Shown here: piece by piece, positions 1 to 64,000 of the stretch
How the letters are laid out: the number at the start of each line of letters is the position of its first letter
Position numbering within the stretch: the stretch's first letter is position 1
NCBI RefSeq assembly: GCF_054482595.1
Contig: NZ_CM137008.1
Direction: 5' to 3' (one strand)
Length of the DNA: 64,000 nt
The notes under the pieces: model-generated
Databases searched by the model: none
Told to the model about the DNA's origin: nothing
The model's input: the letters and a program-made list of their open reading frames with translations, nothing else
Program-made: the position numbers and the translations under genes

Positions 1-390
1 TTCGTCTGACCACTTAACGCCACGCTCTGTACCGAATGCCTGTATAAGCTCTAATAGCTCCGCAAATTCGCTTACACGCATCCTGCTGGTTGACTGGCCT
101 ATTACCACAAAGCCATTCCCGGCAAGGTTAGGAACAACGTCCTGCTGCTTTAATGCTGCGGTAAACACACACTTCCAGCTTTCTGCATCCAGCCAGCGAC
201 CATGCCATTCAACCTGACGAGAGACGTCACCAAGGCAAGCCCAAAGCTTTCGATTCTGGTCTAAGCTGCGGTTGCGTTCCTGAATGGTTACTACGATTGG
301 TTTGGTTGGGTCTGGAAGAATTTGCTGTACCGCGTGAATAGCGTTTTGCTGATGTGCTGGAGATCGAATTTCAAAGGTTAGTTTTTTCAT
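1..390 (-). CDS. ninB: NinB (Orf family recombination protein), N-terminal 130 codons; C-terminus lies beyond window start
   Basis: Reverse-strand translation from ATG at 390 reads MKKLTFEIRSPAHQQNAIHAVQQILPDPTK... and reaches window edge as ...ELLELIQAFGTERGVKWSDE, matching lambda NinB as recalled. Confidence 0.8.
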   Translation of the reverse strand, partial: MKKLTFEIRSPAHQQNAIHAVQQILPDPTKPIVVTIQERNRSLDQNRKLWACLGDVSRQVEWHGRWLDAESWKCVFTAALKQQDVVPNLAGNGFVVIGQSTSRMRVSEFAELLELIQAFGTERGVKWSDE

Positions 391-405
391 GACTTCCCTC
401 TCCCC

Positions 406-440
406 CAAATAAAAAGGCCTGCGATTACCAGCAGGCCTGT
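406..440 (-). terminator. Rho-independent terminator between ren and ninB (lambda tR2 position)
   Basis: 8-bp inverted repeat AGGCCTGC/GCAGGCCT followed on minus strand by UUUUUAUUU. Confidence 0.6.
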
Positions 441-463
441 TATTAGCTCAGTAATATAGATGG

Positions 464-754
464 TCATCTTTTAACTCCATATACCGCCAATACCCGTTTC
501 ATCGCGGCACTCTGGCGACACTCCTTAAAAATCAGGTTCGTGCTCATCTTTCCTTCCCGTTCTTCCTTGGTAGCAAACCGGTAATACACCGTTCGCCAGA
601 CCTTACCTTCGATAACCAGAAGACCTGCCCGTGCCATTTTAGCCGCGGCCTGATTTATGCTGGTTACTGTTGCGCCTGTTAGCGCGGCAACGTCCGGCGC
701 ACAGAAGCTATTATGCGTCCCCAGGTAATGAATAATTGCCTCTTTGCCCGTCAT
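464..754 (-). CDS. ren: Ren protein (96 aa)
   Basis: ORF translation matches lambda Ren as recalled; overlaps P stop as in lambda. Confidence 0.9.
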   Translation of the reverse strand: MTGKEAIIHYLGTHNSFCAPDVAALTGATVTSINQAAAKMARAGLLVIEGKVWRTVYYRFATKEEREGKMSTNLIFKECRQSAAMKRVLAVYGVKR

Positions 755-1452
755 ACACTTGCTCCTTTCAGTCCGAACTTAGCTTTGATTTCTGCGATCT
801 TCGCCAGAGCCTGTGCACGATTTAGAGGTCTACCGCCCATGACAGGAAGTTGTTTTACTGGTTCAGGGATCGCCTCACCACGGTTAATTCTCGCAGTCAT
901 ATGGACAAGCTCATCTGCGGCCTTACGGCGTAATTCCGCATCAGTAAGCGCATTGGCCCGCATGTTCTGATACAGGTTGGTAATCAGCCAGTAGTGCGCG
1001 TTTGATTTCCACGGATAAGACTCCGCATCCGGATACAGGCCTCGCTTCCGGCAATACTCGTAAACCATATCAACCAGCTCGCTGACGTTTGGCAGTCCGG
1101 CGGTAACGGATGCTTCTTCCCGGCACCATGCAACAAACTGCCCGGGTGATGGCAGAAATGGTCGATTCTGCCGACGGGCTACGCGCATTCCTGCGTTAAC
1201 CTGTTCCATTGTGGTGATCCCGTTTTCCCGGAAAGCCAGAACCCACTGGCGGCGGATTTCGTTCAGTTCGTTCTGGTCACGGTTAGCCAGGCTCGCCGGG
1301 AAAGTTGCCAGTAACTGGCTGAACACACCGTTGATGATCTGCGCTACCTGCTGTACCTGCGGCTTTTCGTCGTACTGTTCCGGCATGTTGTTGGCGATCC
1401 GACGCATCTGCTCACGGTCAAAGTTAACCATCTGTGCGGCGATGTTTTTCAT
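751..1452 (-). CDS. P: Replication protein P (DnaB helicase loader), 233 aa
   Basis: Full-length translation matches lambda P as recalled; overlaps O stop. Confidence 0.95.
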   Translation of the reverse strand: MKNIAAQMVNFDREQMRRIANNMPEQYDEKPQVQQVAQIINGVFSQLLATFPASLANRDQNELNEIRRQWVLAFRENGITTMEQVNAGMRVARRQNRPFLPSPGQFVAWCREEASVTAGLPNVSELVDMVYEYCRKRGLYPDAESYPWKSNAHYWLITNLYQNMRANALTDAELRRKAADELVHMTARINRGEAIPEPVKQLPVMGGRPLNRAQALAKIAEIKAKFGLKGASV

Positions 1453-2348
1453 AGATCCACCCCGTAAATCCAGTCTGTGTTTGTCAGGTCGAGTTTTGGT
1501 TTACTGGCTGTCACGACTGCCTGTTGCTTGTTACGGTTGATTTCGAGCTGGGTCCACTTGTCGCGGAGTTTGGCCGGACTCAGCACGTTACCGGACCAGA
1601 AGTTGTCCTGGCAGGCCCAGCGGAAAAGCACACACATATCGCGGTGGTTACGTCCGTCACGTTCACGCATCAGGCGGATATCGTTAGCCCACCCAGCAAA
1701 ATTCGGTTTTCTGGCTGATGGCGCGATGGTCTTCACCATGTCAAACATCCACTCTGCGGCGGTCAGGTCTTCTGCTGTTCCCCACTTGCTGCCGCTCTGA
1801 ATTGCAGCATCCGGTTTAACCACAGAAAGATCGTTTTCTGGCTGGTCAGAGGATTTGCCAGAATTCTCGGACGAATAATCTTTTCTTTTTTCTTTTGTAA
1901 TAGTGTCTTTTGTGTCCCCCTGTTTTGAGGGATAGCAATCCCCCAATTTGAGGGATGTTTTATCCCTCGTTTTAGGGGATTTTCCCTCGTTTTGAGGGAT
2001 ACACCATTCTGAGATGTTTTTATTTGGTCCAAACATGCCGCCTTGCTGCTTGATAATATTCATTCTGACGAGTTCTAACTTGGCTTCATTGCACCGTTTG
2101 ACAGGTAACTTTGTAATCTCGCTAAGTTGAGAATCGGTGATTCTGTCCATTGGTTTATTCCACCCATAGGTTTTACGCAGAATGGCAAGCAGCACTTTAA
2201 ACTGTCGCTTGGTCAGATCTGCGCCCGAATAAGCCTCAAGCAGCATATTTGATAGTCTGGCGTAACCATCATCGAGATCTGCCACATTACGCTCCTGTCC
2301 GGCAAAGTTACCTCTGCCGAAGTTGAGTATTTTTGCTGTATTTGTCAT
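1449..2348 (-). CDS. O: Replication initiator O, 299 aa
   Basis: Translation MTNTAKILNFGRGNFAGQERNV... near-identical to lambda O as recalled; contains ori iterons. Confidence 0.95.
   Translation of the reverse strand: MTNTAKILNFGRGNFAGQERNVADLDDGYARLSNMLLEAYSGADLTKRQFKVLLAILRKTYGWNKPMDRITDSQLSEITKLPVKRCNEAKLELVRMNIIKQQGGMFGPNKNISEWCIPQNEGKSPKTRDKTSLKLGDCYPSKQGDTKDTITKEKRKDYSSENSGKSSDQPENDLSVVKPDAAIQSGSKWGTAEDLTAAEWMFDMVKTIAPSARKPNFAGWANDIRLMRERDGRNHRDMCVLFRWACQDNFWSGNVLSPAKLRDKWTQLEINRNKQQAVVTASKPKLDLTNTDWIYGVDL
1870..2001. repeat. ori-lambda: four tandem iterons plus adjacent AT-rich region inside O
   Basis: Four ~19-bp repeats (TCCCTC-N-GAGGGA cores) at ~1912-2001, with an A/T-rich tract at 1870-1910. 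Confidence 0.85.
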
Positions 2349-2359
2349 AATGACTCCTG

Positions 2360-2434
2360 TGGATTGATCCAGTAATTCCCTCAGAATTGCATATCAATTT
2401 GCTTAGAGTCCCCGGCGGCCACCGGGGATTTTTT
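2360..2434 (+). ncRNA. oop: oop-like antisense RNA with its terminator (to), overlapping cII 3' end
   Basis: Plus-strand hairpin CCCCGG-CGGCCA-CCGGGG then T6 at 2410-2434, opposite to cII/O; position and sequence pattern resemble lambda oop as recalled; 5' end approximate. Confidence 0.6.
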
Positions 2435-2677
2435 CTTTGTGATTCCATCAAGCGCATACTTAAAAGCCCTGCTAATTGGACTGATGTCTGATGCCATTCC
2501 GAAAGCACACAAGACCGAAGCAATAAACCGCCAGTCCGTTCTGCTTATCTTCGATTCATGACAGCCAATCATCTTTGCCAGACCGCGCTGGGTAATAGTT
2601 GACAGATTGATAAGTAAATCTGTTTCTGCGCGATCAACGTCACGCTGTGATAGTTTGCTGTAACTTGTTCTTTCCAT
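2381..2677 (-). CDS. cII: CII-like transcriptional activator (98 aa)
   Basis: C-terminus ...KKKSPVAAGDSKQIDMQF resembles lambda CII ...KKRPAATERSEQIQMEF; HTH-like centre; lambda-order position between cro and O. Confidence 0.85.
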   Translation of the reverse strand: MERTSYSKLSQRDVDRAETDLLINLSTITQRGLAKMIGCHESKISRTDWRFIASVLCAFGMASDISPISRAFKYALDGITKKKSPVAAGDSKQIDMQF

Positions 2678-2762
2678 TTCTTAAGATTTCCAATAGTGAA
2701 TAGTTAGTTGAAAGGTATGCGTGGAAACGCATATGGCCTTAGTTGGTCAGATATCTTGGGAC

Positions 2763-2809
2763 TCGCTTTTCAGCGACGTAGGACGAATGTCCGTTGTTAC
2801 AAAGAGCGG
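2763..2809 (-). promoter_or_regulatory. nutR-like site (boxA CGCTCTTTGTAACAAC, boxB UCGCU-GAAA-AGCGA) on pR transcript
   Basis: Minus-strand boxA-like element followed by 5-bp stem/GAAA loop hairpin; near-identical architecture to the nutL candidate at 5263-5309. Confidence 0.5.
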
Positions 2810-2815
2810 GGTTAC

Positions 2816-3043
2816 TTATGCTGCCAGAAGGTTCTTTTTGCTTATTTCAAGCAATTCGCTTGCTTGATATTTGCCACCAGAAATCTCTTCGATTTTTGAG
2901 GCGTATTTCGTTTTCCCAAAAAACTCAGTCTTAGGGAGGAAGCCGTTTTTGAGCCACTTATAGACAGCCCTTTCGCTAACTCCACAAGCCTTCGCAACTT
3001 CAGGGATGCCGACACCTTTAATCGGCTCATCAAGATTTTGCAT
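2816..3043 (-). CDS. cro: Cro-like HTH repressor (75 aa)
   Basis: Small ORF divergent from cI with HTH motif (VAKACGVSERAVYKWLKNG); not lambda Cro sequence. Confidence 0.8.
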   Translation of the reverse strand: MQNLDEPIKGVGIPEVAKACGVSERAVYKWLKNGFLPKTEFFGKTKYASKIEEISGGKYQASELLEISKKNLLAA

Positions 3044-3122
3044 AGGAATATCCCTTTTTCGTACTTTTAGTACGCATTATGGTTGAACTGAAAGTTTTTG
3101 CAAGTGCTTTAGTATCGTACTC
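3044..3122. promoter_or_regulatory. oR-type operator/promoter region (divergent pR/pRM) between cro and cI
   Basis: 79-bp divergent intergenic region with palindromes GTACTTTTAGTAC (3061-3073) and AGTATCGTACT (3110-3120) and motif TTATGGTT also present near the pL region. Confidence 0.6.
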
Positions 3123-3830
3123 ATGGTTCAGAATGAAAAAGTGCGCAAAGAATTCGCCCAGCGGCTAGCGCAAGCCTGTAAAGAAGCTGGTCTTGATGAA
3201 CATGGTAGGGGTATGGCCATAGCCCGTGCCCTTTCTCTTTCGTCCAAAGGCGTTAGCAAATGGTTTAATGCTGAGTCTTTACCGCGTCAGGAAAAAATGA
3301 ATGCGCTTGCGAAATTTCTAAACGTTGATGTTGTTTGGCTTCAGCACGGCACTTCGTTAAATGGAGCGAATGATGAAGATACTCTTTCATTTGTTGGCAA
3401 ATTAAAAAAAGGGTTAGTGCGCGTGGTTGGTGAGGCAATTCTTGGTGTTGATGGTGCCATCGAGATGACCGAAGAGCGCGATGGGTGGCTCAAGATTTAT
3501 AGTGATGATCCAGATGCCTTTGGTCTTCGTGTGAAAGGAGACAGCATGTGGCCCAGAATAAAATCAGGAGAATATGTACTCATTGAGCCTAACACCAAAG
3601 TATTCCCGGGGGATGAGGTGTTTGTCAGAACCGTTGAAGGACACAACATGATCAAGATTCTTGGCTATGACAGAGATGGAGAATACCAATTTACAAGCAT
3701 CAACCAGGACCACAGGCCAATAACGTTACCTTATCATCAAGTAGCAAAGGTGGAGTATGTGGCTGGTATTCTGAAGCAATCTCGTCATCTGGATGACATC
3801 GAGGCAAGGGAGTGGCTGAAAAGTTTGTGA
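3123..3830 (+). CDS. cI: CI-type prophage repressor (N-terminal HTH + C-terminal S24 LexA-like autopeptidase), 235 aa
   Basis: HTH at N-terminus; GDSM serine motif and downstream lysine (MIKILG) typical of S24 family; heterologous to lambda cI. Confidence 0.9.
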   Translation: MVQNEKVRKEFAQRLAQACKEAGLDEHGRGMAIARALSLSSKGVSKWFNAESLPRQEKMNALAKFLNVDVVWLQHGTSLNGANDEDTLSFVGKLKKGLVRVVGEAILGVDGAIEMTEERDGWLKIYSDDPDAFGLRVKGDSMWPRIKSGEYVLIEPNTKVFPGDEVFVRTVEGHNMIKILGYDRDGEYQFTSINQDHRPITLPYHQVAKVEYVAGILKQSRHLDDIEAREWLKSL

Positions 3831-3953
3831 CTTCAAGTACGCGACAAGCCCCGTCCTTCAGGGCGTGGAGGATGTCAAAATAACTTTAAATAACACACCA
3901 CCAACATTTAACACATTGAATTAAAAAACCTACAATATTTGATGAGAGGCGTT

Positions 3954-4274
3954 ATGGAACCGGTCAAAATTAAACCATCTGTGGATTATATTGAAACCTA
4001 TGCGGACTTCGCTAGTTTTGCTCCACTACCGGGAGCGGAAAAAAATCTCATTTGTATACATTTTATCGCAAACAAGTCAATACCTGCGGTACTATCCCAA
4101 AATGATATACCAGATCAACCAGGTAGAGCGAATATGCAGATAGGCTCTGTAAATGAACTCAATCAGCAATGCACTGTGATAATGCCAATGGCACAACTAA
4201 AGGCTCTTCAGGAGAATATAGTTCTTCTTTTCGAACAATTAGAGGCACAAAACTCTAATGGAGCGAAGTCGTAA
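3954..4274 (+). CDS. Hypothetical protein ORF-A (~106 aa), first gene of cassette in rexA position
   Basis: ORF with GAGG Shine-Dalgarno 5 nt before ATG 3954 (alternative starts 3939/3942); stop overlaps ORF-B start (TAATG); no family recognised. Confidence 0.6.
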   Translation: MEPVKIKPSVDYIETYADFASFAPLPGAEKNLICIHFIANKSIPAVLSQNDIPDQPGRANMQIGSVNELNQQCTVIMPMAQLKALQENIVLLFEQLEAQNSNGAKS

Positions 4275-4957
4275 TGCAACAACCGGAAGAAGTAGGTGAT
4301 TTAACTATTACTTACAAAACATCAAGTATTGTTAAACCACTGCAAGTTTCCCTGAATAACGTTAATACTCGCGATTTCATGATGTTCATGGAAACAGCAA
4401 AAGGTAATCTGTTTTCTACGCCTATTTCCTCTTATTCACCAAAAAACATGGTGGATGATGCGACCAATTCCCAGCTAACTGCTACAATCGTAGATAAAGG
4501 AGGGGTTGCCGATTGTAAAGGACAATCTAATGTTATCCCACCGTACGAGGAAACTCCTATACAGGGAACCGCAATGTCCGATTTGAGCAGAAACGAAATA
4601 CAGGCACTTCTGAAGGCAAATAAAGCTGAAGTGGATGCAGTGGCCTCAAAAATGCAGGCTGATATGGCCAAATGGCGTGAACTAATGGCTTCAGATATAA
4701 AGGAGATGAAGCATTTAGTTGTTACTCAGCACGAACAAATCAACAGTCGTCTGGACATACAATCGAGTAGAATTGAGAGTGCCCTTGACTCCCAATCAAA
4801 AAAGATCGATGCAGCTCTTTCTGTTCAAGAGGCAAAGTTAGAAGGTAAGCTTAGTGATGTTAAGCTTGATATAATCAAATGGGCCCTTGGCTTGCCAGCA
4901 TTAGCATTTGCTGTATATAAAATCTACGGATTGCTCTCTGGAGTCTCAACCCCCTAA
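4274..4957 (+). CDS. Hypothetical tail-anchored membrane protein ORF-B (227 aa), in rexB position
   Basis: Translationally coupled to ORF-A; heptad-like/charged segment ~100-200; single C-terminal hydrophobic helix IIKWALGLPALAFAVYKIYGLL; no family recognised. Confidence 0.65.
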   Translation: MQQPEEVGDLTITYKTSSIVKPLQVSLNNVNTRDFMMFMETAKGNLFSTPISSYSPKNMVDDATNSQLTATIVDKGGVADCKGQSNVIPPYEETPIQGTAMSDLSRNEIQALLKANKAEVDAVASKMQADMAKWRELMASDIKEMKHLVVTQHEQINSRLDIQSSRIESALDSQSKKIDAALSVQEAKLEGKLSDVKLDIIKWALGLPALAFAVYKIYGLLSGVSTP

Positions 4958-4963
4958 TACACA

Positions 4964-4989
4964 CCCGGCCTCAGTGCCGGGTTTTCTTT
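4964..4989 (+). terminator. Rho-independent terminator closing the cI/ORF-A/ORF-B unit (lambda timm position)
   Basis: CCCGGC-CTCAGT-GCCGGG hairpin followed by TTTTCTTT. Confidence 0.65.
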
Positions 4990-4999
4990 GCCCAACGTT

Positions 5000-5262
5000 C
5001 GCCCACCTAAAAACACATAATCGATTGTATTTATTGAAAAACTGATAGATACAACTTGCTAAACAGTGCAACCCTGATCCCTGCCCCATCACCTTCATCC
5101 TCAACATTTACAAAAATAAAATACCTTATATATCAAAACCATATCTCGAGAAAACGAATGAACAACAAAATTTCGTACTTATGGTTCTTGATTGTATCGA
5201 ACCAATAGTTCATTATTATCACCATCAGCAGGACGCTGGAAGCCAAACGGAACAGACTGGCA
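5000..5262 (+). promoter_or_regulatory. pL/oL region (inferred), driving N and the leftward early operon
   Basis: Located between terminator and nutL; candidate -35/-10 TTGATT-17-CATTAT at ~5178-5206; inverted repeats GAACCAATAGTTC and TTATGGTTC. Confidence 0.4.
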
Positions 5263-5309
5263 GGCTCTTTAAACAACGTCGAACTCTCGACTACGTGGCT
5301 GAAAAGCCA
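5263..5309 (+). promoter_or_regulatory. nutL-like site (boxA GGCTCTTTAAACAAC, boxB UGGCU-GAAA-AGCCA)
   Basis: boxA-like GCTCTTT and 5-bp stem/GAAA loop hairpin ~100 nt upstream of N; same boxA/spacer(CTACGT)/boxB layout as the nutR candidate. Confidence 0.5.
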
Positions 5310-5407
5310 GATCACCCAACCACATAAGCTGTGGGATGCAATGCCGAAGCAACCGTCTCAGGAGGAGCTTCGAGATTGCATCGCCAAAGTTTATTCGGGA
5401 GGAATCT

Positions 5408-5680
5408 ATGTCCAGAAAAACAAAATTTAAAGGCACCGCAGCTTCTCGCCGTAGAGCCCGTCGCGCAAATCTGCAAAGTCAGGAGGCGATCAGCTCCGAC
5501 AAGCTACACAGACCAACCCCTTCACGAGTGGTCTTGCAATGCAAGCGCAAACCAGCAATGAGAGCAGAAGTTATAACTCTGACAACGTTGACCAGAAAAT
5601 ATGAAGGTTCAACTTGTCTTCCGAACGTAGCTCTTTACGCGGCAGGCTACCGGAAATCAAAACAACTGACGGCGAGATGA
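5408..5680 (+). CDS. N: N-type antiterminator (90 aa), P22 gp24-like
   Basis: Arg-rich N-terminal motif (GTAASRRRARRANL) and C-terminus ...CLPNVALYAAGYRKSKQLTAR resembling recalled P22 gp24 ...LLPGVALYAAGHRKSKQITAR; ORF-track start 5336 judged too far upstream. Confidence 0.8.
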   Translation: MSRKTKFKGTAASRRRARRANLQSQEAISSDKLHRPTPSRVVLQCKRKPAMRAEVITLTTLTRKYEGSTCLPNVALYAAGYRKSKQLTAR

Positions 5681-5696
5681 TAAATTAATTTGCTAA

Positions 5697-6278
5697 TTAC
5701 TTGTTTTTGCCATGCTTATCCTGAGCGATAAGTTCATCCATAAGACTGTCTTTCTTCCCAGCAAACCTAATGTAGCACTCATTTCTATAGCGTTCCGGGA
5801 TAACAAAACGGTCGATTTCAGGATATCCAGTAGCAGAAGGTACCCGAATAAGAAGCCCTTTTTCGAGCAATGAGATTGCTTCAGGGCTTCCCTTTTCTGT
5901 CTTTAGCTGGTTATTAGCGGCTACAGCGAATGCCAAATACGCTCTTTCTCCAAGAGTTAACGAATCAAACAAATCTTGCACGTATTTCTCTTCTTTAGAT
6001 TTGCGCTTCTGAGCAGCGAATATCTCAATTCTTTCAGTCACAGCGTGATAAGCGGAATTAACAACGCCGTTAAGCACATAGCTAACGCAAAACAACAGGA
6101 TGTAATACATCCAGTAATGAGGAAGGATTTCTGGATTATGCAGGTTTATCCATTCTTTTACGCTTACAGGCATAACAATAATCAATATGATCAGGATGAT
6201 TAGCATATGAATCAACTGTTTAAGTGTCATTCCTTGCAGGAAAAAATGCATTAGTTCCTGCCACCATGAGTTGTTCAT
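5697..6278 (-). CDS. sieB: Superinfection exclusion protein B (193 aa), membrane protein
   Basis: Translation MNNSWWQELMHFFLQGMTLKQLIHMLIILIILIIVMPV... matches lambda SieB as recalled. Confidence 0.9.
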   Translation of the reverse strand: MNNSWWQELMHFFLQGMTLKQLIHMLIILIILIIVMPVSVKEWINLHNPEILPHYWMYYILLFCVSYVLNGVVNSAYHAVTERIEIFAAQKRKSKEEKYVQDLFDSLTLGERAYLAFAVAANNQLKTEKGSPEAISLLEKGLLIRVPSATGYPEIDRFVIPERYRNECYIRFAGKKDSLMDELIAQDKHGKNK

Positions 6279-6538
6279 CGGCGTTTCTCTTTTGCTCTCT
6301 GTAGGGGTGAATAGAGTTTATCCGATTTCTCGCTGTAGGGGTACACGAGAACCACCGAGCCTGATGTGGTTAAAAGACAGGCATACTAATAAACACTGCA
6401 CTGTGTATTCATTCCAACGAGTGAATACACTGAGCAATGTCGCTCGTAACTAAACAGGAGCCGACTTGTTCTGATTATTGGAAATCTTCTTTGCCCTCCA
6501 ATGTGAGGGCGATTTTTTATCTGTGAGGATATGAATAG

Positions 6539-6907
6539 ATGTCAAACATCAAAAAATACATCATTGATTACGACTGGAAAGCATCAATAGAAATTGAAAT
6601 CGACCATGACGTAATGACAGAGGAAAAACTTCACCAGATTAATAATTTCTGGTCAGACTCTGAATACCGACTCAATAAACACGGCTCTGTATTAAATGCT
6701 GTATTAATCATGCTGGCGCAACATGCTCTGCTTATAGCAATTTCAAGCGACTTAAATGCATATGGTGTTGTGTGTGAGTTCGACTGGAATGATGGAAATG
6801 GTCAGGAAGGATGGCCTCCAATGGATGGTAGCGAAGGAATAAGAATTACCGATATCGATACATCAGGAATATTTGATTCAGATGATATGACTATCAAAGC
6901 CGCCTGA
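6539..6907 (+). CDS. ea10: Ea10-like protein (122 aa)
   Basis: Size and position between sieB and cIII as in lambda; sequence identity recalled only approximately. Confidence 0.75.
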   Translation: MSNIKKYIIDYDWKASIEIEIDHDVMTEEKLHQINNFWSDSEYRLNKHGSVLNAVLIMLAQHALLIAISSDLNAYGVVCEFDWNDGNGQEGWPPMDGSEGIRITDIDTSGIFDSDDMTIKAA

Positions 6908-6979
6908 GCGCGGCGTTACCGCATACCAATAACGCTTCACTCGAGGCGTTTTTCGTTATGTATAAATAAGGAGCACACC

Positions 6980-7144
6980 ATGCAATATGCCATTGCAGGG
7001 TGGCCTGTTGCTGGCTGCCCTTCCGAATCTTTACTTGAACGAATCACCCGTAAATTACGTGACGGATGGAAACGCCTTATCGACATACTTAATCAGCCAG
7101 GAGTCCCAAAAAATGGATCAAACACTTATGGCTATCCAGACTAA
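6980..7144 (+). CDS. cIII: CIII (FtsH inhibitor, 54 aa)
   Basis: Translation [54 protein letters not shown] matches lambda CIII; below ORF-track size cutoff. Confidence 0.9.
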   Translation: MQYAIAGWPVAGCPSESLLERITRKLRDGWKRLIDILNQPGVPKNGSNTYGYPD

Positions 7145-7256
7145 ATTCACTATCGCCACTTTTATTGGCGATGAAAAGATGTTTCGTGAGGCCGTCGACG
7201 CTTATAAAAAATGGATATTAATACTGAAACTGAGATCAAGCAAAAGCATTCACTAA
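7113..7256 (+). CDS. kil: Kil (FtsZ-targeting host killing peptide, 47 aa)
   Basis: [47 protein letters not shown] matches lambda Kil; overlaps cIII and gam. Confidence 0.85.
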
Positions 7257-7627
7257 CCCCCTTTCCTGTTTTCCTAATCAGCCCGGCATTTCGCGGGCGA
7301 TATTTTCACAGCTATTTCAGGAGTTCAGCCATGAACGCTTATTACATTCAGGATCGTCTTGAGGCTCAGAGCTGGACGCGTCACTACCAGCAGATCGCCC
7401 GTGAAGAGAAAGAGGCAGAACTGGCAGACGACATGGAAAAAGGTCTGCCCCAGCACCTGTTTGAATCACTCTGCATCGATCATTTACAACGCCACGGGGC
7501 CAGCAAAAAAGCCATTACCCGTGCGTTTGATGACGATGTTGAGTTTCAGGAGCGCATGGCAGAACACATCCGGTACATGGTTGAAACCATTGCTCACCAC
7601 CAGGTTGATATTGATTCAGAGGTATAA
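7211..7627 (+). CDS. gam: Gam (RecBCD inhibitor), 138 aa long form
   Basis: Translation near-identical to lambda Gam as recalled. Confidence 0.95.
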
Positions 7628-7632
7628 AACGG

Positions 7633-8418
7633 ATGAGTACAGCACTCGCAACGCTGGCTGGGAAGCTGGCTGAACGCGTCGGCATGGATTCTGTCGACCC
7701 ACAGGAACTGATCACCACTCTTCGCCAGACGGCATTTAAAGGTGATGCCAGCGATGCGCAGTTCATCGCATTGCTGATCGTCGCCAACCAGTACGGCCTT
7801 AATCCGTGGACGAAAGAAATTTACGCCTTCCCTGACAAGCAGAACGGCATCGTTCCGGTGGTGGGCGTTGATGGCTGGTCCCGTATCATCAATGAAAACC
7901 AGCAGTTTGATGGCATGGACTTTGAGCAGGACAATGAATCCTGCACATGCCGGATTTACCGCAAGGACCGCAATCATCCGATCTGCGTTACCGAGTGGAT
8001 GGATGAATGCCGCCGCGAACCATTCAAAACCCGCGAAGGCAGAGAAATCACGGGGCCGTGGCAGTCGCATCCCAAACGGATGTTACGGCATAAAGCCATG
8101 ATTCAGTGTGCCCGTCTCGCCTTCGGATTTGCTGGTATCTATGACAAGGATGAAGCCGAGCGCATTGTCGAAAATACCGCATACACTGCAGAACGTCAGC
8201 CGGAACGCGACATCACTCCGGTTAACGATGAAACCATGCAGGAGATTAACACTCTGCTGATTGCCCTGGATAAAACATGGGATGACGACTTATTGCCGCT
8301 CTGTTCCCAGATATTTCGCCGCGACATTCGAGCATCGTCAGAACTGACACAGGCCGAAGCAGTGAAAGCTCTTGGATTCCTGAAACAGAAAGCCACTGAG
8401 CAGAAGGTGGCAGCATGA
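7633..8418 (+). CDS. bet: Bet (Red beta single-strand annealing protein), 261 aa
   Basis: Translation matches lambda Bet as recalled. Confidence 0.95.
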
Positions 8419-9095
8419 CACCGGACATTATCCTGCAGCGTACCGGGATCGACGTGAGAGCTGTCGAACAGGGGGATGATGCGTGGCACAAATTACGGCT
8501 CGGCGTCATCACCGCTTCAGAGGTTCACAATGTGATAGCAAAACCCCGCTCCGGAAAGAAATGGCCTGACATGAAAATGTCCTACTTCCACACCCTGCTT
8601 GCCGAGGTTTGCACCGGTGTGGCTCCGGAAGTTAACGCTAAGGCGCTGGCCTGGGGAAAACAGTACGAGAACGACGCCAGAGCCCTCTTTGAGTTCACTT
8701 CCGGCGTGAATGTTACTGAATCCCCGATCATCTATCGCGACGAAAGTATGCGCACCGCCTGCTCTCCCGATGGTTTATGCAGTGACGGCAACGGCCTTGA
8801 ACTGAAATGCCCGTTTACCTCCCGGGATTTCATGAAGTTCCGGCTCGGTGGTTTCGAGGCCATAAAGTCGGCTTACATGGCCCAGGTGCAGTACAGCATG
8901 TGGGTGACGCGAAAAGATGCCTGGTACTTTGCCAACTATGACCCGCGCATGAAGCGTGAAGGCCTGCATTATGTCGTGATTGAGCGGAATGAAAAGTACA
9001 TGGCGAGTTTTGACGAGATGGTGCCGGAGTTCATCGAAAAAATGGACGAGGCACTGGCTGAAATTGGTTTTGTATTTGGGGAGCAATGGCGATGA
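8415..9095 (+). CDS. exo: Exo (Red alpha 5'-3' exonuclease), 226 aa
   Basis: Translation matches lambda Exo as recalled. Confidence 0.95.
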
Positions 9096-9274
9096 CGCAT
9101 CCTCACGATAATATCCGGGTAGGCGCAATCACTTTCGTCTACTCCGTTACAAAGCGAGGCTGGGTATTTCCCGGCCTTTCTGTTATCAGAAATCCACTGA
9201 AAGCACAGCGGCTGGCTGAGGAGATAAATAATAAACGGGGAGCTGTATGCACAAAGCATCTCCCGTTGAGTTAA
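9086..9274 (+). CDS. lambda orf60a-like small protein (62 aa)
   Basis: Matches recalled lambda orf60a; overlaps exo 3' end. Confidence 0.7.
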
Positions 9275-9438
9275 GAACGAGTATCGAGATGGCACATAGC
9301 CTCGCTCAAATTGGAGTCAGGTTTGTGCCAATACCAGTAGAAACAGACGAAGAATTTCATACGTTAGCCGCATCCCTTTCACAAAAGCTGGAAATGATGG
9401 TGGCGAAAGCAGAAGCAGATGAGAGAGACCAGGTATGA
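9247..9438 (+). CDS. lambda orf63-like small protein (63 aa)
   Basis: Matches recalled lambda orf63. Confidence 0.7.
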   Translation: MHKASPVELRTSIEMAHSLAQIGVRFVPIPVETDEEFHTLAASLSQKLEMMVAKAEADERDQV

Positions 9439-9518
9439 CAACCACGGAATGCATTTTTCTGGCAGCGGGCTTCATATTCTGTGTGCTTATGCTTGCCGAC
9501 ATGGGACTTGTTCAATGA
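9435..9518 (+). CDS. Small hydrophobic peptide (27 aa, MTTTECIFLAAGFIFCVLMLADMGLVQ), ATGA-coupled on both sides
   Basis: Read from sequence: ATG overlaps orf63 stop (ATGA), stop overlaps next gene start (ATGA); single predicted TM helix; below ORF-track cutoff. Confidence 0.4.
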   Translation: MTTTECIFLAAGFIFCVLMLADMGLVQ

Positions 9519-9730
9519 CACCTCAGCAGGAAAACGCCCTTCGCAGTATTGCCCGTCAGGCTAATTCTGAAATCAAAAAAGCCAGACAGCAGTTTCCGGA
9601 TAAAAACGTCGATGACATTTGCCGTAGCGTACTGAAGAAGCACCGCGAAACGGTAACGCTGATGGGATTCACACCGACTCATTTAAGCCTGGCGATCGGC
9701 ATGTTAAACGGCGTCTTTAAGGAACGGTGA
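9515..9730 (+). CDS. lambda orf61-like small protein (71 aa from this start)
   Basis: In-frame ATG at 9515 within ORF 9419-9730; sequence MTPQQENALRSIARQ...; start choice uncertain. Confidence 0.6.
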   Translation: MTPQQENALRSIARQANSEIKKARQQFPDKNVDDICRSVLKKHRETVTLMGFTPTHLSLAIGMLNGVFKER

Positions 9731-9752
9731 GCATGAAAAACAAAATCATCAT

Positions 9753-9776
9753 GGAGCTACAGGCTCCTTTTTTATT
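9753..9776 (+). terminator. Weak intrinsic terminator-like hairpin inside the leftward operon
   Basis: GGAGC-TACAG-GCTCC followed by TTTTTT; only a 5-bp stem. Confidence 0.35.
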
Positions 9777-9828
9777 ATTCGCATTCACCCTCAAGCGTAT
9801 TAACCAACAATTCAGGGATTAATGAAAG

Positions 9829-10050
9829 ATGGCAGACATCATTGATTCAGCATCAGAAATTGAAGAATTACAGCGCAATACAGCAATAAAAATGCGTCGT
9901 CTGAACTACCAGACTATATCCGCCACTCATTGTTGTGAGTGTGGCGATCCCATAGATGAACGAAGACGCCTGGTCGTTCAGGGTTGTCGGACTTGTGCAA
10001 GTTGCCAGGAGGATCTGGAGCTTATCAGTAAACAGAGAGGTTCGAAGTGA
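9829..10050 (+). CDS. TraR/DksA-family C4 zinc-finger protein (73 aa)
   Basis: CxxC...CxxC motif (CCECGDPIDERRRLVVQGCRTCASCQ) typical of TraR/DksA-type phage proteins. Confidence 0.7.
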   Translation: MADIIDSASEIEELQRNTAIKMRRLNYQTISATHCCECGDPIDERRRLVVQGCRTCASCQEDLELISKQRGSK

Positions 10051-10454
10051 GCGAAATTAACTCTCAGGCACTGCGTGAAGCGGCAGAGAAAGCCGGTGAA
10101 GATAAGTGGCAGGCTAAAAAAATAAATGGTGATTTTTTCGTTATTCGTCACGGTAGTTATACAAGACAGCATGGCTACACATCGTATCAACCCATTGCGG
10201 AGATTGATTGTAAGCCAGTCCGGGATTTTGTTGCCAAGGCTAATCCGGCTACCGTGCTGGAATTACTGGATGAACTGGAAGCAGCAAAAAAGCGCATTGC
10301 AGAACTGGAAGCGCGGGAAATACTGCTCCCGGAACGTAGCAGCATGCTTCATCGAACAGATTTTCACGATGATTACCAAACGGTAATGGCATACAAAGTT
10401 TCTGAAGTCATCGATGCAATCCGCGCTACTGGCATTCGCATCAAAGGAGAGTGA
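10047..10454 (+). CDS. Ead/Ea22-like protein (135 aa), shortened/mosaic
   Basis: N-terminus MSEINSQALREAAE and C-terminus ...ATGIRIKGE as in lambda Ea22 family; coiled-coil motif LELLDELEAAKKRIAELEARE. Confidence 0.7.
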   Translation: MSEINSQALREAAEKAGEDKWQAKKINGDFFVIRHGSYTRQHGYTSYQPIAEIDCKPVRDFVAKANPATVLELLDELEAAKKRIAELEAREILLPERSSMLHRTDFHDDYQTVMAYKVSEVIDAIRATGIRIKGE

Positions 10455-10455
10455 G

Positions 10456-11211
10456 ATGATTCACTACCACGGTGGGCCTATTACTCCTGATACGTGCGCA
10501 ATGAGGGCATGGAAAGGGCGACATGCGTTTATCAGTTTTGCGCATTCAGGCCAGATCAATCTCGCGGCTGAATACTGTCAGTCGTTCGCGCTGGACAACG
10601 GTGCATTCACCGCCTGGAAAGCAGCTGGCAAAAACAAAATCGACTGGAGCGATTACTACGAGTTTGTTGCTCGCTGGAAGAATCACCCAGGATTCGATTT
10701 TGCCATTATCCCGGATATTATTGATGGCGGAGAGGAGGAAAATGATGCGCTTCTGAATGAGTGGCCTCACGGAAAACTAGCTGGCGTTCCAGTGTGGCAC
10801 ATGAATGAAAGTGACGCGCGATTTATTCATTTGTGCAATGAGTTTCCGCGAGTGGCTATCGGTAGTTGTGGCGACTATGACGTAAAGCGCCCAACTCTTG
10901 CGGTAGCCAGAATGAAAGACCTGATTCGTCACATTGTTGATGGGCATGGTCAGCCGGTTACGAAACTACATGGATTGCGCATGTTAAATCCGCTGATATT
11001 CACAAAATTACCCTTAGCCAGCGCAGATAGTACGAACGTCGCTCGAAACATCGGTATTGATAAAGCCTGGTCTAGGGCTTATGCACCTGCAAGTAAAGAG
11101 ACACGCGCAGCATTAATGGTAGAACGGATTGAGGCACACAATAGCCCTGGTTCTCTTGCGTATTGTGAACAACGCGACCGCTTTGAAATGCAATTGCAAC
11201 TAGCAGTTTAA
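10456..11211 (+). CDS. TGT-fold protein, candidate DpdA-like 7-deazaguanine DNA transglycosylase (251 aa)
   Basis: Strong SD AGGAG before ATG 10456; ordered motifs LDNGAF, FAIIPD, VAIGSCG, HGLRM, ADSTNVARN resembling tRNA-guanine transglycosylase motifs DSGGYQ, MAFDE, AVGG, HYLMGVG, FDCVLPTRSGRN; no zinc-binding subdomain; assignment by eye. Confidence 0.55.
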   Translation: MIHYHGGPITPDTCAMRAWKGRHAFISFAHSGQINLAAEYCQSFALDNGAFTAWKAAGKNKIDWSDYYEFVARWKNHPGFDFAIIPDIIDGGEEENDALLNEWPHGKLAGVPVWHMNESDARFIHLCNEFPRVAIGSCGDYDVKRPTLAVARMKDLIRHIVDGHGQPVTKLHGLRMLNPLIFTKLPLASADSTNVARNIGIDKAWSRAYAPASKETRAALMVERIEAHNSPGSLAYCEQRDRFEMQLQLAV

Positions 11212-11221
11212 GGACTAACAA

Positions 11222-12019
11222 ATGACCACTATTACCAAAGAACGTATTGAATTGTTCATTAAAAATCCGCTTGAAAACGGACTTACTCGTGGCGAACAAA
11301 TGGAACTGGCACGAATTGCACTGGCATCACTGGAACGCGAACTGATTCGCCACGAGCATGCCAAATGGTCTGACTCCACATTTGGCTGCGTTGGCCCCAT
11401 TGGTCCACTGAAACACCTCTCAAAAGAGGCTCTGGAAGCCGCAGCCGAACCAGACGATCTCAGCGAGTGGGCTGATATGCATTTCCTGTTGTGGGATGCA
11501 CAGCGCCGTGCTGGCATCAGCGATGCTGAAATTACCGCTGCTATGGAAGATAAATTGAAGATCAACATGGAGCGCCAGTGGCCTGAACCAATAGATGGTG
11601 AGCCTCGCTTGCACATTAAAGAACCCGGCAACTCTCCGGTAATTCCGGATGGTTTATCCACGGTATGCGCTGAGGCTTATCAGGTTGTAGGAGTTATGGC
11701 AGATGCGCTTGGTGTATTCGGTGATGCAGCAGTACAGAAAGTTCTGGATAACCTGTCACAGCAAAAACTTGTTCACAGAGATGTGCTGCCGTTCTCGCTT
11801 CCGGTGACTCCGGATGGTTGGATAAGCTGTAGTGAGCGAATGCCGAAAGAAACGGGTGACATTATTGTTGTTTCGGATGGCATTGTAATGTCCGGGATTT
11901 CTTATTCTCGTCGTGACGGGTTCTATATAGCCGCATTGGAGTACGACGACGATGAGCCAATTGGCGGTGTAACCCACTGGATGCCTCTACCAGAACCGCC
12001 TCGATTAAAGGAGCTATAA
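11222..12019 (+). CDS. Phage protein with N-terminal dATP/dGTP pyrophosphohydrolase-like (DUF550-like) region and C-terminal DUF551-like region (265 aa)
   Basis: C-terminal motif PDGWISCSERMPKE...THWMPLPEPP typical of DUF551; N-terminal acidic region (EWADMHFLLWDAQRR) resembles MazG-like nucleotide pyrophosphohydrolases; recalled, not searched. Confidence 0.6.
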   Translation: MTTITKERIELFIKNPLENGLTRGEQMELARIALASLERELIRHEHAKWSDSTFGCVGPIGPLKHLSKEALEAAAEPDDLSEWADMHFLLWDAQRRAGISDAEITAAMEDKLKINMERQWPEPIDGEPRLHIKEPGNSPVIPDGLSTVCAEAYQVVGVMADALGVFGDAAVQKVLDNLSQQKLVHRDVLPFSLPVTPDGWISCSERMPKETGDIIVVSDGIVMSGISYSRRDGFYIAALEYDDDEPIGGVTHWMPLPEPPRLKEL

Positions 12020-12133
12020 TAGTGAACTATTATATCTATTTGTATTAAAAGAGTTTTTATAAAATAAATCTTCCAAAGCATGTAAAAACACTGTTAATCT
12101 TAACGTGTGTGAAACGTGAAGAGAGGTGTTGAA

Positions 12134-12415
12134 ATGAGCATTCATGATTTGTGTGAAGATCAAGAGCAATGGGCTATGCAGACCCTTATGGGATCAGGAG
12201 TTCTTGCAAGGTGCAGAATCCATAACGATGTAATTTTAGACAGCGGAAATGATGCTTCTTCTGCTTATAAATTAGGAACTTACCTATATCAAAAAGATAA
12301 TAGCTGCAACTTATTCAATACTCTTACTGAAGCCCGCGACGCAATAAAGGATGCATATGAATCGTATTGTGGGATCGATGATTGCCCACAATGCTCAAAA
12401 TACATTGACGATTAA
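12134..12415 (+). CDS. ea8.5: Ea8.5-like protein (93 aa from ATG 12134)
   Basis: SD GAGAGGTG upstream of ATG 12134 (ORF track starts at GTG 12116); C-terminal CPQC motif; lambda-like position and size. Confidence 0.6.
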   Translation: MSIHDLCEDQEQWAMQTLMGSGVLARCRIHNDVILDSGNDASSAYKLGTYLYQKDNSCNLFNTLTEARDAIKDAYESYCGIDDCPQCSKYIDD

Positions 12416-12503
12416 TAATATGAACAAGTAACTATCCTCGCACTCGCGGGGATTTCTTTTATCTGAACTCGCTACGGCGAGTTTTGTTTTATGGAGATGA
12501 TAA

Positions 12504-12671
12504 ATGCACTTCCGAGTTACAGGTGAATGGAATGGAGAACCATTCAACAGAGTTATCGAAGCCGAGAACATCAGCGACTGCTATGACCACTGGATGCTGT
12601 GGGCGCAGATAGCACATGCAGACGTAACCAATATTCGAATTGAAGAACTGAAAGAACACCAAGCCGCCTGA
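12504..12671 (+). CDS. lambda orf55-like protein (55 aa)
   Basis: Translation MHFRVTGEWNGEPFNRVIEAENISDCYDHWMLWAQIAHADVTNIRIEELKEHQAA; followed by hairpin and T-run; below ORF-track cutoff. Confidence 0.6.
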   Translation: MHFRVTGEWNGEPFNRVIEAENISDCYDHWMLWAQIAHADVTNIRIEELKEHQAA

Positions 12672-12710
12672 TGGCGGTTTTTTCTTGCGTGTAATTGCGG
12701 AGACTTTGCG

Positions 12711-12929
12711 ATGTACTTGACACTTCAGGAGTGGAACGCACGCCAGCGACGCCCAAGAAGCCTTGAAACAGTTCGTCGATGGGTACGCGAGTGCAGGATA
12801 TTCCCTCCTCCGGTTAAGGATGGAAGAGAGTATCTGTTCCACGAATCAGCGGTAAAGGTTGACTTAAATCGACCAGTAACAGGTAGCCTTTTGAAGAGGA
12901 TCAGAAATGGGAAGAAGGCGAAGTCATGA
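12711..12929 (+). CDS. xis: Excisionase Xis (72 aa)
   Basis: Translation MYLTLQEWNARQRRPRSLETVRRWVRECRIFPPPVKDGREYLFHESAVKVDLNRPVTGSLLKRIRNGKKAKS matches lambda Xis. Confidence 0.95.
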   Translation: MYLTLQEWNARQRRPRSLETVRRWVRECRIFPPPVKDGREYLFHESAVKVDLNRPVTGSLLKRIRNGKKAKS

Positions 12930-13980
12930 GCGCCGGGATTTACCCCCTAACCTTTATATAAGAAACAATGGATATTACTGCTACAGGGACCCAAGGACGG
13001 GTAAAGAGTTTGGATTAGGCCGAGACAGGAGGATAGCAATCACTGAAGCAATACAGGCCAATATTGAGTTACTCTCAGACAGCGGACGCAAATCACTGAT
13101 AGACAGAATTAAAGGCGGTGACGCAATCACTCTTCATGTGTGGCTTGACCGATATGAAACAATCCTCACCGAAAGGGGGATCAGGCCGAAAACTCTACTC
13201 GACTACGCCAGCAAAATCAGGGCAATCCGAAGAAAATTGCCGGACAAACCGCTCACTGACATATCAACGAAAGAAGTGGCAGCAATGCTAAACACCTACG
13301 TAGCAGAAGGTAAAGCAGCTTCCGCAAAATTAATCAGGTCAACCCTTGTTGACGTTTTTCGTGAAGCAATAGCCGAGGGGCATGTGGCAACGAATCCGGT
13401 AACAGCAACCCGTACAGCAAAGTCAGAAGTAAGGCGCTCAAGGCTGACAGCTAATGAGTATGTCGAGATTTACCATGCAGCCGAACCTCTCCCTATCTGG
13501 CTAAGGCTGGCGATGGATTTGGCCGTCGTTACAGGGCAGAGAGTCGGCGATTTGTGCAGAATGAAATGGTCAGACATAAACGACAACCATCTTCACATTA
13601 AACAGAGTAAAACAGGGGCTAAACTCGCCATTCCGCTAACGCTAACGATTGACGCGCTCAATATCTCATTGGCTGATACACTACAGAAATGCAGGGAGGC
13701 CAGCAGCAGTGAAACTATAATCGCATCAAAGCATCACGATCCGCTTTCCCCGAAAACAGTATCAAAGTATTTTACAAAGGCGAGAAATGCATCTGGCCTC
13801 TCATTTGATGGAAACCCGCCAACATTCCATGAACTGCGTAGCCTGTCAGCGAGGCTATACCGGAACCAGATTGGCGATAAGTTTGCTCAACGTCTTCTCG
13901 GGCATAAATCAGATTCAATGGCGGCGCGGTATAGGGACAGCCGTGGACGGGAATGGGACAAAATTGAAATCGACAAATGA
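12907..13980 (+). CDS. int: Tyrosine integrase Int (357 aa), lambda-family
   Basis: N-terminus MGRRRSHERRDLPPNLYIRNNGYYCYRDPRTGKEFGLGRDRRIAITEAIQANIEL and C-terminal RSLSARLY...HLLGHKSD...REWDKIEI as in lambda Int; central domain divergent. Confidence 0.95.
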   Translation: MGRRRSHERRDLPPNLYIRNNGYYCYRDPRTGKEFGLGRDRRIAITEAIQANIELLSDSGRKSLIDRIKGGDAITLHVWLDRYETILTERGIRPKTLLDYASKIRAIRRKLPDKPLTDISTKEVAAMLNTYVAEGKAASAKLIRSTLVDVFREAIAEGHVATNPVTATRTAKSEVRRSRLTANEYVEIYHAAEPLPIWLRLAMDLAVVTGQRVGDLCRMKWSDINDNHLHIKQSKTGAKLAIPLTLTIDALNISLADTLQKCREASSSETIIASKHHDPLSPKTVSKYFTKARNASGLSFDGNPPTFHELRSLSARLYRNQIGDKFAQRLLGHKSDSMAARYRDSRGREWDKIEIDK

Positions 13981-14074
13981 TTTTATTTTGACTAATAATG
14001 ACCTACTTACATTAATTTACTGATAATTAAAGAGATTTTAAATATACAACTTATTCACCTTAAGTGCACCGACC
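13981..14074. other. attL-type prophage/host junction region (P' arm with arm-type Int sites; core not resolved)
   Basis: TTTTGACTAATAATGACC resembles lambda P' arm-type sites as recalled; lies between int stop and host torS start. Confidence 0.4.
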
Positions 14075-16819
14075 GTGAATTTAACCCTGACCCGAAGACT
14101 CTGGATGGGCTTTGCCCTGATGGCACTGTTAACCCTGACCAGTACCCTGGTGGGATGGTACAACCTGCGCTTTATCAGCCAGGTGGAAAAAGACAATACT
14201 CAGGCATTGATTCCTACCATGAATATGGCGCGCCAGTTGAGCGAAGCCAGCGCCTGGGAACTTTTCGCCGCGCAGAACCTGACCAGTGCCGATAACGAAA
14301 AGATGTGGCAGGCGCAGGGGCGAATGCTCACCGCACAAAGCCTGAAGATTAATGCGTTGCTGCAAGCGTTACGGGAACAAGGTTTTGATACCACCGCTAT
14401 TGAACAACAGGAGCAGGAGATCTCCCGTTCGTTACGTCAGCAAGGGGAACTGGTGGGGCAGCGTTTGCAACTGCGCCAGCAACAACAGCGACTCAGTCAG
14501 CAGATAGTCGCTGCCGCCGATGAGATCGCACGCCTGGCGCAAGGTCAGGCGAATAATGCGACAACTTCCGCTGGAGCGACCCAGGCCGGGATTTACGATT
14601 TGATCGAACAAGATCAGCGTCAGGCTGCTGAAAGTGCACTCGACCGGCTGATTGATATCGATCTTGAGTATGTTAACCAGATGAATGAACTGCGCCTTAG
14701 CGCCCTGCGGGTGCAGCAAATGGTGATGAATCTGGGGCTGGAACAGATCCAGAAAAATGCGCCAACGCTGGAAAGGCAGCTCAATAATGCGGTGAAAATT
14801 CTGCAACGTCGGCAAATACGCATTGAAGATCCGGGAGTTCGTGCGCAGGTCGCAACAACGTTAACTACCGTTAGCCAATATAGCGATCTGTTGGCGCTGT
14901 TCCAGCAGGACAGTGAAATCAGCAATCACCTGCAAACTCTCGCCCAAAATAATATCGCCCAGTTCGCGCAGTTTAGTAGCGAAGTCAGTCAGCTGGTCGA
15001 CACCATTGAGCTGCGCAATCAGCATGGACTGGCGCATCTGGAAAAAGCCAGTGCACGCGGGCAATACAGCCTGTTATTGCTGGGGATGGTTTCACTTTGC
15101 GCACTGATTCTGATCCTCTGGCGCGTGGTTTATCGCTCAGTCACGCGTCCACTTGCCGAACAAACGCAGGCGCTGCAACGGCTGCTGGACGGTGATATTG
15201 ACTCCCCTTTTCCGGAAACCGCTGGCGTACGGGAGCTGGATACCATCGGGCGGCTGATGGATGCGTTTCGCAGCAGTGTTCATGCACTGAATCGCCACCG
15301 CGAACAGCTGGCGGCGCAGGTCAAAGCACGTACAGCTGAATTGCAGGAACTGGTGATAGAACACCGACAGGCACGGGCGGAAGCAGAAAAAGCCAGCCAG
15401 GCAAAATCGGCGTTTCTGGCGGCGATGAGCCATGAGATCCGCACACCGCTGTACGGTATTCTCGGCACCGCACAGCTACTGGCAGATAACCCCACACTTA
15501 ACGCCCAGCGTGATGATTTGCGGGCAATTACTGACTCTGGTGAATCGTTGCTGACCATCCTCAACGATATTCTCGATTATTCGGCTATCGAAGCAGGTGG
15601 CAAGAATGTTTCGGTCAGCGATGAGCCCTTTGAACCGCGCCCGCTGCTGGAAAGTACCCTGCAATTAATGAGCGGACGGGTGAAAGGTCGCCCGATTCGC
15701 CTGGCAACGGCAATTGCCGATGATGTACCGAGCGCGTTAATGGGCGATCCGCGGCGTATTCGTCAGGTCATTACCAACCTGTTGAGCAACGCCCTGCGTT
15801 TTACTGACGAAGGGCAGATCGTTTTACGTAGCCGTACTGATGGTGAGCAATGGCTGGTCGAAGTGGAAGACAGCGGCTGCGGTATTGATCCCGCGAAACT
15901 GGCAGAAATCTTCCAGCCATTTATTCAGGTAAGTGGCAAACGCGGCGGCACCGGGCTGGGGCTGACTATCAGTAGCCGTCTGGCCCAGGCGATGGGCGGC
16001 GAACTGAGCGCCACCAGCACGCTGGAGGTTGGAAGCTGTTTTTGTTTACGCTTGCCGTTACGTGTTGCCACAGCACCCGCGCCAAAAACAGCCAATCAGG
16101 CGGTGCGTCTGGACGGTTTACGTTTGCTGTTAATTGAAGATAACCCGCTAACCCAGCGAATTACCGTTGAGATGCTGAACACCAGTGGTGCGCAGGTTGT
16201 TGCTATTGGCAATGCCGCGCAGGCTTTAGAGACACTGCAAAATAGCGAACCGTTTGCTGCCGCACTGGTGGATTTTGATCTGCCGGATATCGACGGCATT
16301 ACCCTTGCCCGGCAACTGGCACAGCAATATCCGTCGCTGGTTTTGATTGGCTTTAGCGCTCATGTCATTGACGAAACGCTGCGCCAGCGTACCAGTTCAC
16401 TATTTCGCGGGATTATCCCTAAACCGGTGCCGCGTGAAGTGCTCGGTCAGTTACTGGCGCACTATCTCCACCTGCAAGTCAATAACGATCTACCACTTGA
16501 TGTATCGCAACTCAATGAAGATGCTCAATTAATGGGGACGGAGAAGATCCACGAATGGCTGGCATTATTTAAACAACATGCCCTGCCGCTTCTCGATGAA
16601 ATCGACATTGCCCGCGCCAGCCAGGACAGCGAGAAAATAAAGCGTGCCGCGCATCAGCTAAAAAGCAGTTGCTCGAGTCTGGGAATGCGTAGCGCCAGTC
16701 AGCTATGCGCACAACTGGAGCAGCAGCCATTATCTGCCCCCCTTCCACACGAAGAAATTACACGCAGTGTTGCCGCTCTGGAAGCATGGTTGAATAAGAA
16801 AGACCTGAACGCGATTTGA
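14075..16819 (+). CDS. torS: TMAO sensor hybrid histidine kinase TorS (914 aa), GTG start
   Basis: Full-length match to E. coli TorS as recalled (HAMP, HisKA/HATPase, receiver, HPt domains). Confidence 0.95.
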
Positions 16820-16890
16820 ATCAATATCAGCCAGTTAAGAATAACTAGAATAGTGGCATTTGGTATGCAACTTAACGGACTGGCAAAATC

Positions 16891-17964
16891 ATGGCAGAGA
16901 AAAAAAGAACCCGCTGGCAGCGGCGGCCAGGCACGACGGGCGGCAAATTACCGTGGAATGACTGGCGCAATGCCACGACCTGGCGTAAAGCGACGCAATT
17001 CTTACTATTGGCAATGAATATTTATATTGCCATCACGTTCTGGTATTGGGTGCGCTATTACGAAACGGCAGGTAGTACGACATTTCTCGCCAGACCGGGA
17101 GGTATCGAAGGCTGGCTACCGATTGCCGGTCTGATGAATCTGAAATATAGCCTTGCAACAGGTCAGTTACCGTCCGTCCACGCCGCCGCGATGCTGTTAT
17201 TGGTCGCTTTTATCGTCATCAGTCTATTACTCAAAAAGGCCTTTTGCTCATGGTTATGCCCGGTTGGTACGCTTTCTGAATTAATCGGCGATCTCGGTAA
17301 CAAACTGTTTGGTCGGCAATGTGTCCTTCCCCGCTGGCTGGATATTCCTCTGCGCGGCGTGAAGTATTTGCTGTTGAGTTTTTTTCTCTATATCGCGTTA
17401 TTGATGCCCGCTCAGGCGATTCACTATTTTATGTTGTCGCCCTACAGCGTGGTGATGGACGTAAAAATGCTCGATTTCTTTCGTCATATGGGGACCGCGA
17501 CATTAATCAGCGTGAACGTTTTGCTGATTACCAGCCTGTTTATTCGCCATGCCTGGTGTCGTTATCTTTGCCCATATGGCGCGCTGATGGGCGTGGTTTC
17601 GCTATTATCGCCGTTTAAGATTCGTCGCAATGCCGAAAGTTGTATCGATTGTGGCAAATGCGCAAAAAATTGCCCATCACGGATCCCGGTCGATAAATTA
17701 ATTCAGGTACGAACAGTGGAATGTACCGGCTGTATGACTTGCGTAGAGTCATGTCCGGTAGCCTCAACATTGACCTTTTCACTGCAAAAACCTGCGGCAA
17801 ATAAAAAAGCCTTTGCGTTGTCTGGCTGGTTAATGACGCTACTGGTTCTGGGGATTATGTTTACGGTGATTGGTTACGCAATGTATGCAGGAGTATGGCA
17901 AAGCCCGGTGCCGGAGGAATTGTACCGACGCTTAATTCCGCAAGCGCCAATGATTGGTCACTAA
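16891..17964 (+). CDS. yccM: YccM, membrane 4Fe-4S ferredoxin-type protein (357 aa)
   Basis: Cys motifs CxxCxxCxxxCP; TM segments; conserved position next to torS. Confidence 0.9.
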   Translation: MAEKKRTRWQRRPGTTGGKLPWNDWRNATTWRKATQFLLLAMNIYIAITFWYWVRYYETAGSTTFLARPGGIEGWLPIAGLMNLKYSLATGQLPSVHAAAMLLLVAFIVISLLLKKAFCSWLCPVGTLSELIGDLGNKLFGRQCVLPRWLDIPLRGVKYLLLSFFLYIALLMPAQAIHYFMLSPYSVVMDVKMLDFFRHMGTATLISVNVLLITSLFIRHAWCRYLCPYGALMGVVSLLSPFKIRRNAESCIDCGKCAKNCPSRIPVDKLIQVRTVECTGCMTCVESCPVASTLTFSLQKPAANKKAFALSGWLMTLLVLGIMFTVIGYAMYAGVWQSPVPEELYRRLIPQAPMIGH

Positions 17965-17978
17965 ATTAGCAACAAGCG

Positions 17979-18008
17979 GAACATCACCTCGCACGGGGTG
18001 ATGTTCAC
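17979..18008. terminator. Bidirectional hairpin between convergent yccM and gnsA
   Basis: Inverted repeat AACATCACC...GGTGATGTT between the two stops. Confidence 0.5.
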
Positions 18009-18012
18009 AAAA

Positions 18013-18186
18013 TCACATTATTTTGATTTTGACATCATAACTTTCAAGCCCGGTCATTTTTTCTCGCGCGGTGAAGCGAATTTCAGAGACTTCTTTCCCT
18101 GTATTCTTGTTCAGCTCGGCGATTTTTTGCGCGATAAAGTCGGCGATTTCCGTTTCGGCTTGTTTTTTTAACTCTTCAATATTCAC
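18013..18186 (-). CDS. gnsA: GnsA (57 aa), GTG start
   Basis: Reverse translation MNIEELKKQAETEIADFIAQKIAELNKNTGKEVSEIRFTAREKMTGLESYDVKIKIM. Confidence 0.85.
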   Translation of the reverse strand: MNIEELKKQAETEIADFIAQKIAELNKNTGKEVSEIRFTAREKMTGLESYDVKIKIM

Positions 18187-18406
18187 TGTTAACCTCTTCT
18201 GGTCTTAAAAGACAGCAACACGCCAGTAAGGTGTTGGTTCCCGGTACCCTGGTCAGGTAAGAAATGTTATAAGCCATCTCCCCGAAAGATTCAATAATCA
18301 ACAGGTTATCGCTTACTATACATACAGCGTTGAAGAAAAATAAGGCAGATATAAAAAAGGCTCCACGAGGGAGCCTGATATTATTTTGTGAAATCCAGCG
18401 GCGCAT
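18176..18406 (-). CDS. ymcE: YmcE (76 aa)
   Basis: Internal Met of ORF 18176-18439 gives MRRWISQNNIRLPRGAFFISALFFF... matching K-12 YmcE. Confidence 0.8.
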   Translation of the reverse strand: MRRWISQNNIRLPRGAFFISALFFFNAVCIVSDNLLIIESFGEMAYNISYLTRVPGTNTLLACCCLLRPEEVNSEY

Positions 18407-18579
18407 GGTCAGTGCGTATTTGCAGCGCGACGTTATCAAAGGTGATCATCGTCGATTTACAAAAAATACACTTAGCGCCCAAAGGGTTTCGCTCCGTCAC
18501 ATCGAATGCCGATGTGCGGTACTGTGAACCATGACAACATGGACAGCGGAAATGGAGATGTTGAGTAATAACGGCAACC

Positions 18580-18792
18580 TTAGAGCGTAACAACGTTCGC
18601 TGCCGCGGGGCCACGTTGCCCCTGCTCAATAGAAAATTCAACTTTCTGATTTTCGTTCAGCGTGCGGAATTCATTGCTCTGGATGGCGGTGAAATGGACG
18701 AAAACGTCTTTGCTGCCATCATCAGGAGTGATAAAGCCAAAACCTTTATCTGCGTTAAACCATTTTACTAAACCAGTCATTTTATTAGACAT
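18580..18792 (-). CDS. cspG: Cold shock protein CspG (70 aa)
   Basis: CSD protein [23 protein letters not shown]...; conserved neighbourhood. Confidence 0.9.
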
Positions 18793-19077
18793 ATTTTACT
18801 TCCTTCATTTTGGGCCTTTCGGCAAACAGGGCTTTAATACAGAAACTACTTAGTGTTCAGGAGAGAGACTCAAAAGAAGGGGATAATGCCTGATAATGAG
18901 AACTGCTTTAGTAAACTACTTTGTATGCTGTCTGTCTTTCCAACCGACGCAGCTATTAACGCATGATAATTGAGATTAAGCAAATTTTATTTTAGCCGTC
19001 CGGCGGTCTTAAATATCGCTGGCTTTATTTTATTAACCCCGTATAGTGCAGCGCAGTATTTTCAGTAAGGAATTTGT

Positions 19078-19290
19078 TTGTCCCGTAAAATGACAGGAAT
19101 TGTCAAAACCTTTGATCGCAAAAGCGGCAAAGGATTCATTATCCCCTCCGACGGTCGTAAAGAAGTTCAGGTCCATATTTCCGCATTCACTCCCCGCGAC
19201 GCAGAAGTGCTTATACCAGGATTACGCGTGGAATTTTGCCGCGTAAATGGCCTGCGAGGACCAACAGCGGCAAATGTTTATCTCTCTTAA
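19078..19290 (+). CDS. cspH: Cold shock-like protein CspH (70 aa)
   Basis: CSD protein [23 protein letters not shown]... Confidence 0.9.
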
Positions 19291-19731
19291 TATGACGCTG
19301 CTTGTTTAAAGCTGACTGGTTTTATTGGCATAGTTCAATAGTCAACACCATGTATTATAACACAAGTTACTTTTTCACCGGAAAACTAATCCATTTGACC
19401 GAATATCTCTACAACTAATAGTTATAAATGCCACTTAACAGCGAGTTATAGTACCACTTGAAACTATATTGCCAACAATAGTTAATAGCTTTCTTAACAA
19501 TTTTCTTATCTTTAATTTGTATTTTGCTAAGATTTATCTTATGCTCACAAGTCGTATTTCCAGAGGGGAATAGTTAACAATCTTATATTTCCCTCTGCGC
19601 GCCTTTCTCACCCGCTGTATATAGTGCAAGTGGTATGAGGAAAGGGAGATTTCACAAGGATGTTATACTCAAAGTAGACAATCCTGATCTCAAGCGTACG
19701 TATTGTCCATGCGATGAATAAAGGAAAAGTT

Positions 19732-20037
19732 ATGAAACACAAGCTTTCTGCAATCCTTATGGCCTTCATGTTGACGACGCCAGCTGCGTTTGCTGCCCCT
19801 GAAGCAGCAAACGGGACCGAGGCAACGACGGGTACTACTGGCACCACAACGACCACTACCGGTGCAACCACGACGGCTGCTACCACTGGTGGCGTGGCTG
19901 CTGGCGCTGTCGGCACGGCGACAGTTGTCGGTGTGGCAACGGCTGTTGGTGTGGCGACGTTGGCAGTAGTTGCAGCAAATGACAGTGGCGATGGCGGTTC
20001 TCATAACACCTCAACCACCACGTCCACTACGCGCTAA
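19732..20037 (+). CDS. gfcA: GfcA (YmcD), Thr-rich secreted protein (101 aa)
   Basis: MKHKLSAILMAFMLTTPAAFA signal peptide then Thr/Gly/Ala/Val low-complexity region; ORF-track start 19714 is an upstream in-frame Met. Confidence 0.85.
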   Translation: MKHKLSAILMAFMLTTPAAFAAPEAANGTEATTGTTGTTTTTTGATTTAATTGGVAAGAVGTATVVGVATAVGVATLAVVAANDSGDGGSHNTSTTTSTTR

Positions 20038-20143
20038 TTCTGCTTAAACGCGTCGAAATTAAAGTTAAATAATACCCGGTTGCGATATTCGTACCGGGCT
20101 TTAGAGATTTGCATTTTTTTAATTAACCTTTCAAGGATTAAAG

Positions 20144-20788
20144 GTGCGCCCTCTTATTTTATCGATTTTCGCACTATTTCTTGCGGGATGTACGCACAGC
20201 CAGCAAAGTATGGTCGATACATTTCGCGCCAGCCTTTTCGATAATCAGGATATCACCGTAGCGGATCAGCAGATCCAGGCGTTGCCTTATTCCACGATGT
20301 ATTTACGCCTTAATGAAGGGCAACGAATCTTTGTGGTACTGGGATATATAGAACAAGAACAAAGCAAATGGTTATCCCAGGATAACGCCATGCTGGTTAC
20401 CCACAATGGACGTCTTTTAAAGACCGTCAAACTTAATAATAATCTGCTGGAAGTGACAAATTCCGGGCAGGACCCTCTGCGTAACGCGCTGGCAATAAAA
20501 GACGGCAGCCGCTGGACGCGCGATATTCTCTGGAGTGAAGACAACCATTTTCGCTCTGCGACCCTGAGTTCCACTTTTTCCTTTGCTGGATTAGAGACGC
20601 TGCATATTGCGGGTCGCGATGTGCTGTGTAATGTCTGGCAGGAAGAGGTGACTTCCACGCTGCCAGAAAAACAGTGGCAAAACACATTCTGGGTCGATTC
20701 GGCTACTGGCCAGGTTCGTCAAAGTCGGCAAATGTTAGGCGCAGGGGTTATTCCCGTAGAAATGACGTTTCTTAAACCCGCACCATGA
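20144..20788 (+). CDS. gfcB: GfcB (YmcC) lipoprotein (214 aa)
   Basis: Lipobox LAGC; operon position. Confidence 0.9.
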   Translation: MRPLILSIFALFLAGCTHSQQSMVDTFRASLFDNQDITVADQQIQALPYSTMYLRLNEGQRIFVVLGYIEQEQSKWLSQDNAMLVTHNGRLLKTVKLNNNLLEVTNSGQDPLRNALAIKDGSRWTRDILWSEDNHFRSATLSSTFSFAGLETLHIAGRDVLCNVWQEEVTSTLPEKQWQNTFWVDSATGQVRQSRQMLGAGVIPVEMTFLKPAP

Positions 20789-21531
20789 ATAAATTACAGT
20801 CGTATTTCATTGCCAGCGTACTTTACGTAATGACACCCCATGCCTTTGCGCAAGGAACGGTGACTATTTATCTGCCTGGCGAACAACAGACACTTTCCGT
20901 TGGCCCCGTGGAGAATGTTGCCCAGTTGGTGACACAACCGCAACTGCGCGATCGCCTCTGGTGGCCTGGTGCCCTGCTGACCGACTCCGCGGTGAAAGCT
21001 AAAGCGCTTAAAGACTACCAACATGTCATGGCACAGCTTGCTTCCTGGGAAGCAGAAGCTGACGACGATGTGGCGGCAACGATTAAATCCGTGCGCCAGC
21101 AGTTACTCAATCTCAATATTACTGGTCGCTTACCGGTCAAACTGGACCCTGATTTTGTACGAGTGGATGAGAACAGCAATCCCCCGCTGGTCGGGAACTA
21201 TACGCTCTATACCGTACAGCGCCCGGTGACTATTACTCTTCTGGGTGCGGTTTCTGGGGCTGGGCAATTGCCCTGGCAGGCAGGCCGTAGCGTTACCGAT
21301 TATCTGCAAGATCACCCCCGTCTTGCAGGCGCGGACAAGAATAACGTTATCGTGATTACGCCTGAGGGTGAGACTGTCGTCGCCCCTGTTGCCCTGTGGA
21401 ATAAAAGACATGTGGAACCACCGCCTGGCAGCCAGCTTTGGTTAGGCTTTTCTGCGCATGTACTGCCCGAAAAATATGCTGATTTAAATGACCAGATTGT
21501 GTCTGTTTTAACGCAACGTGTTCCTGACTGA
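20785..21531 (+). CDS. gfcC: GfcC (YmcB) (248 aa)
   Basis: Signal peptide; operon position; overlapping stop/start. Confidence 0.9.
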
Positions 21532-23627
21532 TGAAGAAGAATTCTTATCTTTTAAGCTGCCTGGCCATTGCCGTCTCCAGTGCCTGTCATGCTGAAGTAT
21601 TAACCTACCCGGATCCGCTGGGTTCGTCGCAATCGGACTTTGGCGGCACAGGATTGTTGCAGATGCCAAATGCGCGCATCGCACCGGAAGGTGAATTCAG
21701 CGTCAACTACCGGGATAACGATCAATACCGTTTCTACTCCACCTCCGTGGCGCTGTTCCCATGGCTGGAAGGCACCATTCGTTATACGGATGTGCGCACA
21801 CGTAAATATAGCCAGTGGGAAGATTTCAGCGGCGATCAGTCATACAAAGACAAATCATTCGATTTTAAACTTCGCCTGTGGGAAGAAGGTTACTGGCTAC
21901 CGCAAGTGGCGTTTGGTAAACGTGATATTGCTGGTACGGGTCTGTTTGACGGTGAGTATCTGGTGGCCAGCAAGCAAGCGGGGCCATTTGATTTCACCCT
22001 CGGGATGGCATGGGGCTACGCCGGTAATGCAGGCAATATTACCAACCCGTTTTGCCGGGTGAGCGATAAATATTGTCATCGCGCAGAGTCTCACGATGCG
22101 GGCGATATCAGCTTTAGCGATATCTTTCGTGGCCCAGCCTCCATCTTTGGCGGCATTGAGTATCAAACGCCGTGGAATCCCCTGCGTCTGAAACTCGAAT
22201 ACGACGGCAACAATTACCAGAATGATTTCGCTGGCAAACTGCCTCAGGCAAGCCATTTCAACGTCGGTGCAGTTTATCGCGCTGCCAGCTGGGCAGACCT
22301 CAACCTGAGTTATGAACGCGGTAACACGTTGATGTTTGGTTTCACTTTACGGACCAATTTCAACGATCTGCGCCCTGCCCTGCGCGATACGCCAAAACCG
22401 GCATATCAACCTGCGCCTGAATCTGAAGGATTGCAGTACACCACGGTAGCAAACCAACTTACCGCCCTGAAGTATAACGCGGGCTTTGACGCGCCAGAAA
22501 TTCAGCTACGCGATAAGACGCTGTATATGTCTGGTCAGCAATACAAATACCGTGACTCTCGTGAAGCGGTCGATCGTGCCAACCGGATTCTGGTGAATAA
22601 CCTGCCGCAAGGCGTTGAGAAGATTAGCGTGACGCAAAAGCGCGAGCATATGGCGATGGTGACTACCGAAACCGACGTAGCCAGCCTGCGCAAACAGCTG
22701 GCAGGTACAGCGCCTGGTCAATCAGAGCCACTGCAACAACAACGTGTTGAAGCTGAAGATCTTTCTGCCTTTGGTCGGGGCTACCGTATTCGTGAAGATC
22801 GCTTTAGCTACTCTTTCAACCCAACACTTTCACAGTCGCTGGGCGGCCCGGAAGATTTCTATATGTTCCAGCTGGGGCTGATGTCCAGCGCCCGCTACTG
22901 GTTTACCGACCACCTGCTGCTTGATGGCGGTATTTTCACCAATATTTACAACAACTACGACAAGTTTAAGTCTTCACTGTTGCCCGCGGACTCTACCCTG
23001 CCCCGCGTGCGCACGCATATCCGTGATTACGTTCGCAATGACGTTTATCTCAACAACTTGCAGGCGAATTACTTTGCCGACTTAGGCAATGGTTTCTATG
23101 GCCAGGTGTATGGCGGTTATCTGGAAACGATGTACGCCGGTGTCGGTTCCGAGCTGCTTTATCGCCCGCTAGATGCCAGCTGGGCGCTGGGTGTGGACGT
23201 TAACTACGTGAAGCAGCGTGACTGGGACAACATGATGCGCTTCACCGATTATTCCACGCCAACTGGTTTCGTGACGGCTTACTGGAACCCGCCGACGCTC
23301 AATGGCGTACTGATGAAACTTAGCGTTGGGCAATATCTGGCAAAAGATAAAGGGGCAACGATCGACGTCGCCAAACGCTTTGACAGCGGCGTGGCGGTAG
23401 GGGTATGGGCGGCAATCAGTAACGTATCTAAAGATGACTACGGCGAAGGCGGCTTTAGTAAAGGTTTTTATATCTCGATTCCGTTCGACTTGATGACCAT
23501 TGGACCTAACCGCAACCGCGCGGTGGTTTCGTGGACACCATTGACGCGTGATGGTGGACAAATGCTGTCACGCAAATACCAGCTCTATCCAATGACGGCA
23601 GAGCGAGAAGTACCGGTTGGACAATAA
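21531..23627 (+). CDS. gfcD: GfcD (YmcA) outer membrane beta-barrel lipoprotein (698 aa)
   Basis: Size, signal peptide, operon position. Confidence 0.9.
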
Positions 23628-23672
23628 CCTGACGTAATTCATAACATTACATTGACTGATAAATATAAACCA

Positions 23673-24812
23673 ATGAAAAAGAACATTTTTAAGTTTTCGG
23701 TACTGACATTGGCTGTTCTGTCTTTGACAGCATGTACCCTTGTTCCTGGTCAGAATTTATCGACCAGTAACAAGGATGTCATTGAACTACCTGACAATCA
23801 GTATGACCTGGACAAAATGGTCAATATCTATCCCGTCACGCCAGGATTGATTGATCAGTTGCGCGCCAAACCGATTATGTCGCAGGCTAACCCGGAGCTG
23901 GAGCAGCAAATCGCGAACTATGAATATCGTATCGGCATTGGTGATGTGTTGATGGTTACGGTCTGGGATCACCCGGAACTAACCACCCCCGCAGGGCAAT
24001 ACCGTAGCGCCAGTGATACCGGCAACTGGGTTAACGCCGATGGTGCGATTTTCTACCCCTATATTGGTCGCCTGAAAGTGGCCGGGAAAACACTTACCCA
24101 GGTACGCAACGAGATTACAGCGCGTCTGGATTCAGTCATTGAAAGCCCGCAGGTCGATGTCAGCGTCGCGGCGTTCCGATCGCAAAAAGCGTACGTCACC
24201 GGCGAAGTCAGCAAATCGGGTCAGCAGCCGATTACCAATATTCCTCTGACCATCATGGATGCGATTAACGCCGCAGGCGGTCTGACCGCAGATGCAGACT
24301 GGCGCAATGTGGTGCTCACCCAGAATGGCGTAAAGACCAAAGTGAACCTCTATGCGCTGATGCAGCGTGGCGACTTGCGCCAGAACAAACTGCTGCACCC
24401 GGGAGATATTTTATTTATTCCGCGCAACGATGATCTGAAAGTCTTCGTGATGGGTGAAGTGGGTAAACAGAGCACGCTGAAAATGGACCGCAGCGGTATG
24501 ACCCTGGCGGAAGCGCTGGGTAACGCTGAGGGTATGAATCAGGATGTCGCTGATGCGACGGGGATTTTTGTTATTCGTGCAACGCAAAACAAGCAGAATG
24601 GCAAAATCGCCAATATTTATCAGCTGAATGCGAAGGACGCATCGGCAATGATACTCGGAACGGAATTCCAGCTTGAACCTTACGACATTGTTTATGTCAC
24701 TACCGCGCCTCTGGCTCGTTGGAACCGTGTGATTTCTCTGCTGGTACCGACGATTTCCGGGGTGCATGACCTGACAGAGACTTCACGGTGGATTCAAACA
24801 TGGCCCAACTAA
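23673..24812 (+). CDS. gfcE: GfcE (YccZ), Wza-like polysaccharide export lipoprotein (379 aa)
   Basis: Start at [21 protein letters not shown] (lipobox); Wza-like. Confidence 0.9.
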
Positions 24813-25246
24813 AATTTAACTCAATCCTGGTGGTTTGTACCGGCAACATTTGCCGTTCGCCCATTGGCGAGCGCTTGCTGCGTAAACGTCTGCCGGGCGT
24901 AAAAGTCAAATCGGCAGGTGTTCATGGTCTGGTAAAACACCCTGCAGATGCGACAGCGGCAGATGTTGCCGCTAATCATGGCGTATCTCTTGAAGGACAT
25001 GCCGGACGTAAGCTCACTGCTGAGATGGCACGAAATTACGATCTGATTCTGGCAATGGAGTCGGAACATATTGCTCAGGTTACCGCAATCGCTCCCGAGG
25101 TCCGCGGGAAGACAATGCTGTTTGGGCAATGGCTGGAACAGAAAGAGATCCCGGATCCCTATCGTAAAAGTCAGGACGCATTTGAACATGTCTACGGTAT
25201 GTTGGAGCGCGCCAGTCAGGAATGGGCGAAGCGCCTCAGCCGGTAA
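24800..25246 (+). CDS. etp: Etp, low-molecular-weight protein-tyrosine phosphatase (148 aa)
   Basis: CTGNICRS P-loop motif; start at [16 protein letters not shown]. Confidence 0.9.
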
Positions 25247-25265
25247 TTTGAGTTTATAAAATACG

Positions 25266-27446
25266 ATGACAACTAAAAATATGAATACGCCACCAGGCAG
25301 CACTCAGGAAAATGAGATCGATCTGCTTCGTCTGGTCGGCGAGTTATGGGATCACCGTAAGTTTATTATCAGCGTGACCGCGTTATTCACGCTGATCGCT
25401 GTCGCTTACTCGCTGTTAAGCACACCAATTTATCAGGCAGATACTCTGGTCCAGGTTGAGCAAAAACAGGGCAACGCCATTCTCAGCGGCCTGAGTGATA
25501 TGATCCCTAACTCATCGCCCGAGTCTGCACCGGAGATCCAACTGCTGCAATCGCGCATGATTCTCGGTAAAACCATTGCTGAACTGAATCTGCGCGACAT
25601 GGTTGAGCAGAAGTATTTTCCGATTGTGGGTCGCGGCTGGGCGAGATTAACCAAAGAGAAACCAGGTGAGCTGGCGATCAGCTGGATGCATATTCCACAA
25701 CTGAATGGTCAGGATCAGCAACTGACACTCACGGTTGGGGAAAACGGCCACTATACGCTGGAAGGTGAAGAGTTCACCGTCAATGGTATGGTCGGCCAGC
25801 GTCTGGAAAAAGATGGCGTTGCGCTGACTATAGCGGATATTAAGGCCAAACCAGGAACACAGTTTGTCCTGAGCCAACGTACCGAACTGGAAGCGATTAA
25901 CGCGTTGCAGGAAACCTTTACCGTTAGCGAACGCAGTAAAGAAAGCGGGATGCTGGAACTTACCATGACCGGTGATGATCCCCAGTTGATTACCCGTATT
26001 CTGAACAGCATCGCTAACAACTATTTGCAACAGAATATCGCTCGCCAGGCGGCGCAGGATTCACAAAGCCTTGAATTCTTACAGCGCCAGTTGCCTGAAG
26101 TGCGCAGCGAGCTGGACCAGGCGGAAGAAAAACTCAACGTTTATCGCCAGCAGCGCGATTCGGTTGACCTTAACCTGGAAGCCAAAGCCGTTCTTGAGCA
26201 GATTGTGAACGTTGATAATCAACTCAATGAGCTGACCTTCCGCGAGGCAGAGATCTCCCAGCTGTATAAGAAAGATCACCCAACTTATCGTGCGCTGCTG
26301 GAAAAACGCCAGACGCTGGAGCAAGAACGCAAACGCCTGAATAAGCGGGTATCGGCTATGCCTTCCACCCAACAGGAAGTGTTGCGTTTAAGTCGTGACG
26401 TAGAAGCGGGCCGTGCGGTATATCTGCAATTACTTAACCGCCAGCAGGAGTTGAGTATTTCGAAATCCAGTGCCATTGGTAACGTGCGGATTATCGACCC
26501 GGCAGTCACTCAGCCGCAGCCAGTGAAACCGAAAAAAGCGTTGAACGTGGTGCTTGGTTTTATTCTTGGCCTGTTTATTTCGGTGGGTGCCGTGCTGGCG
26601 CGTGCGATGTTGCGTCGTGGTGTAGAAGCACCGGAACAACTGGAAGAGCACGGCATCAGCGTTTATGCCACTATCCCAATGTCCGAGTGGCTGGATAAAC
26701 GCACCCGTCTGCGTAAGAAAAATTTATTTTCTAATCAGCAGCGCCATCGTACTAAAAATATCCCCTTCCTGGCGGTGGATAACCCGGCGGATTCTGCTGT
26801 GGAAGCCGTACGTGCGCTACGAACCAGTCTGCATTTCGCTATGATGGAGACTGAGAATAACATTCTGATGATCACCGGTGCGACGCCAGACAGTGGTAAA
26901 ACATTTGTCAGTTCAACTCTGGCAGCGGTGATCGCCCAGTCCGATCAAAAAGTGTTATTTATTGATGCCGACTTACGCCGTGGTTATTCGCATAACCTGT
27001 TTACCGTGAGTAATGAACATGGCTTGTCGGAATATCTGGCAGGTAAAGATGAGCTCAACAAAGTGATCCAGCATTTTGGCAAAGGAGGCTTTGATGTGAT
27101 TACTCGCGGTCAGGTGCCACCTAACCCGTCTGAACTGCTGATGCGCGATCGGATGCGTCAATTACTGGAATGGGCGAACGACCATTACGATCTGGTGATT
27201 GTCGATACGCCGCCGATGCTGGCGGTGAGCGATGCTGCGGTCGTGGGGCGCTCTGTCGGCACCAGCCTGCTGGTTGCACGTTTTGGCCTGAACACCGCCA
27301 AAGAGGTGAGTTTGTCAATGCAGCGTCTGGAACAGGCAGGCGTCAATATTAAAGGCGCTATCCTCAATGGTGTGATTAAACGCGCCAGCACCGCTTACAG
27401 TTACGGCTATAACTATTACGGTTATAGTTACTCCGAGAAAGAGTAA
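25266..27446 (+). CDS. etk: Etk, BY-kinase (Wzc-like tyrosine autokinase), 726 aa
   Basis: Walker A GATPDSGKT, C-terminal Tyr cluster YSYGYNYYGYSYSEKE. Confidence 0.9.
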   Translation: MTTKNMNTPPGSTQENEIDLLRLVGELWDHRKFIISVTALFTLIAVAYSLLSTPIYQADTLVQVEQKQGNAILSGLSDMIPNSSPESAPEIQLLQSRMILGKTIAELNLRDMVEQKYFPIVGRGWARLTKEKPGELAISWMHIPQLNGQDQQLTLTVGENGHYTLEGEEFTVNGMVGQRLEKDGVALTIADIKAKPGTQFVLSQRTELEAINALQETFTVSERSKESGMLELTMTGDDPQLITRILNSIANNYLQQNIARQAAQDSQSLEFLQRQLPEVRSELDQAEEKLNVYRQQRDSVDLNLEAKAVLEQIVNVDNQLNELTFREAEISQLYKKDHPTYRALLEKRQTLEQERKRLNKRVSAMPSTQQEVLRLSRDVEAGRAVYLQLLNRQQELSISKSSAIGNVRIIDPAVTQPQPVKPKKALNVVLGFILGLFISVGAVLARAMLRRGVEAPEQLEEHGISVYATIPMSEWLDKRTRLRKKNLFSNQQRHRTKNIPFLAVDNPADSAVEAVRALRTSLHFAMMETENNILMITGATPDSGKTFVSSTLAAVIAQSDQKVLFIDADLRRGYSHNLFTVSNEHGLSEYLAGKDELNKVIQHFGKGGFDVITRGQVPPNPSELLMRDRMRQLLEWANDHYDLVIVDTPPMLAVSDAAVVGRSVGTSLLVARFGLNTAKEVSLSMQRLEQAGVNIKGAILNGVIKRASTAYSYGYNYYGYSYSEKE

Positions 27447-27460
27447 AACTGAAGGTAAAG

Positions 27461-27500
27461 TGACCGGATGCGGCGTGAACGCCTTTTCCGGTCTACGCAT
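27461..27500. repeat. REP-like palindromic element downstream of etk
   Basis: GACCGGATGCGGCGTGAACGCCTTTTCCGGTCTAC resembles the E. coli REP consensus. Confidence 0.5.
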
Positions 27501-27565
27501 TAGACAGTTCTTCGTTTGTCATCAGCCTCAGAGCATTCAGGTAGCTGAATGCTCTTTTTTATACA

Positions 27566-28870
27566 TTACAAACTGCACGCCGGTATGCGTGCTTCATTCA
27601 CGATTTGCGTAAAACCGGCCAACGAACACATGCCCTGCGCATTTCGCTCTTCACATCCTGCCAGGGTCAGTTTCACCTCTCCGGGCGGCGTATTTAATGA
27701 CAGCGGCGTTTTATCACGCATCTGCTGTAAAGTCTGGAAGACCAGCGAAACCTGAATCCACTGGCTGTTATCGCTTAGCCGACGCCAGCGTTCAAACACC
27801 AGTTCACCACCTGGCGGCGTGTTATCCGGCTGACCTGGAAGCGTCCAATTGAGCTCCAGTGCGCCGCCGAGATTTGCCAGATTAGTATCGTGTCCGGCGA
27901 TAAACAGCACTGAAGTGGGTAATGTCACACTATACGCCTGTTTTTGCGGTGGATGGGGCGTCAACGCTGTCATGATCAATTCCAACAACGGGGTGGCGCG
28001 GCTGCGGGCAACCTCTGGCGTGCGTTGTAGTAAATAAAATTGCGCGTTATGCAAACTTAGCAACGTGTTCCACTGGTGTGAATCAGTGATCCTTCCCCAC
28101 CCCGGCTCCGGCATTCCCTGTGCCTGTTGCAGGAGAAATATCTCCGTCAGCATTGATGCGAGGCTTACCGCACCGGTTAATGAGACATTGTCGGCGCTCA
28201 CCTTGAGTTCCGATGGTAATGCCTGCATTAATGAACAGCTTTCGTCCTGTTTCTCACGGTTAAGGCACAAGTTTGATTGCGGAAAATTAAGCACCCGTTC
28301 CAGTTCGCGAAACGCCGTTTGCCGATGCCCGGTAAAGTCAGCAATTGACCCTCCTGCCCTGCTGAGGATCGCGTCAGTCACGTTCGCGTTATCCAGTTGG
28401 CAAACGCCAGTTTTTAGAGGATTAAATAACGGATCGGGACTGGACGTATCTGCCTGGGTATGTACGGTTATTGCACAGTCAGGTGCCAGCCCGGCGGCGA
28501 AGGCTTCGCCTGTTTTACGGGTACGCTCGTCGACATCAGCAATAATCGCGACCTGACCAGGCTGCGGGCAGCCCTTTTTCGCCAGCAATCCGTCGGCTAC
28601 CAGACGCTGGCGTTGGTAATGTCCGAGATAGGCGATTAGCTCACCACCGCGCGGTGTCAGCCAACCTAGTTTTACCGGCCAGGTTGGCCATGCGTCTGGG
28701 GTGACATCCTGCATCAGTTGCGTGGCCTTGGTTGGGGCACGCACACCATGACGACTGACAATCACCACACTTTCCAGCTTCAGCTCCGGCTCCGGCTCAC
28801 TCTGAGCGAATGCAGATTGCGGGGTTAACGGAATCAGAAGAGATAAAAATGGGATCAAGATCGCTTTCAT
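27566..28870 (-). CDS. appA: AppA periplasmic acid phosphatase/phytase
   Basis: RHGVRAPT histidine acid phosphatase motif; start at MKAILIPFLSLLIPLTPQSAFA signal peptide. Confidence 0.9.
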   Translation of the reverse strand: MKAILIPFLSLLIPLTPQSAFAQSEPEPELKLESVVIVSRHGVRAPTKATQLMQDVTPDAWPTWPVKLGWLTPRGGELIAYLGHYQRQRLVADGLLAKKGCPQPGQVAIIADVDERTRKTGEAFAAGLAPDCAITVHTQADTSSPDPLFNPLKTGVCQLDNANVTDAILSRAGGSIADFTGHRQTAFRELERVLNFPQSNLCLNREKQDESCSLMQALPSELKVSADNVSLTGAVSLASMLTEIFLLQQAQGMPEPGWGRITDSHQWNTLLSLHNAQFYLLQRTPEVARSRATPLLELIMTALTPHPPQKQAYSVTLPTSVLFIAGHDTNLANLGGALELNWTLPGQPDNTPPGGELVFERWRRLSDNSQWIQVSLVFQTLQQMRDKTPLSLNTPPGEVKLTLAGCEERNAQGMCSLAGFTQIVNEARIPACSL

Positions 28871-28949
28871 CGATATGTTTCCGCTTTTCATATCCGACAT
28901 TATTGATTGCCTGATACGACGCTAATGCGCCGCATCAGACTTACGTTCG

Positions 28950-29042
28950 TTAACTTTTCAATCGCGGGTCCAGCCATACCAACACAAGGGTGGAGAGCGA
29001 ACACATCAACAAAATGCCGACGAACCAAAGTAAATACCACAT
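28950..29042 (-). CDS. appX: AppX (YccB) small membrane peptide (30 aa)
   Basis: Reverse translation MWYLLWFVGILLMCSLSTLVLVWLDPRL...; between appB and appA. Confidence 0.7.
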   Translation of the reverse strand: MWYLLWFVGILLMCSLSTLVLVWLDPRLKS

Positions 29043-29054
29043 TGTTCCTGCTCC

Positions 29055-30191
29055 TTAGTACAGCTCGTTTTCGTTACGGCGGAGAGTTTCTGTCGTCATG
29101 CGTCCCCACATTTTGTAGTAGCTCCAGAGAGTGTAGAGCAACACAATGGGCAAAAATATCAGCACGATTACCAACATAATGCTCAGCGTCAGCTGACTGG
29201 AAGTGCTGTCCCACAACGTCAGGCTGGAGATTGGACTCACGCTTGACGGCATGACAAAGGGGAACAGCGTGATGCCTGCCGTGAAAATCACGCCAAATTG
29301 CATCAATGACGCCATCAAAAATCCCCAACCCGGGCGACCACGATAAATCGCCATCACCGTCAGCAATGGGCAGAAGAACCCCAGCAGCGGGAAGATCCAC
29401 AAAACGGGCGACTCGACAAAATTATTCATCCAGGCACCAGGTAGCACTGCCACCAGTTTCATTAACGGATTGGAAGGACCGTTAGCATCCTGGGCGAGCA
29501 GTACAAAGCCATCAATACCGACCCACAGCCAGTAACCCGCCAGCAAAAAGCACAGCATCACCAGTAGTGCGGCGCGTTTAGTCGCCAGCTGTGAACGCAG
29601 ATGAATCACACCAACAGTTTTCAGTTGTAACCAGACGCCACCTTGCAAAATCACCATCCCAAGGCTGAGCAATCCGCACAATAAAGGGAATGGCGTCAGC
29701 AGTTGCCAGAAGGTGCCGAGATACTCCACGCGTAATTGCGGTGTGAAGGCAAACGGCACGCCGAGCAACAAGTTGCCGAAGGCGATACCGAAGACTACCG
29801 GCGGCACCAGACTGCCGATGACCAGACCGGCATCCCACATTTTACGCCAGCGTGCATCGGCGATTTTTCCGCGATAATCAAAGGCCAGCGGGCGGAAGAA
29901 CAGTGAGCACAGCACCAGGATCATCGCCACATAAAAGCCGGAAAACGCCGCTGCATACACTCTGGGCCAGGCGGCAAATAATGCCCCACCTGCGAGGATC
30001 AACCAGACCTGATTGCCTTCCCAGTGCGCACCAACGCTATTAATCACTATCCGGCGTTCATCATCATCACGCGCCACCAGCGGCAGCAAACAGCCAATCC
30101 CCATGTCAAATCCGTCGGAGATCATAAAGACCACCAGGATCACGCCAATCAGCAGCCACCAGATGAAGCGCAATGTTTCATAATCAAACAT
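29055..30191 (-). CDS. appB: Cytochrome bd-II oxidase subunit II AppB (378 aa)
   Basis: Polytopic membrane protein; operon position. Confidence 0.9.
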
Positions 30192-30202
30192 GATTTTCTC
30201 CT

Positions 30203-31747
30203 TTACCCCTGTTGCTGCGTCGGTTGTTCACTCTGCATCGCGCTCGGCCCCAGACGGGCATATTTCTGCATCAGGTAGACTTCGGCGATTAAGAACAGGG
30301 TGTAAAGCCCTACGATCATGATCAGTGAGAAAGCCAGTTGTCCTGTGGTTAAAGCGGAGTGCGCGGAGTATGTCGGTAAGATGTCCTGTATCGCCCACGG
30401 CTGACGACCAAACTCGGTCATAAACCACCCGGCTTCAATCGCAATCCACGGCAACGGCAAACTCCAGAGCGCCATTTTCAGCACCCAGCGATGCTGGTCG
30501 ATTTTGCCACGCAGCGTCTGGACAAGCGCAATCAGCATCACCAGTAGCAGCAGGGAACCACAGCCCACCATGATGCGGAAACTCCAGAATACCGGCGCAA
30601 CCTGAGGTATCGCGCCACGCATCGCCGCCTGGTACTGTGCGGCTGTGACATGATTCATATCCGGCGCATAGCGGGAGAGCAACATGCCGTAACCCAGGTC
30701 GCCTTCCAGCTCCCGGAATGCCTGCAACACATGCGGCTCACGATTGCCTTGCGATATTTCCTGCATTAACAGCCAGGCCATACGTCCGCGTTGCAAGCGT
30801 GGGTAGGTTTCAGCCATCAAATTCTTCAGACCCGGCACGGGTTTATCTAGTGAGTGAGTGGCGAGGATCCCTAACAGCGCGGGAATTTTGATGGCAAAGG
30901 CGTTACGCTCTTGATCCTGTTCCGGCCAGGCAACCACATGGAACGGTGCAGGAGCAGGTTCCGTTTGCCACTCCCCTTCCATCGCCGCCAGTTTTACCGG
31001 TTGTACTTGCGCGACTTCATACGCAGAACTGTCTCCGAGTTGCAGGGTACCGATAATCGCCAGAGTACCGAAGACGGAACCGATGGCAAACGAGCGTAAT
31101 GCGACATCGCGCTCCCGTCCGCGCAGTAAATACCAGGCGCTGATCGCCATAATAAACATGGCCCCGGTCACGTAGCCCGCCATTACGGTGTGCACAAATT
31201 TCACCTGGCTGACCGGGTTAAAGACCAGCTCGCTGAAGCTGGTCATCTCCATACGCAGGGTGTCGATATCAAAATGCGCACCGGTCGGGTATTGCATCCA
31301 ACCGTTGGCATTCAATATCCACAATGCAGAGAGATTTGAACCGAACGCCACCAGCCACGTCACCAGCAGGTGCTGGTATTTATTCAGCCGCTGCCAGCCG
31401 AAGAAGAAAAGCCCGACAAAGGTGGATTCGAGGAAGAAGGCCATTAATGCTTCCATCGCCAGCGGTGCGCCAAAAATATCGCCCACATAGTTGGAATAGA
31501 ATGACCAGTTAGTACCAAACTGAAACTCCATGGTCAGGCCGGTAGCCACGCCAAGAGCAAAGTTGATACCGAAGAGCTTACCCCAGAAGCGCGTCATATC
31601 GCGGTAGATTGTTTTGCCGGTGACCACGTAAATGGTTTCCATGATAGCCAGCAAAAAAATCAGCCCCAGGGTAAGGGGTACAAATAAAAAGTGATACAGC
31701 GCGGTCAGAGCAAACTGCCAGCGCGATAAATCAATGACATCCCACAT
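30203..31747 (-). CDS. appC: Cytochrome bd-II oxidase subunit I AppC (514 aa)
   Basis: Start at [15 protein letters not shown]; Q-loop-bearing subunit I. Confidence 0.9.
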
Positions 31748-31880
31748 GCGCACTCCTGTAGGCGAAGAGAGAAAAATAACCCGATAATGGTAGATCTCCC
31801 TCTTTATCCTGAAACTCTACGACCAGAGGTATTCGCCGATTGCGATATTCATAAGCCTGAAAGCGATACTTACCGTCTTT

Positions 31881-32738
31881 TTACGTCGGTGCAGCTTCCG
31901 CCAGCCACTGACATACCTCGCTAAGCCGCTGCGCAGAGTCGACCAAATCTTCTGGCGCTGCCAGCACCACTTCCGGTATTGGGCAGATTTCATAACTTTC
32001 CAGTAACGGGCCTTTTAAGGTGTCCGTACAGCGTAAATGCCAGACATGGCGTAACCCCGTGGCGTTGATATAGCTCTCGCCATAGCCAATGGTACGAATC
32101 TGAATATTTCCCGGCCCACAGAGACGTGAGAGAAAAAGCCGATCAGCCTCGCTGATGGGTAATTGCGTCAGATTAATGCTGTGCGGCTGCGCGTCGGGGT
32201 TACGTACATGCGCCAGTAACTCATGCGCCAACGGTAGGCCATTCATCAGGCCATCAATGGGCGGCGGTAACAGCGAATCTGTCGGCAAGAGATTTTGCGT
32301 TGCCGCCTGCCACAACGCCAGCGGCGCGCAGCCGGCCTCCAGTTTGTCCTCCAGCAACTTTTCGCCGCGACGTCTGCGCACCCGCCATAATCCGCAGAAG
32401 ATCGCCTCCTGTATTTCACTTTCGCTGTCGTCAGCCTGCTGAATGCGCACTGACACTTCCCCTTCCCCGAGAAGCGTATTGATAAAGTGACGATCGTCGG
32501 CGTTGAGATTTAACAGATCGACTGCCAGCACCTCGCCCAACGGCGGCTGGCGTTGACTTAGTTGATGTTGTAACTCGTTTAACAGCGCAATCACCTGCGG
32601 GCTGTGAGCACATTGCTCCAGGGCCGCCATACTCGGTTCATCATTCACCTGACAGGTGATCGGCAGTGGATTCATGCTGAAACTGTCATCGTTCGGTTGC
32701 GTTCCTGGCCCCAGCAGATGGAAAAAAGTTTCGCTCAT
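31881..32738 (-). CDS. hyaF: Hydrogenase-1 operon protein HyaF (285 aa)
   Basis: Start at [14 protein letters not shown]; overlaps hyaE. Confidence 0.9.
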
Positions 32739-33133
32739 GAGGCACGCTCCTGTTGTGGTTCGACAAGCCCACGCATCAGGTTTATCAGTTCCGCCCACGG
32801 GTGAATACCATTCAGCACGCCGCGATAGTTTCCGCCGGTAAACACTAATGTGGCGGGAAAGCGAAAGACGCCAAAGCGATCGCCGATGGCTTCGCTCTGT
32901 TCAAGGTCAGCAATCGCCACCTGCCATGTGTAGTCGGGAAACTCGCGCAGTAATTCGCCAATCATTACCGGATTATCGCTGACCTCTGGCGTGCGTTTCG
33001 GGTCACTGCTTAATAACACCACACCGTCTGGCGCTTGCGTAAGCCAGTCGTCAAGACGGAATTCACTAACCGGCGTCCAGCCGCGCGCCAGCATTCGTTG
33101 CCACAACGCATCAAATGGCGTGTCGTTGCTCAT
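32735..33133 (-). CDS. hyaE: Hydrogenase-1 operon protein HyaE (132 aa)
   Basis: Operon order and size. Confidence 0.9.
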
Positions 33134-33717
33134 CCCTGCTCCTCCAGTGTCATCCTGTACTGGCGCAAGCGAACGCCTTCGTAATTTTCCATCGACAGAC
33201 AGTCATAATTGAGACAGCGCGATTCATTAGCCGGTTGCGGCACAATTCCCCATGCAGCCAGCTGCGCCAGCGCCGCCTGTTCTGCTGCGGGCAGTTGCTC
33301 CCGTGCCAGTTCGCTCAGGCTGCCGCCGTAGTCGTCGAGCATTGCGGGTTGCAGACCGACGAGGGCAATATGTGCTGGCAGATGTCCGCGGATATCTGCC
33401 AGCGCCAGCACTTCGGAGAAACTGTTCTGGTGCAGGCTCATTTTCTTCGCGCTGAGATAAGCCGGAATACGTTCTCCGGCATAGGTTCGCAGCGTTCCAG
33501 GTTCCAGCCCGTAGTCAATGGCATCGAGAATCAACAGATGGCTGGCGCTTTCGACATACCCCAGCAAGTTCAGTCCCTGAGTACCGCCATCGACAATCTC
33601 CACATACTCGGGCCAGTGGTAATGGGCATACAACCGTTCCGCCACCCGCACGCCGAAACCTTCATCGGCCCACAGCAGGTTGCCCAGCCCCATTACCACC
33701 ACGCGTTGCTCGCTCAT
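33130..33717 (-). CDS. hyaD: Hydrogenase-1 maturation protease HyaD (195 aa)
   Basis: Operon order and size. Confidence 0.9.
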
Positions 33718-34421
33718 GAACGCTCCTTGTTACTTATTTTGCCAAATTTGTGGCTACGGTAGCCGTTGACCATGGTGGAGATCACCGTGTCGTCGGACAT
33801 GATGTCTTCACGCAGCGCCATATAGACATGACCGATCACAAACGCGCCAATCAGCCACATCCCCAGCCGATGCCAGCTGTGAATGTCCATTGAGTTGCCT
33901 CCCGTCCAGTAGAAAAATTCCACCACATAACGGAACGGCGCAAAAATAGCGTACTGGCTGTGTTCGCTGTACAGCGCAAAGCCGGTGATGATCATAAAGA
34001 CCGACATCAGGAAATAGCCGAACATCGCCGCCTGGGCGATGGGGTTATGGCCTATATCGGCACTCGGACGTTTTGCCAGAAACAGATACCAGCGGATTTC
34101 ATACCACACGCCCTGCCACCAGCTTTTACGCCATACCGGCACGATAAACAGCTCGCGGGAGTATCGATTGCCAACAAAAGCCCAGTAGATCCGCATCAGC
34201 AAGACCACGGTAAAAACCATCCCGGCGCTGAAGTGAATTAACCTGATGTAGCCCATATAGAACAGATACGTCGCCTCGCCGCTGACGGAAGGTAGCGGCT
34301 TGCCGATAAAGTATCCGGTGACCATCAATACCGCCATGCATAACACCGTCAGCCAGTGCCAGATGCGGACTGGCGCTTCAAAGACATAGTGGCTGACAAC
34401 GTTGTCGCTTTTCTGTTGCAT
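33714..34421 (-). CDS. hyaC: Hydrogenase-1 cytochrome b subunit HyaC (235 aa)
   Basis: Four TM helices; operon order. Confidence 0.9.
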
Positions 34422-34439
34422 GATGATTCTCCTTCGCTG

Positions 34440-36233
34440 TTAACGCACCTGCACGGAGATCAGCTCGCTACCGTCGTCGCCCAGCACGTGTGTTGAACAG
34501 GCGAGGCACGGATCAAAGCTGTGCAGAGTACGCAGGATCTCCAGCGGTTGCTCGGGGATCGCCATTTTGGTATTCATCAGCGCCGCTTCATAAGCGCCAA
34601 TCTGCCCTTTGGGATCGCGCGGGCTGGCGTTCCAGGTGGTCGGCACCACGCACTGGTAGAGATCAATCTTGCCATCGCGAATGGCGGCCCAGTGGCCTAA
34701 CGCCCCGCGCGGCGCTTCGGTAAAGCCGACGCCACGGCACTCTGTCGGCCAGGTTGTGGGTTCCCATTTTTCCGTGGAGGCGGTGGCAAGATTGCCGTTT
34801 TTCAGGTTAGTCATCAGCTTGTTGAAGAAATACTGCAACTTACCTGCGGCCCACTGTGCTTCGTGCGCGCGGCACAAAATGCGGCCCAACGTTGACTGGA
34901 TACCGGAAAGCGGCAGGTTCAGCGCCGACATCATGCGATCGACCGACTCAACGGTCGCAGCATCGCCTTTGTGATAAGCGATTAACGTGCGTGCCAGCGG
35001 CCCCACTTCCATCGCGTTACCGCGCCAGCGCGGCGCTTTGATCCACGAGTAGCGTTCCTGTTCATTCAGCTGCTGAATGTTGGTATCGCTGCCTTTGACA
35101 TCGCCGGGGTTGTACCACGGGTCGGTAATGCCATCGAATGGATGACGCCCGACCTGATCGTTGGGATAACGATACCAGGCGTGATCGACAAACTCCTGCA
35201 CCTGCTGCGGATCAACCAAATCCACTGGCAGCACATTGTTGAAGTCGCCGTTAATCACCGCGCCGCCAGGCATCAGCAGACTTTTCTCACCAAAGTCGTT
35301 GGCAATATCCGGGAATGCGCCGTAGCTGAGGACACATTTATCAGAAAGACCCGTGCCGATTTCACTCCACGGTTTGTTGAACTGACCGATGGCTAAGGCG
35401 TCGGGGATCATCACGTTGTTAATGAAATCCGCCGTGCGGGTGATAATCGACTGCACCAGGTTCAGGCGTTCCATATTGACCGCCCCGACCGCGCCGCTTT
35501 CGTCAATGTTAATGGCGCAAGGCATCCCGCCGACAATCCAGTTTGGATGCGGGTTTTTACCGCCAAAGACCGCGTGGATTTTGACAATTTCACGCTGGAA
35601 ATCGAGAGCTTCGAGATAGTGGGCAAAGCCCATCAGGTTAGCTTCTGGCGGCAGTTTGTACTGCGGGTGCCCCCAGTAGCCATTGCGGAAGATCCCCAAC
35701 TGCCCGCCTTCAACGAATTTCTTCAGGCGGTTTTGTACGTCGAAGAAATAGCCAGGGGATGATTTCGGCCAAGAGGAGAGACTTTGCGCCAGTTCGGAGG
35801 TTTTCCGCGGGTCGGCTTTCAGCGCATCCAACACATCGATCCAGTCCATCCCGGCAAGCTGATAGAAGTGCACCAGATGATCGTGGCACCAGAGCGTTGC
35901 CAGCATAATGTTGCGGATGATATTGGCGTTGTCCGGCACTTTAATACCGATGGCATCTTCGATGGCGTAAACCGAAGCCAGAGCGTGTACGCCAGTACAG
36001 ACGCCGCAGATACGTTCAACGAACGCCCACGCATCGCGCGGGTCGCGCCCTTGCAGGATGATCTCCAGCCCGCGAAACATGGTGCCGCAGGAGACGGCAT
36101 TGGTGATTACATTCTGATCGTTAATATTCACTTCGCAGCGCATGTGGCCTTCAATGCGCGTAATCGGGTCGACCACCAGGCGGCGTCCGGCATTATTGAT
36201 GGTGTATCCCTGAGTTTCGTACTGAGTGCTCAT
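34440..36233 (-). CDS. hyaB: [NiFe] hydrogenase-1 large subunit HyaB (597 aa)
   Basis: N-terminal RICGVC and C-terminal DPCLAC nickel-binding motifs. Confidence 0.95.
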
Positions 36234-37348
36234 GCCTGTTTATCCTCATTGCCTGGCTGATGTTCGGTTTCTGTAGGTTGCTGATTATGACGTCTGCGCT
36301 GGTCAACGGCGCTGGCGACTGCGTGCACACCAACAGCCGCTGCCACCACACCAAGCGCGGTTAAACCGACGGTATCGGCGGTGGAATGAGTACCCATTTG
36401 TGGAATATCGACCACGCGGCTGTAGAACGAACCGCGATCCCAGAAACCATTTTCCGCACAGCCCAGGCAGCCGTGACCAGACTGGATTGGGAAAGAAACG
36501 CCATCATTCCAGCGTGTGGAGGAACAGGCGTTATAGGTGGTAGGCCCTTTGCAGCCCATTTTGTACAGGCAATAACCTTTGCGGGCAGCGTCATCATCCC
36601 AACTCTGGACGAACTCTCCGGCGTCGAAGTGAGCGCGGCGATAGCATTTATCGTGGATACGCTGACCATAAAACATCAGTGGACGACCCATTCTGTCGAC
36701 ATCTGGCAAGCGATCAAAGGTCACCATGTAAGTAATGATGGCGCTCATCACATCCGGGATCGGCGGGCAGCCAGGTACTTTGATAATGGGTTTGTCGGTG
36801 ATGACTTTGTCGATAGGCGTTGCCTGTGTCGGATTAGGTCGCGCGGCCTGCACGCAGCCCCAGGACGCGCAGGTTCCCCAGGCGATAATCGCGCTGGCTC
36901 CGGCAGCGGCACGTTTGAGTTTCTCAATAAACGGTCGTCCGCTGCTGATACAGAACATCCCCTGCTCGCCCAGCGGCGGATTACCTTCTACTGCGAGGAT
37001 ATATTTGCCATTGTATTGCGTGATGATGTCTTCAAAGACTTCTTCCGCCTGGGTTCCGGCGGCAGCCATCAAAGTATCGTCATAATCGAGGGAAATCAGG
37101 GAAAGGATGACGTCCTTTGCCAGCGGGTGAGCGGAGCGGATAAAAGATTCGGTACAGCAGGTGCATTCCAGACCGTGGATCCATACCACTGGAATGCGGG
37201 GTTTATTCTCCAGCGCCCAGGCAATCTTTGGTGCCATTCCCGCGCCTAATCCCAGCGACGTGGCAGCCAGACTACAATATTTGAGAAAGCTGCGCCGGGT
37301 AACGCCCTGACGCCGCATGGCCTGGTAAAATGTTTCCTCGTTATTCAT
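36230..37348 (-). CDS. hyaA: [NiFe] hydrogenase-1 small subunit HyaA (372 aa)
   Basis: Tat signal RRSFLK; Fe-S Cys motifs; start at [16 protein letters not shown]. Confidence 0.95.
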
Positions 37349-37773
37349 ATCGCACGTCTCTCCTCCTTGCGACACCGGCAGGACACCGGGCGCACATGGT
37401 CGGCAAGCGACGTCCCTGTAGCAAGGCAAACCATCGCTTCACGTGAGATGCTGAAAACGAAAGCTCATCCTTCTGCACTGGCGCACGTCGCCAGAAAGTA
37501 ATGTTAATAAAGCGTAGTGAAACTTTTGCACAAAACAATACAAACTGTGTGGATTTATCTTTTAGCGATAAAAATGGACCTATTTTTCTTTTTACCGGGC
37601 GGTGGGATGTTTAGCCTGTTGCTAAACGAGTAAAAGAGAAGGAATTCATGGTGATGAAATGATCAATCTGCTGTTATTTCACGCTATCAATGCACTTTTG
37701 GCTGTTTTTCAGGCAAACAAACAAATTAGGGGTTTACACGCCGCATCGGGATGTTTATAGTGCGCGTCATTCC

Positions 37774-37861
37774 GGAAGTGTGGCCGAGCGGTTGAAGGCA
37801 CCGGTCTTGAAAACCGGCGACCCGAAAGGGTTCCAGAGTTCGAATCTCTGCGCTTCCGCCA
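37774..37861 (+). tRNA. serT: tRNA-Ser (anticodon UGA), 88 nt with CCA end
   Basis: GGAAGTGTGGCCGAGCGGTTGAAGGCACCGGTCTTGAAAACCGG...CGCTTCCGCCA; long variable arm; matches E. coli serT. Confidence 0.95.
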
Positions 37862-38067
37862 GATAAGATAAGGGGTTAGCTAAATGCTAACCCCTTTTTC
37901 TTTTGCCTGTCGAAATTCTCAGGGCGTTATATTTGCTTAATGACCTGATAATCCGCTGTTAAACCTGTTCCAGATCAAATGCGTAAAGATGGGTAAAACT
38001 TCTGGGTGCCCTTACGCATTATCATTATGCTGCTTAATTAATTACATCTGTCATAGAGAGTGACTCA

Positions 38068-38727
38068 ATGGATCGTATTGTTAGTTCTTCACATGACCGT
38101 ACATCACTGCTTAGCACCCATAAGGTGCTGCGTAATACCTATTTTCTGCTGAGCCTGACGCTGGCCTTTTCGGCGATTACCGCAACTGCCAGTACGGTGC
38201 TGATGCTGCCATCTCCGGGTCTGATTCTGACGCTGGTGGGTATGTATGGTTTGATGTTCCTGACCTATAAAACGGCGAATAAGCCGACCGGGATTATCTC
38301 CGCATTCGCCTTTACCGGTTTTCTGGGTTATATCCTCGGACCAATTCTGAACACCTATCTGTCTGCCGGAATGGGTGACGTAATCGCTATGGCACTGGGC
38401 GGAACGGCGTTAGTGTTCTTCTGCTGCTCTGCATATGTGCTGACCACCCGCAAAGATATGTCGTTCCTCGGCGGTATGCTGATGGCGGGTATTGTGGTGG
38501 TGCTGATTGGTATGGTTGCTAATATCTTCCTGCAACTGCCTGCTCTGCATCTGGCGATCAGCGCGGTCTTCATTTTGATCTCCTCTGGCGCTATTTTGTT
38601 TGAAACCAGCAACATCATTCATGGCGGTGAAACGAACTATATTCGTGCCACGGTTAGCCTGTATGTTTCGCTGTACAACATCTTCGTCAGCCTGCTGAGC
38701 ATTCTGGGCTTCGCCAGCCGCGATTAA
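38068..38727 (+). CDS. yccA: YccA (Bax inhibitor-1 family membrane protein), 219 aa
   Basis: Seven hydrophobic segments; conserved position next to serT. Confidence 0.9.
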
Positions 38728-38817
38728 TCTCACCCGCTAACACTGTCATAGCCTCGCTTTATGCGGGGCTTTGTTTTTTGTTACACTGCCGGCAGTCTGA
38801 TTAAGGTAGTAATAATT

Positions 38818-39147
38818 ATGCTGATCTTCGAAGGTAAAGAGATAGAAACGGATACCGAAGGCTATCTCAAAGAAAGCAGCCAGTGGAGTGAGCCGCTGGC
38901 AGTGGTGATTGCAGAGAACGAAGGGATTTCGCTGTCGCCAGAACACTGGGAAGTGGTGCGTTTTGTGCGTGATTTCTATCTGGAATTCAATACTTCTCCG
39001 GCGATTCGTATGCTGGTAAAAGCGATGGCGAATAAATTTGGCGAAGAAAAAGGTAACAGCCGCTATTTATACCGACTGTTTCCGAAAGGTCCGGCTAAGC
39101 AAGCCACCAAAATTGCTGGCCTGCCAAAACCGGTAAAATGTATTTAA
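38818..39147 (+). CDS. tusE: Sulfurtransferase TusE (109 aa)
   Basis: Start at [17 protein letters not shown]; DsrC-like C-terminus ...PKPVKCI. Confidence 0.9.
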
Positions 39148-39422
39148 CGGATACGAAAATCGGTTAATTCACCCGAGGGATGATGCGGCTCGCTGAGCAC
39201 CCGTTCTACACGCGCAGAACGCGGGCCGCCACTCTTTAACCACTGCATTAATTTTTCTACCTGCCCTTCTTCACCGCAAGCAACCACTTCCACGCTGCCA
39301 TCGTCAAGATTTTTGGCGTACCCGGTTAAACCCAGTCTTTTCGCTTCGTACTGTGTGGTGTAGCGAAATCCTACGCCCTGAACTCGCCCGTAAACCCAGG
39401 CAATTATGCAGACTTTCGACAT
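39144..39422 (-). CDS. yccX: Acylphosphatase YccX (92 aa)
   Basis: Start at [20 protein letters not shown] (acylphosphatase signature). Confidence 0.85.
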
Positions 39423-39516
39423 TGCTGCTCTCCTTATCCTTAATGGACGCGTTGCAAATCCATGGAAAACTCCGGACAATGACGCCCATTTCTTTGCATC
39501 GACAGAAAAGTAAATT

Positions 39517-40707
39517 ATGAGTGTACGTTTAGTGTTAGCCAAAGGGCGCGAAAAATCATTACTTCGTCGCCATCCGTGGGTCTTTTCCGGGGCCGTTGCC
39601 CGCATGGAAGGTAAAGCCAGCCTCGGTGAAACCATCGATATTGTTGATCATCAGGGAAAATGGTTAGCACGCGGCGCTTATTCGCCAGCTTCGCAAATCC
39701 GGGCGCGCGTCTGGACGTTTGACCCGTCTGAGTCTATCGACATTGCTTTTTTTTCCCGCCGTTTGCAACAAGCACAAAAATGGCGTGACTGGCTGGCGCA
39801 AAAAGATGGCCTCGACAGCTATCGTTTAATCGCCGGTGAATCTGATGGCCTGCCGGGTATTACTATCGATCGTTTCGGTAATTTTCTGGTGCTGCAACTG
39901 CTGAGTGCTGGTGCAGAATATCAGCGCGCGGCATTAATTAGTGCCCTGCAAACGCTGTACCCGGAATGTGCGATTTACGATCGCAGCGACGTCGCGGTAC
40001 GTAAAAAAGAAGGAATGGAGCTGACCCAAGGCCCCGTCACCGGCGAGTTGCCGCCTGCCCTGCTGCCGATTGAAGAACATGGCATGAAGCTGCTGGTGGA
40101 CATACAGCACGGACACAAAACGGGCTACTACCTGGACCAGCGTGACAGCCGCCTGGCTACCCGCCGCTACGTTGAAAATAAACGCGTACTGAACTGTTTC
40201 TCCTATACCGGTGGTTTCGCCGTATCGGCACTGATGGGCGGTTGCAACCAGGTTGTCAGTGTTGATACCTCCCAGGAAGCCCTGGATATTGCACGGCAGA
40301 ACGTTGAGCTGAACAAACTGGATCTGAGCAAGGCTGAGTTTGTCCGTGATGATGTCTTTAAATTGCTGCGTACTTATCGCGATCGCGGTGAAAAATTTGA
40401 CGTTATCGTGATGGACCCGCCGAAGTTTGTTGAGAATAAAAGCCAGTTGATGGGCGCGTGTCGTGGCTATAAAGACATCAACATGCTGGCGATTCAGTTG
40501 CTGAATGAAGGCGGTATTCTCCTGACTTTCTCCTGTTCCGGTCTGATGACCAGCGATTTATTTCAGAAAATCATCGCGGATGCCGCAATTGATGCCGGCC
40601 GTGATGTACAATTTATAGAGCAGTTCCGTCAGGCAGCCGATCATCCGGTGATCGCTACCTATCCGGAAGGGCTATATCTGAAAGGGTTTGCCTGTCGCGT
40701 CATGTAA
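39517..40707 (+). CDS. rlmI: 23S rRNA m5C1962 methyltransferase RlmI (396 aa)
   Basis: PUA + SAM-MTase; conserved neighbourhood. Confidence 0.9.
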
Positions 40708-41082
<375 letters not shown>

Positions 41083-41126
41083 TCCCTGAACGAATCCCCG
41101 GAAGGTTTTTGCCTTCCGGGGATTTT

Positions 41127-41540
41127 TTATTTGGCCAGGCCCAGGCGAGGGATCTCAATAGCCGGGCAGCGATCCATCACCACATTCAACCCGGCATCCC
41201 GTGCCAGTACTGCCGCTTGCTCATTAATCACCCCCAATTGCATCCAGAGGGTTTTCGCGCCAATGGCGATAGCTTCCTGCGCCACGCCCCACGCCGCTTC
41301 TGAATTACGGAAAACATCGACCATATCGACCTTTTCCGGAACGTCTGCCAGCGTGCCATACCCCTGCTGGCCCAGCAGCGTTTTGCCGGCAACTTTTGGC
41401 GAAACCGGAATGACGTGATACCCCTGGTCGAGTAGATATTTCATCACGCGATAGCTGGGACGATCGGGTTTGTCGCTTGCCCCCACCAGCGCAATGGTGT
41501 GAGTGGACGTTAAAATGCCTGCAATATCGGTTTCTTTCAT
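41127..41540 (-). CDS. yccU: YccU CoA-binding protein (137 aa)
   Basis: Size and position. Confidence 0.85.
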
Positions 41541-41712
41541 TATTTCCTCCAGACTGTTTCACAAAGTGTACGACAAAGCCGACATGCCAACCATGCAGCT
41601 AATACGAATGAATGAGAGCAAAAGCGGGAAATATGTCTATATGTTAGTAAGTATGATTAAAGAAAAATTTTGACACATTATTATTCGGGCGGTCTTTTGA
41701 CAGGAGCTACCT

Positions 41713-42375
41713 ATGAAAACCGGCATCGTGACCACCTTGATTGCATTATGTTTGCCGGTATCCGTTTTTGCCACCACGCTGCGGCTTTCAACCGATGTCG
41801 ATCTTCTGGTACTCGACGGCAAGAAGGTTTCCAGCTCTCTGCTGCGCGGTGCGGACAGCATTGAACTGGATAATGGACCGCATCAGTTAGTGTTTCGCGT
41901 TGAGAAGACGATTCATCTTTCCAATAGTGAAGAACGGCTGTATATCTCCCCACCGCTGGTGGTCAGTTTTAATACCCAGCTCATCAACCAGGTCAATTTT
42001 CGCCTGCCTCGCCTGGAGAATGAGCGGGAAGCTAACCATTTTGATGCCGCGCCGCGCCTTGAATTGTTGGATGGCGATGCGACGCCGATTCCGGTAAAGC
42101 TGGATATTCTCGCCATTACCTCAACGGCAAAAACGATTGATTATGAGGTCGAGGTTGAACGCTATAACAAATCCGCGAAACGCGCTTCACTACCGCAATT
42201 TGCCACGATGATGGCAGATGACAGTACGCTGCTTTCGGGTGTTTCCGAGCTGGATGCTATTCCACCGCAGTCTCAGGTGCTCACAGAACAACGGCTGAAG
42301 TATTGGTTTAAACTGGCTGACCCACAAACGCGAAATACTTTCCTGCAATGGGCGGAAAAACAACCATCTTCCTGA
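41713..42375 (+). CDS. yccT: YccT (UPF0319 periplasmic protein), 220 aa
   Basis: Signal peptide; conserved position. Confidence 0.85.
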
Positions 42376-42470
42376 GATTTTTGTGCCTGTGCGCAGGCTT
42401 TTTCGGTCTTTATCTTGCAGCGATAAGTGCTTACAGTAATCTGTAGGAAAGTTAACTACGGATGTACATT

Positions 42471-42929
42471 ATGGAACTGACGACTCGCACTTTACCTGCG
42501 CGGAAACATATTGCGCTGGTGGCACACGATCACTGCAAACAAATGCTGATGAGCTGGGTGGAACGGCATCAACCGTTACTGGAACAACACGTACTGTATG
42601 CAACAGGCACTACCGGTAACTTAATTTCCCGCGCGACCGGCATGAACGTCAACGCGATGTTGAGTGGCCCAATGGGGGGTGACCAGCAGGTTGGCGCATT
42701 GATCTCAGAAGGGAAAATTGATGTATTGATTTTCTTCTGGGATCCACTAAATGCCGTGCCGCACGATCCTGACGTGAAAGCCTTGCTGCGTCTGGCGACG
42801 GTATGGAACATTCCGGTCGCCACCAACGTGGCAACGGCAGACTTCATTATCCAGTCGCCGCATTTCAACGACGCGGTCGATATTCTGATCCCCGATTATC
42901 AGCGTTATCTCGCGGACCGTCTGAAGTAA
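42471..42929 (+). CDS. mgsA: Methylglyoxal synthase MgsA (152 aa)
   Basis: Start at [23 protein letters not shown]. Confidence 0.9.
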
Positions 42930-42960
42930 TATTGCACAGGTGGCAAACGCCACCTGTTTC

Positions 42961-45015
42961 TTACGGTTTTCTCGCCACCGGCACATCCAGATTTTTCAGT
43001 ATTTCGACAAAGGGAGAGGGATTCTCTTTGTTAAACAGTGCCCATACCCGATGGCGTGCCCGGGTCAGCGCCACGTACATTAACCGCCGTTCTTCAGCGT
43101 CCGGGAAATCCTCAACCGGTGGCAGTAGCGCCTCTTCCATAATCGACTCCCGCGCCGCAGCCGGAAAACCATCACTTCCCTCCTGCAAGCCAACGATGAT
43201 GACGTAATCCGCCTGTTGCCCTTTGCTGGCATGAATGGTCATAAAGTCGATTTGCAACTTCGGCCAGCGTGTTGCCGCTTTTTCCAGGCTGGCAGGCCTC
43301 ATGTGATGGTAACGCGCCAGGATCAGAATGCGCTCTTCCGGTTTGGCATAACCAGAGAGCTTATCCAGCAAAGCGTCAAGTTGACTCTCATCCAATAACG
43401 TGACGGCTTTTTTATCTCCATTGGTTAAGCTGTTTAGCGGCTTTTTCAACTGGCCTGGGTTCTGCTGAATAAACCGGTTTGCCACCTCACCGATACGACT
43501 GTTAAAACGGTAAGTCGTGTCTAAATCACAGCGATCGCCTTCACCAAAGTTTTCATGGAAAGCGGTGGTGAGCGACATTTGCGCACCGCTGAATCGGTAA
43601 ATCGCCTGCCAGTCATCACCAACGGCGAACAACGTCGTCTGACTGTTTTGCTTGCGTAATGCCGCTAACAACGCTGCCCGCTGCGGCGAGATATCCTGAA
43701 ATTCATCAACCAGAATATGCTTCCACGGGCTGATAAAGCGACCTTTCTCCAGAATCACAATCGCCTGATGAATAAGGCCCGAAAAATCGACAGCGTTTTC
43801 TGCCTTCAGTGCACCTTTCCAGGCTTTTAATAACGGGGCCATCAACTTGATACGTTTACTGAACAGATCGCGAATCTCTTCGGGTGCACTGGCAATCATT
43901 TCTGCCTGTGCACCACCGTGCATCCGCATCAGACTTACCCAACGATCGAGGCGTGAGGCAAGACGACGCTGTAATTTTTCATCATCCCAGAAGTTACCTT
44001 CTGGCACTGACCACTGCATTTCTTCCGTCAGCCATTGCCGCCAGCCCTTCGCCTGCGCTTTCTTTTCGCTGCATTGCTTGCGCCACTCAGCAATAAAGAG
44101 TTCATGACGGGCAGCGGTATCATTTTCCAGTTTGCTGACTATCGGAACTTTTTTGCTGCCCTGCTGAATAATATGCAGCGCCAGCGCATGAAACGTGCGT
44201 GCGGTAATGTCTTCGGTATGTAGCCGTTCGCGAATACGCTCGTCCATCTCTTCAGCGGCTTTGCGACCAAACGCCAGCAATAAAATTTGCTCAGGGGACG
44301 CTTCACCACGCGCCAGCAACCAGCCTGCACGGGCCACCAGCACCGACGTTTTTCCGCTTCCTGCACCTGCCAGCACTAACAGAGAATGCTCGCCATTAAC
44401 GACTGCCCGGGCCTGCGCCGGATTCAGCGGTGAAGACTCGACCTGGCGGAAAAAATCCGCATACTCGGTAAGCATGGCTTCGGTATACGCCTGGTTATGC
44501 TGCAACCGAGCGCTTTCAATATCTTTCAACCAGGCCTGACATTTACGCCACGCCTCACGGCAGTTATCGAATTCTTCCAGTCGGTTAACCGGCAACGGCA
44601 ACGCCGACAAAGCCTGGCGGATTTGTTGCTGAACGCCAGAGGTTTGCTCACGCGTCAGCCATTTATTTTCTCCAGTGCGCGTGGCAATCAAATCCAGTTG
44701 CTGGCGTAAAACACCAGACGCAATTTCGCTCATCTCGCCACTCCACCGCCGCCAGTGAGCATCAAGATGATGGTAAAAACGCTGCGTCTCGCCCCATTCG
44801 GTGCCGTGCAGACGCACCACTTTTTCGTCCGGCAGTACAAATTCCAGCTCGCCCCATACCAGACCGCGCTTACAGTGAATCGCCAGTAATTGATTGAAAG
44901 GAATAAGGTATTCGTGGCGATCGCCGGAGACTTTAATCCCGGCATTGAGGATCACCGCCCGATCGTAAGGGTGCTGTGCCAGACGTTTTCCAAGCGTTGT
45001 CGCTTTCAGTTCCAT
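42961..45015 (-). CDS. helD: DNA helicase IV HelD (684 aa)
   Basis: Start at MELKATTLGKRLAQ; UvrD-like Walker A AGAGSGKTSVLV. Confidence 0.9.
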   Translation of the reverse strand: MELKATTLGKRLAQHPYDRAVILNAGIKVSGDRHEYLIPFNQLLAIHCKRGLVWGELEFVLPDEKVVRLHGTEWGETQRFYHHLDAHWRRWSGEMSEIASGVLRQQLDLIATRTGENKWLTREQTSGVQQQIRQALSALPLPVNRLEEFDNCREAWRKCQAWLKDIESARLQHNQAYTEAMLTEYADFFRQVESSPLNPAQARAVVNGEHSLLVLAGAGSGKTSVLVARAGWLLARGEASPEQILLLAFGRKAAEEMDERIRERLHTEDITARTFHALALHIIQQGSKKVPIVSKLENDTAARHELFIAEWRKQCSEKKAQAKGWRQWLTEEMQWSVPEGNFWDDEKLQRRLASRLDRWVSLMRMHGGAQAEMIASAPEEIRDLFSKRIKLMAPLLKAWKGALKAENAVDFSGLIHQAIVILEKGRFISPWKHILVDEFQDISPQRAALLAALRKQNSQTTLFAVGDDWQAIYRFSGAQMSLTTAFHENFGEGDRCDLDTTYRFNSRIGEVANRFIQQNPGQLKKPLNSLTNGDKKAVTLLDESQLDALLDKLSGYAKPEERILILARYHHMRPASLEKAATRWPKLQIDFMTIHASKGQQADYVIIVGLQEGSDGFPAAARESIMEEALLPPVEDFPDAEERRLMYVALTRARHRVWALFNKENPSPFVEILKNLDVPVARKP

Positions 45016-45137
45016 GACTCTGTAGATCCACACGAAATTATTTCTTATCAGTGTAACCGTCAGAGAAAACGTGCTCCAGCCCAAAAAAACGTTACAATTG
45101 CCGCCCATTACTGAAAACCACAGTAAAGCGAGGTTTT

Positions 45138-45584
45138 ATGCGTACCGTTTTGAACATTCTGAACTTTGTGCTTGGCGGATTTGCCACCACTCTGGGCTGG
45201 CTGTTGGCGACTCTGGTCAGTATTGTGCTGATTTTTACCTTACCGCTGACACGATCCTGCTGGGAGATCACTAAACTGTCTCTGGTGCCTTATGGCAATG
45301 AAGCTATTCATGTCGATGAACTGAACCCGGCTGGCAAAAATGTGCTGCTGAATACTGGCGGTACGGTATTGAATATTTTCTGGCTGATTTTCTTTGGCTG
45401 GTGGTTATGCCTGATGCACATTGCAACGGGCATCGCACAATGTATTTCCATCATTGGCATTCCTGTCGGTATTGCGAACTTTAAAATTGCCGCTATTGCA
45501 CTATGGCCGGTTGGTCGTCGCGTGGTATCGGTAGAAACAGCGCAAGCTGCGCGTGAAGCCAATGCACGTCGTCGTTTTGAATAA
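45138..45584 (+). CDS. yccF: YccF inner membrane protein (148 aa)
   Basis: Hydrophobic; position. Confidence 0.85.
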   Translation: MRTVLNILNFVLGGFATTLGWLLATLVSIVLIFTLPLTRSCWEITKLSLVPYGNEAIHVDELNPAGKNVLLNTGGTVLNIFWLIFFGWWLCLMHIATGIAQCISIIGIPVGIANFKIAAIALWPVGRRVVSVETAQAAREANARRRFE

Positions 45585-45602
45585 TCCACTAATATGGCCT
45601 AT

Positions 45603-47756
45603 ATGCTAAGTCCTTTGCTCAAACGCTATACTTGGAACAGCGCCTGGCTGTATTACGCGCGTATTTTTATTGCGCTTTGTGGAACCACAGCGTTTCCGTG
45701 GTGGCTGGGTGATGTAAAACTGACGATTCCGCTGACGCTGGGGATGGTGGCAGCGGCGCTGACCGATCTCGATGACCGACTGGCGGGACGTTTGCGTAAC
45801 CTCATCATTACGCTGTTCTGCTTTTTTATCGCCTCGGCCTCAGTAGAATTGCTGTTTCCCTGGCCCTGGCTATTTGCGATTGGCTTAACGCTCTCTACCA
45901 GCGGCTTCATTTTGCTCGGCGGTCTGGGTCAACGCTATGCAACAATTGCCTTCGGTGCATTGCTGATCGCCATTTACACAATGTTGGGAACATCACTGTA
46001 TGAGCACTGGTATCAGCAGCCGATGTATCTGCTGGCCGGTGCCGTCTGGTACAACGTCCTGACACTTATTGGTCATCTGCTGTTCCCGGTCCGCCCGCTG
46101 CAGGACAACCTGGCGCGTTGCTATGAACAACTGGCGCGTTATCTTGAGCTCAAGTCGCGCATGTTTGATCCTGATATTGAAGATGAAAGCCAGGCACCGC
46201 TGTACGATTTGGCTCTCGCCAACGGTCAGCTGATGGCGACATTGAATCAGACGAAACTCTCGCTGCTGACCCGCTTACGTGGCGATCGTGGTCAACGGGG
46301 AACGCGTCGCACGCTGCATTATTACTTTGTCGCACAGGATATTCACGAGCGTGCCAGCTCTTCTCATATTCAGTATCAAACATTGCGTGAACATTTTCGC
46401 CACAGCGACGTGCTGTTCCGTTTTCAGCGGCTGATGTCGATGCAGGGCCAGGCGTGCCAGCAACTGTCACGCTGTATTTTGCTGCGTCAGCCTTATCAAC
46501 ATGATCCGCATTTTGAGCGCGCTTTTACGCATATTGATGCTGCCCTGGAGCGGATGCGCGATAACGGCGCGCCTGCCGATTTACTCAAAACACTGGGATT
46601 TTTGCTGAACAATTTACGCGCCATTGATGCCCAACTGGCAACAATTGAATCAGAACAGGCCCAGGCACTGCCCCATAATAATGACGAAAATGAGCTCGCT
46701 GATGACAGCCCGCACGGATTGAGTGATATCTGGCTGCGTCTTAGCCGTCACTTCACGCCGGAATCCGCCCTCTTCCGTCATGCGGTAAGAATGTCGCTGG
46801 TGTTGTGCTTCGGCTACGCCATCATTCAAATAACCGGAATGCATCACGGGTATTGGATCTTGCTGACAAGTTTGTTTGTCTGCCAGCCAAACTATAACGC
46901 CACGCGCCACCGCCTGAAGTTAAGGATTATTGGTACGCTGGTAGGTATCGCCATTGGCATTCCTGTGCTGTGGTTTGTGCCATCACTGGAAGGGCAGCTG
47001 GTGCTGCTGGTTATTACCGGCGTGCTCTTTTTTGCCTTCCGTAACGTGCAATACGCTCATGCAACGATGTTCATCACACTTTTGGTGCTACTGTGTTTTA
47101 ACTTACTGGGTGAAGGTTTTGAAGTAGCGTTACCTCGCGTAATCGATACGCTGATTGGTTGTGCCATTGCGTGGGCGGCAGTGAGCTACATCTGGCCTGA
47201 CTGGCAGTTTCGCAATCTGCCGCGCATGCTCGAACGCGCCACAGAGGCCAACTGTCGCTATCTCGATGCCATACTGGAGCAATACCATCAGGGGCGTGAT
47301 AACCGTCTGGCGTATCGTATTGCCCGCCGCGATGCACACAACCGTGATGCTGAACTGGCGTCGGTGGTATCAAATATGTCCAGCGAACCGAACGTTACCC
47401 CGCAAATTCGCGAAGCCGCGTTTCGGTTGCTGTGCCTTAACCATACGTTTACCAGCTATATCTCAGCCCTCGGTGCTCACCGGGAGCAGTTAACTAATCC
47501 TGAAATTCTGGCATTTCTTGATGACGCAGTTTGCTATGTTGATGACGCGTTACATCATCAACCTGCTGATGAAGAACGCGTCAATCAGGCATTAGCTGGC
47601 CTGAAACAACGGATGCAGCAACTTGAACCACGGGCAGACAGCAAAGAACCTCTGGTCGTACAACAAGTTGGGTTATTGATTGCATTACTGCCTGAGATTG
47701 GTCGTCTGCAACGCCAGATTACTCAAGTTCCGCAGGAAACTCCTGTTTCGGCGTAA
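45603..47756 (+). CDS. yccS: YccS inner membrane protein (717 aa)
   Basis: Start at MLSPLLKRYTWNSAWLYY; 3' end overlaps convergent sxy. Confidence 0.85.
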   Translation: MLSPLLKRYTWNSAWLYYARIFIALCGTTAFPWWLGDVKLTIPLTLGMVAAALTDLDDRLAGRLRNLIITLFCFFIASASVELLFPWPWLFAIGLTLSTSGFILLGGLGQRYATIAFGALLIAIYTMLGTSLYEHWYQQPMYLLAGAVWYNVLTLIGHLLFPVRPLQDNLARCYEQLARYLELKSRMFDPDIEDESQAPLYDLALANGQLMATLNQTKLSLLTRLRGDRGQRGTRRTLHYYFVAQDIHERASSSHIQYQTLREHFRHSDVLFRFQRLMSMQGQACQQLSRCILLRQPYQHDPHFERAFTHIDAALERMRDNGAPADLLKTLGFLLNNLRAIDAQLATIESEQAQALPHNNDENELADDSPHGLSDIWLRLSRHFTPESALFRHAVRMSLVLCFGYAIIQITGMHHGYWILLTSLFVCQPNYNATRHRLKLRIIGTLVGIAIGIPVLWFVPSLEGQLVLLVITGVLFFAFRNVQYAHATMFITLLVLLCFNLLGEGFEVALPRVIDTLIGCAIAWAAVSYIWPDWQFRNLPRMLERATEANCRYLDAILEQYHQGRDNRLAYRIARRDAHNRDAELASVVSNMSSEPNVTPQIREAAFRLLCLNHTFTSYISALGAHREQLTNPEILAFLDDAVCYVDDALHHQPADEERVNQALAGLKQRMQQLEPRADSKEPLVVQQVGLLIALLPEIGRLQRQITQVPQETPVSA

Positions 47757-48348
47757 GAGAGTCAGCCCATTCTGCAAGCTCCTGGCGGCGTGCCACCGGG
47801 AGCGCAGCTTCATGAATGCCGATAATGGCACCTTCAAGCATAAACAGAATCTTTTCTGTCACCAGACTGTTTTGCTGCCGCAGTCGCAACCAACACATTT
47901 TTGCCCCAAGTATACGTAACGCCCGTACATCCTTAATCCCCACCTCCCCGAGAATCGCTTCCAGATGAAAAGACATATTGGGCAAATCTTTCAGTCTTTC
48001 CCGGGTATTGCGCGTGCTTTTCTCTTTCAGCGCTGCATCGAGAGAATATTTCGACAGACGCACCAGCTTCAGTTGATTTCGCCATAGACTTTCATCAACC
48101 CGATAGTAATTGAGGGTAACGGATCGGCCACACTTTTTATATGTCAGCCAGACAGGCGGATGTTTTACACAGTACTGTGCACTTTGCTCACAAGCCCGAA
48201 GATATAACTCACCATCAGAAACCATCGCAAACACCGTGTCGTCAACGGTCAGGCTGTAACTACCAAACAATGATCGGTATTCAATTGTGCCCAACGTTGC
48301 CAGGTATTCTTGTGATTTATAGATCCGCTTATAGGAGAGGCTTTTCAT
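47719..48348 (-). CDS. sxy: Sxy (TfoX) competence regulator (209 aa)
   Basis: Size and position between yccS and sulA. Confidence 0.85.
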   Translation of the reverse strand: MKSLSYKRIYKSQEYLATLGTIEYRSLFGSYSLTVDDTVFAMVSDGELYLRACEQSAQYCVKHPPVWLTYKKCGRSVTLNYYRVDESLWRNQLKLVRLSKYSLDAALKEKSTRNTRERLKDLPNMSFHLEAILGEVGIKDVRALRILGAKMCWLRLRQQNSLVTEKILFMLEGAIIGIHEAALPVARRQELAEWADSLTPKQEFPAELE

Positions 48349-48524
48349 AAAATTCCTTTTAAAATCATAACATAAAAGAATGATTCACATTAACGGATCC
48401 GTTAAATACGAAAATAGGCAACTTATTCTTTAGGGGCAAGATTAATTTATGTTTTCCCGTCACCAACGACAAAATTTGCGAGGCTCTTTCCGAAAATAGG
48501 GTTGATCTTTGTCGTCACTGGATG

Positions 48525-48544
48525 TACTGTACATCCATACAGTA
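48525..48544. promoter_or_regulatory. LexA SOS box upstream of sulA
   Basis: TACTGTACATCCATACAGTA, canonical CTGT-N8-ACAG palindrome. Confidence 0.85.
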
Positions 48545-48566
48545 ACTCACAGGGGCTGGATTGATT

Positions 48567-49076
48567 ATGTACACTTCAGGCTATGCACATCGTTCTTCGT
48601 CGTTCTCATCCGCAGCAAGTAAAATTGCGCGTGTCTCTACGGAAAACACTACAGCCGGGCTTATCAGTGAAGTTGTCTATCGCGAAGATCAGCCCATGAT
48701 GACGCAACTTCTACTGTTGCCATTGTTACAGCAACTCGGTCAGCAATCGCGCTGGCAACTCTGGTTAACACCGCAACAAAAACTGAGTCGGGAATGGGTT
48801 CAGGCATCTGGGCTACCCTTAACGAAAGTAATGCAGATTAGCCAGCTCCCCCCTTGCCACACTGTGGAGTCAATGGTTCGCGCTTTACGCACGGGCAATT
48901 ACAGTGTGGTGATCGGTTGGTTGGCAGATGATTTGACTGAAGAAGAGCATGCTGAACTTGTTGATGCGGCAAATGAAGGTAACGCTATGGGGTTTATTAT
49001 GCGTCCGGTAAGCGCATCCTCTCACGCAACGAGACAACTTTCCGGGCTAAAAATTCACTCTAATTTGTATCATTAA
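48567..49076 (+). CDS. sulA: Cell division inhibitor SulA (169 aa)
   Basis: Start at [19 protein letters not shown]. Confidence 0.9.
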
Positions 49077-49432
49077 GTAAATTTAGGATTAATCCTGGAA
49101 CTTTTTTTGTCGCCCAGCCAATGCTTTCAGTCGTGACTAATTTTCCTTGCGGAGGCTTGTCTGAAGCGGTTTCCGCGATTTTCTTCTGTAAATTGTCGCT
49201 GACAAAAAAGATTAAACGTACCTTATACAAGACTTTTTTTTCATATGCCTGACGGAGTTCACACTTGTAAGTTTTCAACTACGTTGTAGACTTTACATCG
49301 CCAGGGGTGCTCGGCATAAGCCGAAGATATCGGTAGAGTTAATATTGAGCAGATCCCCCGGTGAAGGATTTAACCGTGTTATCTCGTTGGAGATATTCAT
49401 GGCGTATTTTGGATGATAACGAGGCGCAAAAA

Positions 49433-50488
49433 ATGAAAAAGACAGCTATCGCGATTGCAGTGGCACTGGCTGGTTTCGCTACCGTAGCGCAGGCCGCTCC
49501 GAAAGATAACACCTGGTACACTGGTGCTAAACTGGGCTGGTCCCAGTACCATGACACTGGTTTCATCGACAACAATGGCCCGACCCATGAAAACCAACTG
49601 GGCGCTGGTGCTTTTGGTGGTTACCAGGTTAACCCGTATGTTGGCTTTGAAATGGGTTACGACTGGTTAGGTCGTATGCCGTATAAAGGCAGCGTTGAAA
49701 ACGGTGCATACAAAGCTCAGGGCGTTCAGTTGACCGCTAAACTGGGTTACCCAATCACTGACGACCTGGACGTGTACACTCGTCTGGGTGGTATGGTTTG
49801 GCGTGCAGACACCAAAGCTCACAACAATGTGACAGGTGAATCTGAGAAAAACCACGATACCGGCGTTTCTCCGGTATTCGCAGGTGGTGTTGAATGGGCC
49901 ATCACTCCTGAAATCGCTACCCGTCTGGAATACCAGTGGACCAACAACATCGGTGACGCACACACCATCGGCACTCGTCCGGACAACGGCCTGCTGAGCC
50001 TGGGTGTTTCCTACCGTTTCGGTCAGGGCGAAGCAGCTCCGGTAGTTGCTCCGGCTCCAGCTCCGGCACCGGAAGTACAGACCAAGCACTTCACTCTGAA
50101 GTCTGACGTTCTGTTCAACTTCAACAAAGCAACCCTGAAACCGGAAGGTCAGGCTGCTCTGGATCAGCTGTACAGCCAGCTGAGCAACCTGGATCCGAAA
50201 GACGGTTCCGTAGTTGTTCTGGGTTACACCGACCGCATCGGTTCTGACGCTTACAACCAGGGTCTGTCCGAGCGCCGTGCTCAGTCTGTTGTTGATTACC
50301 TGATCTCCAAAGGTATCCCGGCAGACAAGATCTCCGCACGTGGTATGGGCGAATCCAACCCGGTTACTGGCAACACCTGTGACAACGTGAAACAGCGTGC
50401 TGCACTGATCGACTGCCTGGCTCCGGATCGTCGCGTAGAGATCGAAGTTAAAGGCATCAAAGACGTTGTAACTCAGCCGCAGGCTTAA
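49433..50488 (+). CDS. ompA: Outer membrane protein A OmpA (346 aa)
   Basis: [21 protein letters not shown] signal peptide; beta-barrel; APAPAPAPE hinge; OmpA-C domain. Confidence 0.95.
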
Positions 50489-50504
50489 GTTCTCGTCTGG
50501 TAGA

Positions 50505-50533
50505 AAAACCCCGCAGCTGCGGGGTTTTTTTTT
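50505..50533 (+). terminator. ompA rho-independent terminator
   Basis: CCCCGCAGCTGCGGGG hairpin followed by T9. Confidence 0.9.
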
Positions 50534-50565
50534 CACCTTTAGTAAATTGAACTGAGTTTCGTCAG

Positions 50566-51018
50566 TTATTCCTTACCCAGCAATGCCTGCAGATCATGCT
50601 TCAAAGAAGACATTTTATTCGCGTATTTCTCTTTGTTTTCCGCATCTTCAATCAGCTGAACAATCGTTTCAGAAAGCGTTTTACCGCGACGCTGCGCAAG
50701 ACCAGCCAGACGTTGCCAGACAATAAATTCCAGATCGATCGATTTTTTGCGCGTATGCTGGTGTTCCGCATTAAAATGGCGCTTCCGTCTGGCCCGAATG
50801 GTTTGCTTCATGCGATTGACCAGTTCCGGATTCATATGCTTGTCAATCCAGCCATTTACCAGCACGGGTTCATTTTCCAGCGAGAGCAACACATCGACGG
50901 CTTCCTGGGCGGCACTGGCTTCTATGTAACGGGTAATTAACTCCCCTTCGCGATGCTTCTTCACCAGATACTTCCATTTCCAACCGCTTTCAAGATTTTC
51001 AAGTTGTTGATATTTCAT
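50566..51018 (-). CDS. matP: MatP, Ter macrodomain organiser (150 aa)
   Basis: Size and position. Confidence 0.85.
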
Positions 51019-51203
51019 AGCGATCTCAATGTTACCGTGTAACTCTTTACAGAATATCAGCTTTTTAGGCCAGTGAAGAAAAGAATCTCCATCCTGTGAG
51101 CTTTAACGCCCATGCCAGGAGTATTGTCGGTGCTTTCTACGTGTGCTGTAGTGCCGGTTACGGTATAATCGCGGCTTTGACAACAGACTAAAAAACATCA
51201 ACT

Positions 51204-52964
51204 TTGACCATTACGAAACTTGCATGGCGTGACCTGGTTCCTGATACCGATAGCTATCAGGAAATATTTGCTCAGCCACATTTGATTGACGAAAACGATC
51301 CTTTATTCAGTGATACTCAACCGCGGCTGCAATTTGCGCTGGAGCAGTTGCTGCATACGCGAGCATCCTCCTCTTTTATGCTGGCGAAGGCCCCGGAAGA
51401 GTCTGAGTATCTGAATCTTATTGCCAATGCCGCGCGTACGCTACAAAGCGATGCAGGCCAACTCGTGGGCGGTCACTATGAGGTTTCCGGCCACACCATC
51501 CGCTTACGTAACGCAGTGAGTGCAGATGATAATTTTGCGACTTTAACGCAAGTTGTCGCTGCCGACTGGGTAGAAGCGGAGCAACTCTTTGGCTGCCTGC
51601 GCCAGTTTAATGGCGACATTACCCTGCAGCCTGGTCTGGTGCATCAGGCAAATGGCGGTATTCTCATCATCTCTTTGCGTACACTGCTGGCGCAACCTCT
51701 GCTGTGGATGCGGCTGAAAAATATCGTTAACCGCGAGCGTTTTGACTGGGTTGCGTTTGATGAGTCGCGCCCTCTCCCCGTCTCTGTGCCTTCGATGCCA
51801 TTGAAGCTGAAAGTCATTCTGGTAGGCGAACGCGAATCATTGGCTGATTTCCAGGAGATGGAGCCAGAGCTTTCAGAGCAGGCTATTTATAGCGAATTTG
51901 AAGATACTCTGCAGATTGTCGATGCGGAGTCAGTAAGCCAGTGGTGTCGCTGGGTGACATTTACCGCCAGACATAATCACTTACCTGCACCGGGAGCGGA
52001 TGCCTGGCCGATACTTATCCGCGAAGCAGCACGCTACACCGGTGAACAAGAAACACTTCCGCTTAGCCCGCAGTGGATCCTCCGCCAGTGTAAAGAGGTC
52101 GCCTCCCTGTGCGATGGCGACACCTTCTCCGGCGAGCAGCTAAACTTAATGCTGCAGCAGCGTGAATGGCGCGAGGGTTTCCTCGCTGAACGCATGCAGG
52201 ATGAGATCCTTCAGGAGCAAATCCTGATTGAAACCGAAGGCGAACGCATCGGGCAAATTAACGCCCTTTCGGTCATTGAATTTCCGGGTCATCCACGCGC
52301 TTTTGGCGAACCTTCTCGCATTAGCTGCGTTGTGCATATTGGCGATGGTGAATTCACCGACATCGAACGCAAAGCGGAGCTTGGCGGCAATATCCATGCG
52401 AAAGGGATGATGATCATGCAGGCGTTCCTGATGTCGGAACTACAGCTTGAGCAACAGATCCCCTTCTCAGCATCGCTGACATTTGAGCAGTCATACAGTG
52501 AAGTTGATGGAGATAGTGCCTCGATGGCTGAACTCTGCGCCCTGATAAGCGCCCTCGCTGATGTGCCGGTGAATCAGAGTATCGCTATCACAGGTTCAGT
52601 CGATCAGTTCGGTCGCGCCCAGCCGGTCGGTGGTTTAAATGAGAAAATCGAAGGCTTCTTTGCTATTTGCCAGCAACGTGAGTTAACGGGTAAACAAGGT
52701 GTCATTATCCCCACTGCTAACGTTCGCCATTTAAGTCTTCACAGTGAACTGGTGAAAGCGGTAGAAGAAGGCAAATTCACCATCTGGGCAGTAGACGATG
52801 TGACTGACGCACTGCCGTTATTATTAAATCTGGTGTGGGATGGCGAAGGCCAAACGACGCTGATGCAAACCATCCAGGAACGTATCGCGCAAGCATCGCA
52901 ACAGGAAGGACGTCACCGTTTTCCATGGCCATTACGTTGGCTGAACTGGTTTATTCCGAACTGA
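51204..52964 (+). CDS. ycbZ: YcbZ (LonH), Lon protease homolog (586 aa)
   Basis: Lon-like C-terminal S16 domain. Confidence 0.85.
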
Positions 52965-53032
52965 TCGGACTTGTTCAGCGTACACGTGTTAGCTATCCTG
53001 CGTGCTTCAATAAAATAAGGCTTACAGAGAAC

Positions 53033-53551
53033 ATGGTAGATAAACGCGAATCCTATACAAAAGAAGACCTTCTTGCCTCTGGTCGCGGTGAACTGTTTGG
53101 CGCTAAAGGCCCGCAATTGCCAGCACCGAACATGCTGATGATGGACCGTGTGGTCAAAATGACCGAAACGGGTGGTAACTTCGACAAAGGGTATGTTGAA
53201 GCAGAACTGGATATCAATCCGGATCTGTGGTTCTTCGGATGCCACTTTATTGGCGATCCGGTTATGCCGGGATGCCTGGGCCTGGACGCAATGTGGCAGC
53301 TGGTAGGGTTCTACCTCGGCTGGCTGGGCGGCGAAGGTAAAGGCCGCGCGCTGGGCGTTGGCGAAGTGAAATTCACTGGTCAGGTACTGCCGACAGCGAA
53401 AAAAGTGACCTACCGTATTCACTTTAAACGCATTGTTAATCGTCGTCTGATTATGGGTCTGGCAGATGGCGAAGTGCTGGTTGATGGTCGTCTGATCTAT
53501 ACCGCCAGCGACCTGAAAGTCGGTCTGTTCCAGGATACGTCTGCCTTCTGA
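53033..53551 (+). CDS. fabA: 3-hydroxydecanoyl-ACP dehydratase/isomerase FabA (172 aa)
   Basis: Start at [30 protein letters not shown]; ORF-track start 52835 is an upstream in-frame extension. Confidence 0.95.
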
Positions 53552-53582
53552 TTATAATCAGACAGAGTATCAAAAGGCGAAA

Positions 53583-53608
53583 CCTCCGCAATGCGGAGGT
53601 TTCTTTTT
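53583..53608. terminator. Bidirectional terminator between convergent fabA and rmf
   Basis: CCTCCGCAATGCGGAGG hairpin flanked by A-run and T-run. Confidence 0.8.
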
Positions 53609-53620
53609 AAAGAGACAGAA

Positions 53621-53788
53621 TCAGGCCATTACTACCCTGTCCGCCATGGCTTCTCGCCAGCCTCCCAGCCATTGTGACCTTTGATTCAGCGTCTGATAGG
53701 GACACATTTCTTTTGAGCGTCCGGCGATGCCGGCCTGATAACCACGTTGATGTGCCCGTTCCAGGCGATCTCGTTTTTGTCTCTTCAT
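53621..53788 (-). CDS. rmf: Ribosome modulation factor Rmf (55 aa)
   Basis: Reverse translation MKRQKRDRLERA...GGWREAMADRVVMA; below ORF-track cutoff. Confidence 0.9.
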   Translation of the reverse strand: MKRQKRDRLERAHQRGYQAGIAGRSKEMCPYQTLNQRSQWLGGWREAMADRVVMA

Positions 53789-53987
53789 GCCTCGTTTCCC
53801 TCATACTGGTTTCTGGTGGAAAAGAAAACAGTGATTACTAAATGTGCAATCACAGTTAAGCAATACCGCGAATCATAACTGCCGTCAATGCGCAAAATTC
53901 ACGCCACTGTCATATTTGTGAGCTACACGGGCATGTCGGTTGTACAAAAAATGTGAAGAGGAACAAATTTTTCCGTACGTTAGAAAC

Positions 53988-54020
53988 AAAAAAACCGCCT
54001 CAGGCAACATACCGGAGACG
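53988..54020 (-). terminator. Probable terminator downstream of pqiC
   Basis: Imperfect hairpin CCGTCTC...GAGGCGG followed by U-run on minus strand. Confidence 0.45.
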
Positions 54021-54043
54021 GTTATATTTACAAATCTTTATAA

Positions 54044-54607
54044 TTAAGGTAGACGCTTTATCTCTTGAGCAATAGAAGCGGCTTCCTGACTCCAGACACC
54101 GGCCAGCACTTTAACCATCTCATCGTAACCATCCTGAGTTTGCACTCCTTCCAGACGGAACGGACGTTTGATCAGTTGTCCCTGGTGGTTCAACAGCCAC
54201 TCACCACTGACAATGACCTTGCCATCATAGCGACCGTTAAACTCCGTTACGGTAACATTGAGCGTGTCCTGGGCGCTTCCCAGAGGCTGGGAGGCAACCA
54301 CCCAGCCGGGCAGTTGCGTGCTCAGGTTGGCTACCAGGGTGTTGCGCAACTGTTGATCCAACGGGCTGGCCCACAAGTTGTTGTTGGCAATCACATACTT
54401 CACATCACTGGTTTGATAAACCACACCATTCCCCGCCAGATAGTCAGGTACAGCGACCTGCTCTACCCATAACAGGCGATTGCCCTGGCTGGCGGTACTT
54501 TGTGTACCGCTCTGCACCACAGGTAACTGGTAATAGTTTTTATTAATTTCGCCGGAGCTGCATCCGGCCAGCCACAGTGCTGCAATCGTCACTAGCCACT
54601 TTTTCAT
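54044..54607 (-). CDS. pqiC: PqiC (YmbA) lipoprotein (187 aa)
   Basis: Lipobox LAGC; operon position. Confidence 0.85.
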   Translation of the reverse strand: MKKWLVTIAALWLAGCSSGEINKNYYQLPVVQSGTQSTASQGNRLLWVEQVAVPDYLAGNGVVYQTSDVKYVIANNNLWASPLDQQLRNTLVANLSTQLPGWVVASQPLGSAQDTLNVTVTEFNGRYDGKVIVSGEWLLNHQGQLIKRPFRLEGVQTQDGYDEMVKVLAGVWSQEAASIAQEIKRLP

Positions 54608-56244
54608 TGTTTCGCCCTCTTCGGCTCTGGATCTTTTTTGTCCTTCGCTTCAAATACCAGCGCGTTACTCTTCTCATTGAGCGTTTTCAGCACCGGTTGC
54701 AGTTCTCGCAACACCTGATCAAGGCGCTGCATATCCGCCACCATCTTGTTGTAGGCTGCGGAGCCAGGCTGGAAGCCCTGCATGCTGCGATTCAATTCAC
54801 GCAACGTTGACTGCATATCCGTCGGCAACTGCTGCATCGACTGGCTGGCGAGGATCTTGTTCATGCTATCCAGCGTCGTTTGCAGGTTTTTCATTGTGCG
54901 CTGACTTTCAGAAAGCGTACTGGTTGCCTGTTCAATCATCGGATTCAATGGCAGTTTGTTGATCTTATCCAACGCTTCCATCAGTCGTTGCTGGATTTGC
55001 GCCAGGCCGCCACTAACGGTCGGGATAATCTGATAACCATTAAATTCACGAATACCGGTTATTGCAGGCGTATTTGGATAGAAATCGAGATCAACATACA
55101 GTGCGCCAGTGACCAGGTTTCCGGTTTTCAGCGATCCGCGTAAACCACGTTTCAACAATTCGCCAAGGTGCTCAACAACATCCGCATTTTCGCCAAGCTG
55201 CATTTTCAGCCGCTCTGGCTCGATACGAATCAGCACCGGAATACGGTAATCATCGTTAAATGTCTGACGCATATTCGGCGCAAAGAATGGCACTTTGCTT
55301 ACGGTACCCAGGCGAATACCCCGGAATTCTACCGGAGCTCCCGGTTGCAGACCGCGTACCGAATCTTTAAAGAACATCAGATAATCAATGTGATCGGTGT
55401 ACAACGAATCCTGAATGCTCTTCTGATCATCATACAAAACGAAAGCTGTTTTCGGTGCCACTGGCTGCCCTAAATCCAGACCTTCCGGCACATCAAAGCT
55501 GACACCGCCACTCAGCAGCGTTGTCAATGAGCCCATCTCCACACGCATTCCCGCTGACGTCAGATCAACCGCAATGCCACTATCTTTCCAGAAGCGAACA
55601 TTGCTGGTCACCAGTCGGTCATAAGGTGCATTGATGAACAGTTGATAACTGATATTGCGTTTTTGCGTATCGAAGGTGCTGGTTTCAACCGAACCTACCC
55701 GATAGCCACGGAACAGCACCGGATCTCCTGGCGAGAGCTGCCCGGCTTTTTTGCTATCGAGAATCACACGGATACCTTTCGCATCAGGCGGGGCCAACGG
55801 TGGCGAGTCCAGCAAATCGTATTTATCCATTTTGCTGCCTTTCGCGCCTGGCTGCAGTTCGATATAAACCCCAGACAGCAGGGTTCCCAGACCGCTAATC
55901 CCTTCTCGACCAATCTGCGGTTTCACCACCCAAAAGACGGTATCTTTATGCAGCAATTTTTCCATACCGGAATTCAGCCGCGCTTTGATTTCAACGTGTG
56001 TCAAATCATCAGCGAGTGTGGCGCTTTCAACCACGCCGACGTCAACGCTACGGCTTTTAATGGTGGTTTTGCCACCTTCAATTCCTTCCGCATTCGCGGT
56101 GATCAGGGTCACTTCCGGTCCCTGATGGCTGTAATGATAAAAAAGAACCCAGGCCCCAATGAGCGCCGTGACGATAGGAAATATCCACACGGGAGACCAG
56201 TTCTTCACTTTCTGGATTTTGGCTTCCCCATTATTAGATTCCAT
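54604..56244 (-). CDS. pqiB: PqiB, MCE-domain intermembrane transport protein (546 aa)
   Basis: Start at MESNNGEAKIQKVKNWSPVW; three MCE domains. Confidence 0.9.
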   Translation of the reverse strand: MESNNGEAKIQKVKNWSPVWIFPIVTALIGAWVLFYHYSHQGPEVTLITANAEGIEGGKTTIKSRSVDVGVVESATLADDLTHVEIKARLNSGMEKLLHKDTVFWVVKPQIGREGISGLGTLLSGVYIELQPGAKGSKMDKYDLLDSPPLAPPDAKGIRVILDSKKAGQLSPGDPVLFRGYRVGSVETSTFDTQKRNISYQLFINAPYDRLVTSNVRFWKDSGIAVDLTSAGMRVEMGSLTTLLSGGVSFDVPEGLDLGQPVAPKTAFVLYDDQKSIQDSLYTDHIDYLMFFKDSVRGLQPGAPVEFRGIRLGTVSKVPFFAPNMRQTFNDDYRIPVLIRIEPERLKMQLGENADVVEHLGELLKRGLRGSLKTGNLVTGALYVDLDFYPNTPAITGIREFNGYQIIPTVSGGLAQIQQRLMEALDKINKLPLNPMIEQATSTLSESQRTMKNLQTTLDSMNKILASQSMQQLPTDMQSTLRELNRSMQGFQPGSAAYNKMVADMQRLDQVLRELQPVLKTLNEKSNALVFEAKDKKDPEPKRAKQ

Positions 56245-56248
56245 ACTG

Positions 56249-57502
56249 TCAGGACTCCTCATGCTCTGATTCAGGTTGACGATCCCACGACAAACGCGGG
56301 TCAAACGTCATAGCAGAAAACATTGTCATTATGACGACTAAAGCAAACATTAATGCACCCATTGCCGGATAAATACTCATTAAACCTCCCATACGCACCA
56401 GCGCCGAGAGCACCGCGATAACGAAAACGTCAATCATCGACCAGCGGCCTACAAACTCAACAACTTCATAAATCAAATGCATTCTTTCACTGTCGCGCTT
56501 GCCATGCCCTTTGGCATCCCAACACAGCCACGCGATGGCGATCATCTTTAACGTTGGCACCATAATACTGGCCAGAAAGATCACCGCAGCGACGGGATAA
56601 GAGCCTTCGCTCCATAACAGGATGACCCCAGCGAGAATCGTCGATGGCATCTTCGAGCCTAATAAATCCGTCACCATGATGGGCAAAATATTAGCCGGAA
56701 GATACAGCATGATGGACGTAACAAGCAGCGCGAGTGTCCATTGCAGGCTGTTTCTACGTCGAACGTACCCTTTGGTACTACAACGCGGGCACACGGGTTC
56801 GTCAGCAGGAAGGATTGCCGTACAACAGGAGCACGAACGCAGCCCCTGACGTATCCCCGTGACACCTGGTTTTAGCGGCTGGCGCAGTTCTGGCATCGGG
56901 GCGATATCGTCCCATAACCAGCGACGATCAACGCACTGAAAAGCACGCAGTTGCAGGACACAAAATAAACACCAGGGGAGAAAGCTGCTGCCTACGCCAA
57001 TGCTGCCGTAAGCCATCAGTTTAACGAAACTGACCAGCACACCCGCGAGGAAAATCTCCGCCATTCCCCAGGTTTTGAGTTGAAAAAGCACCCGTGCCAG
57101 TTGCTCTTTTAAACGGACCGGTAATTCCGCGCGATTCACCAGTAACAGAATGGTTATCAGACAAAACGCGGGAACCAGTTGCACAAACAACAGGAAAAAG
57201 GTGCCGAGGCTGGCGTAGTCCTCAGAAAAAAGCACGCCGGGAATTTCCAGTAATGTAATTTCACTGGTAACTCCTGCAACGTTCATATTCACAAAAGGAA
57301 ACAAGTTGGACAGCAACAGCATGAACAGTGCAGCCAACGCATAGGCGGTAGGACGCTGCCGGGGGGCATCCCACGCCACGGTTAACGTTGTGCCACACCG
57401 GGGACATGCCGCTTTCTGACCATGCTCAAGGCGCGGTAACGCCACCAGCATGTCACACTGCGAGCACAGGATGTGCTTCGCGGCATGATGATGTTCGCAC
57501 AT
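56249..57502 (-). CDS. pqiA: PqiA paraquat-inducible membrane protein (417 aa)
   Basis: Polytopic with Cys-rich zinc-ribbon-like motifs. Confidence 0.9.
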   Translation of the reverse strand: MCEHHHAAKHILCSQCDMLVALPRLEHGQKAACPRCGTTLTVAWDAPRQRPTAYALAALFMLLLSNLFPFVNMNVAGVTSEITLLEIPGVLFSEDYASLGTFFLLFVQLVPAFCLITILLLVNRAELPVRLKEQLARVLFQLKTWGMAEIFLAGVLVSFVKLMAYGSIGVGSSFLPWCLFCVLQLRAFQCVDRRWLWDDIAPMPELRQPLKPGVTGIRQGLRSCSCCTAILPADEPVCPRCSTKGYVRRRNSLQWTLALLVTSIMLYLPANILPIMVTDLLGSKMPSTILAGVILLWSEGSYPVAAVIFLASIMVPTLKMIAIAWLCWDAKGHGKRDSERMHLIYEVVEFVGRWSMIDVFVIAVLSALVRMGGLMSIYPAMGALMFALVVIMTMFSAMTFDPRLSWDRQPESEHEES

Positions 57503-57631
57503 TGGTACTCCTTAATGATGCGCTATTTTACAGATGACTAACAAAGTGTTGGTTTTCATGCCTGATAAACCCAGTTCATCAGGCAATTTTACCGTTGTCA
57601 GCTGTCTCTGTTTAAATCGACTATTTTGCGA

Positions 57632-59539
57632 TCAGCCACCATTTTTTAACGCTTCAAGATACTCCCAGCGTTCAAAGGCTTGCTCCAGCTCCTGCTCTGC
57701 AGCAGCCATATCAGCGAGCACTTTTTGTGTCTGCTCATGCGGCTGACTGAAGAAGGAAGCATCCGCCACCTGCGTCTGTAGGGCTTCCAGCTTCGCCTCC
57801 AGATCTTCGAGCAATTGCGGTAGCTGCTCCAGTTCGCGCTGCAATTTATAGCTTAGTTTGCTACTGCTGCGTTTTACAGTTTCTGCTTTTGGCGCGGCGG
57901 CTTCTTCGTTTTTTTTCACCGCAGGCTGTTTGAGCGCCACATACTGCTCTTGCTGAGCACGGGCATCATGATAACCGCCGACATAACGACCAATTTTACC
58001 GCCGCCTTCGAAGATCCAGCATTCTGTAACGGTGTTATCAACAAACTGACGATCGTGGCTTACCAGCAATACCGTGCCCTGGTAGCTGTCGATCAGTTCT
58101 TCCAGCAGTTCCAGCGTTTCGACATCAAGATCGTTGGTCGGTTCGTCAAGAATCAATAAGTTGCTTGGTTTGAGGAACAAACGCGCCAGCAGCAAGCGGT
58201 TCCGCTCACCGCCAGAAAGCGCACGTACTGGCGTCATCGCCCGTTTCGGATGGAACAGGAAGTCCTGCAAATAGCCCAAAACGTGGCGTGGCTTGCCGTT
58301 AACCATCACCTCTTGCTTACCTTCGGCAAGGTTATCCATCACCGTTTTATCGGGATCCAGTTCCGCGCGGTGCTGATCGAAATAAGCCACTTCCAGTTTG
58401 GTGCCAACGTGAATACGCCCGCTGTCCGCTTGAAGCTGACCGAGCATCAGTTTCAGCAGCGTGGTTTTGCCGCAGCCATTCGGCCCAATCAGGGCAATTT
58501 TGTCGCCACGTAGAACCTGGGCAGAAAAATCTTTCACCAGTTGCTTTCCGTCAACCTGGTAGCAAACGTCTTCCATTTCGAAAACGATCTTACCGGAGCG
58601 GCTGGCCTCTTCCACCTGCATCTTTGCGGTACCCATCACTTCGCGACGTTCGCCACGCTCGCGACGCATCGCTTTCAGGGCGCGTACGCGGCCTTCATTA
58701 CGGGTACGGCGTGCTTTGATCCCCTGGCGAATCCACACTTCTTCCTGCGCCAGTTTGCGATCGAACTCGGCATTTTGTAGTTCTTCCACGCGCAGGGCTT
58801 CTTCTTTTTCCAGCAGGTACTGATCGTAATTGCCCGGATAGGTCACCAGCTTGCCGCGATCGAGATCAACAATGCGCGTCGCCATATTGCGGATAAACGA
58901 ACGGTCGTGGGAGATGAAAATAATCGTCCCATTGAAGGTTTTGAGGAACCCTTCCAGCCAGTCGATGGTTTCGATATCCAGGTGGTTAGTCGGTTCGTCC
59001 AGCAGCAATACGCGCGGATTGCTCACCAGCGCGCGTCCTAATGCCGCTTTACGCAACCAGCCGCCGGAAAGCGACGACAGCGCAACGTTAGGATCTAACC
59101 CCAGTTGCGCCAGCACTTCGTTGATGCGGTTTTCCAGCTGCCACAGGTTGTGGTGATCCAGCTGTTCCTGAACCTTTGCCAGTTCGTTGAGATTTTTCTC
59201 GCTCGGGTCGTTCATCACCAGGCGCGAAATATCGTGATAGCGTTTCAGGTATTCCGCTTGTTCTTCAATGCCTTCGGCAACGAAATCATAAACACTACCC
59301 TCAACGTTACGCGGCGGATCCTGTTGCAGACGCGCTACAATCAAATCCTGCTCGTAAATAATGCGACCGTCATCCAGCCCTTGTTCACGGTTGAGGATTT
59401 TCATTAACGTCGATTTGCCTGCGCCGTTGCGGCCCACCAGACAAACACGTTCGTTATCTTCGATATGCAGTTCTGCGTTATCGAGAAGCGGCGCGTCGCT
59501 GAACGACAGCCATGCGCCATGCATACTGATTAATGACAT
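57632..59539 (-). CDS. uup: ABC-F ATPase Uup (635 aa)
   Basis: Two ABC cassettes (Walker A GRNGAGKST and GPNGCGKTT) plus C-terminal coiled coil. Confidence 0.9.
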   Translation of the reverse strand: MSLISMHGAWLSFSDAPLLDNAELHIEDNERVCLVGRNGAGKSTLMKILNREQGLDDGRIIYEQDLIVARLQQDPPRNVEGSVYDFVAEGIEEQAEYLKRYHDISRLVMNDPSEKNLNELAKVQEQLDHHNLWQLENRINEVLAQLGLDPNVALSSLSGGWLRKAALGRALVSNPRVLLLDEPTNHLDIETIDWLEGFLKTFNGTIIFISHDRSFIRNMATRIVDLDRGKLVTYPGNYDQYLLEKEEALRVEELQNAEFDRKLAQEEVWIRQGIKARRTRNEGRVRALKAMRRERGERREVMGTAKMQVEEASRSGKIVFEMEDVCYQVDGKQLVKDFSAQVLRGDKIALIGPNGCGKTTLLKLMLGQLQADSGRIHVGTKLEVAYFDQHRAELDPDKTVMDNLAEGKQEVMVNGKPRHVLGYLQDFLFHPKRAMTPVRALSGGERNRLLLARLFLKPSNLLILDEPTNDLDVETLELLEELIDSYQGTVLLVSHDRQFVDNTVTECWIFEGGGKIGRYVGGYHDARAQQEQYVALKQPAVKKNEEAAAPKAETVKRSSSKLSYKLQRELEQLPQLLEDLEAKLEALQTQVADASFFSQPHEQTQKVLADMAAAEQELEQAFERWEYLEALKNGG

Positions 59540-59550
59540 TACTATTCCTT

Positions 59551-61659
59551 TCAGGCTGCGGTAATCAGCCAGCAGTTGTGGATCTGGCGGTTACGGGCGA
59601 AATCCTGGGAGAGCGTTTTTTGCGTAATTTCTTGTGCTTTCAGTCCCAGTTTTGCCAGACCGTCGAGATCCATACGGAAGCCACGTTTGTTGTTCGAGAA
59701 CATGATCGTCCCACCTGCACGCAGCAGACGTTTCAAATCTTTCATCAGCGCCAGATGATCGCGCTGAACATCAAACGCATCTTCCATTCGTTTTGAGTTA
59801 GAGAAGGTTGGCGGATCGATAAAGATCAGATCGAACTGTTCATTTGCCTCACGCAGCCACGCCAGACAATCGGCCTGAATCAGGCGATGCGCACGCCCGG
59901 TCAGGCCATTCAGACGCAGGTTGCGTTCTGCCCACTCCAGATAAGTACGCGACATATCCACGGTGGTGGTGCTGCGTGCACCGCCTAATCCCGCATGCAC
60001 GGTGGCGCTGCCGGTATAAGAAAACAGGTTGAGGAAATCTTTGCCTTTGCTCATCTGACCGAGCATACGGCGGGCGATACGGTGATCGAGGAACAGACCA
60101 GTATCGAGATAATCCGTCAGGTTCACCCACAAGTGAGCGTTATATTCGGTAACTTCAAGAAACTCGCCCTTCTCGCCCAGTTTCTGGTACTGGTTTTTGC
60201 CCTTCTGGCGTTCACGGGTTTTCAGCACCAGTTTGTTTGGCGCAATCCCCAGTACCGAAATGGTTACAGCGATAATATCGAACAGACGCTGACGCGCTTT
60301 GTGAGCATCAATAGTTTTTGGCGGTGCATACTCCTGCACCACCACCCAGTCGGCATAACGGTCAACGGCAACGTTATATTCCGGCAGATCGGCGTCATAC
60401 AGGCGGTAACATTCAATTCCTTCCTGGCGAGCCCACTTCTCGAATTTTTTGAGGTTCTTACGCAGGCGGTTGGCGTAATCTTCCGCTACCATCGCCGGTT
60501 TGCTGTCTGGAGTGCTTTCGGCAACGTGGTAATTTTTCTGTACGCAGTCCAGCGGGCCGTTTTTCGCCTTGTACTGTTTGTCTGCACGCAGCTGCAAGCA
60601 GCTTAGCAGATCCGGCGAGGCACTAAACAAAGAGAGATTCCAGCCACCAAACTGGTTTTTCATGATCCGACCCAGCAGGCTATGCAGCGCAATCAGCGCC
60701 GGTTCGCTGTCCAGACGTTCCCCGTATGGCGGGTTGCTCAACACTGTGCCGTACGGCCCTTTCGGCAGCGGATTGGTCAGTTGCGCGACATCTTTCACCT
60801 CAAAGGTGATCAGTTCACCAATCCCCGCAAGACGGGCGTTAGTGCGTGCACGTTGAATCACCCGTGCGTCGCTGTCCGAACCGTAAAAATGAGAGCTATA
60901 CTCAGCCAGGCCTTTACGGGCGCGAGTTTGCGCTTCCGCTTTCACTTCCTGCCAAATAGCTTCATCATGCTGCGCCCAGCCGCTAAAGCCCCAACGCCCA
61001 CGGTGCAAGCCTGGTGCGCGATCGGTCGCCAGCATCGCCGCTTCAATCAGCAACGTACCGGAACCACACATCGGATCGAGCAGCGGTGTTCCTGGCTGCC
61101 AGCCGGATCGCATCACAATAGCGGCTGCCAGGGTTTCTTTGATCGGCGCAATACCAGCACGATCGCGATAGCCACGCAGATGTAAACCATCACCACTGAG
61201 ATCAAGGGCGATACTGGCGGTTTCTTTATGCAGCCAGACGTTAACGCGGATATCCGGCGCATCGCGATCAACATTTGGACGCGGCAGATTTTTCCGCGTG
61301 AAAGCATCGACGATCGCGTCTTTCACTTTCATCGCGCCGTACTGACTGTTGCGGATGGTGTCATTCAAACCACTGAAGTGGACAGCGAAGGTCGCGCCAG
61401 GATTAAACATCTCTGTCCAGTTGATCGCCTGAACACCGAGATAGAGGTCTAAATCGCTGTAAACCTTACACTCGCCCAGCGGCAACATAATACGCGAGGC
61501 CAGGCGGCTCCACATCAGGCTCTGGTAAACAAGCCGTGTGTCGCCCTTGAAATGGACCCCACCCTGAACCACCTGGCATTCAACGGCCCCCAGGTTTTCC
61601 AGTTCAGTTTTTAACAGCTCTTCCAGCCCACGGGCCGTACTGGCAAACAGAGAATTCAT
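59551..61659 (-). CDS. rlmL: Bifunctional 23S rRNA methyltransferase RlmKL (702 aa)
   Basis: THUMP + two MTase domains; size. Confidence 0.9.
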
Positions 61660-61902
61660 ATCGTCACTTTTACTCTAAGAGCCTACCGCAGTAGGCGTAA
61701 TTGTTGCAGTCAGTCTGGACATGGACAGCGCGGAGAAACCGGAGCGTACACAAGTACGTGAGGATTTCGAGCACAACCCAGGGCCAAACTGACAAATAAA
61801 ATAGCCTAATGGGACAGGCGCTAAGAAAATTGTTGCGCATTATAGCTAATAAGCGCGTCATGTCATAAAGTTGAGGGCTTATTTTCATTTGAGGACCACA
61901 CC

Positions 61903-63012
61903 GTGGCGACATTAACCCGGCTTTTTATTCATCCTGTTAAATCGATGCGCGGCATTGGTCTTACACATGCTCTGGCTGATGTCAGTGGTCTGGCCTTCGA
62001 TCGCATCTTTATGATCACGGAACCTGACGGTACGTTTATTACCGCTCGCCAGTTTCCCCAGATGGTACGGTTTACTCCTTCACCTGTGCATGATGGCTTG
62101 CATCTCACCGCACCAGATGGCAGTAGCGCATATGTTCGTTTTGCTGATTTCGCCACACAAGACGCACCAACCGAAGTTTGGGGCACACATTTTACCGCGC
62201 GAATTGCGCCAGACGCGATCAACAAATGGCTAAGTGGATTTTTCTCCCGCGAAGTGCAATTACGCTGGGTGGGGCCACAAATGACCCGGCGCGTGAAACG
62301 CCACAACACTGTACCTCTGTCATTTGCTGATGGCTATCCTTACCTTCTTGCTAACGAAGCCTCGTTACGTGATCTCCAACAACGTTGTCCGGCCAGTGTA
62401 AAAATGGAGCAATTCCGCCCCAATCTGGTGGTTTCCGGCGCGTCAGCCTGGGAAGAAGATCGCTGGAAAGTGATTCGCATTGGTGATGTGGTGTTTGATG
62501 TGGTTAAACCTTGTAGCCGCTGTATTTTCACCACCGTCAGCCCAGAAAAAGGGCAAAAACATCCGGCAGGCGAACCATTAAAAACATTGCAATCTTTCCG
62601 CACTGCCCAGGATAACGGCGATGTCGATTTTGGTCAGAATTTAATTGCCCGTAATAGCGGCGTGATTCGCGTTGGCGATGAGGTGGAAATTCTGGCAACG
62701 GCTCCGGCAAAAATTTACGGCGCAGCTGCCGCTGATGATACTGCCAACATCACGCAACAACCGGACGCCAATGTAGATATTGACTGGCAGGGACAGGCAT
62801 TTCGTGGAAATAACCAACAGGTGTTGCTGGAGCAATTAGAAAATCAGGGAATTCGTATCCCTTATTCTTGCCGCGCGGGCATTTGTGGAAGTTGCCGTGT
62901 TCAGCTTTTAGAAGGCGAAGTCACGCCGCTGAAAAAATCAGCAATGGGCGATGATGGCACCATTCTTTGCTGTAGCTGTGTACCGAAGACTGCACTTAAG
63001 TTGGCGCGTTAG
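61903..63012 (+). CDS. ycbX: YcbX, MOSC-domain protein with C-terminal 2Fe-2S ferredoxin domain (369 aa)
   Basis: C-terminal CRAGICGSC ferredoxin motif. Confidence 0.85.
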
Positions 63013-63551
63013 ACTGCCTGTTCGAGGCTGAAGCTGTCAACATTAACCTGCGGTTTCAGCCTGTCGTTCATGATTTTAATGGCGTCGCCCAACTGCATCG
63101 CGCGACCCGCAATAACAACGCAGGGTTGTGCCAGCAGGCATAGCGCGGCATTCTCGCCAGATTCAACGACCAGTAAATTCACTTGCTCGTTAGTGTCGCT
63201 CAACCAAACGCAGGCCGCATCCCCCGGCATGGGCACCCACATTTCACCATGGGAAACAAAATGCCAGCTTTTCGGCATTTGCGGTTTGAGATAGCGAATT
63301 GCTACCAGTGCATTCAGCACCAGTTCGGCTTTTTGTTCTTTAGATAAATTAAAATCGCGGCACTTTTCTTCAAAAGAGAAATAGAGCGCGGCGTCGTCAA
63401 CGCAAAAGCCTGCGGGAGAAAAGGCATCTGGAGTCAACATCTTGCGCGCAAAACGTGAGCGAAATAGCATACCATTGGCTAAATCGAGCATCATACGATC
63501 GTGCTCTTCATCGTAATACCAACGCCAGTTATCGTCTGGTTTAATTCGCAT
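63009..63551 (-). CDS. zapC: ZapC cell division protein (180 aa)
   Basis: Start at [24 protein letters not shown]. Confidence 0.85.
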
Positions 63552-63724
63552 CTGCCTCTCCCCAACCTTATAAAACCGCAGCAACACAATCCATTGTCGC
63601 TTCGCTTAATAACCTCAACAATAAAAGTACAAAATGTCTAAATAAGCAACAGTGATGAATATAAAACAACCAGGGCTGAAAATAAAGCCCTGATTATCTT
63701 ATAAAGAGGAATTCGAAGAAATAA

Positions 63725-64000
63725 TTAGATATGGGTAACGATTTCTTTAATCAGCGGCGGACCTTTAAAAATAAAACCAGAATAAATTTGCACCAGTGAG
63801 GCACCCGCAGCAATCTTTTCACGCGCAGCGATAACCGAGTCGATGCCGCCAACACCGATGATCGGTAAGCGACCGTTTAATTCCAGTGACAAGCGGCGAA
63901 TAATTTCGGTGCTTTTTAACTGAAGCGGACGACCACTTAATCCACCGGTTTGATCGCAATTTTTCATTCCCTGAACCAGAGAACGATCGAGTGTGGTATT
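63725..64000 (-). CDS. pyrD: Dihydroorotate dehydrogenase PyrD, C-terminal ~92 codons; gene continues beyond window end
   Basis: C-terminal sequence ...[47 protein letters not shown]. Confidence 0.85.

What the first reader, a model, noticed from the sequence alone, without database searches (positions are those of the whole stretch)
10456..11211. Solo TGT-fold (DpdA-like) gene in the exo-xis cargo region: possible 7-deazaguanine DNA modification using host preQ0
The 251-aa protein shows five motifs in the same order and similar spacing as tRNA-guanine transglycosylases: LDNGAF (cf. DSGGYQ), FAIIPD (cf. MAFDE), VAIGSCG (cf. AVGG), HGLRM (cf. HYLMGVG), ADSTNVARN (cf. FDCVLPTRSGRN with the catalytic Asp). 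It lacks the zinc-binding subdomain, as phage/island DpdA-type enzymes do. No queC/queD/queE/folE/gat-queC lies nearby, so it would depend on the host queuosine pathway for preQ0. A DNA-modification anti-restriction function in a lambda-backbone prophage would be notable. The assignment is by eye and needs profile confirmation.
Basis: partly seen in the sequence, partly recalled or inferred. Interest (0 to 1): 0.8.

Follow-up and report, generated by a model that had tools for sequence, protein, structure and literature searches.

The report
Solo phage DpdA gene, already catalogued
The gene is real and belongs to the phage DpdA family, enzymes that swap guanine in DNA for a 7-deazaguanine base, but near-identical "DpdA-only" genes in Salmonella, Shigella and E. 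coli temperate phages were listed in 2019, so only its activity and biological role remain untested.

Summary
Window 10456..11211 (+) is an intact 251-aa gene in the exo-xis region of a lambda-like prophage inserted between torS and torT. It is 100% identical to E. coli EC5502.

The assignment to the DpdA / TGT-like family holds:
- PHROG 887, "queuine tRNA-ribosyltransferase": E 3e-101.
- hhalign against the experimentally validated CAjan DpdA: probability 99%, E 9e-18.
- 39% identity to the solo DpdA of phage MED16.
- dN/dS about 0.02.

The gene is solo: the whole prophage has no que or folE genes, and queC is in 5424 of 5426 complete E. coli genomes.

It is not new. Hutinet et al. 2019 list its 92%-identical SPN3UB orthologue, plus SfI and HK106, among 76 "DpdA-only" phages and propose host-supplied preQ0.

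Tested solo-DpdA phages show only trace modification: 7-11 has 0.02% and MED16 0.13% of G as dADG. MED16 DNA showed no protection against the restriction enzymes tried. An anti-restriction role is therefore unproven. Pfam, NCBIfam, PADLOC and PGAP all miss the gene.

The parts
10456..11211 (+). dpdA-like gene (251 aa plus stop): solo phage DNA-guanine transglycosylase homologue
10444..10449 (+). Shine-Dalgarno AAGGAG, 6 nt before the ATG. The upstream gene's TGA stop is at 10452-10454, so the two genes are tightly packed and probably translationally coupled.
   Evidence: Read directly from the sequence. The same abutting or overlapping junction with the upstream gene is seen in SPN3UB, AH07, RothC and SfI.
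10594..10596 (+). Codon for D47 (LDNGAF): predicted general acid/base
   Evidence: Invariant in 51 homologues. Aligns with CAjan LDSGAF. CAjan LDSGAF in turn aligns with TGT TDSGGFQ. Lies at the end of strand beta3. Equivalence to bDpdA D95 and F99 (D-x3-F spacing) is inferred.
10714..10716 (+). Codon for D87 (FAIIPD): predicted base-recognition aspartate
   Evidence: At least 90% conserved. Lies just after strand beta4. Aligns with IPPD of a cyanobacterial dpd-cluster TGT-like protein. In CAjan the aligned position is Ser and the shared Asp is three residues later (D90 in this protein), so this assignment is the least certain.
10798..10800 (+).
   Evidence: At least 90% conserved. Aligns with CAjan CFH. 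Lies at the end of strand beta5. Equivalence to bDpdA H181 is inferred from position only.
10969..10971 (+). Codon for H172 (KLHGLRM)
   Evidence: Invariant. Aligns with CAjan KLHAFG and with LHVFG / LHLFG of dpd-cluster proteins. Lies in strand beta7.
11026..11028 (+). Codon for D191 (SADST): predicted catalytic nucleophile
   Evidence: Invariant together with S189 and S192. Aligns with CAjan SCDSS and with bDpdA-type SVDSS / SFDSA. Lies in strand beta8. Equivalence to bDpdA D256 and TGT D264/D280 is inferred.

Best explanation
The gene encodes a phage-type DpdA, a zinc-less, minimal TIM-barrel relative of tRNA-guanine transglycosylase. It belongs to the "DpdA-only" group of temperate phages of gamma-proteobacteria.

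**Expression (inferred).** It is transcribed with the delayed-early pL operon during lytic growth, alongside the recombination genes.

**Mechanism (by analogy with bDpdA and TGT, not shown here).** The enzyme flips out a guanine at a short recognition motif in double-stranded DNA. D191 displaces the base and forms a covalent enzyme-deoxyribose intermediate. D47 acts as general acid/base. A free 7-deazaguanine base then resolves the intermediate.

**Substrate source.** The prophage has no preQ0 synthesis genes, so the base must come from the host queuosine pathway or from salvage. It could be preQ0, or possibly preQ1 or the QueC intermediate ADG.

**Expected outcome.** Judging from tested solo-DpdA phages and from 9g DpdA expressed alone in E. 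coli, replacement should be sparse, roughly 0.02-0.3% of G, rather than bulk substitution. What that sparse mark is for is not established. Candidates are anti-restriction, evasion of a specific defence, or something else.

**Shown here:** homology, fold, conservation, purifying selection, solo status and host queC ubiquity. **Inferred:** catalysis, substrate, timing and role.
For: **Family membership.**
- PHROG 887 E 3.3e-101. The same PHROG holds CAjan DpdA (8e-96), MED16 gp38 and Epa33 gp11.
- CAjan DpdA is validated: the dpdA deletion loses all dPreQ0 (PMC6884629).
- hhalign of the 51-sequence profile against CAjan DpdA: probability 99%, E 8.9e-18 over 175 columns. BLASTP E 7e-9.
- 39% identity, E 2e-43, to MED16 gp38. 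The literature HHpred for MED16 gp38 hits T. maritima TGT at 99.2% (PMC8306585).

**Fold.**
- AF2 pLDDT 93.4, pTM 0.90, eight-stranded barrel.
- Foldseek against BFVD: 27 hits at E <= 0.001, and every named hit down to rank 30 is a phage queuine or tRNA-guanine transglycosylase.

**Active site.** D47, H172 and D191 are invariant. D87, H115 and G136 are at least 90% conserved. All lie at strand C-termini.

**Function is maintained.** dN/dS is 0.024 with synonymous sites near saturation.

**Contextual links to 7-deazaguanine and DNA modification in homologues.**
- A 54%-identical homologue is followed by a Vut_1/YhhQ-family gene, the preQ0-transporter family.
- A 41%-identical homologue is a QueD::DpdA fusion.
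- A 46%-identical homologue is a Dam::DpdA fusion sitting where P2/186-like prophages carry a DNA methylase.
- The Epa33 homologue abuts a C5-cytosine methylase.

**Solo status and host supply.**
- No que or folE genes in the whole prophage.
- queC is present in 5424 of 5426 complete E. coli genomes.
- 9g DpdA expressed alone in E. coli inserts dPreQ0 at 0.03-0.3% of G from host precursor.

**Expression.** No + strand promoter-like site lies between 9000 and 13000.
Against: - No direct biochemical evidence exists for this protein or for any lambdoid orthologue. None was found in six literature searches.
- HMM-level searches fail. Pfam gives no hit for the query, for any of the 51 homologues, or for CAjan DpdA. 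NCBIfam, PADLOC DpdA and PDB sequences also give nothing.
- My profile-profile tests against a 9-sequence bacterial TGT alignment (E 0.22) and single bDpdA-type sequences (E 0.014 and 0.028) were not significant. They did align the expected motifs.
- Hutinet et al. noted that gamma-proteobacterial singleton DpdAs form their own similarity cluster and may have diverged functionally.
- Tested solo-DpdA phages carry dADG, not dPreQ0, at trace levels. MED16 showed no restriction protection.
Confidence: 0.72

Rival explanations
1. It is a Cap10-like enzyme. This would be a TGT-fold protein that handles a 7-deazaguanine attached to a protein, or transfers it to a non-DNA target, acting as prophage-encoded defence or counter-defence cargo rather than as a DNA modifier.
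Against: No Cap9/QueC-like gene or CD-NTase is in the prophage. PADLOC returns no model at all at E <= 10. Significant sequence similarity is to CAjan DpdA, which acts on DNA. The gene sits in the lytic early operon among recombination and replication genes. Homologues are fused or adjacent to DNA methyltransferases. The Cap10 lead over bDpdA is 0.7 Z units.
Confidence: 0.05
2. It is a phage-encoded tRNA-guanine transglycosylase that alters host or phage tRNA (queuosine-type modification at position 34) to tune translation during infection.
For: PHROGs, RefSeq (SfI) and several phage records name the family "queuine tRNA-ribosyltransferase" or "tRNA transferase". It has the same fold and catalytic motifs as TGT.
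Against: Those names are transferred from remote homology, not from assays. The protein lacks the zinc subdomain, and its barrel starts at residue 2, leaving no room for TGT's N-terminal beta-sheet lid. No Pfam PF01702 or NCBIfam Tgt hit. E. coli already has Tgt. The validated relatives (CAjan, 9g) modify DNA.
Confidence: 0.05
3. It is a functionally diverged barrel. It would keep the DpdA scaffold but now act as a plain DNA glycosylase or hydrolase, or insert a different base, or serve a regulatory or binding role with no 7-deazaguanine chemistry.
For: Singleton DpdAs of gamma-proteobacterial phages form a separate similarity cluster, and the authors raised possible functional divergence. Mycobacteriophage Orion has a solo DpdA yet no modification. 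MED16 and 7-11 show only trace dADG.
Against: The full set of catalytic and base-contact positions is invariant or nearly so, under strong purifying selection. YhhQ-family and QueD associations in 41-54% identical homologues tie the subfamily to 7-deazaguanine precursors. Orion's host lacks preQ0 synthesis, which explains its negative result.
Confidence: 0.15

Closest known systems
"DpdA-only" (group 3) phage DpdAs of Hutinet et al. 2019: Salmonella phage SPN3UB YP_007011024, Enterobacteria phage SfI YP_009147480, HK106, BTP1, SEN1, 7-11
   Same: Direct orthologues: 92% identity to SPN3UB and 67% to SfI. Same length. Also solo genes in early operons of lambdoid temperate phages. SfI carries it in the same exo-xis region. 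Same published inference of host-supplied preQ0.
   Different: None of substance. This copy is in an E. coli prophage at torS/torT and is labelled "hypothetical protein". SPN3UB, AH07 and RothC carry the gene in the nin region instead.
Pantoea phage MED16 gp38 (solo DpdA; DNA carries 0.13% of G as dADG)
   Same: 39% identity over residues 3-199, E 2e-43. Same PHROG. All motifs are conserved. Also solo, with host precursor presumed.
   Different: MED16 was isolated and propagated as a siphovirus with a Dam methylase nearby. The C-terminal about 50 residues do not align.
Escherichia phage CAjan DpdA (DpdA1; about 32% of G replaced by dPreQ0; lost in the dpdA deletion)
   Same: hhalign probability 99%. 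LD(N/S)GAF, (W/F)H, IG(S/G), KLH and (A/C)DS(T/S) motifs with near-identical spacing. No zinc motif in either protein. Same PHROG 887.
   Different: Only 25% identity. CAjan has an N-terminal extension of about 15 residues and a different C-terminus. It is encoded next to folE, queD, queE, queC and a preQ0 transporter gene and reaches bulk modification.
Bacterial DpdA of the Dpd restriction-modification island (PDB 7UI4)
   Different: bDpdA is 413-436 aa with four insertions, including a large Ins8 and a structural zinc site. It needs the DpdB ATPase. No PADLOC DpdA hit here and no dpdB-K genes.
tRNA-guanine transglycosylase (E. coli Tgt, PF01702)
   Different: No HMM or significant profile match. 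No CxCxxC...H zinc subdomain. About 125 residues shorter. The validated relatives act on DNA rather than tRNA.

Membership tests
Phage DpdA (DpdA1-like, PHROG 887) | Significant sequence or profile similarity to an experimentally validated phage DpdA | tested here: met
   hhalign against CAjan DpdA: probability 99%, E 8.9e-18. BLASTP 7e-9. PHROG 887 E 3.3e-101, the same family as CAjan.
Phage DpdA (DpdA1-like, PHROG 887) | TGT-like (beta/alpha)8 barrel | tested here: met
Phage DpdA (DpdA1-like, PHROG 887) | Conserved catalytic aspartates (general acid/base and nucleophile) and conserved histidine | tested here: met
   D47, H172 and D191 are invariant and H115 is at least 90% conserved in 51 homologues. 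They align with CAjan D63, H187, D206 and H132. Spatial equivalence to bDpdA D95 and D256 was not checked by superposition.
Phage DpdA (DpdA1-like, PHROG 887) | Gene-dependent 7-deazaguanine deoxynucleoside in DNA | not testable with these tools
   Needs LC-MS/MS. Published only for relatives: CAjan, 9g, MED16 and 7-11.
"DpdA-only" group 3 (Hutinet 2019) | DpdA present with no folE, queD, queE, queC or amidotransferase in the same phage genome | tested here: met
   Annotation of the complete identical prophage in EC5502 shows none. The nin-region PAPS-reductase-family gene sits in the usual nin-gene block between ninB and ninD and is not annotated as QueC.
"DpdA-only" group 3 (Hutinet 2019) | Host encodes the preQ0 pathway | tested here: met
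   queC is in 5424 of 5426 complete E. coli genomes. Only queC was tested, and EC5502 was not looked up individually.
tRNA-guanine transglycosylase (PF01702, NCBIfam Tgt) | Match to the family HMM | tested here: not met
   No Pfam hit at E <= 10 for the query or any of 51 homologues. No NCBIfam hit. hhalign against a 9-sequence TGT alignment gave E 0.22.
tRNA-guanine transglycosylase (PF01702, NCBIfam Tgt) | C-terminal zinc-binding subdomain (CxCxxC...H) | tested here: not met
   The motif is absent from the sequence, unlike E. coli Tgt CDCYTC...H. The model ends in two helices after beta8.
Bacterial Dpd system DpdA (PADLOC PDLC02807) | HMM match and neighbouring dpdB-dpdK genes | tested here: not met
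   No PADLOC hit at E <= 10. No dpd genes in the prophage or flanks.
Cap10 (type IV CBASS) | Operon with a Cap9 (QueC-like) gene and a CD-NTase | tested here: not met

The most novel reading that the evidence does not exclude
Solo DpdAs of temperate enterobacterial phages may not be bulk anti-restriction devices. They could be sparse, site-specific epigenetic writers that use host queuosine intermediates. They might insert ADG, the QueC intermediate, directly, which would explain why 7-11 and MED16 carry dADG without any DpdC-like oxidase. The mark could serve a dedicated purpose, for example mimicking the self-mark of bacterial Dpd restriction-modification islands, or evading or triggering one specific defence. 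This has not been tested for any lambdoid phage.
Probability: 0.15. Interest if true: 0.6.

Novelty: already known. Interest (0 to 1): 0.25.

Why it matters
As a discovery it matters little. The family, its solo occurrence in temperate phages of Enterobacteria and the host-preQ0 hypothesis were published in 2019.

Two modest points remain:
- **An annotation gap.** This allele is in 203 and the SfI-like allele in 100 of 5426 complete E. coli genomes. The listed rows are all labelled "hypothetical protein". No Pfam, NCBIfam or PADLOC model detects either allele.
- **An open biological question.** Why is a solo enzyme that seems to install only trace modification kept under very strong purifying selection (dN/dS 0.02) across Escherichia, Salmonella, Pantoea, Klebsiella, Vibrio and beyond? 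A lambda-like prophage of E. coli is the most tractable system in which to answer that, because que mutants, inducible lysogens and defined defence systems are all available.

Tried and rejected
**HMM and sequence searches that found nothing.**
- Pfam hmmscan of the query, of all 51 homologues and of CAjan DpdA. This is uninformative, because the validated enzyme is missed too.
- NCBIfam.
- PADLOC: no hit for this protein. CAjan hits DpdA only weakly, at E 0.0013.
- phmmer and hmmsearch against PDB sequences with the query, the A1 profile and CAjan DpdA. The only matches were chance GCN4 coiled-coil hits.

**Profile-profile tests that were not significant.**
- A1 against single E. coli Tgt.
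- A1 against a 9-species TGT alignment that I assembled from chromids and plasmids. Result: E 0.22.
- The TGT alignment against CAjan DpdA: E 0.1.
- A1 against two cyanobacterial dpd-cluster proteins: E 0.014 and 0.028.
- These alignments were shallow and had no secondary-structure term. Each still paired the expected motif. I count them as inconclusive, not as negative.

**Ideas considered and dropped.**
- The downstream dATP/dGTP pyrophosphohydrolase-domain gene as a functional partner: the neighbours differ in SfI, SPN3UB, AH07 and RothC.
- The nin-region PAPS-reductase-family gene as a cryptic QueC: it sits in the usual nin-gene block between ninB and ninD and is not annotated as QueC.
- The 10414 start codon (see the observation check).

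**Literature.** A search for any experimental test of a lambdoid solo DpdA found none. The EcoSal review PMC11163837 is not held.

Full report
**1. The observation**

Window 10456..11211 (+) is an intact ORF. The mechanical ORF begins at ATG 10414. The biologically supported start is ATG 10456, for four reasons:
- Every homologue starts MIHYHG or MIHFHG.
- PGAP uses this start in the identical gene of E. coli EC5502 (WP_072650491.1, "hypothetical protein").
- AAGGAG lies 6 nt upstream.
- The upstream Ea22-like gene stops at 10452-10454.

The first 14 kb of the window are 100% identical to the EC5502 chromosome. There they form the early region of a complete lambda-like prophage inserted between torS and torT. 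No + strand promoter-like site occurs between 9000 and 13000. The gene is therefore most simply part of the pL delayed-early transcript. This is an inference.

**2. Are the motifs meaningful?**

I aligned 51 homologues with 33-93% identity to the query. The conserved columns are:
- Invariant: D47, H172, S189, D191, S192.
- At least 90% conserved: H5, G6, A50, W54, P86, D87, I89, G91, N96, P112, V113, H115, E118, L126, G136, G165, G173, L174, R175, P186, E226.

AlphaFold2 on this alignment gives a confident model (mean pLDDT 93.4, pTM 0.90) with eight beta strands alternating with helices. The conserved residues sit at or just after strand C-termini, the canonical TIM-barrel active-site face:

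| Residue | Strand |
|---|---|
| D47 | beta3 |
| D87 | beta4 |
| H115 | beta5 |
| G136 | beta6 |
| H172-G173 | beta7 |
| D191 | beta8 |

The published bDpdA active site is D95/F99, D130, H181, G206-G207, L236 and D256 (PMC10164549). It has the same order and similar spacing, including the D-x3-F of LDNGAF. This residue-by-residue equivalence is inferred from order, spacing and local alignments. I could not superpose coordinates.

**3. Homology**

Simple HMM searches fail:
- Pfam: no hit for the query or any of the 51 homologues.
- NCBIfam: no hit.
- PADLOC: no hit.
- PDB sequences: no relevant hit.

The same is true of the experimentally validated CAjan DpdA. It has no Pfam hit and no PDB hit, and reaches only E 0.0013 against PADLOC DpdA. 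These negatives therefore carry no weight.

Positive evidence:
- PHROG 887, "queuine tRNA-ribosyltransferase", at E 3.3e-101. This family also contains CAjan DpdA (8.2e-96), MED16 gp38 (3e-70) and Pseudomonas phage Epa33 gp11.
- hhalign of the 51-sequence profile against CAjan DpdA: probability 99%, E 8.9e-18 over 175 columns. BLASTP gives 7e-9.
- BLASTP against MED16 gp38: 39% identity, E 2e-43.

CAjan's motifs are LDSGAF, CFH, ITIGG, KLHAFG and SCDSS. Their spacings (69, 21, 34, 19) are almost identical to those here (68, 21, 36, 19).

My own profile-profile tests against canonical TGT and bDpdA-type sequences were not significant:
- E 0.22 against a 9-species TGT alignment.
- E 0.014 and 0.028 against two cyanobacterial dpd-cluster proteins.
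- E 0.1 for the TGT alignment against CAjan.

Each of these nevertheless paired the expected motifs: VAIGS with YAIGGL, KLHGL with LHVFG, SADST with SVDSS, and TDSGGFQ with LDSGAF. For the 39%-identical MED16 protein, the literature reports HHpred probability 99.18% to T. maritima TGT (PMC8306585).

**4. Fold**

- Foldseek against PDB: generic TIM barrels only.
- Foldseek against BFVD: 27 hits at E <= 0.001, down to 6.5e-19. Every named hit down to rank 30 is a phage queuine or tRNA-guanine transglycosylase, and that stretch also includes an uncharacterised protein of Cellulophaga phage phiST. The first unrelated barrel appears at rank 31.

The fold evidence is supportive. It becomes convincing in combination with the sequence link to CAjan.

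**5. Zinc subdomain**

The protein has no CxCxxC...H motif, unlike E. coli Tgt. Neither does CAjan DpdA. Cap10 also lacks the site. bDpdA keeps it.

**6. Solo status and precursor supply**

The complete prophage carries no queC, queD, queE, folE or amidotransferase gene. The rest of the window corresponds to ordinary core chromosome, torS to pyrD. Collinearity beyond 14 kb is assumed from the EC5502 record.

queC is present in 5424 of 5426 complete E. coli genomes. Published work shows that 9g DpdA expressed alone in E. coli inserts dPreQ0 into plasmid DNA at 0.03-0.3% of G using host precursor. A DpdA2 expressed alone in wild-type E. coli inserts mainly preQ1, and inserts preQ0 only in a queF deletion. 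The base actually used by this enzyme in a wild-type host is therefore open.

**7. Evidence that the gene is functional and linked to 7-deazaguanine and DNA modification**

Purifying selection:
- Against the SPN3UB orthologue, pN is 0.046 and pS is 0.70, giving dN/dS of 0.024.
- For more distant pairs, synonymous sites are saturated while pN stays at 0.06-0.23.

Context:
- The genomic position is not fixed. The gene is in the exo-xis region here and in SfI, and in the nin region after the replication genes in SPN3UB, AH07 and RothC.
- Its neighbours differ in each case, so it is a self-contained cassette without an obligatory partner.

Associations in more distant homologues:
- P0122 (54% identity) is followed immediately by a Vut_1/YhhQ-family gene, the preQ0/preQ1 transporter family also encoded by CAjan.
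- P0270 (41%) is a QueD::DpdA fusion.
- P0234 (46%) is a Dam::DpdA fusion located where P2/186-like prophages carry a DNA methylase.
- Epa33 gp11 (46%) abuts a C5-cytosine methylase.
- MED16 gp38 lies 1.2 kb from a Dam-type methylase.

The fusions are single metagenomic gene calls and could be frameshift artefacts. Even then they show adjacency.

**8. What is already known**

Hutinet et al. [quoted passage not shown] Their Supplementary Data 1 lists SPN3UB YP_007011024, SfI YP_009147480, HK106, BTP1, SEN1 and 7-11. SPN3UB is 92% identical, SfI 67% and HK106 about 35% identical to this protein.

The authors note that singleton DpdAs from gamma-proteobacterial phages form their own similarity cluster, and that their function needs study. 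Experimental results on solo-DpdA phages:

| Phage | Result |
|---|---|
| 7-11 | 0.02% of G as dADG |
| Orion (host lacks preQ0 synthesis) | no modification |
| MED16 | 0.13% of G as dADG; cut by G-containing restriction enzymes; resistant only to the Dam-sensitive ones |

I found no paper testing a lambdoid solo DpdA.

**9. Verdict**

It is a sharper call than current automated annotation, since PGAP, Pfam, NCBIfam and PADLOC all miss the gene. The entity and the host-precursor idea are published, and a 92%-identical orthologue is explicitly catalogued.

Two things remain untested: catalysis by this subgroup, and what sparse modification is for. An anti-restriction role should be treated as a hypothesis with weak support.

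**Prevalence.** This allele is in 203 and the SfI-like allele in 100 of 5426 complete E. coli genomes. The wider family has 780 representatives at 50% identity with E <= 0.001.

Noticed in passing
window 11222-12019 (+): The gene just downstream is a 265-aa mosaic. It has a short N-terminal segment, a central dATP/dGTP pyrophosphohydrolase-type domain (PGAP's name for the EC5502 copy) and a separate C-terminal module, each matching different PHROGs. PGAP splits it into a partial pseudogene plus a shorter CDS, although the ORF is continuous here. A dGTP-hydrolysing neighbour of a guanine-replacing enzyme is suggestive, but the neighbour is different in SfI, SPN3UB, AH07 and RothC.
   Followed up: partly
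window 3954-4274 and 4274-4957 (+): Two co-oriented, abutting genes of unknown function (106 and 227 aa) sit directly after the cI-like repressor, where lambda and SfI carry rexA/rexB. The second matches only PHROG 14825 (unknown function). There is no credible PADLOC hit. This could be an uncharacterised lysogen-expressed exclusion or defence pair.
   Followed up: partly
window 5697-6278 (-): A SieB superinfection-exclusion gene lies opposite the N-like antiterminator region (annotation of the identical EC5502 prophage).
   Followed up: no
window 10047-10454 (+) and homologous loci L009, L011: The dpdA-like gene is repeatedly flanked by Ea22/Ead/Eaa-like genes whether it sits in the exo-xis or the nin region. 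Its start abuts or overlaps the upstream stop by up to 4 nt. This suggests it moves as a cassette between Ea22-type recombination hot spots.
   Followed up: partly
L020 (Picosynechococcus sp. PCC 73109 plasmid NZ_CP014001.1), 718-9047: A plasmid-borne dpd-like cluster has two TGT-fold genes: a 691-aa "DpdA" and a 307-aa "tRNA-guanine transglycosylase". They are interleaved with two DEAD/DEAH helicases. I used it only as a source of comparison sequences.
   Followed up: no
L025 6001-7266 (Logan SRR27214370 contig, P2/186-like prophage): A 421-aa Dam-methyltransferase::DpdA-like fusion, with the Dam domain truncated at about residue 195 of 267, lies between a TraR-like gene and the GPA replication gene. 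It is either a real bifunctional DNA-modification protein or a frameshift join of adjacent genes.
   Followed up: partly
E. coli plasmid NZ_CP130669.1 (SM107, 111 kb), 31063-31818: A 100%-identical copy of the gene, with most of the same early region, lies on a 111-kb record typed as a plasmid. Five of the 217 E. coli matches are on plasmids. This may be a phage-plasmid or an assembly or labelling issue.
   Followed up: no

Follow-up and report, generated by a model that had tools for sequence, protein, structure and literature searches.

An HK022-type attL places a lambda-like prophage directly upstream of torS

Results

The interval between int and torS is an attachment site

[quoted passage not shown] It marks the left end of a lambda-like prophage that an HK022-type integrase inserted between torS and torT. 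Positions refer to the window, i.e. the whole stretch of 64,000 nucleotides that was analysed, and the features are collected in Table 1. Taken as a whole, the explanation we favor is that attL arose by site-specific integration and that torS was rewired to a phage promoter, and we consider this combination very likely.

Table 1. Features at and around the prophage junction (positions in the window).
Feature	Position	Strand	Basis or remark
Int-proximal 14 kb of lambda-like prophage	1-14053		Window starts inside the prophage, in ninB
xis, excisionase, 72 aa	12711-12929	+	Pfam Exc, E=3.9e-41
int, HK022-type heterobivalent tyrosine integrase, 357 aa	12907-13980	+	Transcribed towards torS; Pfam Arm-DNA-bind_1, Phage_int_SAM_1 (SAM-like core-binding), Phage_integrase
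P'3, predicted arm-type Int site	13974-13983	-	Lambda alignment
attL P' arm, phage-derived, 73 bp	13981-14053	+	Exact 73-bp match in HK022 attP
P'2, predicted arm-type Int site	13985-13994	-	Lambda alignment
P'1, predicted arm-type Int site	13995-14004	-	Lambda alignment
IHF H'-like site, predicted	14013-14025	-	TATCAGTAAATTA on the - strand, aligned with lambda H' (TATCAATTTGTTG)
C' core-type Int site, phage-derived	14047-14053	-	CAACTTA on the + strand; equals the HK022 attP core, unlike the host B' half-site (CCTTT/CATTT)
Overlap region O, 7 bp	14054-14060		TTCACCT (other strand AGGTGAA); five-way alignment
B core-type Int site, host-derived	14061-14067	-	TAAGTGC on the + strand; XH990 empty attB reads TTCACCTTAAGTGC
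Leftover native torS leader	14068-14104	+	7 bp before the GTG at 14075, plus 30 nt from GTG to ATG
torS, TMAO sensor hybrid kinase, intact	14075-16819	+	Longest ORF from GTG, 914 aa; 904 aa from the ATG at 14105

The boundary between phage and host was placed by aligning the window with attB of K-12, attP of HK022, the empty attB of strain XH990 and attR of strain EC5502. TTCACCT is the sole block common to all five sequences, and this overlap is the strand-exchange site and the true phage/host junction. To its left the window follows HK022 (CAACTTA and then the P' arm), and to its right it follows the host (TAAGTGC, then ACCGACC, then the GTG). The overlap starts 73 bp after the int stop codon, a distance equal to that in HK022 attL (PMC6814406), and lies 15-21 bp before the GTG of torS; the strictly host-derived DNA upstream of the annotated GTG amounts to 14 bp (14061-14074). 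A sequence-only reading made earlier had given the end of int (13980) and the GTG of torS (14075) exactly, as the open reading frames 12907-13980 and 14075-16819 confirm, and its placement of the prophage in the torS-torT intergenic region is borne out by the five-way alignment. Its estimate that the junction lies about 94 bp upstream of the GTG was mistaken, as this figure is the distance from the int stop codon to the GTG. Among the checks it had proposed were alignment with the uninterrupted K-12 intergenic region and a search for the matching core at the other prophage end. The former located TTCACCT at 14054-14060, and the latter found the same heptamer in attR of EC5502, which served as proxy genome.

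Positions 13798-14060 (263 bp) are base-for-base HK022, which rules out chance as the source of the P' arm likeness, and the phage match of the xis-int-att segment as a whole stops at 14064. The attB of HK022 comprises 21 bp with a 7-bp overlap (PMC7736782), and the window's core is of this type, with a 7-bp overlap alike in phage and host. All defining features of the HK022-type integration module checked here were found, and the window is a member of that module at its canonical attB.

Integrase and arm-type sites

The xis-int-att DNA is 96% identical to that of HK022 (records X51962 and AF069308) and 98-99% identical to that of the Stx1a-converting phages of O26 and H19J. The Int protein is full length and shares 97% of its residues with HK022 Int and 75% with lambda Int; in an alignment of the three the catalytic residues R212, K235, H308, R311, H333 and Y342 are invariant. 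Residues 1-55, the arm-binding N-terminus, are identical in the window, lambda and HK022, which fits the shared arm-type sites. The differences from lambda sit in the core-binding and catalytic domains, where D99, P282, K283, K287 and R319 are of the HK022 type (lambda has N, S, G, R and E). Positions 282, 283, 287 and 319 were reportedly assigned a part in HK022 core specificity by Dorgai et al. in 1995. The N99D exchange is a documented determinant of the change from lambda to HK022 specificity (PMC10863862). The claim of the earlier reading that the core domain of Int differs from lambda, in keeping with another attB, thus held, insofar as the core-binding and catalytic parts match HK022.

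The same reading had noticed lambda-like P' arm-type sites between int and torS, and these were recovered. The motif TTTTGACTAATAATGACC at 13987-14004 aligns, with 2 substitutions, to the part of the lambda P' arm where the arm-type Int sites lie; over the aligned arm, AATGATTTTATTTTGACTAATAATGACCT in the window stands against AATGATTTTATTTTGACTGATAGTGACCT in lambda, and two bases differ. P'3 overlaps the int stop codon. We presume that the names P'1 to P'3 can be carried over from the lambda attP map. The IHF consensus is WATCARNNNNTTR, and TATCAGTAAATTA fits it; by this match and the alignment with lambda H', positions 14013-14025 are a putative IHF H'-like site. At the sequence level, then, a P' arm with arm-type sites and an IHF-like site is present between int and the core.

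In the lambda record NC_001416 the feature "int 4" (Int binding) is annotated at 27814-27854, inside the int coding region. [quoted passage not shown] We set this feature aside as support for the arm sites since it lies inside the int coding region, off the aligned P' arm stretch.

A host polymorphism beside the overlap

The first base to the right of the overlap, 14061, is T in the window and A in both K-12 attB and HK022 attP. The empty attB of XH990, a strain of the same host lineage, reads CAACATTTTTCACCTTAAGTGCACCGACCGTG and carries T at the position equal to 14061. This T reflects natural variation of the host B site, because empty sites of the same lineage already carry it. We considered whether it came from a variant core of the phage or from a displaced crossover and rejected both, as the empty sites of the lineage have T and attR of EC5502 has the phage A. 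E. coli strains differ in the HK022 attB, whose B half-site is either TAAGTGC or AAAGTGC; the B' side varies as well, and reads CAACATTT in XH990 and CAACCTTT in K-12 and EC5502. Lysogens with either B variant occur (PMC6814406, Supplementary file 2).

torS and its start codon

TorS has a complete set of Pfam domains (TorS_sensor_domain, HAMP, HisKA, HATPase_c, Response_reg and Hpt), and the gene is annotated as torS in all matching genomes. Fusions to lacZ were active only when made at an ATG 30 nt downstream of the torS GTG (PMC6814406), and because of this we read the in-frame ATG at 14105 as the start codon; the common annotation of the GTG is probably wrong. RefSeq/PGAP starts torS at the GTG (914 aa), and the native start site TSS2 lies within 3 bp of this GTG (PMC6814406).

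The prophage body and its far end

The part of the prophage within the window (1-14053) carries a ninB fragment, ren, P, O, cII, a cro-like gene, a cI-like repressor gene, sieB, cIII, kil, gam, bet, exo, Ea22-like genes, xis and int, and the prophage matches lambda-like phages as a mosaic. Positions 1-13000 are 100% identical to the prophage of EC5502, and the identity runs on to 14124. Neither torT nor torT-proximal intergenic DNA nor a phage P arm is found within the 64-kb window, and EC5502 was used as proxy for the far end, its host backbone differing from that of the window (98.6% identity). There the identical prophage is complete: 48,273 bp separate the two overlaps, attR reads CAACCTTT-TTCACCT-AAAGGATGAC with the sib/tI hairpin following on the phage side, and torT lies just beyond. 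[quoted passage not shown] In the window's own strain torT would likewise be about 50 kb from torS, as the proxy supports well, and the window's copy of the prophage is presumably complete, judging from EC5502.

In the identical prophage of EC5502 the interval from Q to the lysis genes has no annotated stx; the late region of the window's own copy falls beyond the 64-kb stretch. On the strength of the EC5502 annotation we rejected the reading of this element as an Stx phage, even though its closest int/att matches are Stx1a phages. In the EC5502 copy PGAP records one frameshifted and one truncated early-left gene (MJ614_RS23065 and MJ614_RS22990), which map to 5205-5430 and 11222-11341 of the window; this is minor decay in a prophage that otherwise looks complete.

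Occurrence of empty and occupied sites

Nearly all complete E. coli genomes (5,414/5,426) match the segment 13600-14500, most of them only in its torS part, from about 14047 onwards. The whole int-torS join is found in 191 of the 5,426 (3.5%); in a published survey approximately 5% of genomes had a prophage at attB(HK022) (PMC6814406). An empty site of 128 bp was reconstructed by fusing, at the overlap, the EC5502 host sequence on the side of torT with the torS side of the window. Many genomes contain it at 100% identity, and 5,217 of the 5,426 match it with a coverage of at least 80%.

Over 14061-30000 the window agrees at 100% with the backbone of XH990 (urine, Zhejiang), in which attB is unoccupied, and Santai and other genomes also match the window's host backbone at 100%. 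Identity to EC5502 (urine, Hangzhou) extends over positions 1-14124, through the prophage part and attL and 50 bp into torS; the EC5502 host backbone stands at 98.6%. The exact combination of phage and host is found in no complete genome of the collection, and the best match across the junction has 99.7% identity. The same phage in two host lineages suggests recent transfer.

Discussion

The effect of an HK022 junction on TMAO respiration has been described by Carey, Mettert, Fishman-Engel, Roggiani, Kiley and Goulian (eLife 2019; PMC6814406), whose findings are the background to all that follows on expression. In non-lysogens one torS start site, TSS1, lies on the torT side of attB and the other, TSS2, close to the GTG, and an IscR operator common to torS and torT keeps both very low in air (PMC6814406). 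In HK022 lysogens the prophage parts TSS1 and the IscR site from torS and cuts the TSS2 promoter, and torS is transcribed from a single start site mapped inside the prophage; approximately 200 bp of lysogen sequence upstream of torS sufficed for transcription in vitro from a single mapped start (PMC6814406). Expression of torS-lacZ goes up in these lysogens, an omega terminator at attL abolishes it, and torT is unchanged (PMC6814406). Excess TorS without TorT dephosphorylates TorR, which turns torCAD off aerobically and leaves it normal anaerobically; the lysogens lose the bet-hedging fraction of cells that comes through a sudden shift to anoxia on TMAO, and extra TorT brings back aerobic torCAD expression (PMC6814406). 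The natural lysogen NRG 857C behaves in the same way, with aerobic torCAD off (PMC6814406).

The anatomy of the window is that of these lysogens. The last gene of the prophage is int, which reads towards torS, and the prophage parts torS from the IscR site and TSS1. The region around the phage-encoded torS start is conserved, as it falls within the stretch identical to HK022, and over its phage part the window equals the HK022 attL template that was tested, bar the host base 14061. Its other strand agrees with the published alignment's row for MG1655(HK022), as machine-read from the PDF, save for two differences: the B site has TTA in place of TTT, and a single base differs within an A-run. 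From this identity across the phage part of the tested template we infer the same transcriptional mechanism here, with good though not full confidence. One counterpoint is that the prophage body is a lambda-like mosaic, unlike HK022, and read-through or trans effects could differ.

According to the proposed mechanism, for which transcription and physiology in this strain are taken from the literature, a prophage with HK022-type int, xis and attP inserted into the 21-bp attB(HK022) within the 82-bp torS-torT intergenic region, strand exchange taking place within TTCACCT at 14054-14060. The insertion deprives torS of its native control region: the TSS2 promoter is cut through, and TSS1, together with the IscR operator that torS and torT share, comes to lie beyond a prophage of some 48 kb. 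As in HK022 lysogens, torS would come under a constitutive, outward-reading promoter in the phage DNA by attL, in the P' arm or the 3' end of int. TorS would then rise and TorT would remain repressed by IscR in air. Because TorS that is not bound to TorT would act as a TorR phosphatase, torCAD would be silent in air and expressed as usual without oxygen, and the cells would lose their bet-hedging expression of TMAO reductase in air.

The simplest competing view is plain promoter loss, with torS silent or strongly reduced and the Tor phosphorelay inactive in the lysogen. It could draw on the 14 bp of strictly host DNA left before the annotated GTG and on the P' arm, which lacks sigma-70 consensus above chance: a scan returned 2 promoter-like sites, against 1.0 +/- 1.1 in shuffled sequence, and the authors of the HK022 study also saw no clear -10/-35 at the phage start site (PMC6814406). 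Yet HK022 lysogens, whose attL is identical except at 14061, show raised torS-lacZ and normal anaerobic induction of torCAD, and promoter loss was explicitly tested and rejected (PMC6814406). With 263 bp upstream of torS, through the overlap, identical to HK022, we regard this view as highly improbable. The sequence-only reading had supposed that displacement of the native promoter region may alter TMAO sensing; sensing is indeed altered in HK022 lysogens and in a natural lysogen, but torS is raised by a phage promoter and not lost (PMC6814406). Transcription of torS mainly by read-through of phage units that cross int (pI or pL), tracking repression and induction of the prophage, appears very unlikely to us. 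For it speak the orientation of int, which faces torS, and the fact that no terminator-like hairpin occurs between the two genes. Since sib/tI, the normal end of int transcripts, lies on the P arm at attR and is 48 kb off when the phage is integrated, a boost of torS by unterminated pL/pI read-through is possible, and such read-through may add to torS transcription during induction. However, the single mapped start and the sufficiency of approximately 200 bp upstream of torS in vitro (PMC6814406) argue against it as the main source.

The junction might also be a chimera made in assembly, or mark the border of a prophage that is rearranged and defective. Its exact phage/host combination is in no complete genome of the collection (99.7% at best across the junction), its phage part is 100% EC5502 while the EC5502 host backbone is 98.6% to the window's, and some surveyed strains show large torS-torT rearrangements (PMC6814406). 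Against this, the breakpoint coincides with the 7-bp Int overlap, which has phage C' to its left and the B site proper to the host lineage to its right, and the same architecture occurs in 191 complete genomes. Because a break at the Int overlap is the product of Int-mediated recombination, we give a chimera almost no credence, and hold to site-specific integration with a phage promoter that reads into torS.

The probable place of that promoter is the stretch of the P' arm occupied by the predicted arm-type Int sites and the IHF H'-like site. Consensus-like -10 hexamers occur at 13994-13999, across the P'2/P'1 boundary, and at 14022-14027, over the 3' part of H', in a number no greater than in shuffled sequence. 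It is conceivable, if rather unlikely, that torS output is not simply constitutive and is modulated by IHF/Int occupancy, with or without pL/pI read-through, which would tie TMAO sensing to the state of the prophage. If true, IHF/Int occupancy could shift torS with growth phase or early induction.

Compared with known systems the window stands closest to HK022 attL, which was reportedly described in E. coli K-12 lysogens by Yagil et al. in 1989. The two share the attB, the 7-bp overlap, the 73-bp P' arm, the orientation of int towards torS and an Int with 97% identity. They differ in the host B site beside the overlap (A in the HK022 K-12 lysogen, T in the window) and in the rest of the prophage, which in the window's case is another lambda-like mosaic, with lambda-type head and tail genes in the EC5502 copy, and of 48.3 kb as measured there, compared with 40.75 kb for HK022. 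Lambda attL at the gal-bio attB has the same order of int stop codon, three arm-type sites, IHF H' site and core, with nearly identical arm-type sites and an identical Int 1-55. We know of no report of lambda attL driving a host gene. Lambda departs from the window in its core and overlap sequences, its chromosomal target and its Int (75% identity), whose divergence falls in the core-binding and catalytic domains, at position 99 among others (PMC10863862). The same site and int module are used by Gally of LF82 (int/att DNA 94.5% to the window; PMC9928086), by the Stx1a phages of O26:H11 and H19J (int/att DNA 95-99%; PMC10042803) and by the NRG 857C prophage between torS and torT (PMC6814406), and mEp235 is a relative at the same site. 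Outside the int module the gene content of Gally and the Stx1a phages differs from that of the window's prophage, which, unlike the latter, is without stx in the identical EC5502 copy.

The junction is real but ordinary, as its biology has been known in mechanistic detail since 2019 (PMC6814406), and it opens no new question. It is a textbook case of a prophage that alters host physiology via a promoter in its attachment arm and not via a cargo gene: over-expressed TorS switches off the aerobic bet-hedging expression of TMAO reductase, and 3.5-5% of E. coli genomes have a prophage here. For the source strain we would predict that aerobic torCAD expression is absent. The practical value lies in annotation, with junction, core and arm sites placed to the base and the torS start read as ATG 14105.

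Two further observations concern the surroundings of the prophage. In the collinear EC5502 annotation a tRNA-Ser(TGA) gene at 37774-37861 of the window lies between yccA and the hya operon; tRNA genes of this kind often serve as targets of integration, and no insertion is apparent at this one. The chromosome of strain SM107 shares the window's host backbone at 100% identity, and a separate SM107 record of 111,450 bp (NZ_CP130669.1) matches 76% of the window's prophage early region at 99.7% identity, and this record may be a phage-plasmid or an unplaced contig.

What the first reader, a model, noticed from the sequence alone, without database searches (positions are those of the whole stretch)
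19291..19731. gfc (group 4 capsule) operon upstream region is not interrupted by IS1, unlike K-12
The cspH-gfcA intergenic region is ~440 bp of AT-rich DNA with no IS1 sequence, whereas in K-12 I recall an IS1 copy between cspH and gfcA disrupting the promoter. The gfcABCDE-etp-etk locus here is complete and potentially expressed, pointing to a non-K-12 background.
Basis: partly seen in the sequence, partly recalled or inferred. Interest (0 to 1): 0.3.

Follow-up and report, generated by a model that had tools for sequence, protein, structure and literature searches.

The report
Intact gfc capsule-operon upstream region
The stretch between cspH and the group 4 capsule operon here lacks the IS1 element that splits it in laboratory K-12, but this is the normal, already published state of most E. 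coli, so the finding is correct and ordinary.

Summary
Window 19291-19731 is the 441-bp, 35% G+C spacer between cspH and gfcA, and there is no IS1 anywhere in the 64-kb window. K-12 carries a 768-bp IS1D at window 19699-19707, with a 9-bp target duplication (CGTATTGTC). Its end lies 33 nt before the gfcA ATG.

All seven genes (gfcABCDE-etp-etk) are full length and 97.6-100% identical to the functional EPEC E2348/69 proteins.

This is known. Papers citing Peleg 2005 state that IS1 interrupts the operon's promoter region in K-12 but not in pathogenic strains.

Among 5,426 complete E. coli genomes:
- about 3,400 hold the spacer;
- 391 of those have IS1 at the K-12 site, and the seven sampled look like laboratory strains;
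- about one third lack the operon entirely.

So the uninterrupted spacer excludes K-12 and says little else.

Not reported in the papers I could search: the gfcA-proximal half of the spacer is nearly invariant. It holds a unique extended -10 motif (TGTTATACT, 19661-19669), which coincides with a strong orphan RNA-polymerase binding peak in K-12. It also holds a perfect RcsB-box match and a hairpin. If that promoter is real, IS1D sits in the 5' UTR rather than in the promoter.

An intact spacer does not guarantee a capsule: EHEC, with a 99.5% identical spacer, expresses gfcA weakly.

The parts
19078..19290 (+). cspH (cold shock-like protein CspH), the upstream neighbour
   Evidence: NCBIfam equivalog NF012008, 165 bits against a cut-off of 141. 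RefSeq annotation of the identical XH990 region.
19291..19731 (+). cspH-gfcA spacer, 441 bp, G+C 0.351, uninterrupted
   Evidence: No IS1 homology in the window. Collinear with EPEC, O157:H7 and five other strains.
19291..19504 (+). Variable half of the spacer, next to cspH (about 11% different from K-12)
   Evidence: Eight-strain alignment.
19505..19731 (+). Nearly invariant half of the spacer, next to gfcA; presumed regulatory region and leader
   Evidence: Eight-strain alignment. A complementing S. sonnei clone described as carrying its 'own promoter' starts at the primer matching 19439-19460 (PMC4368438).
19528..19541 (+). TAAGATTTATCTTA, a perfect match to the RcsB box TN(G/A)GAN4TC(T/C)NA (motif match only)
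   Evidence: The only match in the 64-kb window, with 2.74 expected by chance per window. Consensus from PMC7913699. Invariant in 8 strains.
19561..19597 (+). 12-bp-stem hairpin (CAGAGGGGAATA...TATTTCCCTCTG); role unknown
   Evidence: Free energy -16.5 kcal/mol, z-score -3.6. The two natural variants, A19569G and G19568A, keep pairing as RNA.
19661..19669 (+). TGTTATACT, a candidate extended -10 promoter element of the sigma-70/sigma-S type; predicted transcription start near 19676
   Evidence: The only TGNTATACT in the window, with 0.81 expected. Invariant in 8 strains. The K-12 genomic SELEX RpoS-holoenzyme peak at map 1049830 between insB and cspH, intensity 167.2, maps to about window 19646 (PMC5493296).
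19699..19707 (.). CGTATTGTC, the empty target site of K-12 IS1D (duplicated on both sides of IS1 in K-12)
19721..19725 (+). AAGGA, the Shine-Dalgarno sequence of gfcA, 6 nt before the ATG
   Evidence: Read directly from the sequence.
19732..20037 (+). gfcA (ymcD), 101 aa, threonine-rich inner membrane protein
   Evidence: RefSeq annotation of the identical XH990 region. 98% identical to EPEC GfcA.
20144..20788 (+). gfcB (ymcC), 214 aa lipoprotein
   Evidence: 99.5% identical to EPEC.
20785..21531 (+). gfcC (ymcB), 248 aa
   Evidence: 97.6% identical to EPEC.
21531..23627 (+). gfcD (ymcA), 698 aa, YjbH-domain outer membrane protein
   Evidence: 99.4% identical to EPEC.
23673..24812 (+). gfcE (yccZ), 379 aa, Wza-like polysaccharide export protein
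   Evidence: NCBIfam NF011658, 703 bits. (100% identical to EPEC).
24800..25246 (+). etp (yccY), 148 aa phosphotyrosine phosphatase
   Evidence: NCBIfam NF008486, 334 bits. (100% identical to EPEC).
25266..27446 (+). etk (yccC), 726 aa tyrosine autokinase
   Evidence: NCBIfam NF007350, 1596 bits. (99.6% identical to EPEC).

Best explanation
This is the ordinary, ancestral, uninterrupted form of the E. coli group 4 capsule (gfc/g4c) locus: cspH, a 441-bp regulatory spacer, then gfcABCDE-etp-etk.

Shown:
- The spacer and all seven genes are intact.
- The K-12 lineage differs by a 768-bp IS1D inserted at window 19699-19707, 33 nt before the gfcA ATG. Its transposase gene reads away from gfcA.

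Inferred:
- Transcription starts from an extended -10 promoter, TGTTATACT, at 19661-19669, with a start near 19676 and a 5' UTR of about 55 nt.
- On that reading, IS1D in K-12 lies in the 5' UTR. It separates an intact, now orphan, promoter from the operon by 777 bp of polar IS1 DNA.
- In the window the promoter, leader, ribosome binding site and operon are contiguous, so the export machinery can be made. This happens mainly in exponential growth, at a level set by unidentified regulators.
- A perfect RcsB-box match at 19528-19541 is one candidate regulatory input.
For: Anatomy and K-12 comparison.

Gene identity and integrity.

Population: 391 of about 3,409 spacer-bearing complete genomes have IS1 at this site, and six of the seven sampled are named laboratory K-12 derivatives or engineered strains (one search gives 401).

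Literature on the K-12 insertion:
- IS1 is in the ymc operon promoter in K-12 but not in pathogenic strains (PMC2516531).
[quoted passage not shown] Promoter:
- The half of the spacer next to gfcA is nearly invariant.
- TGNTATACT occurs only once in 64 kb.
- In K-12, a very strong RpoS-holoenzyme peak (167.2) lies in the insB-cspH spacer. The authors classed it as downstream of both neighbouring genes (PMC5493296). It maps to window 19595-19707.
- A S. sonnei clone starting at 19439 restores the capsule (PMC4368438).

Expression with an intact spacer: in O157:H7 Sakai, yccZ, yccY and yccC are transcribed in exponential phase and fall 5- to 7-fold at the stationary-phase transition (PMC2241611).
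Against: - No transcription start has been mapped in any source I could read. Peleg 2005 is not held.
- A second candidate promoter, TTGTAT-17-TATGCT at 19517-19545, scores similarly in a hexamer scan. No candidate beats shuffled sequence.
- The SELEX peak might owe something to the adjacent IS1 end, because another RpoS peak lies beside the insB end of a different IS1 copy, next to argF.
- The drop in expression at stationary phase, while rpoS rises, argues against sigma-S as the sigma factor used in vivo.
- ymcD changes only +1.48-fold in an rcsB-disrupted O157:H7 strain (PMC5343319), so the RcsB box may be inert.
- EHEC, with a 99.5% identical spacer, showed no capsule under one condition.
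Confidence: 0.9

Rival explanations
1. The locus is intact but effectively silent in this strain. An uninterrupted spacer is necessary but not sufficient, and regulation, or the lack of a suitable Wzy-dependent O-antigen, keeps the capsule from forming.
For: EHEC O157:H7, whose spacer differs from the window at 2 of 441 positions, had 30-fold less gfcA mRNA than EPEC and no visible capsule in N-minimal medium (PMC3853201). The O-antigen cluster is outside the window.
Against: O157:H7 Sakai clearly transcribes the distal genes in exponential phase. From memory of Shifrin 2008, which I did not check, EHEC does form a group 4 capsule under other conditions. All seven proteins are 97.6-100% identical to the functional EPEC set.
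Confidence: 0.3
2. The real promoter lies further upstream: TTGTAT-17-TATGCT at 19517-19545, with a start near 19552. The mRNA would then carry a leader of about 180 nt that begins with the 19561-19597 hairpin, and the RcsB box would overlap the promoter as a repressor site.
For: This is the second-best hexamer pair in the scan. The region is conserved. The 200-nt leader folds better than shuffles, z = -3.9. The hairpin variants keep RNA pairing. The small rise in ymcD in an rcsB mutant fits repression.
Against: Strain 33F4 carries T19545C, which destroys the key last T of this -10. The score is below the mean best score of shuffled sequence. The SELEX peak centre, about 19646, is 100 bp downstream.
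Confidence: 0.2
3. gfc transcription depends on read-through from cspH, and the spacer has no strong promoter of its own.
For: cspH and gfcA are on the same strand, and the scan finds no terminator-like site between them.
Against: A clone starting at 19439, well downstream of cspH, complements a S. sonnei deletion of the operon. RNA polymerase holoenzyme binds strongly inside the spacer. The conserved half is the one next to gfcA, not the one next to cspH.
Confidence: 0.05

Closest known systems
EPEC O127:H6 E2348/69 gfc (g4c) operon, ymcDCBA-yccZ-etp-etk (Peleg et al. 2005; PMC8592465)
   Same: Same seven genes, order, strand and flanking genes (cspH on one side). The spacer is also 441 bp and uninterrupted. 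The proteins are 97.6-100% identical.
   Different: The spacer is 94.1% identical, with the differences mostly in the half next to cspH. A few lie next to gfcA (19608, 19616, 19628-19631, 19679) and could bear on the reported difference in expression between EPEC and EHEC. The O-antigen type of the window strain is unknown.
EHEC O157:H7 / O55:H7 gfc locus
   Same: The closest named lineage. The spacer is 99.5% identical (2 SNPs) and window 16000-40000 is 99.3% identical to O55:H7.
   Different: The window is 100% identical over window 16000-40000 to a different set of strains (XH990, O157:H16 Santai, APEC37 and others).
E. coli K-12 gfc locus with IS1D (b0988/b4516)
   Same: The same genes and the same spacer backbone, 93.7% identical once IS1 is removed.
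   Different: K-12 has a 768-bp IS1D plus a 9-bp target duplication at window 19699-19707. The window has the empty site.
UTI89-type (many B2/ExPEC) deletion allele
   Same: Same flanking genes, cspH and appA.
   Different: About 8.3 kb (window 19289-27574) is missing, covering the spacer and all seven genes, so cspH abuts appA. About one third of complete genomes resemble this.
yjbEFGH, the K-12 paralogue of gfcABCD
   Same: Paralogous exopolysaccharide genes. I recall from memory (Ferrieres 2007, not read here) that they are Rcs-regulated, which makes the RcsB-box match in the gfc spacer a reasonable lead.
   Different: A different locus with no gfcE-etp-etk. Rcs control of gfc is untested, and the one transcriptome found shows only a +1.48-fold change.

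Membership tests
Intact E. coli group 4 capsule (gfc/g4c) operon | Seven genes, gfcA-gfcB-gfcC-gfcD-gfcE-etp-etk, in this order on one strand, each full length | tested here: met
   ORFs and lengths 101/214/248/698/379/148/726 aa, with no internal stops, and 97.6-100% identity to EPEC E2348/69. NCBIfam hits for GfcE, Etp and Etk above the curated cut-offs.
Intact E. coli group 4 capsule (gfc/g4c) operon | Chromosomal position between cspH and appA | tested here: met
   cspH at 19078-19290 and appA at 27566-28870 on the minus strand.
Intact E. coli group 4 capsule (gfc/g4c) operon | Upstream region not interrupted by an insertion sequence | tested here: met
   Collinear with EPEC, O157:H7 and five other strains. 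No IS1 homology in the window.
Intact E. coli group 4 capsule (gfc/g4c) operon | A gfc-dependent O-antigen capsule is actually produced, which needs a Wzy-dependent O-antigen cluster and expression of the operon | not testable with these tools
   The O-antigen cluster lies outside the window. Expression requires experiment. The literature shows that expression depends on strain and condition.
K-12-type IS1D-interrupted gfc allele | A 768-bp IS1 flanked by duplicated CGTATTGTC, 33 nt upstream of the gfcA ATG | tested here: not met
   The window has a single copy of CGTATTGTC at 19699-19707 and no IS1.
RcsB-regulated promoter | An RcsB box TN(G/A)GAN4TC(T/C)NA upstream of the gene | tested here: met
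   TAAGATTTATCTTA at 19528-19541 is the only match in the window. Consensus from PMC7913699.
RcsB-regulated promoter | RcsB binding and RcsB-dependent transcription | tested here: inconclusive
   No binding data were found. ymcD rose +1.48-fold in an rcsB-disrupted O157:H7 isolate (PMC5343319), a small effect in the direction opposite to activation.
Extended -10 (sigma-70/sigma-S) promoter | A TGn + TATAAT-like hexamer, correctly oriented upstream of the gene | tested here: met
   TGTTATACT at 19661-19669 on the plus strand, unique in the window and invariant in 8 strains.
Extended -10 (sigma-70/sigma-S) promoter | RNA polymerase binding and a mapped transcription start | tested here: inconclusive
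   RpoS and RpoE holoenzyme SELEX peaks in the K-12 insB-cspH spacer map to about window 19646 (PMC5493296). No transcription-start data were found.

The most novel reading that the evidence does not exclude
The gfc promoter has been mis-described. IS1D in K-12 does not sit in the promoter but about 25-30 nt into the 5' UTR. That leaves an intact, very strong RNA-polymerase binding site, TGTTATACT at window 19661-19669, stranded next to IS1. This would explain the unassigned 'type-C' RpoS-holoenzyme SELEX peak between insB and cspH. Upstream of it, a conserved RcsB box and a hairpin would form an uncharacterised control region for the group 4 capsule.
Probability: 0.45. Interest if true: 0.3.

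Novelty: already known. Interest (0 to 1): 0.12.

Why it matters
For genome annotation it serves only as a strain marker. The empty IS1D site excludes a K-12 origin, and the intact seven-gene operon means the strain could export an O-antigen (group 4) capsule, a trait tied to colonisation and resistance to defensins and complement in EPEC, EHEC and S. sonnei. There is a small added point. The regulation of this operon was called unknown in 2008 (PMC2516531), and no regulator or promoter for it turned up in my searches. The conserved 230 bp next to gfcA, with a candidate promoter, an RcsB box and a hairpin, is a concrete and cheap target for reporter and transcription-start experiments. It would also assign a gene to one of the strongest orphan RNA-polymerase peaks in K-12.

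Tried and rejected
- Rfam scan of 18000-21000 at E <= 1: nothing in the spacer. The hits were the cspA thermoregulator upstream of cspG, a weak STnc220 hit and a chance isrG hit inside gfcA.
- Consensus promoter/terminator scan: three promoter-like sites against 2.6 expected, so uninformative. It needs both hexamers and therefore misses extended -10 promoters.
- My own hexamer-weight scan: the best score, 8.24, is below the mean best score of shuffles, 8.73. No -35/-10 pair stands out.
- JUMPstart/ops (RfaH) element: I read the sequence for GGCGGTAG and found none. Only a loose resemblance to the first half of JUMPstart at 19623-19636, which I dropped.
- Exact-pattern scan of one genome per species for the hairpin and its flanks: no matches. 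My guess, from memory, is that the E. coli species representative lacks gfc. So no cross-species covariation test was possible. I ran no further search on a low-interest finding.
- Peleg 2005 could not be read, by DOI or by PMC id. Its content is cited only through papers that quote it.
- ORFs antisense to gfcA (19608-19916 and 19690-20004, minus strand): these lie opposite the annotated gfcA and I did not treat them as genes.
- EC5502 as the source strain: it has the same prophage at 100% identity, but a K-12-like gfcA allele. Rejected.

Full report
**1. What is at the coordinates**

cspH occupies 19078-19290 on the plus strand. It matches the NCBIfam CspH equivalog at 165 bits against a cut-off of 141. 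The gfcA ATG is at 19732. The interval 19291-19731 is therefore the 441-bp cspH-gfcA spacer. Its G+C is 0.351, against 0.502 for the window and 0.511 for the operon.

Downstream lie gfcB (20144-20788), gfcC (20785-21531), gfcD (21531-23627), gfcE (23673-24812), etp (24800-25246) and etk (25266-27446), followed by appA on the opposite strand. All seven products are full length and 97.6-100% identical to those of EPEC O127:H6 E2348/69, the strain in which the operon was shown to be needed for the capsule.

**2.

A 1,101-bp query spanning cspH to gfcA matches K-12 DH10B in two pieces that span 1,878 bp. RefSeq annotates an 'IS1-like element IS1D family transposase' between cspH and gfcA, on the strand opposite to gfcA.

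blastn places the break at query 700-708. Reading the junctions shows a 768-bp IS1 with its terminal inverted repeats, flanked on both sides by CGTATTGTC. The window has this 9-mer once, at 19699-19707.

In K-12 the IS1 end is therefore 33 nt upstream of the gfcA ATG (the 9-bp duplication plus 24 nt). No part of IS1 is present anywhere in the 64-kb window; the best hits are 12-18 bases.

**3. How common each state is**

Among 5,426 complete E. coli genomes, a query made of the K-12 spacer plus 200 bp of IS1 finds the spacer in 3,409 genomes. In 391 of them the match runs across the junction. In the rest it stops at or before position 417, the insertion point. A 200-bp junction query gives 401.

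Six of the seven sampled junction-positive genomes are named laboratory K-12 derivatives or engineered strains (ER1709, MG1655, JME65, GB2005, Sel(hit) and a 'laboratory developed' strain). The seventh, TSW4848-W1, derives from a lake isolate.

About one third of genomes keep only cspH. In UTI89, cspH abuts appA, and about 8.3 kb corresponding to window 19289-27574 is missing. One strain, 3PT, has an IS3 replacing 19807-21006.

The uninterrupted spacer is thus the majority state wherever the operon exists. It excludes K-12 but does not mark a pathotype.

**4. Strain background**

Window 14047-64000 is 99.99% identical to strain XH990. Window 16000-40000 is 100% identical to O157:H16 Santai, APEC37 and others, and 99.3% identical to O55:H7. 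The spacer is 99.5% identical to O157:H7 but only 93.7% to K-12 and 94.1% to EPEC. Across the collection the spacer falls into two allele classes. In 2,670 genomes it is at least 99% like K-12, and in 615 it is 90-95% like K-12. The window belongs to the second class.

**5. It is already known**

[quoted passage not shown] 2005.
[quoted passage not shown] From memory, the abstract of Peleg 2005 says the same. The paper itself is not held.

**6. Anatomy of the spacer (partly new, partly inferred)**

An alignment of eight strains shows two halves. Positions 19291-19504 are variable, about 11% different from K-12. Positions 19505-19731 are almost invariant. The invariant half contains four features.

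(a) TAAGATTTATCTTA at 19528-19541 is a perfect inverted repeat that fits the RcsB box TN(G/A)GAN4TC(T/C)NA defined in PMC7913699. It is the only match in the window, where 2.74 are expected by chance, which is about 0.02 per 441 bp.

(b) A hairpin with a 12-bp stem lies at 19561-19597, at -16.5 kcal/mol and z = -3.6. Its two natural variants, A19569G in the K-12-like alleles and G19568A in strain 33F4, both keep pairing if it is read as RNA.

(c) TGTTATACT at 19661-19669 is an extended -10 element (TGn plus TATACT). It is the only TGNTATACT in the window, with 0.81 expected on both strands. It predicts a start near 19676 and a leader of about 55 nt.

(d) An AAGGA Shine-Dalgarno sequence lies 6 nt before the ATG.

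**7. Independent support for a promoter next to the IS1 site**

A genomic SELEX study of K-12 RNA polymerase holoenzymes lists RpoS peak no. 46 at map position 1049830, between insB and cspH, with intensity 167.2. The maximum in that data set is 390. The authors class it as 'type C', meaning downstream of both neighbouring genes, so they assign it to no gene (PMC5493296). The same site appears in the RpoE list at 6.3.

I calibrated the coordinates against the paper's own neighbouring peaks: the cspH-cspG spacer at 1050632 and a site inside gfcB at 1048250. On that basis the peak must lie at window 19595-19707. Using the cspH coordinates I recall for that genome version, it lies at about 19646, within 25 bp of TGTTATACT.

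The simplest reading is that this is the native gfc promoter, orphaned in K-12 by IS1D. One caveat: another RpoS peak lies beside the insB end of a different IS1 copy, next to argF, with intensity 25.0.

A S. sonnei complementation clone described as carrying the operon 'with its own promoter' begins at a primer that matches window 19439-19460 (PMC4368438). That bounds a functional promoter to 19439-19731, unless the vector supplies transcription.

**8. Expression is conditional**

In O157:H7 Sakai, yccZ (gfcE), yccY (etp) and yccC (etk) fall by log2 2.3-2.8 at the stationary-phase transition, while rpoS rises 7-fold. They cluster with the O-antigen genes (PMC2241611). So the operon is on in exponential growth, and sigma-S is unlikely to be the sigma factor that drives it in vivo. 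An extended -10 element with TATACT suits sigma-70 equally well.

EHEC made 30-fold less gfcA mRNA than EPEC and showed no capsule in N-minimal medium (PMC3853201). An rcsB-disrupted O157:H7 isolate showed ymcD at only +1.48-fold (PMC5343319), so the RcsB box is a motif match of unproven function. The 2008 paper already noted that the mechanisms governing expression of the ymc operon were unknown. My searches found no later mapping of the promoter or its regulators.

**9. Verdict**

The content is textbook-level for this locus: it is the uninterrupted gfc locus found in most genomes that carry the operon. The only additions are the exact insertion coordinates, population frequencies, and a testable proposal that IS1D sits in the 5' UTR downstream of a strong, conserved extended -10 promoter. 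Interest is low.

Noticed in passing
window 1-14046: This is the early-gene end of a lambdoid prophage (ninB, ren, P, O-like, cII, cro-like and cI-like repressors, sieB, cIII, kil, gam, bet, exo, xis, and int at about 12907-13980). It is integrated directly upstream of torS. It is absent from XH990, whose chromosome is otherwise 99.99% identical over 14047-64000. It is 100% identical to a prophage at the same site in EC5502 and 4FM. E2348/69 also has a prophage integrase beside torS.
   Followed up: partly
window 19289-27574: About one third of complete E. coli genomes (for example UTI89) carry a clean deletion of about 8.3 kb covering exactly this interval. It fuses the 3' end of cspH to the 3' end of appA, so both genes have altered last codons and their annotations overlap.
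   Followed up: partly
L003 3808-5068 (strain 3PT), corresponding to window 19807-21006: An independent way of inactivating the same operon: an IS3 element replaces the 3' part of gfcA, all of gfcB and the 5' part of gfcC.
   Followed up: no
window 19291-19504: The half of the spacer next to cspH is dimorphic across E. coli. There is a K-12-like class (2,670 genomes at 99% or more) and a window/O157-like class (615 genomes at 90-95%). They differ by about 11% here but only about 2% in the half next to gfcA. Strain XJ5.2 has a 7-bp deletion at 19345-19351.
   Followed up: partly
window 18526-18948, minus strand: An Rfam cspA thermoregulator match (153 bits, E = 3.6e-41) covers the cspG 5' UTR and coding start, divergent from cspH. 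A weak STnc220 match (34 bits, below gathering) lies at 18343-18423 in ymcE/ymcF.
   Followed up: no
window 19608-19679: EPEC E2348/69, the high expresser, differs from the window and O157:H7, the low expresser, at only a few positions in the conserved half next to gfcA: 19608, 19616, 19628-19629, 19631 and 19679. The last is 3 nt after the predicted start. These are candidates for the 30-fold difference in expression reported in PMC3853201.
   Followed up: no
L002 10680-13423 (E2348/69) and L004 1-820 (UTI89): torS is annotated as frameshifted in both E2348/69 and this UTI89 assembly. In the window-like strain XH990 it is intact, at 14075-16819.
   Followed up: no

What the first reader, a model, noticed from the sequence alone, without database searches (positions are those of the whole stretch)
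19795..20030. Thr/Gly/Ala/Val low-complexity coding repeat in gfcA
After the signal peptide GfcA is almost entirely T, G, A, V runs (TTGTTGTTTTTTGATTTAATTGG...) encoded by repetitive ACN/GGN/GCN codons. Such tracts are prone to slipped-strand length variation between strains and are likely O-glycosylation-like or extended linker regions.
Basis: seen in the sequence. Interest (0 to 1): 0.2.

Follow-up and report, generated by a model that had tools for sequence, protein, structure and literature searches.

The report
Threonine-rich capsule protein GfcA, length-stable
The flagged stretch is the mature part of GfcA, a known small threonine-rich protein needed for the E. coli group 4 capsule; the DNA is not truly repetitive and its length is the same in about 99% of E. 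coli genomes that carry it, so it is ordinary.

Summary
Window 19795-20030 is codons 22-100 of gfcA (CDS 19732-20037, +, 101 aa), the first gene of gfcABCDE-etp-etk in E. coli O157:H7. The mature protein is 81% Thr/Gly/Ala/Val.

- a Thr-rich tract (residues 22-53);
- a conserved hydrophobic Gly/Ala/Val segment (54-82), a borderline membrane helix and not a linker;
- a conserved polar tail ending in Thr (83-101).

The repeat exists in the protein, not in the DNA. Synonymous codons are mixed, no 9-mer recurs, and the longest period-3 run is 8 nt.

The slippage prediction largely fails. Of 5,426 complete E. coli genomes, 3,607 carry gfcA. About 270 rows were listed across six searches (some records recur), and every full-length match but one had the reference length. 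Identity bands cap indel alleles at roughly 1%.

Only two length events were found, both in the Thr tract at short direct repeats:
- an 18-bp tandem duplication (5 genomes);
- a 15-bp deletion (2 genomes).

Larger variation comes from loss of the whole operon in about a third of genomes and from IS insertions. Between species the Thr tract does change length (101, 94-96, 85 aa).

Glycosylation remains an untested speculation that is already in the literature. Known gene, low interest.

The parts
19732..20037 (+). gfcA (ymcD) CDS, 101 aa plus stop; first gene of gfcABCDE-etp-etk
   Evidence: The ORF list contains it. It is 100% identical to O157:H7 records annotated 'threonine-rich inner membrane protein GfcA', WP_001299283.1. 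AGGA lies at 19722-19725, 6 nt before the ATG.
19732..19794 (+). Signal peptide, residues 1-21 (MKHK / LSAILMAFML / TTPAAFA, predicted cleavage AFA|AP)
   Evidence: Read from the sequence using the -3/-1 rule; no dedicated predictor was available. It is the only part that a GfcA-group profile aligns with a YjbE-group profile (hhalign probability 97%). It differs at 1 of 63 nt from a cryptic-clade Escherichia allele.
19795..19890 (+). Thr-rich low-complexity tract, residues 22-53 (16 Thr, 7 Ala, 5 Gly of 32)
   Evidence: Composition. It is the fastest-evolving segment (16/96 nt and 7/32 aa against Escherichia sp. MOD1). It holds all indels among GfcA orthologues and both E. coli length variants. 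AlphaFold2 pLDDT is 37-41 here.
19833..19850 (+). 18-nt unit TACTACTGGCACCACAAC that is tandemly duplicated (+6 aa, TTGTTT; 107-aa allele) in F9792 and four other genomes
   Evidence: H173, span 109 instead of 91. gfcB and gfcC are intact downstream.
19852..19866 (+). 15 nt ACCACTACCGGTGCA, deleted (-5 aa; 96-aa allele) in CAVP773, OY754834 and some draft genomes. It is bounded by ACCAC direct repeats and is the first unit of the weak period-15 array 19852-19886.
19891..19977 (+). Hydrophobic Gly/Ala/Val segment, residues 54-82 (GVAAGAVGTATVVGVATAVGVATLAVVAA); candidate membrane helix
   Evidence: Kyte-Doolittle 19-mer maximum is 2.16. The summed Hessa scale gives +0.98 kcal/mol for residues 63-81, which is borderline. 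AlphaFold2 draws a helix at 59-84 with low confidence. The segment is nearly invariant among Escherichia and conserved in Enterobacter sp..
19978..20034 (+). Polar C-terminal tail, residues 83-101 (NDSGDGGSHNTSTTTSTTR); family hallmark D-G-x-N-T-x-poly-Thr
   Evidence: It differs at 2 of 57 nt from the MOD1 allele. The motif recurs as GGGDGSNTGTTTTTTTST in YjbE-type proteins.
20075..20098 (+). Stem-loop CCCGGT...ACCGGG in the 106-nt gfcA-gfcB spacer
   Evidence: it is not significantly stable (z = -1.4) and no canonical terminator was scored. A stronger hairpin follows yjbE (z = -3.2). Its function is inferred only.
20144..20788 (+). gfcB (lipoprotein), next gene in the operon

Best explanation
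The region is the mature part of GfcA (YmcD), the known small Thr-rich protein encoded by the first gene of the E. coli group 4 capsule operon.

Shown here:
- The low complexity is a property of the protein and is maintained by selection. It is not an unstable DNA repeat.
- The mature protein has three parts. The Thr-rich N-terminal tract keeps its composition but varies in sequence and, between species, in length. The hydrophobic Gly/Ala/Val segment is strongly conserved. The polar tail ending in a Thr run is also conserved.
- A small protein with a signal peptide and this build sits immediately upstream of every gfcB/yjbF-like gene examined. GfcA is therefore a divergent relative of YjbE (PF11106) carrying an Escherichia-specific expansion of the Thr tract.

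Shown by others: deleting gfcA in EPEC abolishes the capsule, and gfcA supplied in trans restores it.

Inferred:
- GfcA is exported by Sec and its signal peptide is cut at AFA|AP.
- The Gly/Ala/Val segment then holds it in the inner membrane as a borderline stop-transfer helix.
- The Thr-rich tract forms a hydrophilic, disordered periplasmic stalk that works with GfcB, GfcC and GfcD in assembling or anchoring the O-antigen capsule.
- Whether the Thr residues carry glycan is unknown.
For: Identity and context: 100% match to annotated GfcA, in the gene order cspG, cspH, gfcA, gfcB, gfcC, gfcD, gfcE, etp, etk, appA.

Not a DNA repeat.

Length stability:
- 3,607 of 5,426 genomes carry the gene, and distant-mode blastn finds no additional ones.
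- All full-length sampled rows span 306, 471 or 91 bp as in the reference, across O157:H7, O145:H28, O111:H8, O104:H4, O91:H21, O27:H7, O152:H23, K-12 and others.
- In the 91-bp tract query, 31 genomes fall in the 90-95% identity band and 3 cover less than 80%.
- A cryptic-clade allele with 8% DNA divergence still aligns without gaps over 306 bp.

Rare length events.

Segment-specific conservation.

Synteny: 21 of 21 gfcB/yjbF-like loci from species-representative genomes have such an ORF upstream.

Bridge to YjbE: short GfcA-like proteins match PF11106 end to end below threshold (E = 4.9e-5 and 0.026). E. coli GfcA does not match.

Hydrophobic segment.

Function: PMC3853201 (delta-gfcA has no capsule and is complemented). 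PMC8592465 cites Peleg 2005 that loss of any gfc gene abolishes the buoyancy phenotype, and describes GfcA as a 30% Thr, 101-aa inner membrane or secreted protein.
Against: - Topology and localisation are untested. The hydrophobic segment is only borderline (+1 kcal/mol on a crude summed scale).
- The C-terminal tail is net acidic, which is atypical for a cytoplasmic tail.
- The paralogue YjbE has no plausible membrane segment (+5.2 kcal/mol), so membrane anchoring cannot be the family's common mechanism.
- AlphaFold2 confidence is low throughout (mean pLDDT 44.5).
- Homology of the mature regions of GfcA and YjbE is not statistically demonstrable. BLASTP finds nothing and hhalign aligns only the signal peptide.
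- My length census samples rows and uses identity bands. It is not a full enumeration, and 3-bp indels on the O157-type background (about 440-510 genomes) are bounded only by sampling.
Confidence: 0.6

Rival explanations
1. GfcA is a carrier or anchor glycoprotein. Its Thr/Ser residues are O-glycosylated with O-antigen units or polymer, and the conjugate is handed by GfcB/GfcC to the outer-membrane protein GfcD for surface display.
For: - This speculation is published (PMC8592465).
- Thr runs are conserved across the family, including an invariant T7 run in 80-aa YjbE proteins from about a dozen genera.
- Composition is conserved while sequence drifts, as expected for a glycan-acceptor tract.
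- gfcA was the most highly expressed surface-structure gene tested in EPEC (PMC3853201).
Against: - There is no experimental evidence of any modification.
- From general knowledge, E. coli K-12 and O157 have no known general O-oligosaccharyltransferase. A waaL mutant still retains some encapsulation (PMC3853201).
- If the Gly/Ala/Val segment is a stop-transfer helix, the conserved C-terminal Thr run would be cytoplasmic.
- Near-identical GfcA across many O serotypes argues against recognition of a serotype-specific glycan, although it does not exclude a generic acceptor role.
Confidence: 0.2
2. GfcA is not membrane-anchored. Like YjbE it is a soluble, disordered periplasmic or secreted polypeptide, and its Gly/Ala/Val stretch mediates self-association or binding to GfcB, GfcC or GfcD rather than spanning the bilayer.
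For: - YjbE and the Mixta homologue lack a credible membrane segment.
- The GfcA segment is borderline, rich in small residues in a 6-residue repeat (VGVATA/VGVATL), and has an acidic tail.
- The literature leaves 'inner membrane or secreted' open (PMC8592465).
Against: - Kyte-Doolittle 2.16 over 19 residues and a 29-residue uncharged stretch are typical of membrane helices.
- RefSeq names it an inner membrane protein.
- AlphaFold2 draws a helix of membrane-spanning length, though at low confidence.
Confidence: 0.17
3. The tract is a contingency locus whose length changes frequently by slipped-strand mispairing, generating strain-to-strain variants.
For: Two length variants exist in the Thr tract, each bounded by short direct repeats. 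The tract differs in length between Escherichia species and Enterobacter.
Against: - There is no perfect repeat longer than 8 nt and no homocodon run beyond ACCACCAC.
- About 99% of 3,600 genomes share one length.
- The duplication is mostly in one lineage: four of its five genomes are from one set of strains, two labelled O169:H41.
- All changes are in frame, so there is no on/off switching.
Confidence: 0.02
4. The composition reflects something other than gfcA coding, such as one of the long antisense ORFs or a structured RNA.
For: Antisense ORFs of 102 and 104 aa overlap the gene. There is a weak Rfam isrG match at 19743-20005 (15.5 bits, E = 0.3).
Against: - Reverse complements of ACN/GCN/GGN/GTN codons cannot form stop codons in register, so long antisense ORFs are expected.
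- The Rfam match is far below the family's gathering score of 100.
- The sense ORF has a Shine-Dalgarno sequence, a signal peptide, conserved synteny and a complemented deletion phenotype (PMC3853201).
Confidence: 0.01

Closest known systems
GfcA / YmcD of the E. coli group 4 capsule operon (Peleg et al. 2005, as cited in PMC8592465; PMC3853201)
   Same: It is this gene. The sequence is 100% identical to the O157:H7 RefSeq protein WP_001299283.1, occupies the same operon position, and has the same 101-aa length and Thr richness.
   Different: Nothing differs. The O157 allele has 2 amino-acid changes from the majority K-12-type allele (A26T, A50T). It lacks the IS1 that sits about 33 bp upstream of gfcA in K-12.
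YjbE (Pfam PF11106), first gene of yjbEFGH
   Same: Both are small proteins with a signal peptide encoded directly upstream of paralogous B, C and D genes (GfcB and YjbF are 39% identical). Both have a low-complexity Ser/Thr/Gly/Ala mature region, an AVGVA-type hydrophobic core, and a C-terminal GDG-x-NT-poly-Thr tail.
   Different: - E. coli GfcA does not match PF11106 at E <= 10.
- YjbE is 80 aa, Ser-rich rather than Thr-rich in the middle, and has no plausible membrane segment.
- GfcA carries an extra Thr-rich insertion of about 16 residues relative to short GfcA-like proteins that do approach the PF11106 model.
Simple-sequence contingency loci of bacterial surface genes (slipped-strand phase or length variation)
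   Same: It is a surface-polysaccharide gene with a compositionally repetitive tract. Rare in-frame duplication and deletion occur at short direct repeats.
   Different: There is no perfect multi-unit repeat, synonymous codons are mixed, and the length is fixed in about 99% of genomes.
Thr/Ser-rich O-glycosylated stalks or linkers of secreted proteins (mucin-like regions)
   Same: The composition is similar and the tract is predicted to be disordered.
   Different: No glycosylation machinery or modification has been shown for GfcA. The tract is only about 32 residues long.

Membership tests
GfcA (group 4 capsule operon, E. coli) | First gene of an operon followed by gfcB, gfcC, gfcD, gfcE (wza-like), etp and etk | tested here: met
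   Annotated context of the 100%-identical O157:H7 record; the ORFs for gfcB and gfcC follow in the window.
GfcA (group 4 capsule operon, E. coli) | About 101-aa protein with an N-terminal signal sequence and about 28-30% Thr | tested here: met
   101 aa, Thr 27.7%, n/h/c regions ending AFA|AP. PMC8592465 gives 30% and 101 aa.
GfcA (group 4 capsule operon, E. coli) | Required for capsule formation | not testable with these tools
   Reported for EPEC O127 (PMC3853201; Peleg 2005 via PMC8592465). EHEC expresses gfcA about 30-fold lower and showed no capsule under the tested condition (PMC3853201).
YjbE family (Pfam PF11106) | Match to the PF11106 model at or above the gathering score (27.9 bits) | tested here: not met
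   There is no hit for E. coli GfcA even at E <= 10. YjbE scores 113.6 bits. GfcA-like proteins of 85-86 aa score 15-24 bits, end to end.
YjbE family (Pfam PF11106) | Encoded immediately upstream of YjbF/GfcB-, YjbG/GfcC- and YjbH/GfcD-like genes | tested here: met
YjbE family (Pfam PF11106) | Statistically supported similarity of the mature region to YjbE | tested here: inconclusive
   BLASTP finds no alignment. hhalign aligns only the signal peptide. The shared C-terminal motif is seen only by eye in alignments.
Slipped-strand contingency locus | Perfect or near-perfect tandem DNA repeat of several units | tested here: not met
   The only array found has period 15, 2.3 copies and 80% matches. 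The longest exact repeat is 8 nt.
Slipped-strand contingency locus | Frequent repeat-number differences between strains | tested here: not met
   Seven of about 3,600 genomes carry the two known length alleles, and the upper bound is about 1%.
Bitopic inner-membrane protein | A hydrophobic segment sufficient for stop-transfer, and demonstrated membrane localisation | tested here: inconclusive
   Kyte-Doolittle 2.16 and summed Hessa +0.98 kcal/mol are borderline. The AlphaFold2 helix at 59-84 has pLDDT below 50. Localisation is not testable here.
O-linked glycoprotein | Glycan attached to Ser/Thr, and a cognate transferase | not testable with these tools
   Only a speculation in PMC8592465.

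The most novel reading that the evidence does not exclude
GfcA/YjbE-type proteins could be a dedicated class of small, disordered, Thr-rich acceptor peptides. In this reading they become covalently loaded with capsule or exopolysaccharide, pass to the two-barrel outer-membrane protein GfcD/YjbH via GfcB/GfcC, and form the long-sought surface anchor of group 4 capsules. The strict conservation of tract length within E. coli, and of the T7 run in YjbE across genera, would then reflect a fixed number or spacing of acceptor sites.
Probability: 0.12. Interest if true: 0.65.

Novelty: already known. Interest (0 to 1): 0.12.

Why it matters
It matters little as a discovery. The gene, its Thr richness and the glycosylation idea are all in the literature.

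The useful result is negative and corrective. A protein-level low-complexity tract is not automatically an unstable DNA repeat. Here mixed synonymous codons and purifying selection keep the length fixed across thousands of genomes and many O serotypes. That invariance also argues against a serotype-specific role for GfcA within E. coli, a role proposed for soft-rot enterobacteria (bioRxiv 10.1101/391854).

The three-segment anatomy and the bridge to PF11106 give a cleaner starting point for experiments on a still uncharacterised but essential capsule component.

Tried and rejected
- The word-indexed protein search with GfcA returned mostly frameshifted or chimeric gene calls. The exact GfcA sequences (O157, K-12-type, 107-aa and 96-aa alleles) are absent from the 15-billion-protein collection. 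Population frequencies therefore could not be taken from that source.
- Distant-mode blastn repeated the same sample. Its only new information was that no divergent gfcA alleles exist in the other 1,819 genomes.
- I first thought codon choice actively avoids DNA repeats. Proper nulls, using own-codon shuffles and genome-usage draws, show the observed repetitiveness is merely typical (P about 0.27), so that claim was dropped.
- AlphaFold2 with a 14-sequence alignment gave mean pLDDT 44.5. No fold search was run because matches to such a model would be meaningless.
- A PDB profile search found nothing relevant.
- NCBIfam gave only sub-threshold chance hits.
- The promoter and terminator scans found nothing above shuffle expectation.
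- The weak Rfam isrG match was rejected as chance.
- The antisense ORFs were rejected as a codon-composition artefact.
- I could not list the 31 genomes in the 90-95% band. Querying with the ET776 allele showed that allele is only one mismatch from the K-12 type and of normal length.

Full report
WHAT IS THERE

The window matches E. coli O157:H7 chromosomes at 100% identity around the finding. The annotated context in one such record is torS, yccM, gnsA, ymcE, ymcF, cspG, cspH, gfcA, gfcB, gfcC, gfcD, gfcE, etp, etk, appA.

The finding lies in gfcA, CDS 19732-20037 on the + strand (101 aa). An AGGA sits 6 nt upstream of the ATG. An in-frame ATG at 19714 has no such site and is not the annotated start.

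Its end, 20030, is in codon 100. The flagged interval is therefore the whole mature protein.

CHECK OF THE OBSERVATION

The protein contains T28, A22, G13 and V9 of 101 residues. The mature 80 residues are 81% T/G/A/V. The tract is a G+C peak (0.66) between AT-rich flanks.

At the DNA level it is not a simple repeat:
- Thr uses ACG x12, ACC x9, ACT x5 and ACA x2.
- The longest exact direct repeat in the CDS is 8 nt, and no 9-mer recurs.
- The longest perfect period-3 run is ACCACCAC.
- Tandem Repeats Finder reports one weak array: period 15, 2.3 copies, 80% matches, at 19852-19886.
- Shuffling synonymous codons, or redrawing them from E. coli usage, gives similar or slightly higher repetitiveness (P(null <= observed) about 0.27-0.33).
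- The 7-mer repeat load is near the 94th percentile of 306-nt windows of this 64 kb.

'Repetitive codons' holds only in the sense of codon families.

ANATOMY

The mature protein is not one tract but three segments.
- Residues 22-53 are the Thr-rich part proper, APEAANGTEATTGTTGTTTTTTGATTTAATTG, with 16 Thr.
- Residues 54-82, GVAAGAVGTATVVGVATAVGVATLAVVAA, form an uncharged hydrophobic stretch. Its Kyte-Doolittle 19-mer maximum is 2.16. A crude summed Hessa scale gives +0.98 kcal/mol, which is borderline for membrane insertion.
- Residues 83-101, NDSGDGGSHNTSTTTSTTR, form a polar tail ending in a Thr run.

AlphaFold2 with a 14-sequence alignment is unconfident everywhere (mean pLDDT 44.5). It draws a helix at 59-84 and nothing stable in the Thr tract. 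This is compatible with disorder but is not strong evidence for it.

THE STRAIN-VARIATION TEST

Presence. Of 5,426 complete E. coli genomes, 3,607 have a gfcA match. The more sensitive blastn mode finds exactly the same 3,607, so the rest have no divergent allele.

Sampling. Rows were taken evenly down the rankings or from the top of rankings seeded with different alleles.
- Every full-length match spans exactly the query length. That is 34 rows for a 471-bp query, 58 for the CDS, and 58 for a 91-bp tract-only query.
- The same holds for 40 rows against a cryptic-clade allele that is 8% divergent yet aligns ungapped, and for 60 rows against the ET776 allele.
- Some records recur between these lists. 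The only exception is F9792.
- The sampled strains include O157:H7, O145:H28, O111:H8, O104:H4, O91:H21, O27:H7, O152:H23, O121 and K-12.

Bound from identity bands. For the 91-bp tract query the bands are 442 genomes at >=99%, 3,119 at 95-99% and 31 at 90-95%. Three genomes have less than 80% coverage. On the majority backgrounds, which have 2-3 mismatches, any indel of 3 nt or more would drop a genome into the 90-95% band. So at most about 1% can carry one.

Alleles actually found. Using a deletion allele as query brought the real variants to the top of the ranking.
- Two complete genomes (CAVP773, OY754834) lack 15 nt, ACCACTACCGGTGCA (window 19852-19866). The deletion is bounded by ACCAC repeats and gives a 96-aa protein with gfcBCD intact.
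- Five genomes carry a perfect 18-nt tandem duplication of 19833-19850. This adds +TTGTTT to give 107 aa, with gfcB and gfcC intact. They are F9792, F8111-1SC3, F6326-C1, 2014EL-1345-2 and LR882990, and two of them are labelled O169:H41.
- The 15-nt deletion also occurs in draft genomes where the sequence after the gfcA 3' end is replaced and gfcE lies about 0.9 kb downstream.

These are the footprints slippage would leave, but they are rare and apparently clonal.

LARGER VARIATION

Much more common variation is of other kinds.
- In about a third of genomes (for example O25:H4, O1:K1:H7, ST38), cspH abuts appA and the whole operon is absent.
- IS elements repeatedly hit the gene or its upstream region. 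IS1 lies about 33 bp upstream in K-12. IS3 is in the 3' end or middle of gfcA in TST3 and Tig228, and within the cspH-gfcC interval in PSS-15. IS5 replaces most of the gene in VREC0864 and lies upstream in CAVP773.

COMPARISON ACROSS SPECIES

A scan of one genome per species with a GfcB/YjbF alignment returned 21 loci. In every one, a small ORF with a signal peptide and 60-79% T/S/G/A/V lies directly upstream.

GfcA-type proteins are:
- 101 aa in E. coli and a cryptic Escherichia clade;
- 94-96 aa in E. albertii;
- 85-86 aa in an Enterobacter sp. and in a metagenomic relative.

All gaps fall inside the Thr tract. TTGG...hydrophobic...DxxDG...T-run is nearly invariant.

Against the cryptic-clade allele, divergence by segment is:
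- Thr tract: 16/96 nt and 7/32 aa;
- hydrophobic segment: 8/87 nt;
- tail: 2/57 nt;
- signal peptide: 1/63 nt.

YjbE-type proteins are exactly 80 aa, with an unchanged TTTTTTT run, in about a dozen genera.

A profile search of 1.8 billion representatives found only 34 relatives. Those retrieved and read (19 of them) are about 76-130 aa and mostly share the pattern signal peptide, G-[ED]-AAG, hydrophobic G/A/V/L/I stretch, then GGGDGSNTG-T(n)-ST. A few are frameshifted or chimeric gene calls.

The Thr tract has therefore expanded in the Escherichia lineage and is now held constant. Composition and length are constrained while exact sequence is less so.

FAMILY ASSIGNMENT

E. coli GfcA matches no Pfam or NCBIfam model. 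PF11106 (YjbE) scores as follows:
- YjbE: 113.6 bits;
- the Mixta homologue: 43 bits;
- the 86-aa GfcA-like protein: 24 bits, end to end;
- the 85-aa GfcA-like protein: 15 bits, end to end.

The last two are below the gathering score of 27.9 bits. BLASTP of GfcA against YjbE finds nothing. hhalign of the two groups aligns only the signal peptides.

I therefore treat GfcA as a divergent relative of YjbE. The basis is synteny, architecture and intermediates, not a demonstrated Pfam membership.

WHAT IS KNOWN

- Larson et al. (PMC8592465) describe gfcA as encoding a 101-aa, 30% Thr 'inner membrane or secreted' protein of unknown function. They speculate that it might be modified by O-antigen and directed to GfcD.
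- They cite Peleg et al. 2005 for loss of capsule buoyancy on loss of any gfc gene.
- Thomassin et al. (PMC3853201) show that EPEC delta-gfcA is unencapsulated and is complemented by gfcA alone. They also show that EHEC expresses gfcA about 30-fold less than EPEC.
- A preprint on soft-rot enterobacteria (10.1101/391854) reports that the gfcA locus is highly variable between taxa but always upstream of gfcBCD, and proposes a serotype-specific role.
- The near-identity of GfcA across many E. coli O serotypes found here argues against that role within E. coli.
- A modelling study calls GfcA 'entirely uncharacterized' (10.1101/2023.12.04.565983).

MECHANISM

Shown: gene identity, operon context, segment structure, conservation pattern, rarity of length change.

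Shown by others: requirement for capsule formation.

Inferred:
- Sec export with cleavage at AFA|AP.
- Retention in the inner membrane by the Gly/Ala/Val segment.
- A hydrophilic, disordered Thr stalk in the periplasm cooperating with GfcB, GfcC and GfcD.

The main uncertainties are the anchor and glycosylation. The anchor is in doubt because the paralogue YjbE has no credible membrane segment and the GfcA tail is acidic. Glycosylation is in doubt because there are no data. I give the glycoprotein-carrier model about 0.2 and a soluble, non-anchored model about 0.17.

VERDICT

The hypervariability interpretation is largely refuted, since length is about 99% invariant with two rare slippage-like alleles. 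The glycosylation or linker idea is untested, already published, and applicable only to the Thr-rich parts. This is an already known gene feature of low interest.

Noticed in passing
window 19078-27000 region (cspH to appA); hits H300-H311: In about one third of complete E. coli genomes (about 1,770-1,820 of 5,426, including O25:H4, O1:K1:H7 and ST38 strains), cspH lies directly next to appA. The entire gfcABCDE-etp-etk operon is therefore absent.
   Followed up: partly
window about 19699 (upstream of gfcA), 19860-20015 (inside gfcA); loci L002, L028, L030, L031: The gfcA gene and its upstream region are repeatedly hit by IS elements in other strains. IS1 lies about 33 bp upstream of the start codon in K-12. 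IS3 is inside gfcA in TST3 and Tig228, and within the cspH-gfcC interval in PSS-15. IS5 replaces most of gfcA in VREC0864 and lies upstream in CAVP773.
   Followed up: partly
L008-L020 (yjbE-like ORFs upstream of yjbF-like genes): YjbE-type proteins are exactly 80 aa, with an unchanged TTTTTTT run and GGGDGSNTG motif, in about a dozen enterobacterial genera. That is striking length conservation for a protein that is 75-79% T/S/G/A/V.
   Followed up: partly
L021, L023, L024 (Arsukibacterium), ORFs about 1920-2360: In Arsukibacterium the gene in the gfcA position encodes a larger protein of 125-129 aa. It has the hydrophobic IGGV...AAAIISNN segment, then a run of 7-11 prolines, a Cys...Cys pair and a TVTGTGTGTNTGTTT tail. 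It does not match PF11106.
   Followed up: no
window 20038-20143 and L003 4150-4262: Both gfcA and yjbE are followed by a spacer of about 105-115 nt containing a stem-loop (z = -1.4 and -3.2). The downstream B, C and D genes overlap by a few bases. This layout could give the first gene a different expression level, but no canonical terminator was scored.
   Followed up: partly
window 19608-19916 (-) and 19690-20004 (-): Two long antisense ORFs (102 and 104 aa) overlap gfcA. This is expected, because reverse complements of ACN/GCN/GGN/GTN codons cannot form in-register stop codons.
   Followed up: yes
window 18526-18948 (-): A full-length match to the Rfam cspA thermoregulator (153 bits, E = 3.6e-41) covers the cspG 5' leader and start of the gene.
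   Followed up: no
window about 18177-18406 (-): ymcE is annotated as a frameshifted pseudogene in the identical O157:H7 record, but as intact in other strains.
   Followed up: no
protein collections: The exact GfcA sequences (O157 type, K-12 type, 107-aa and 96-aa alleles) are not present in the 15-billion-protein collection, although the gene is in thousands of genomes. Only frameshifted or chimeric calls were retrieved. The reason is unknown. Small low-complexity proteins like this one may be under-represented in that resource, which would also make the count of 34 relatives an underestimate.
   Followed up: partly
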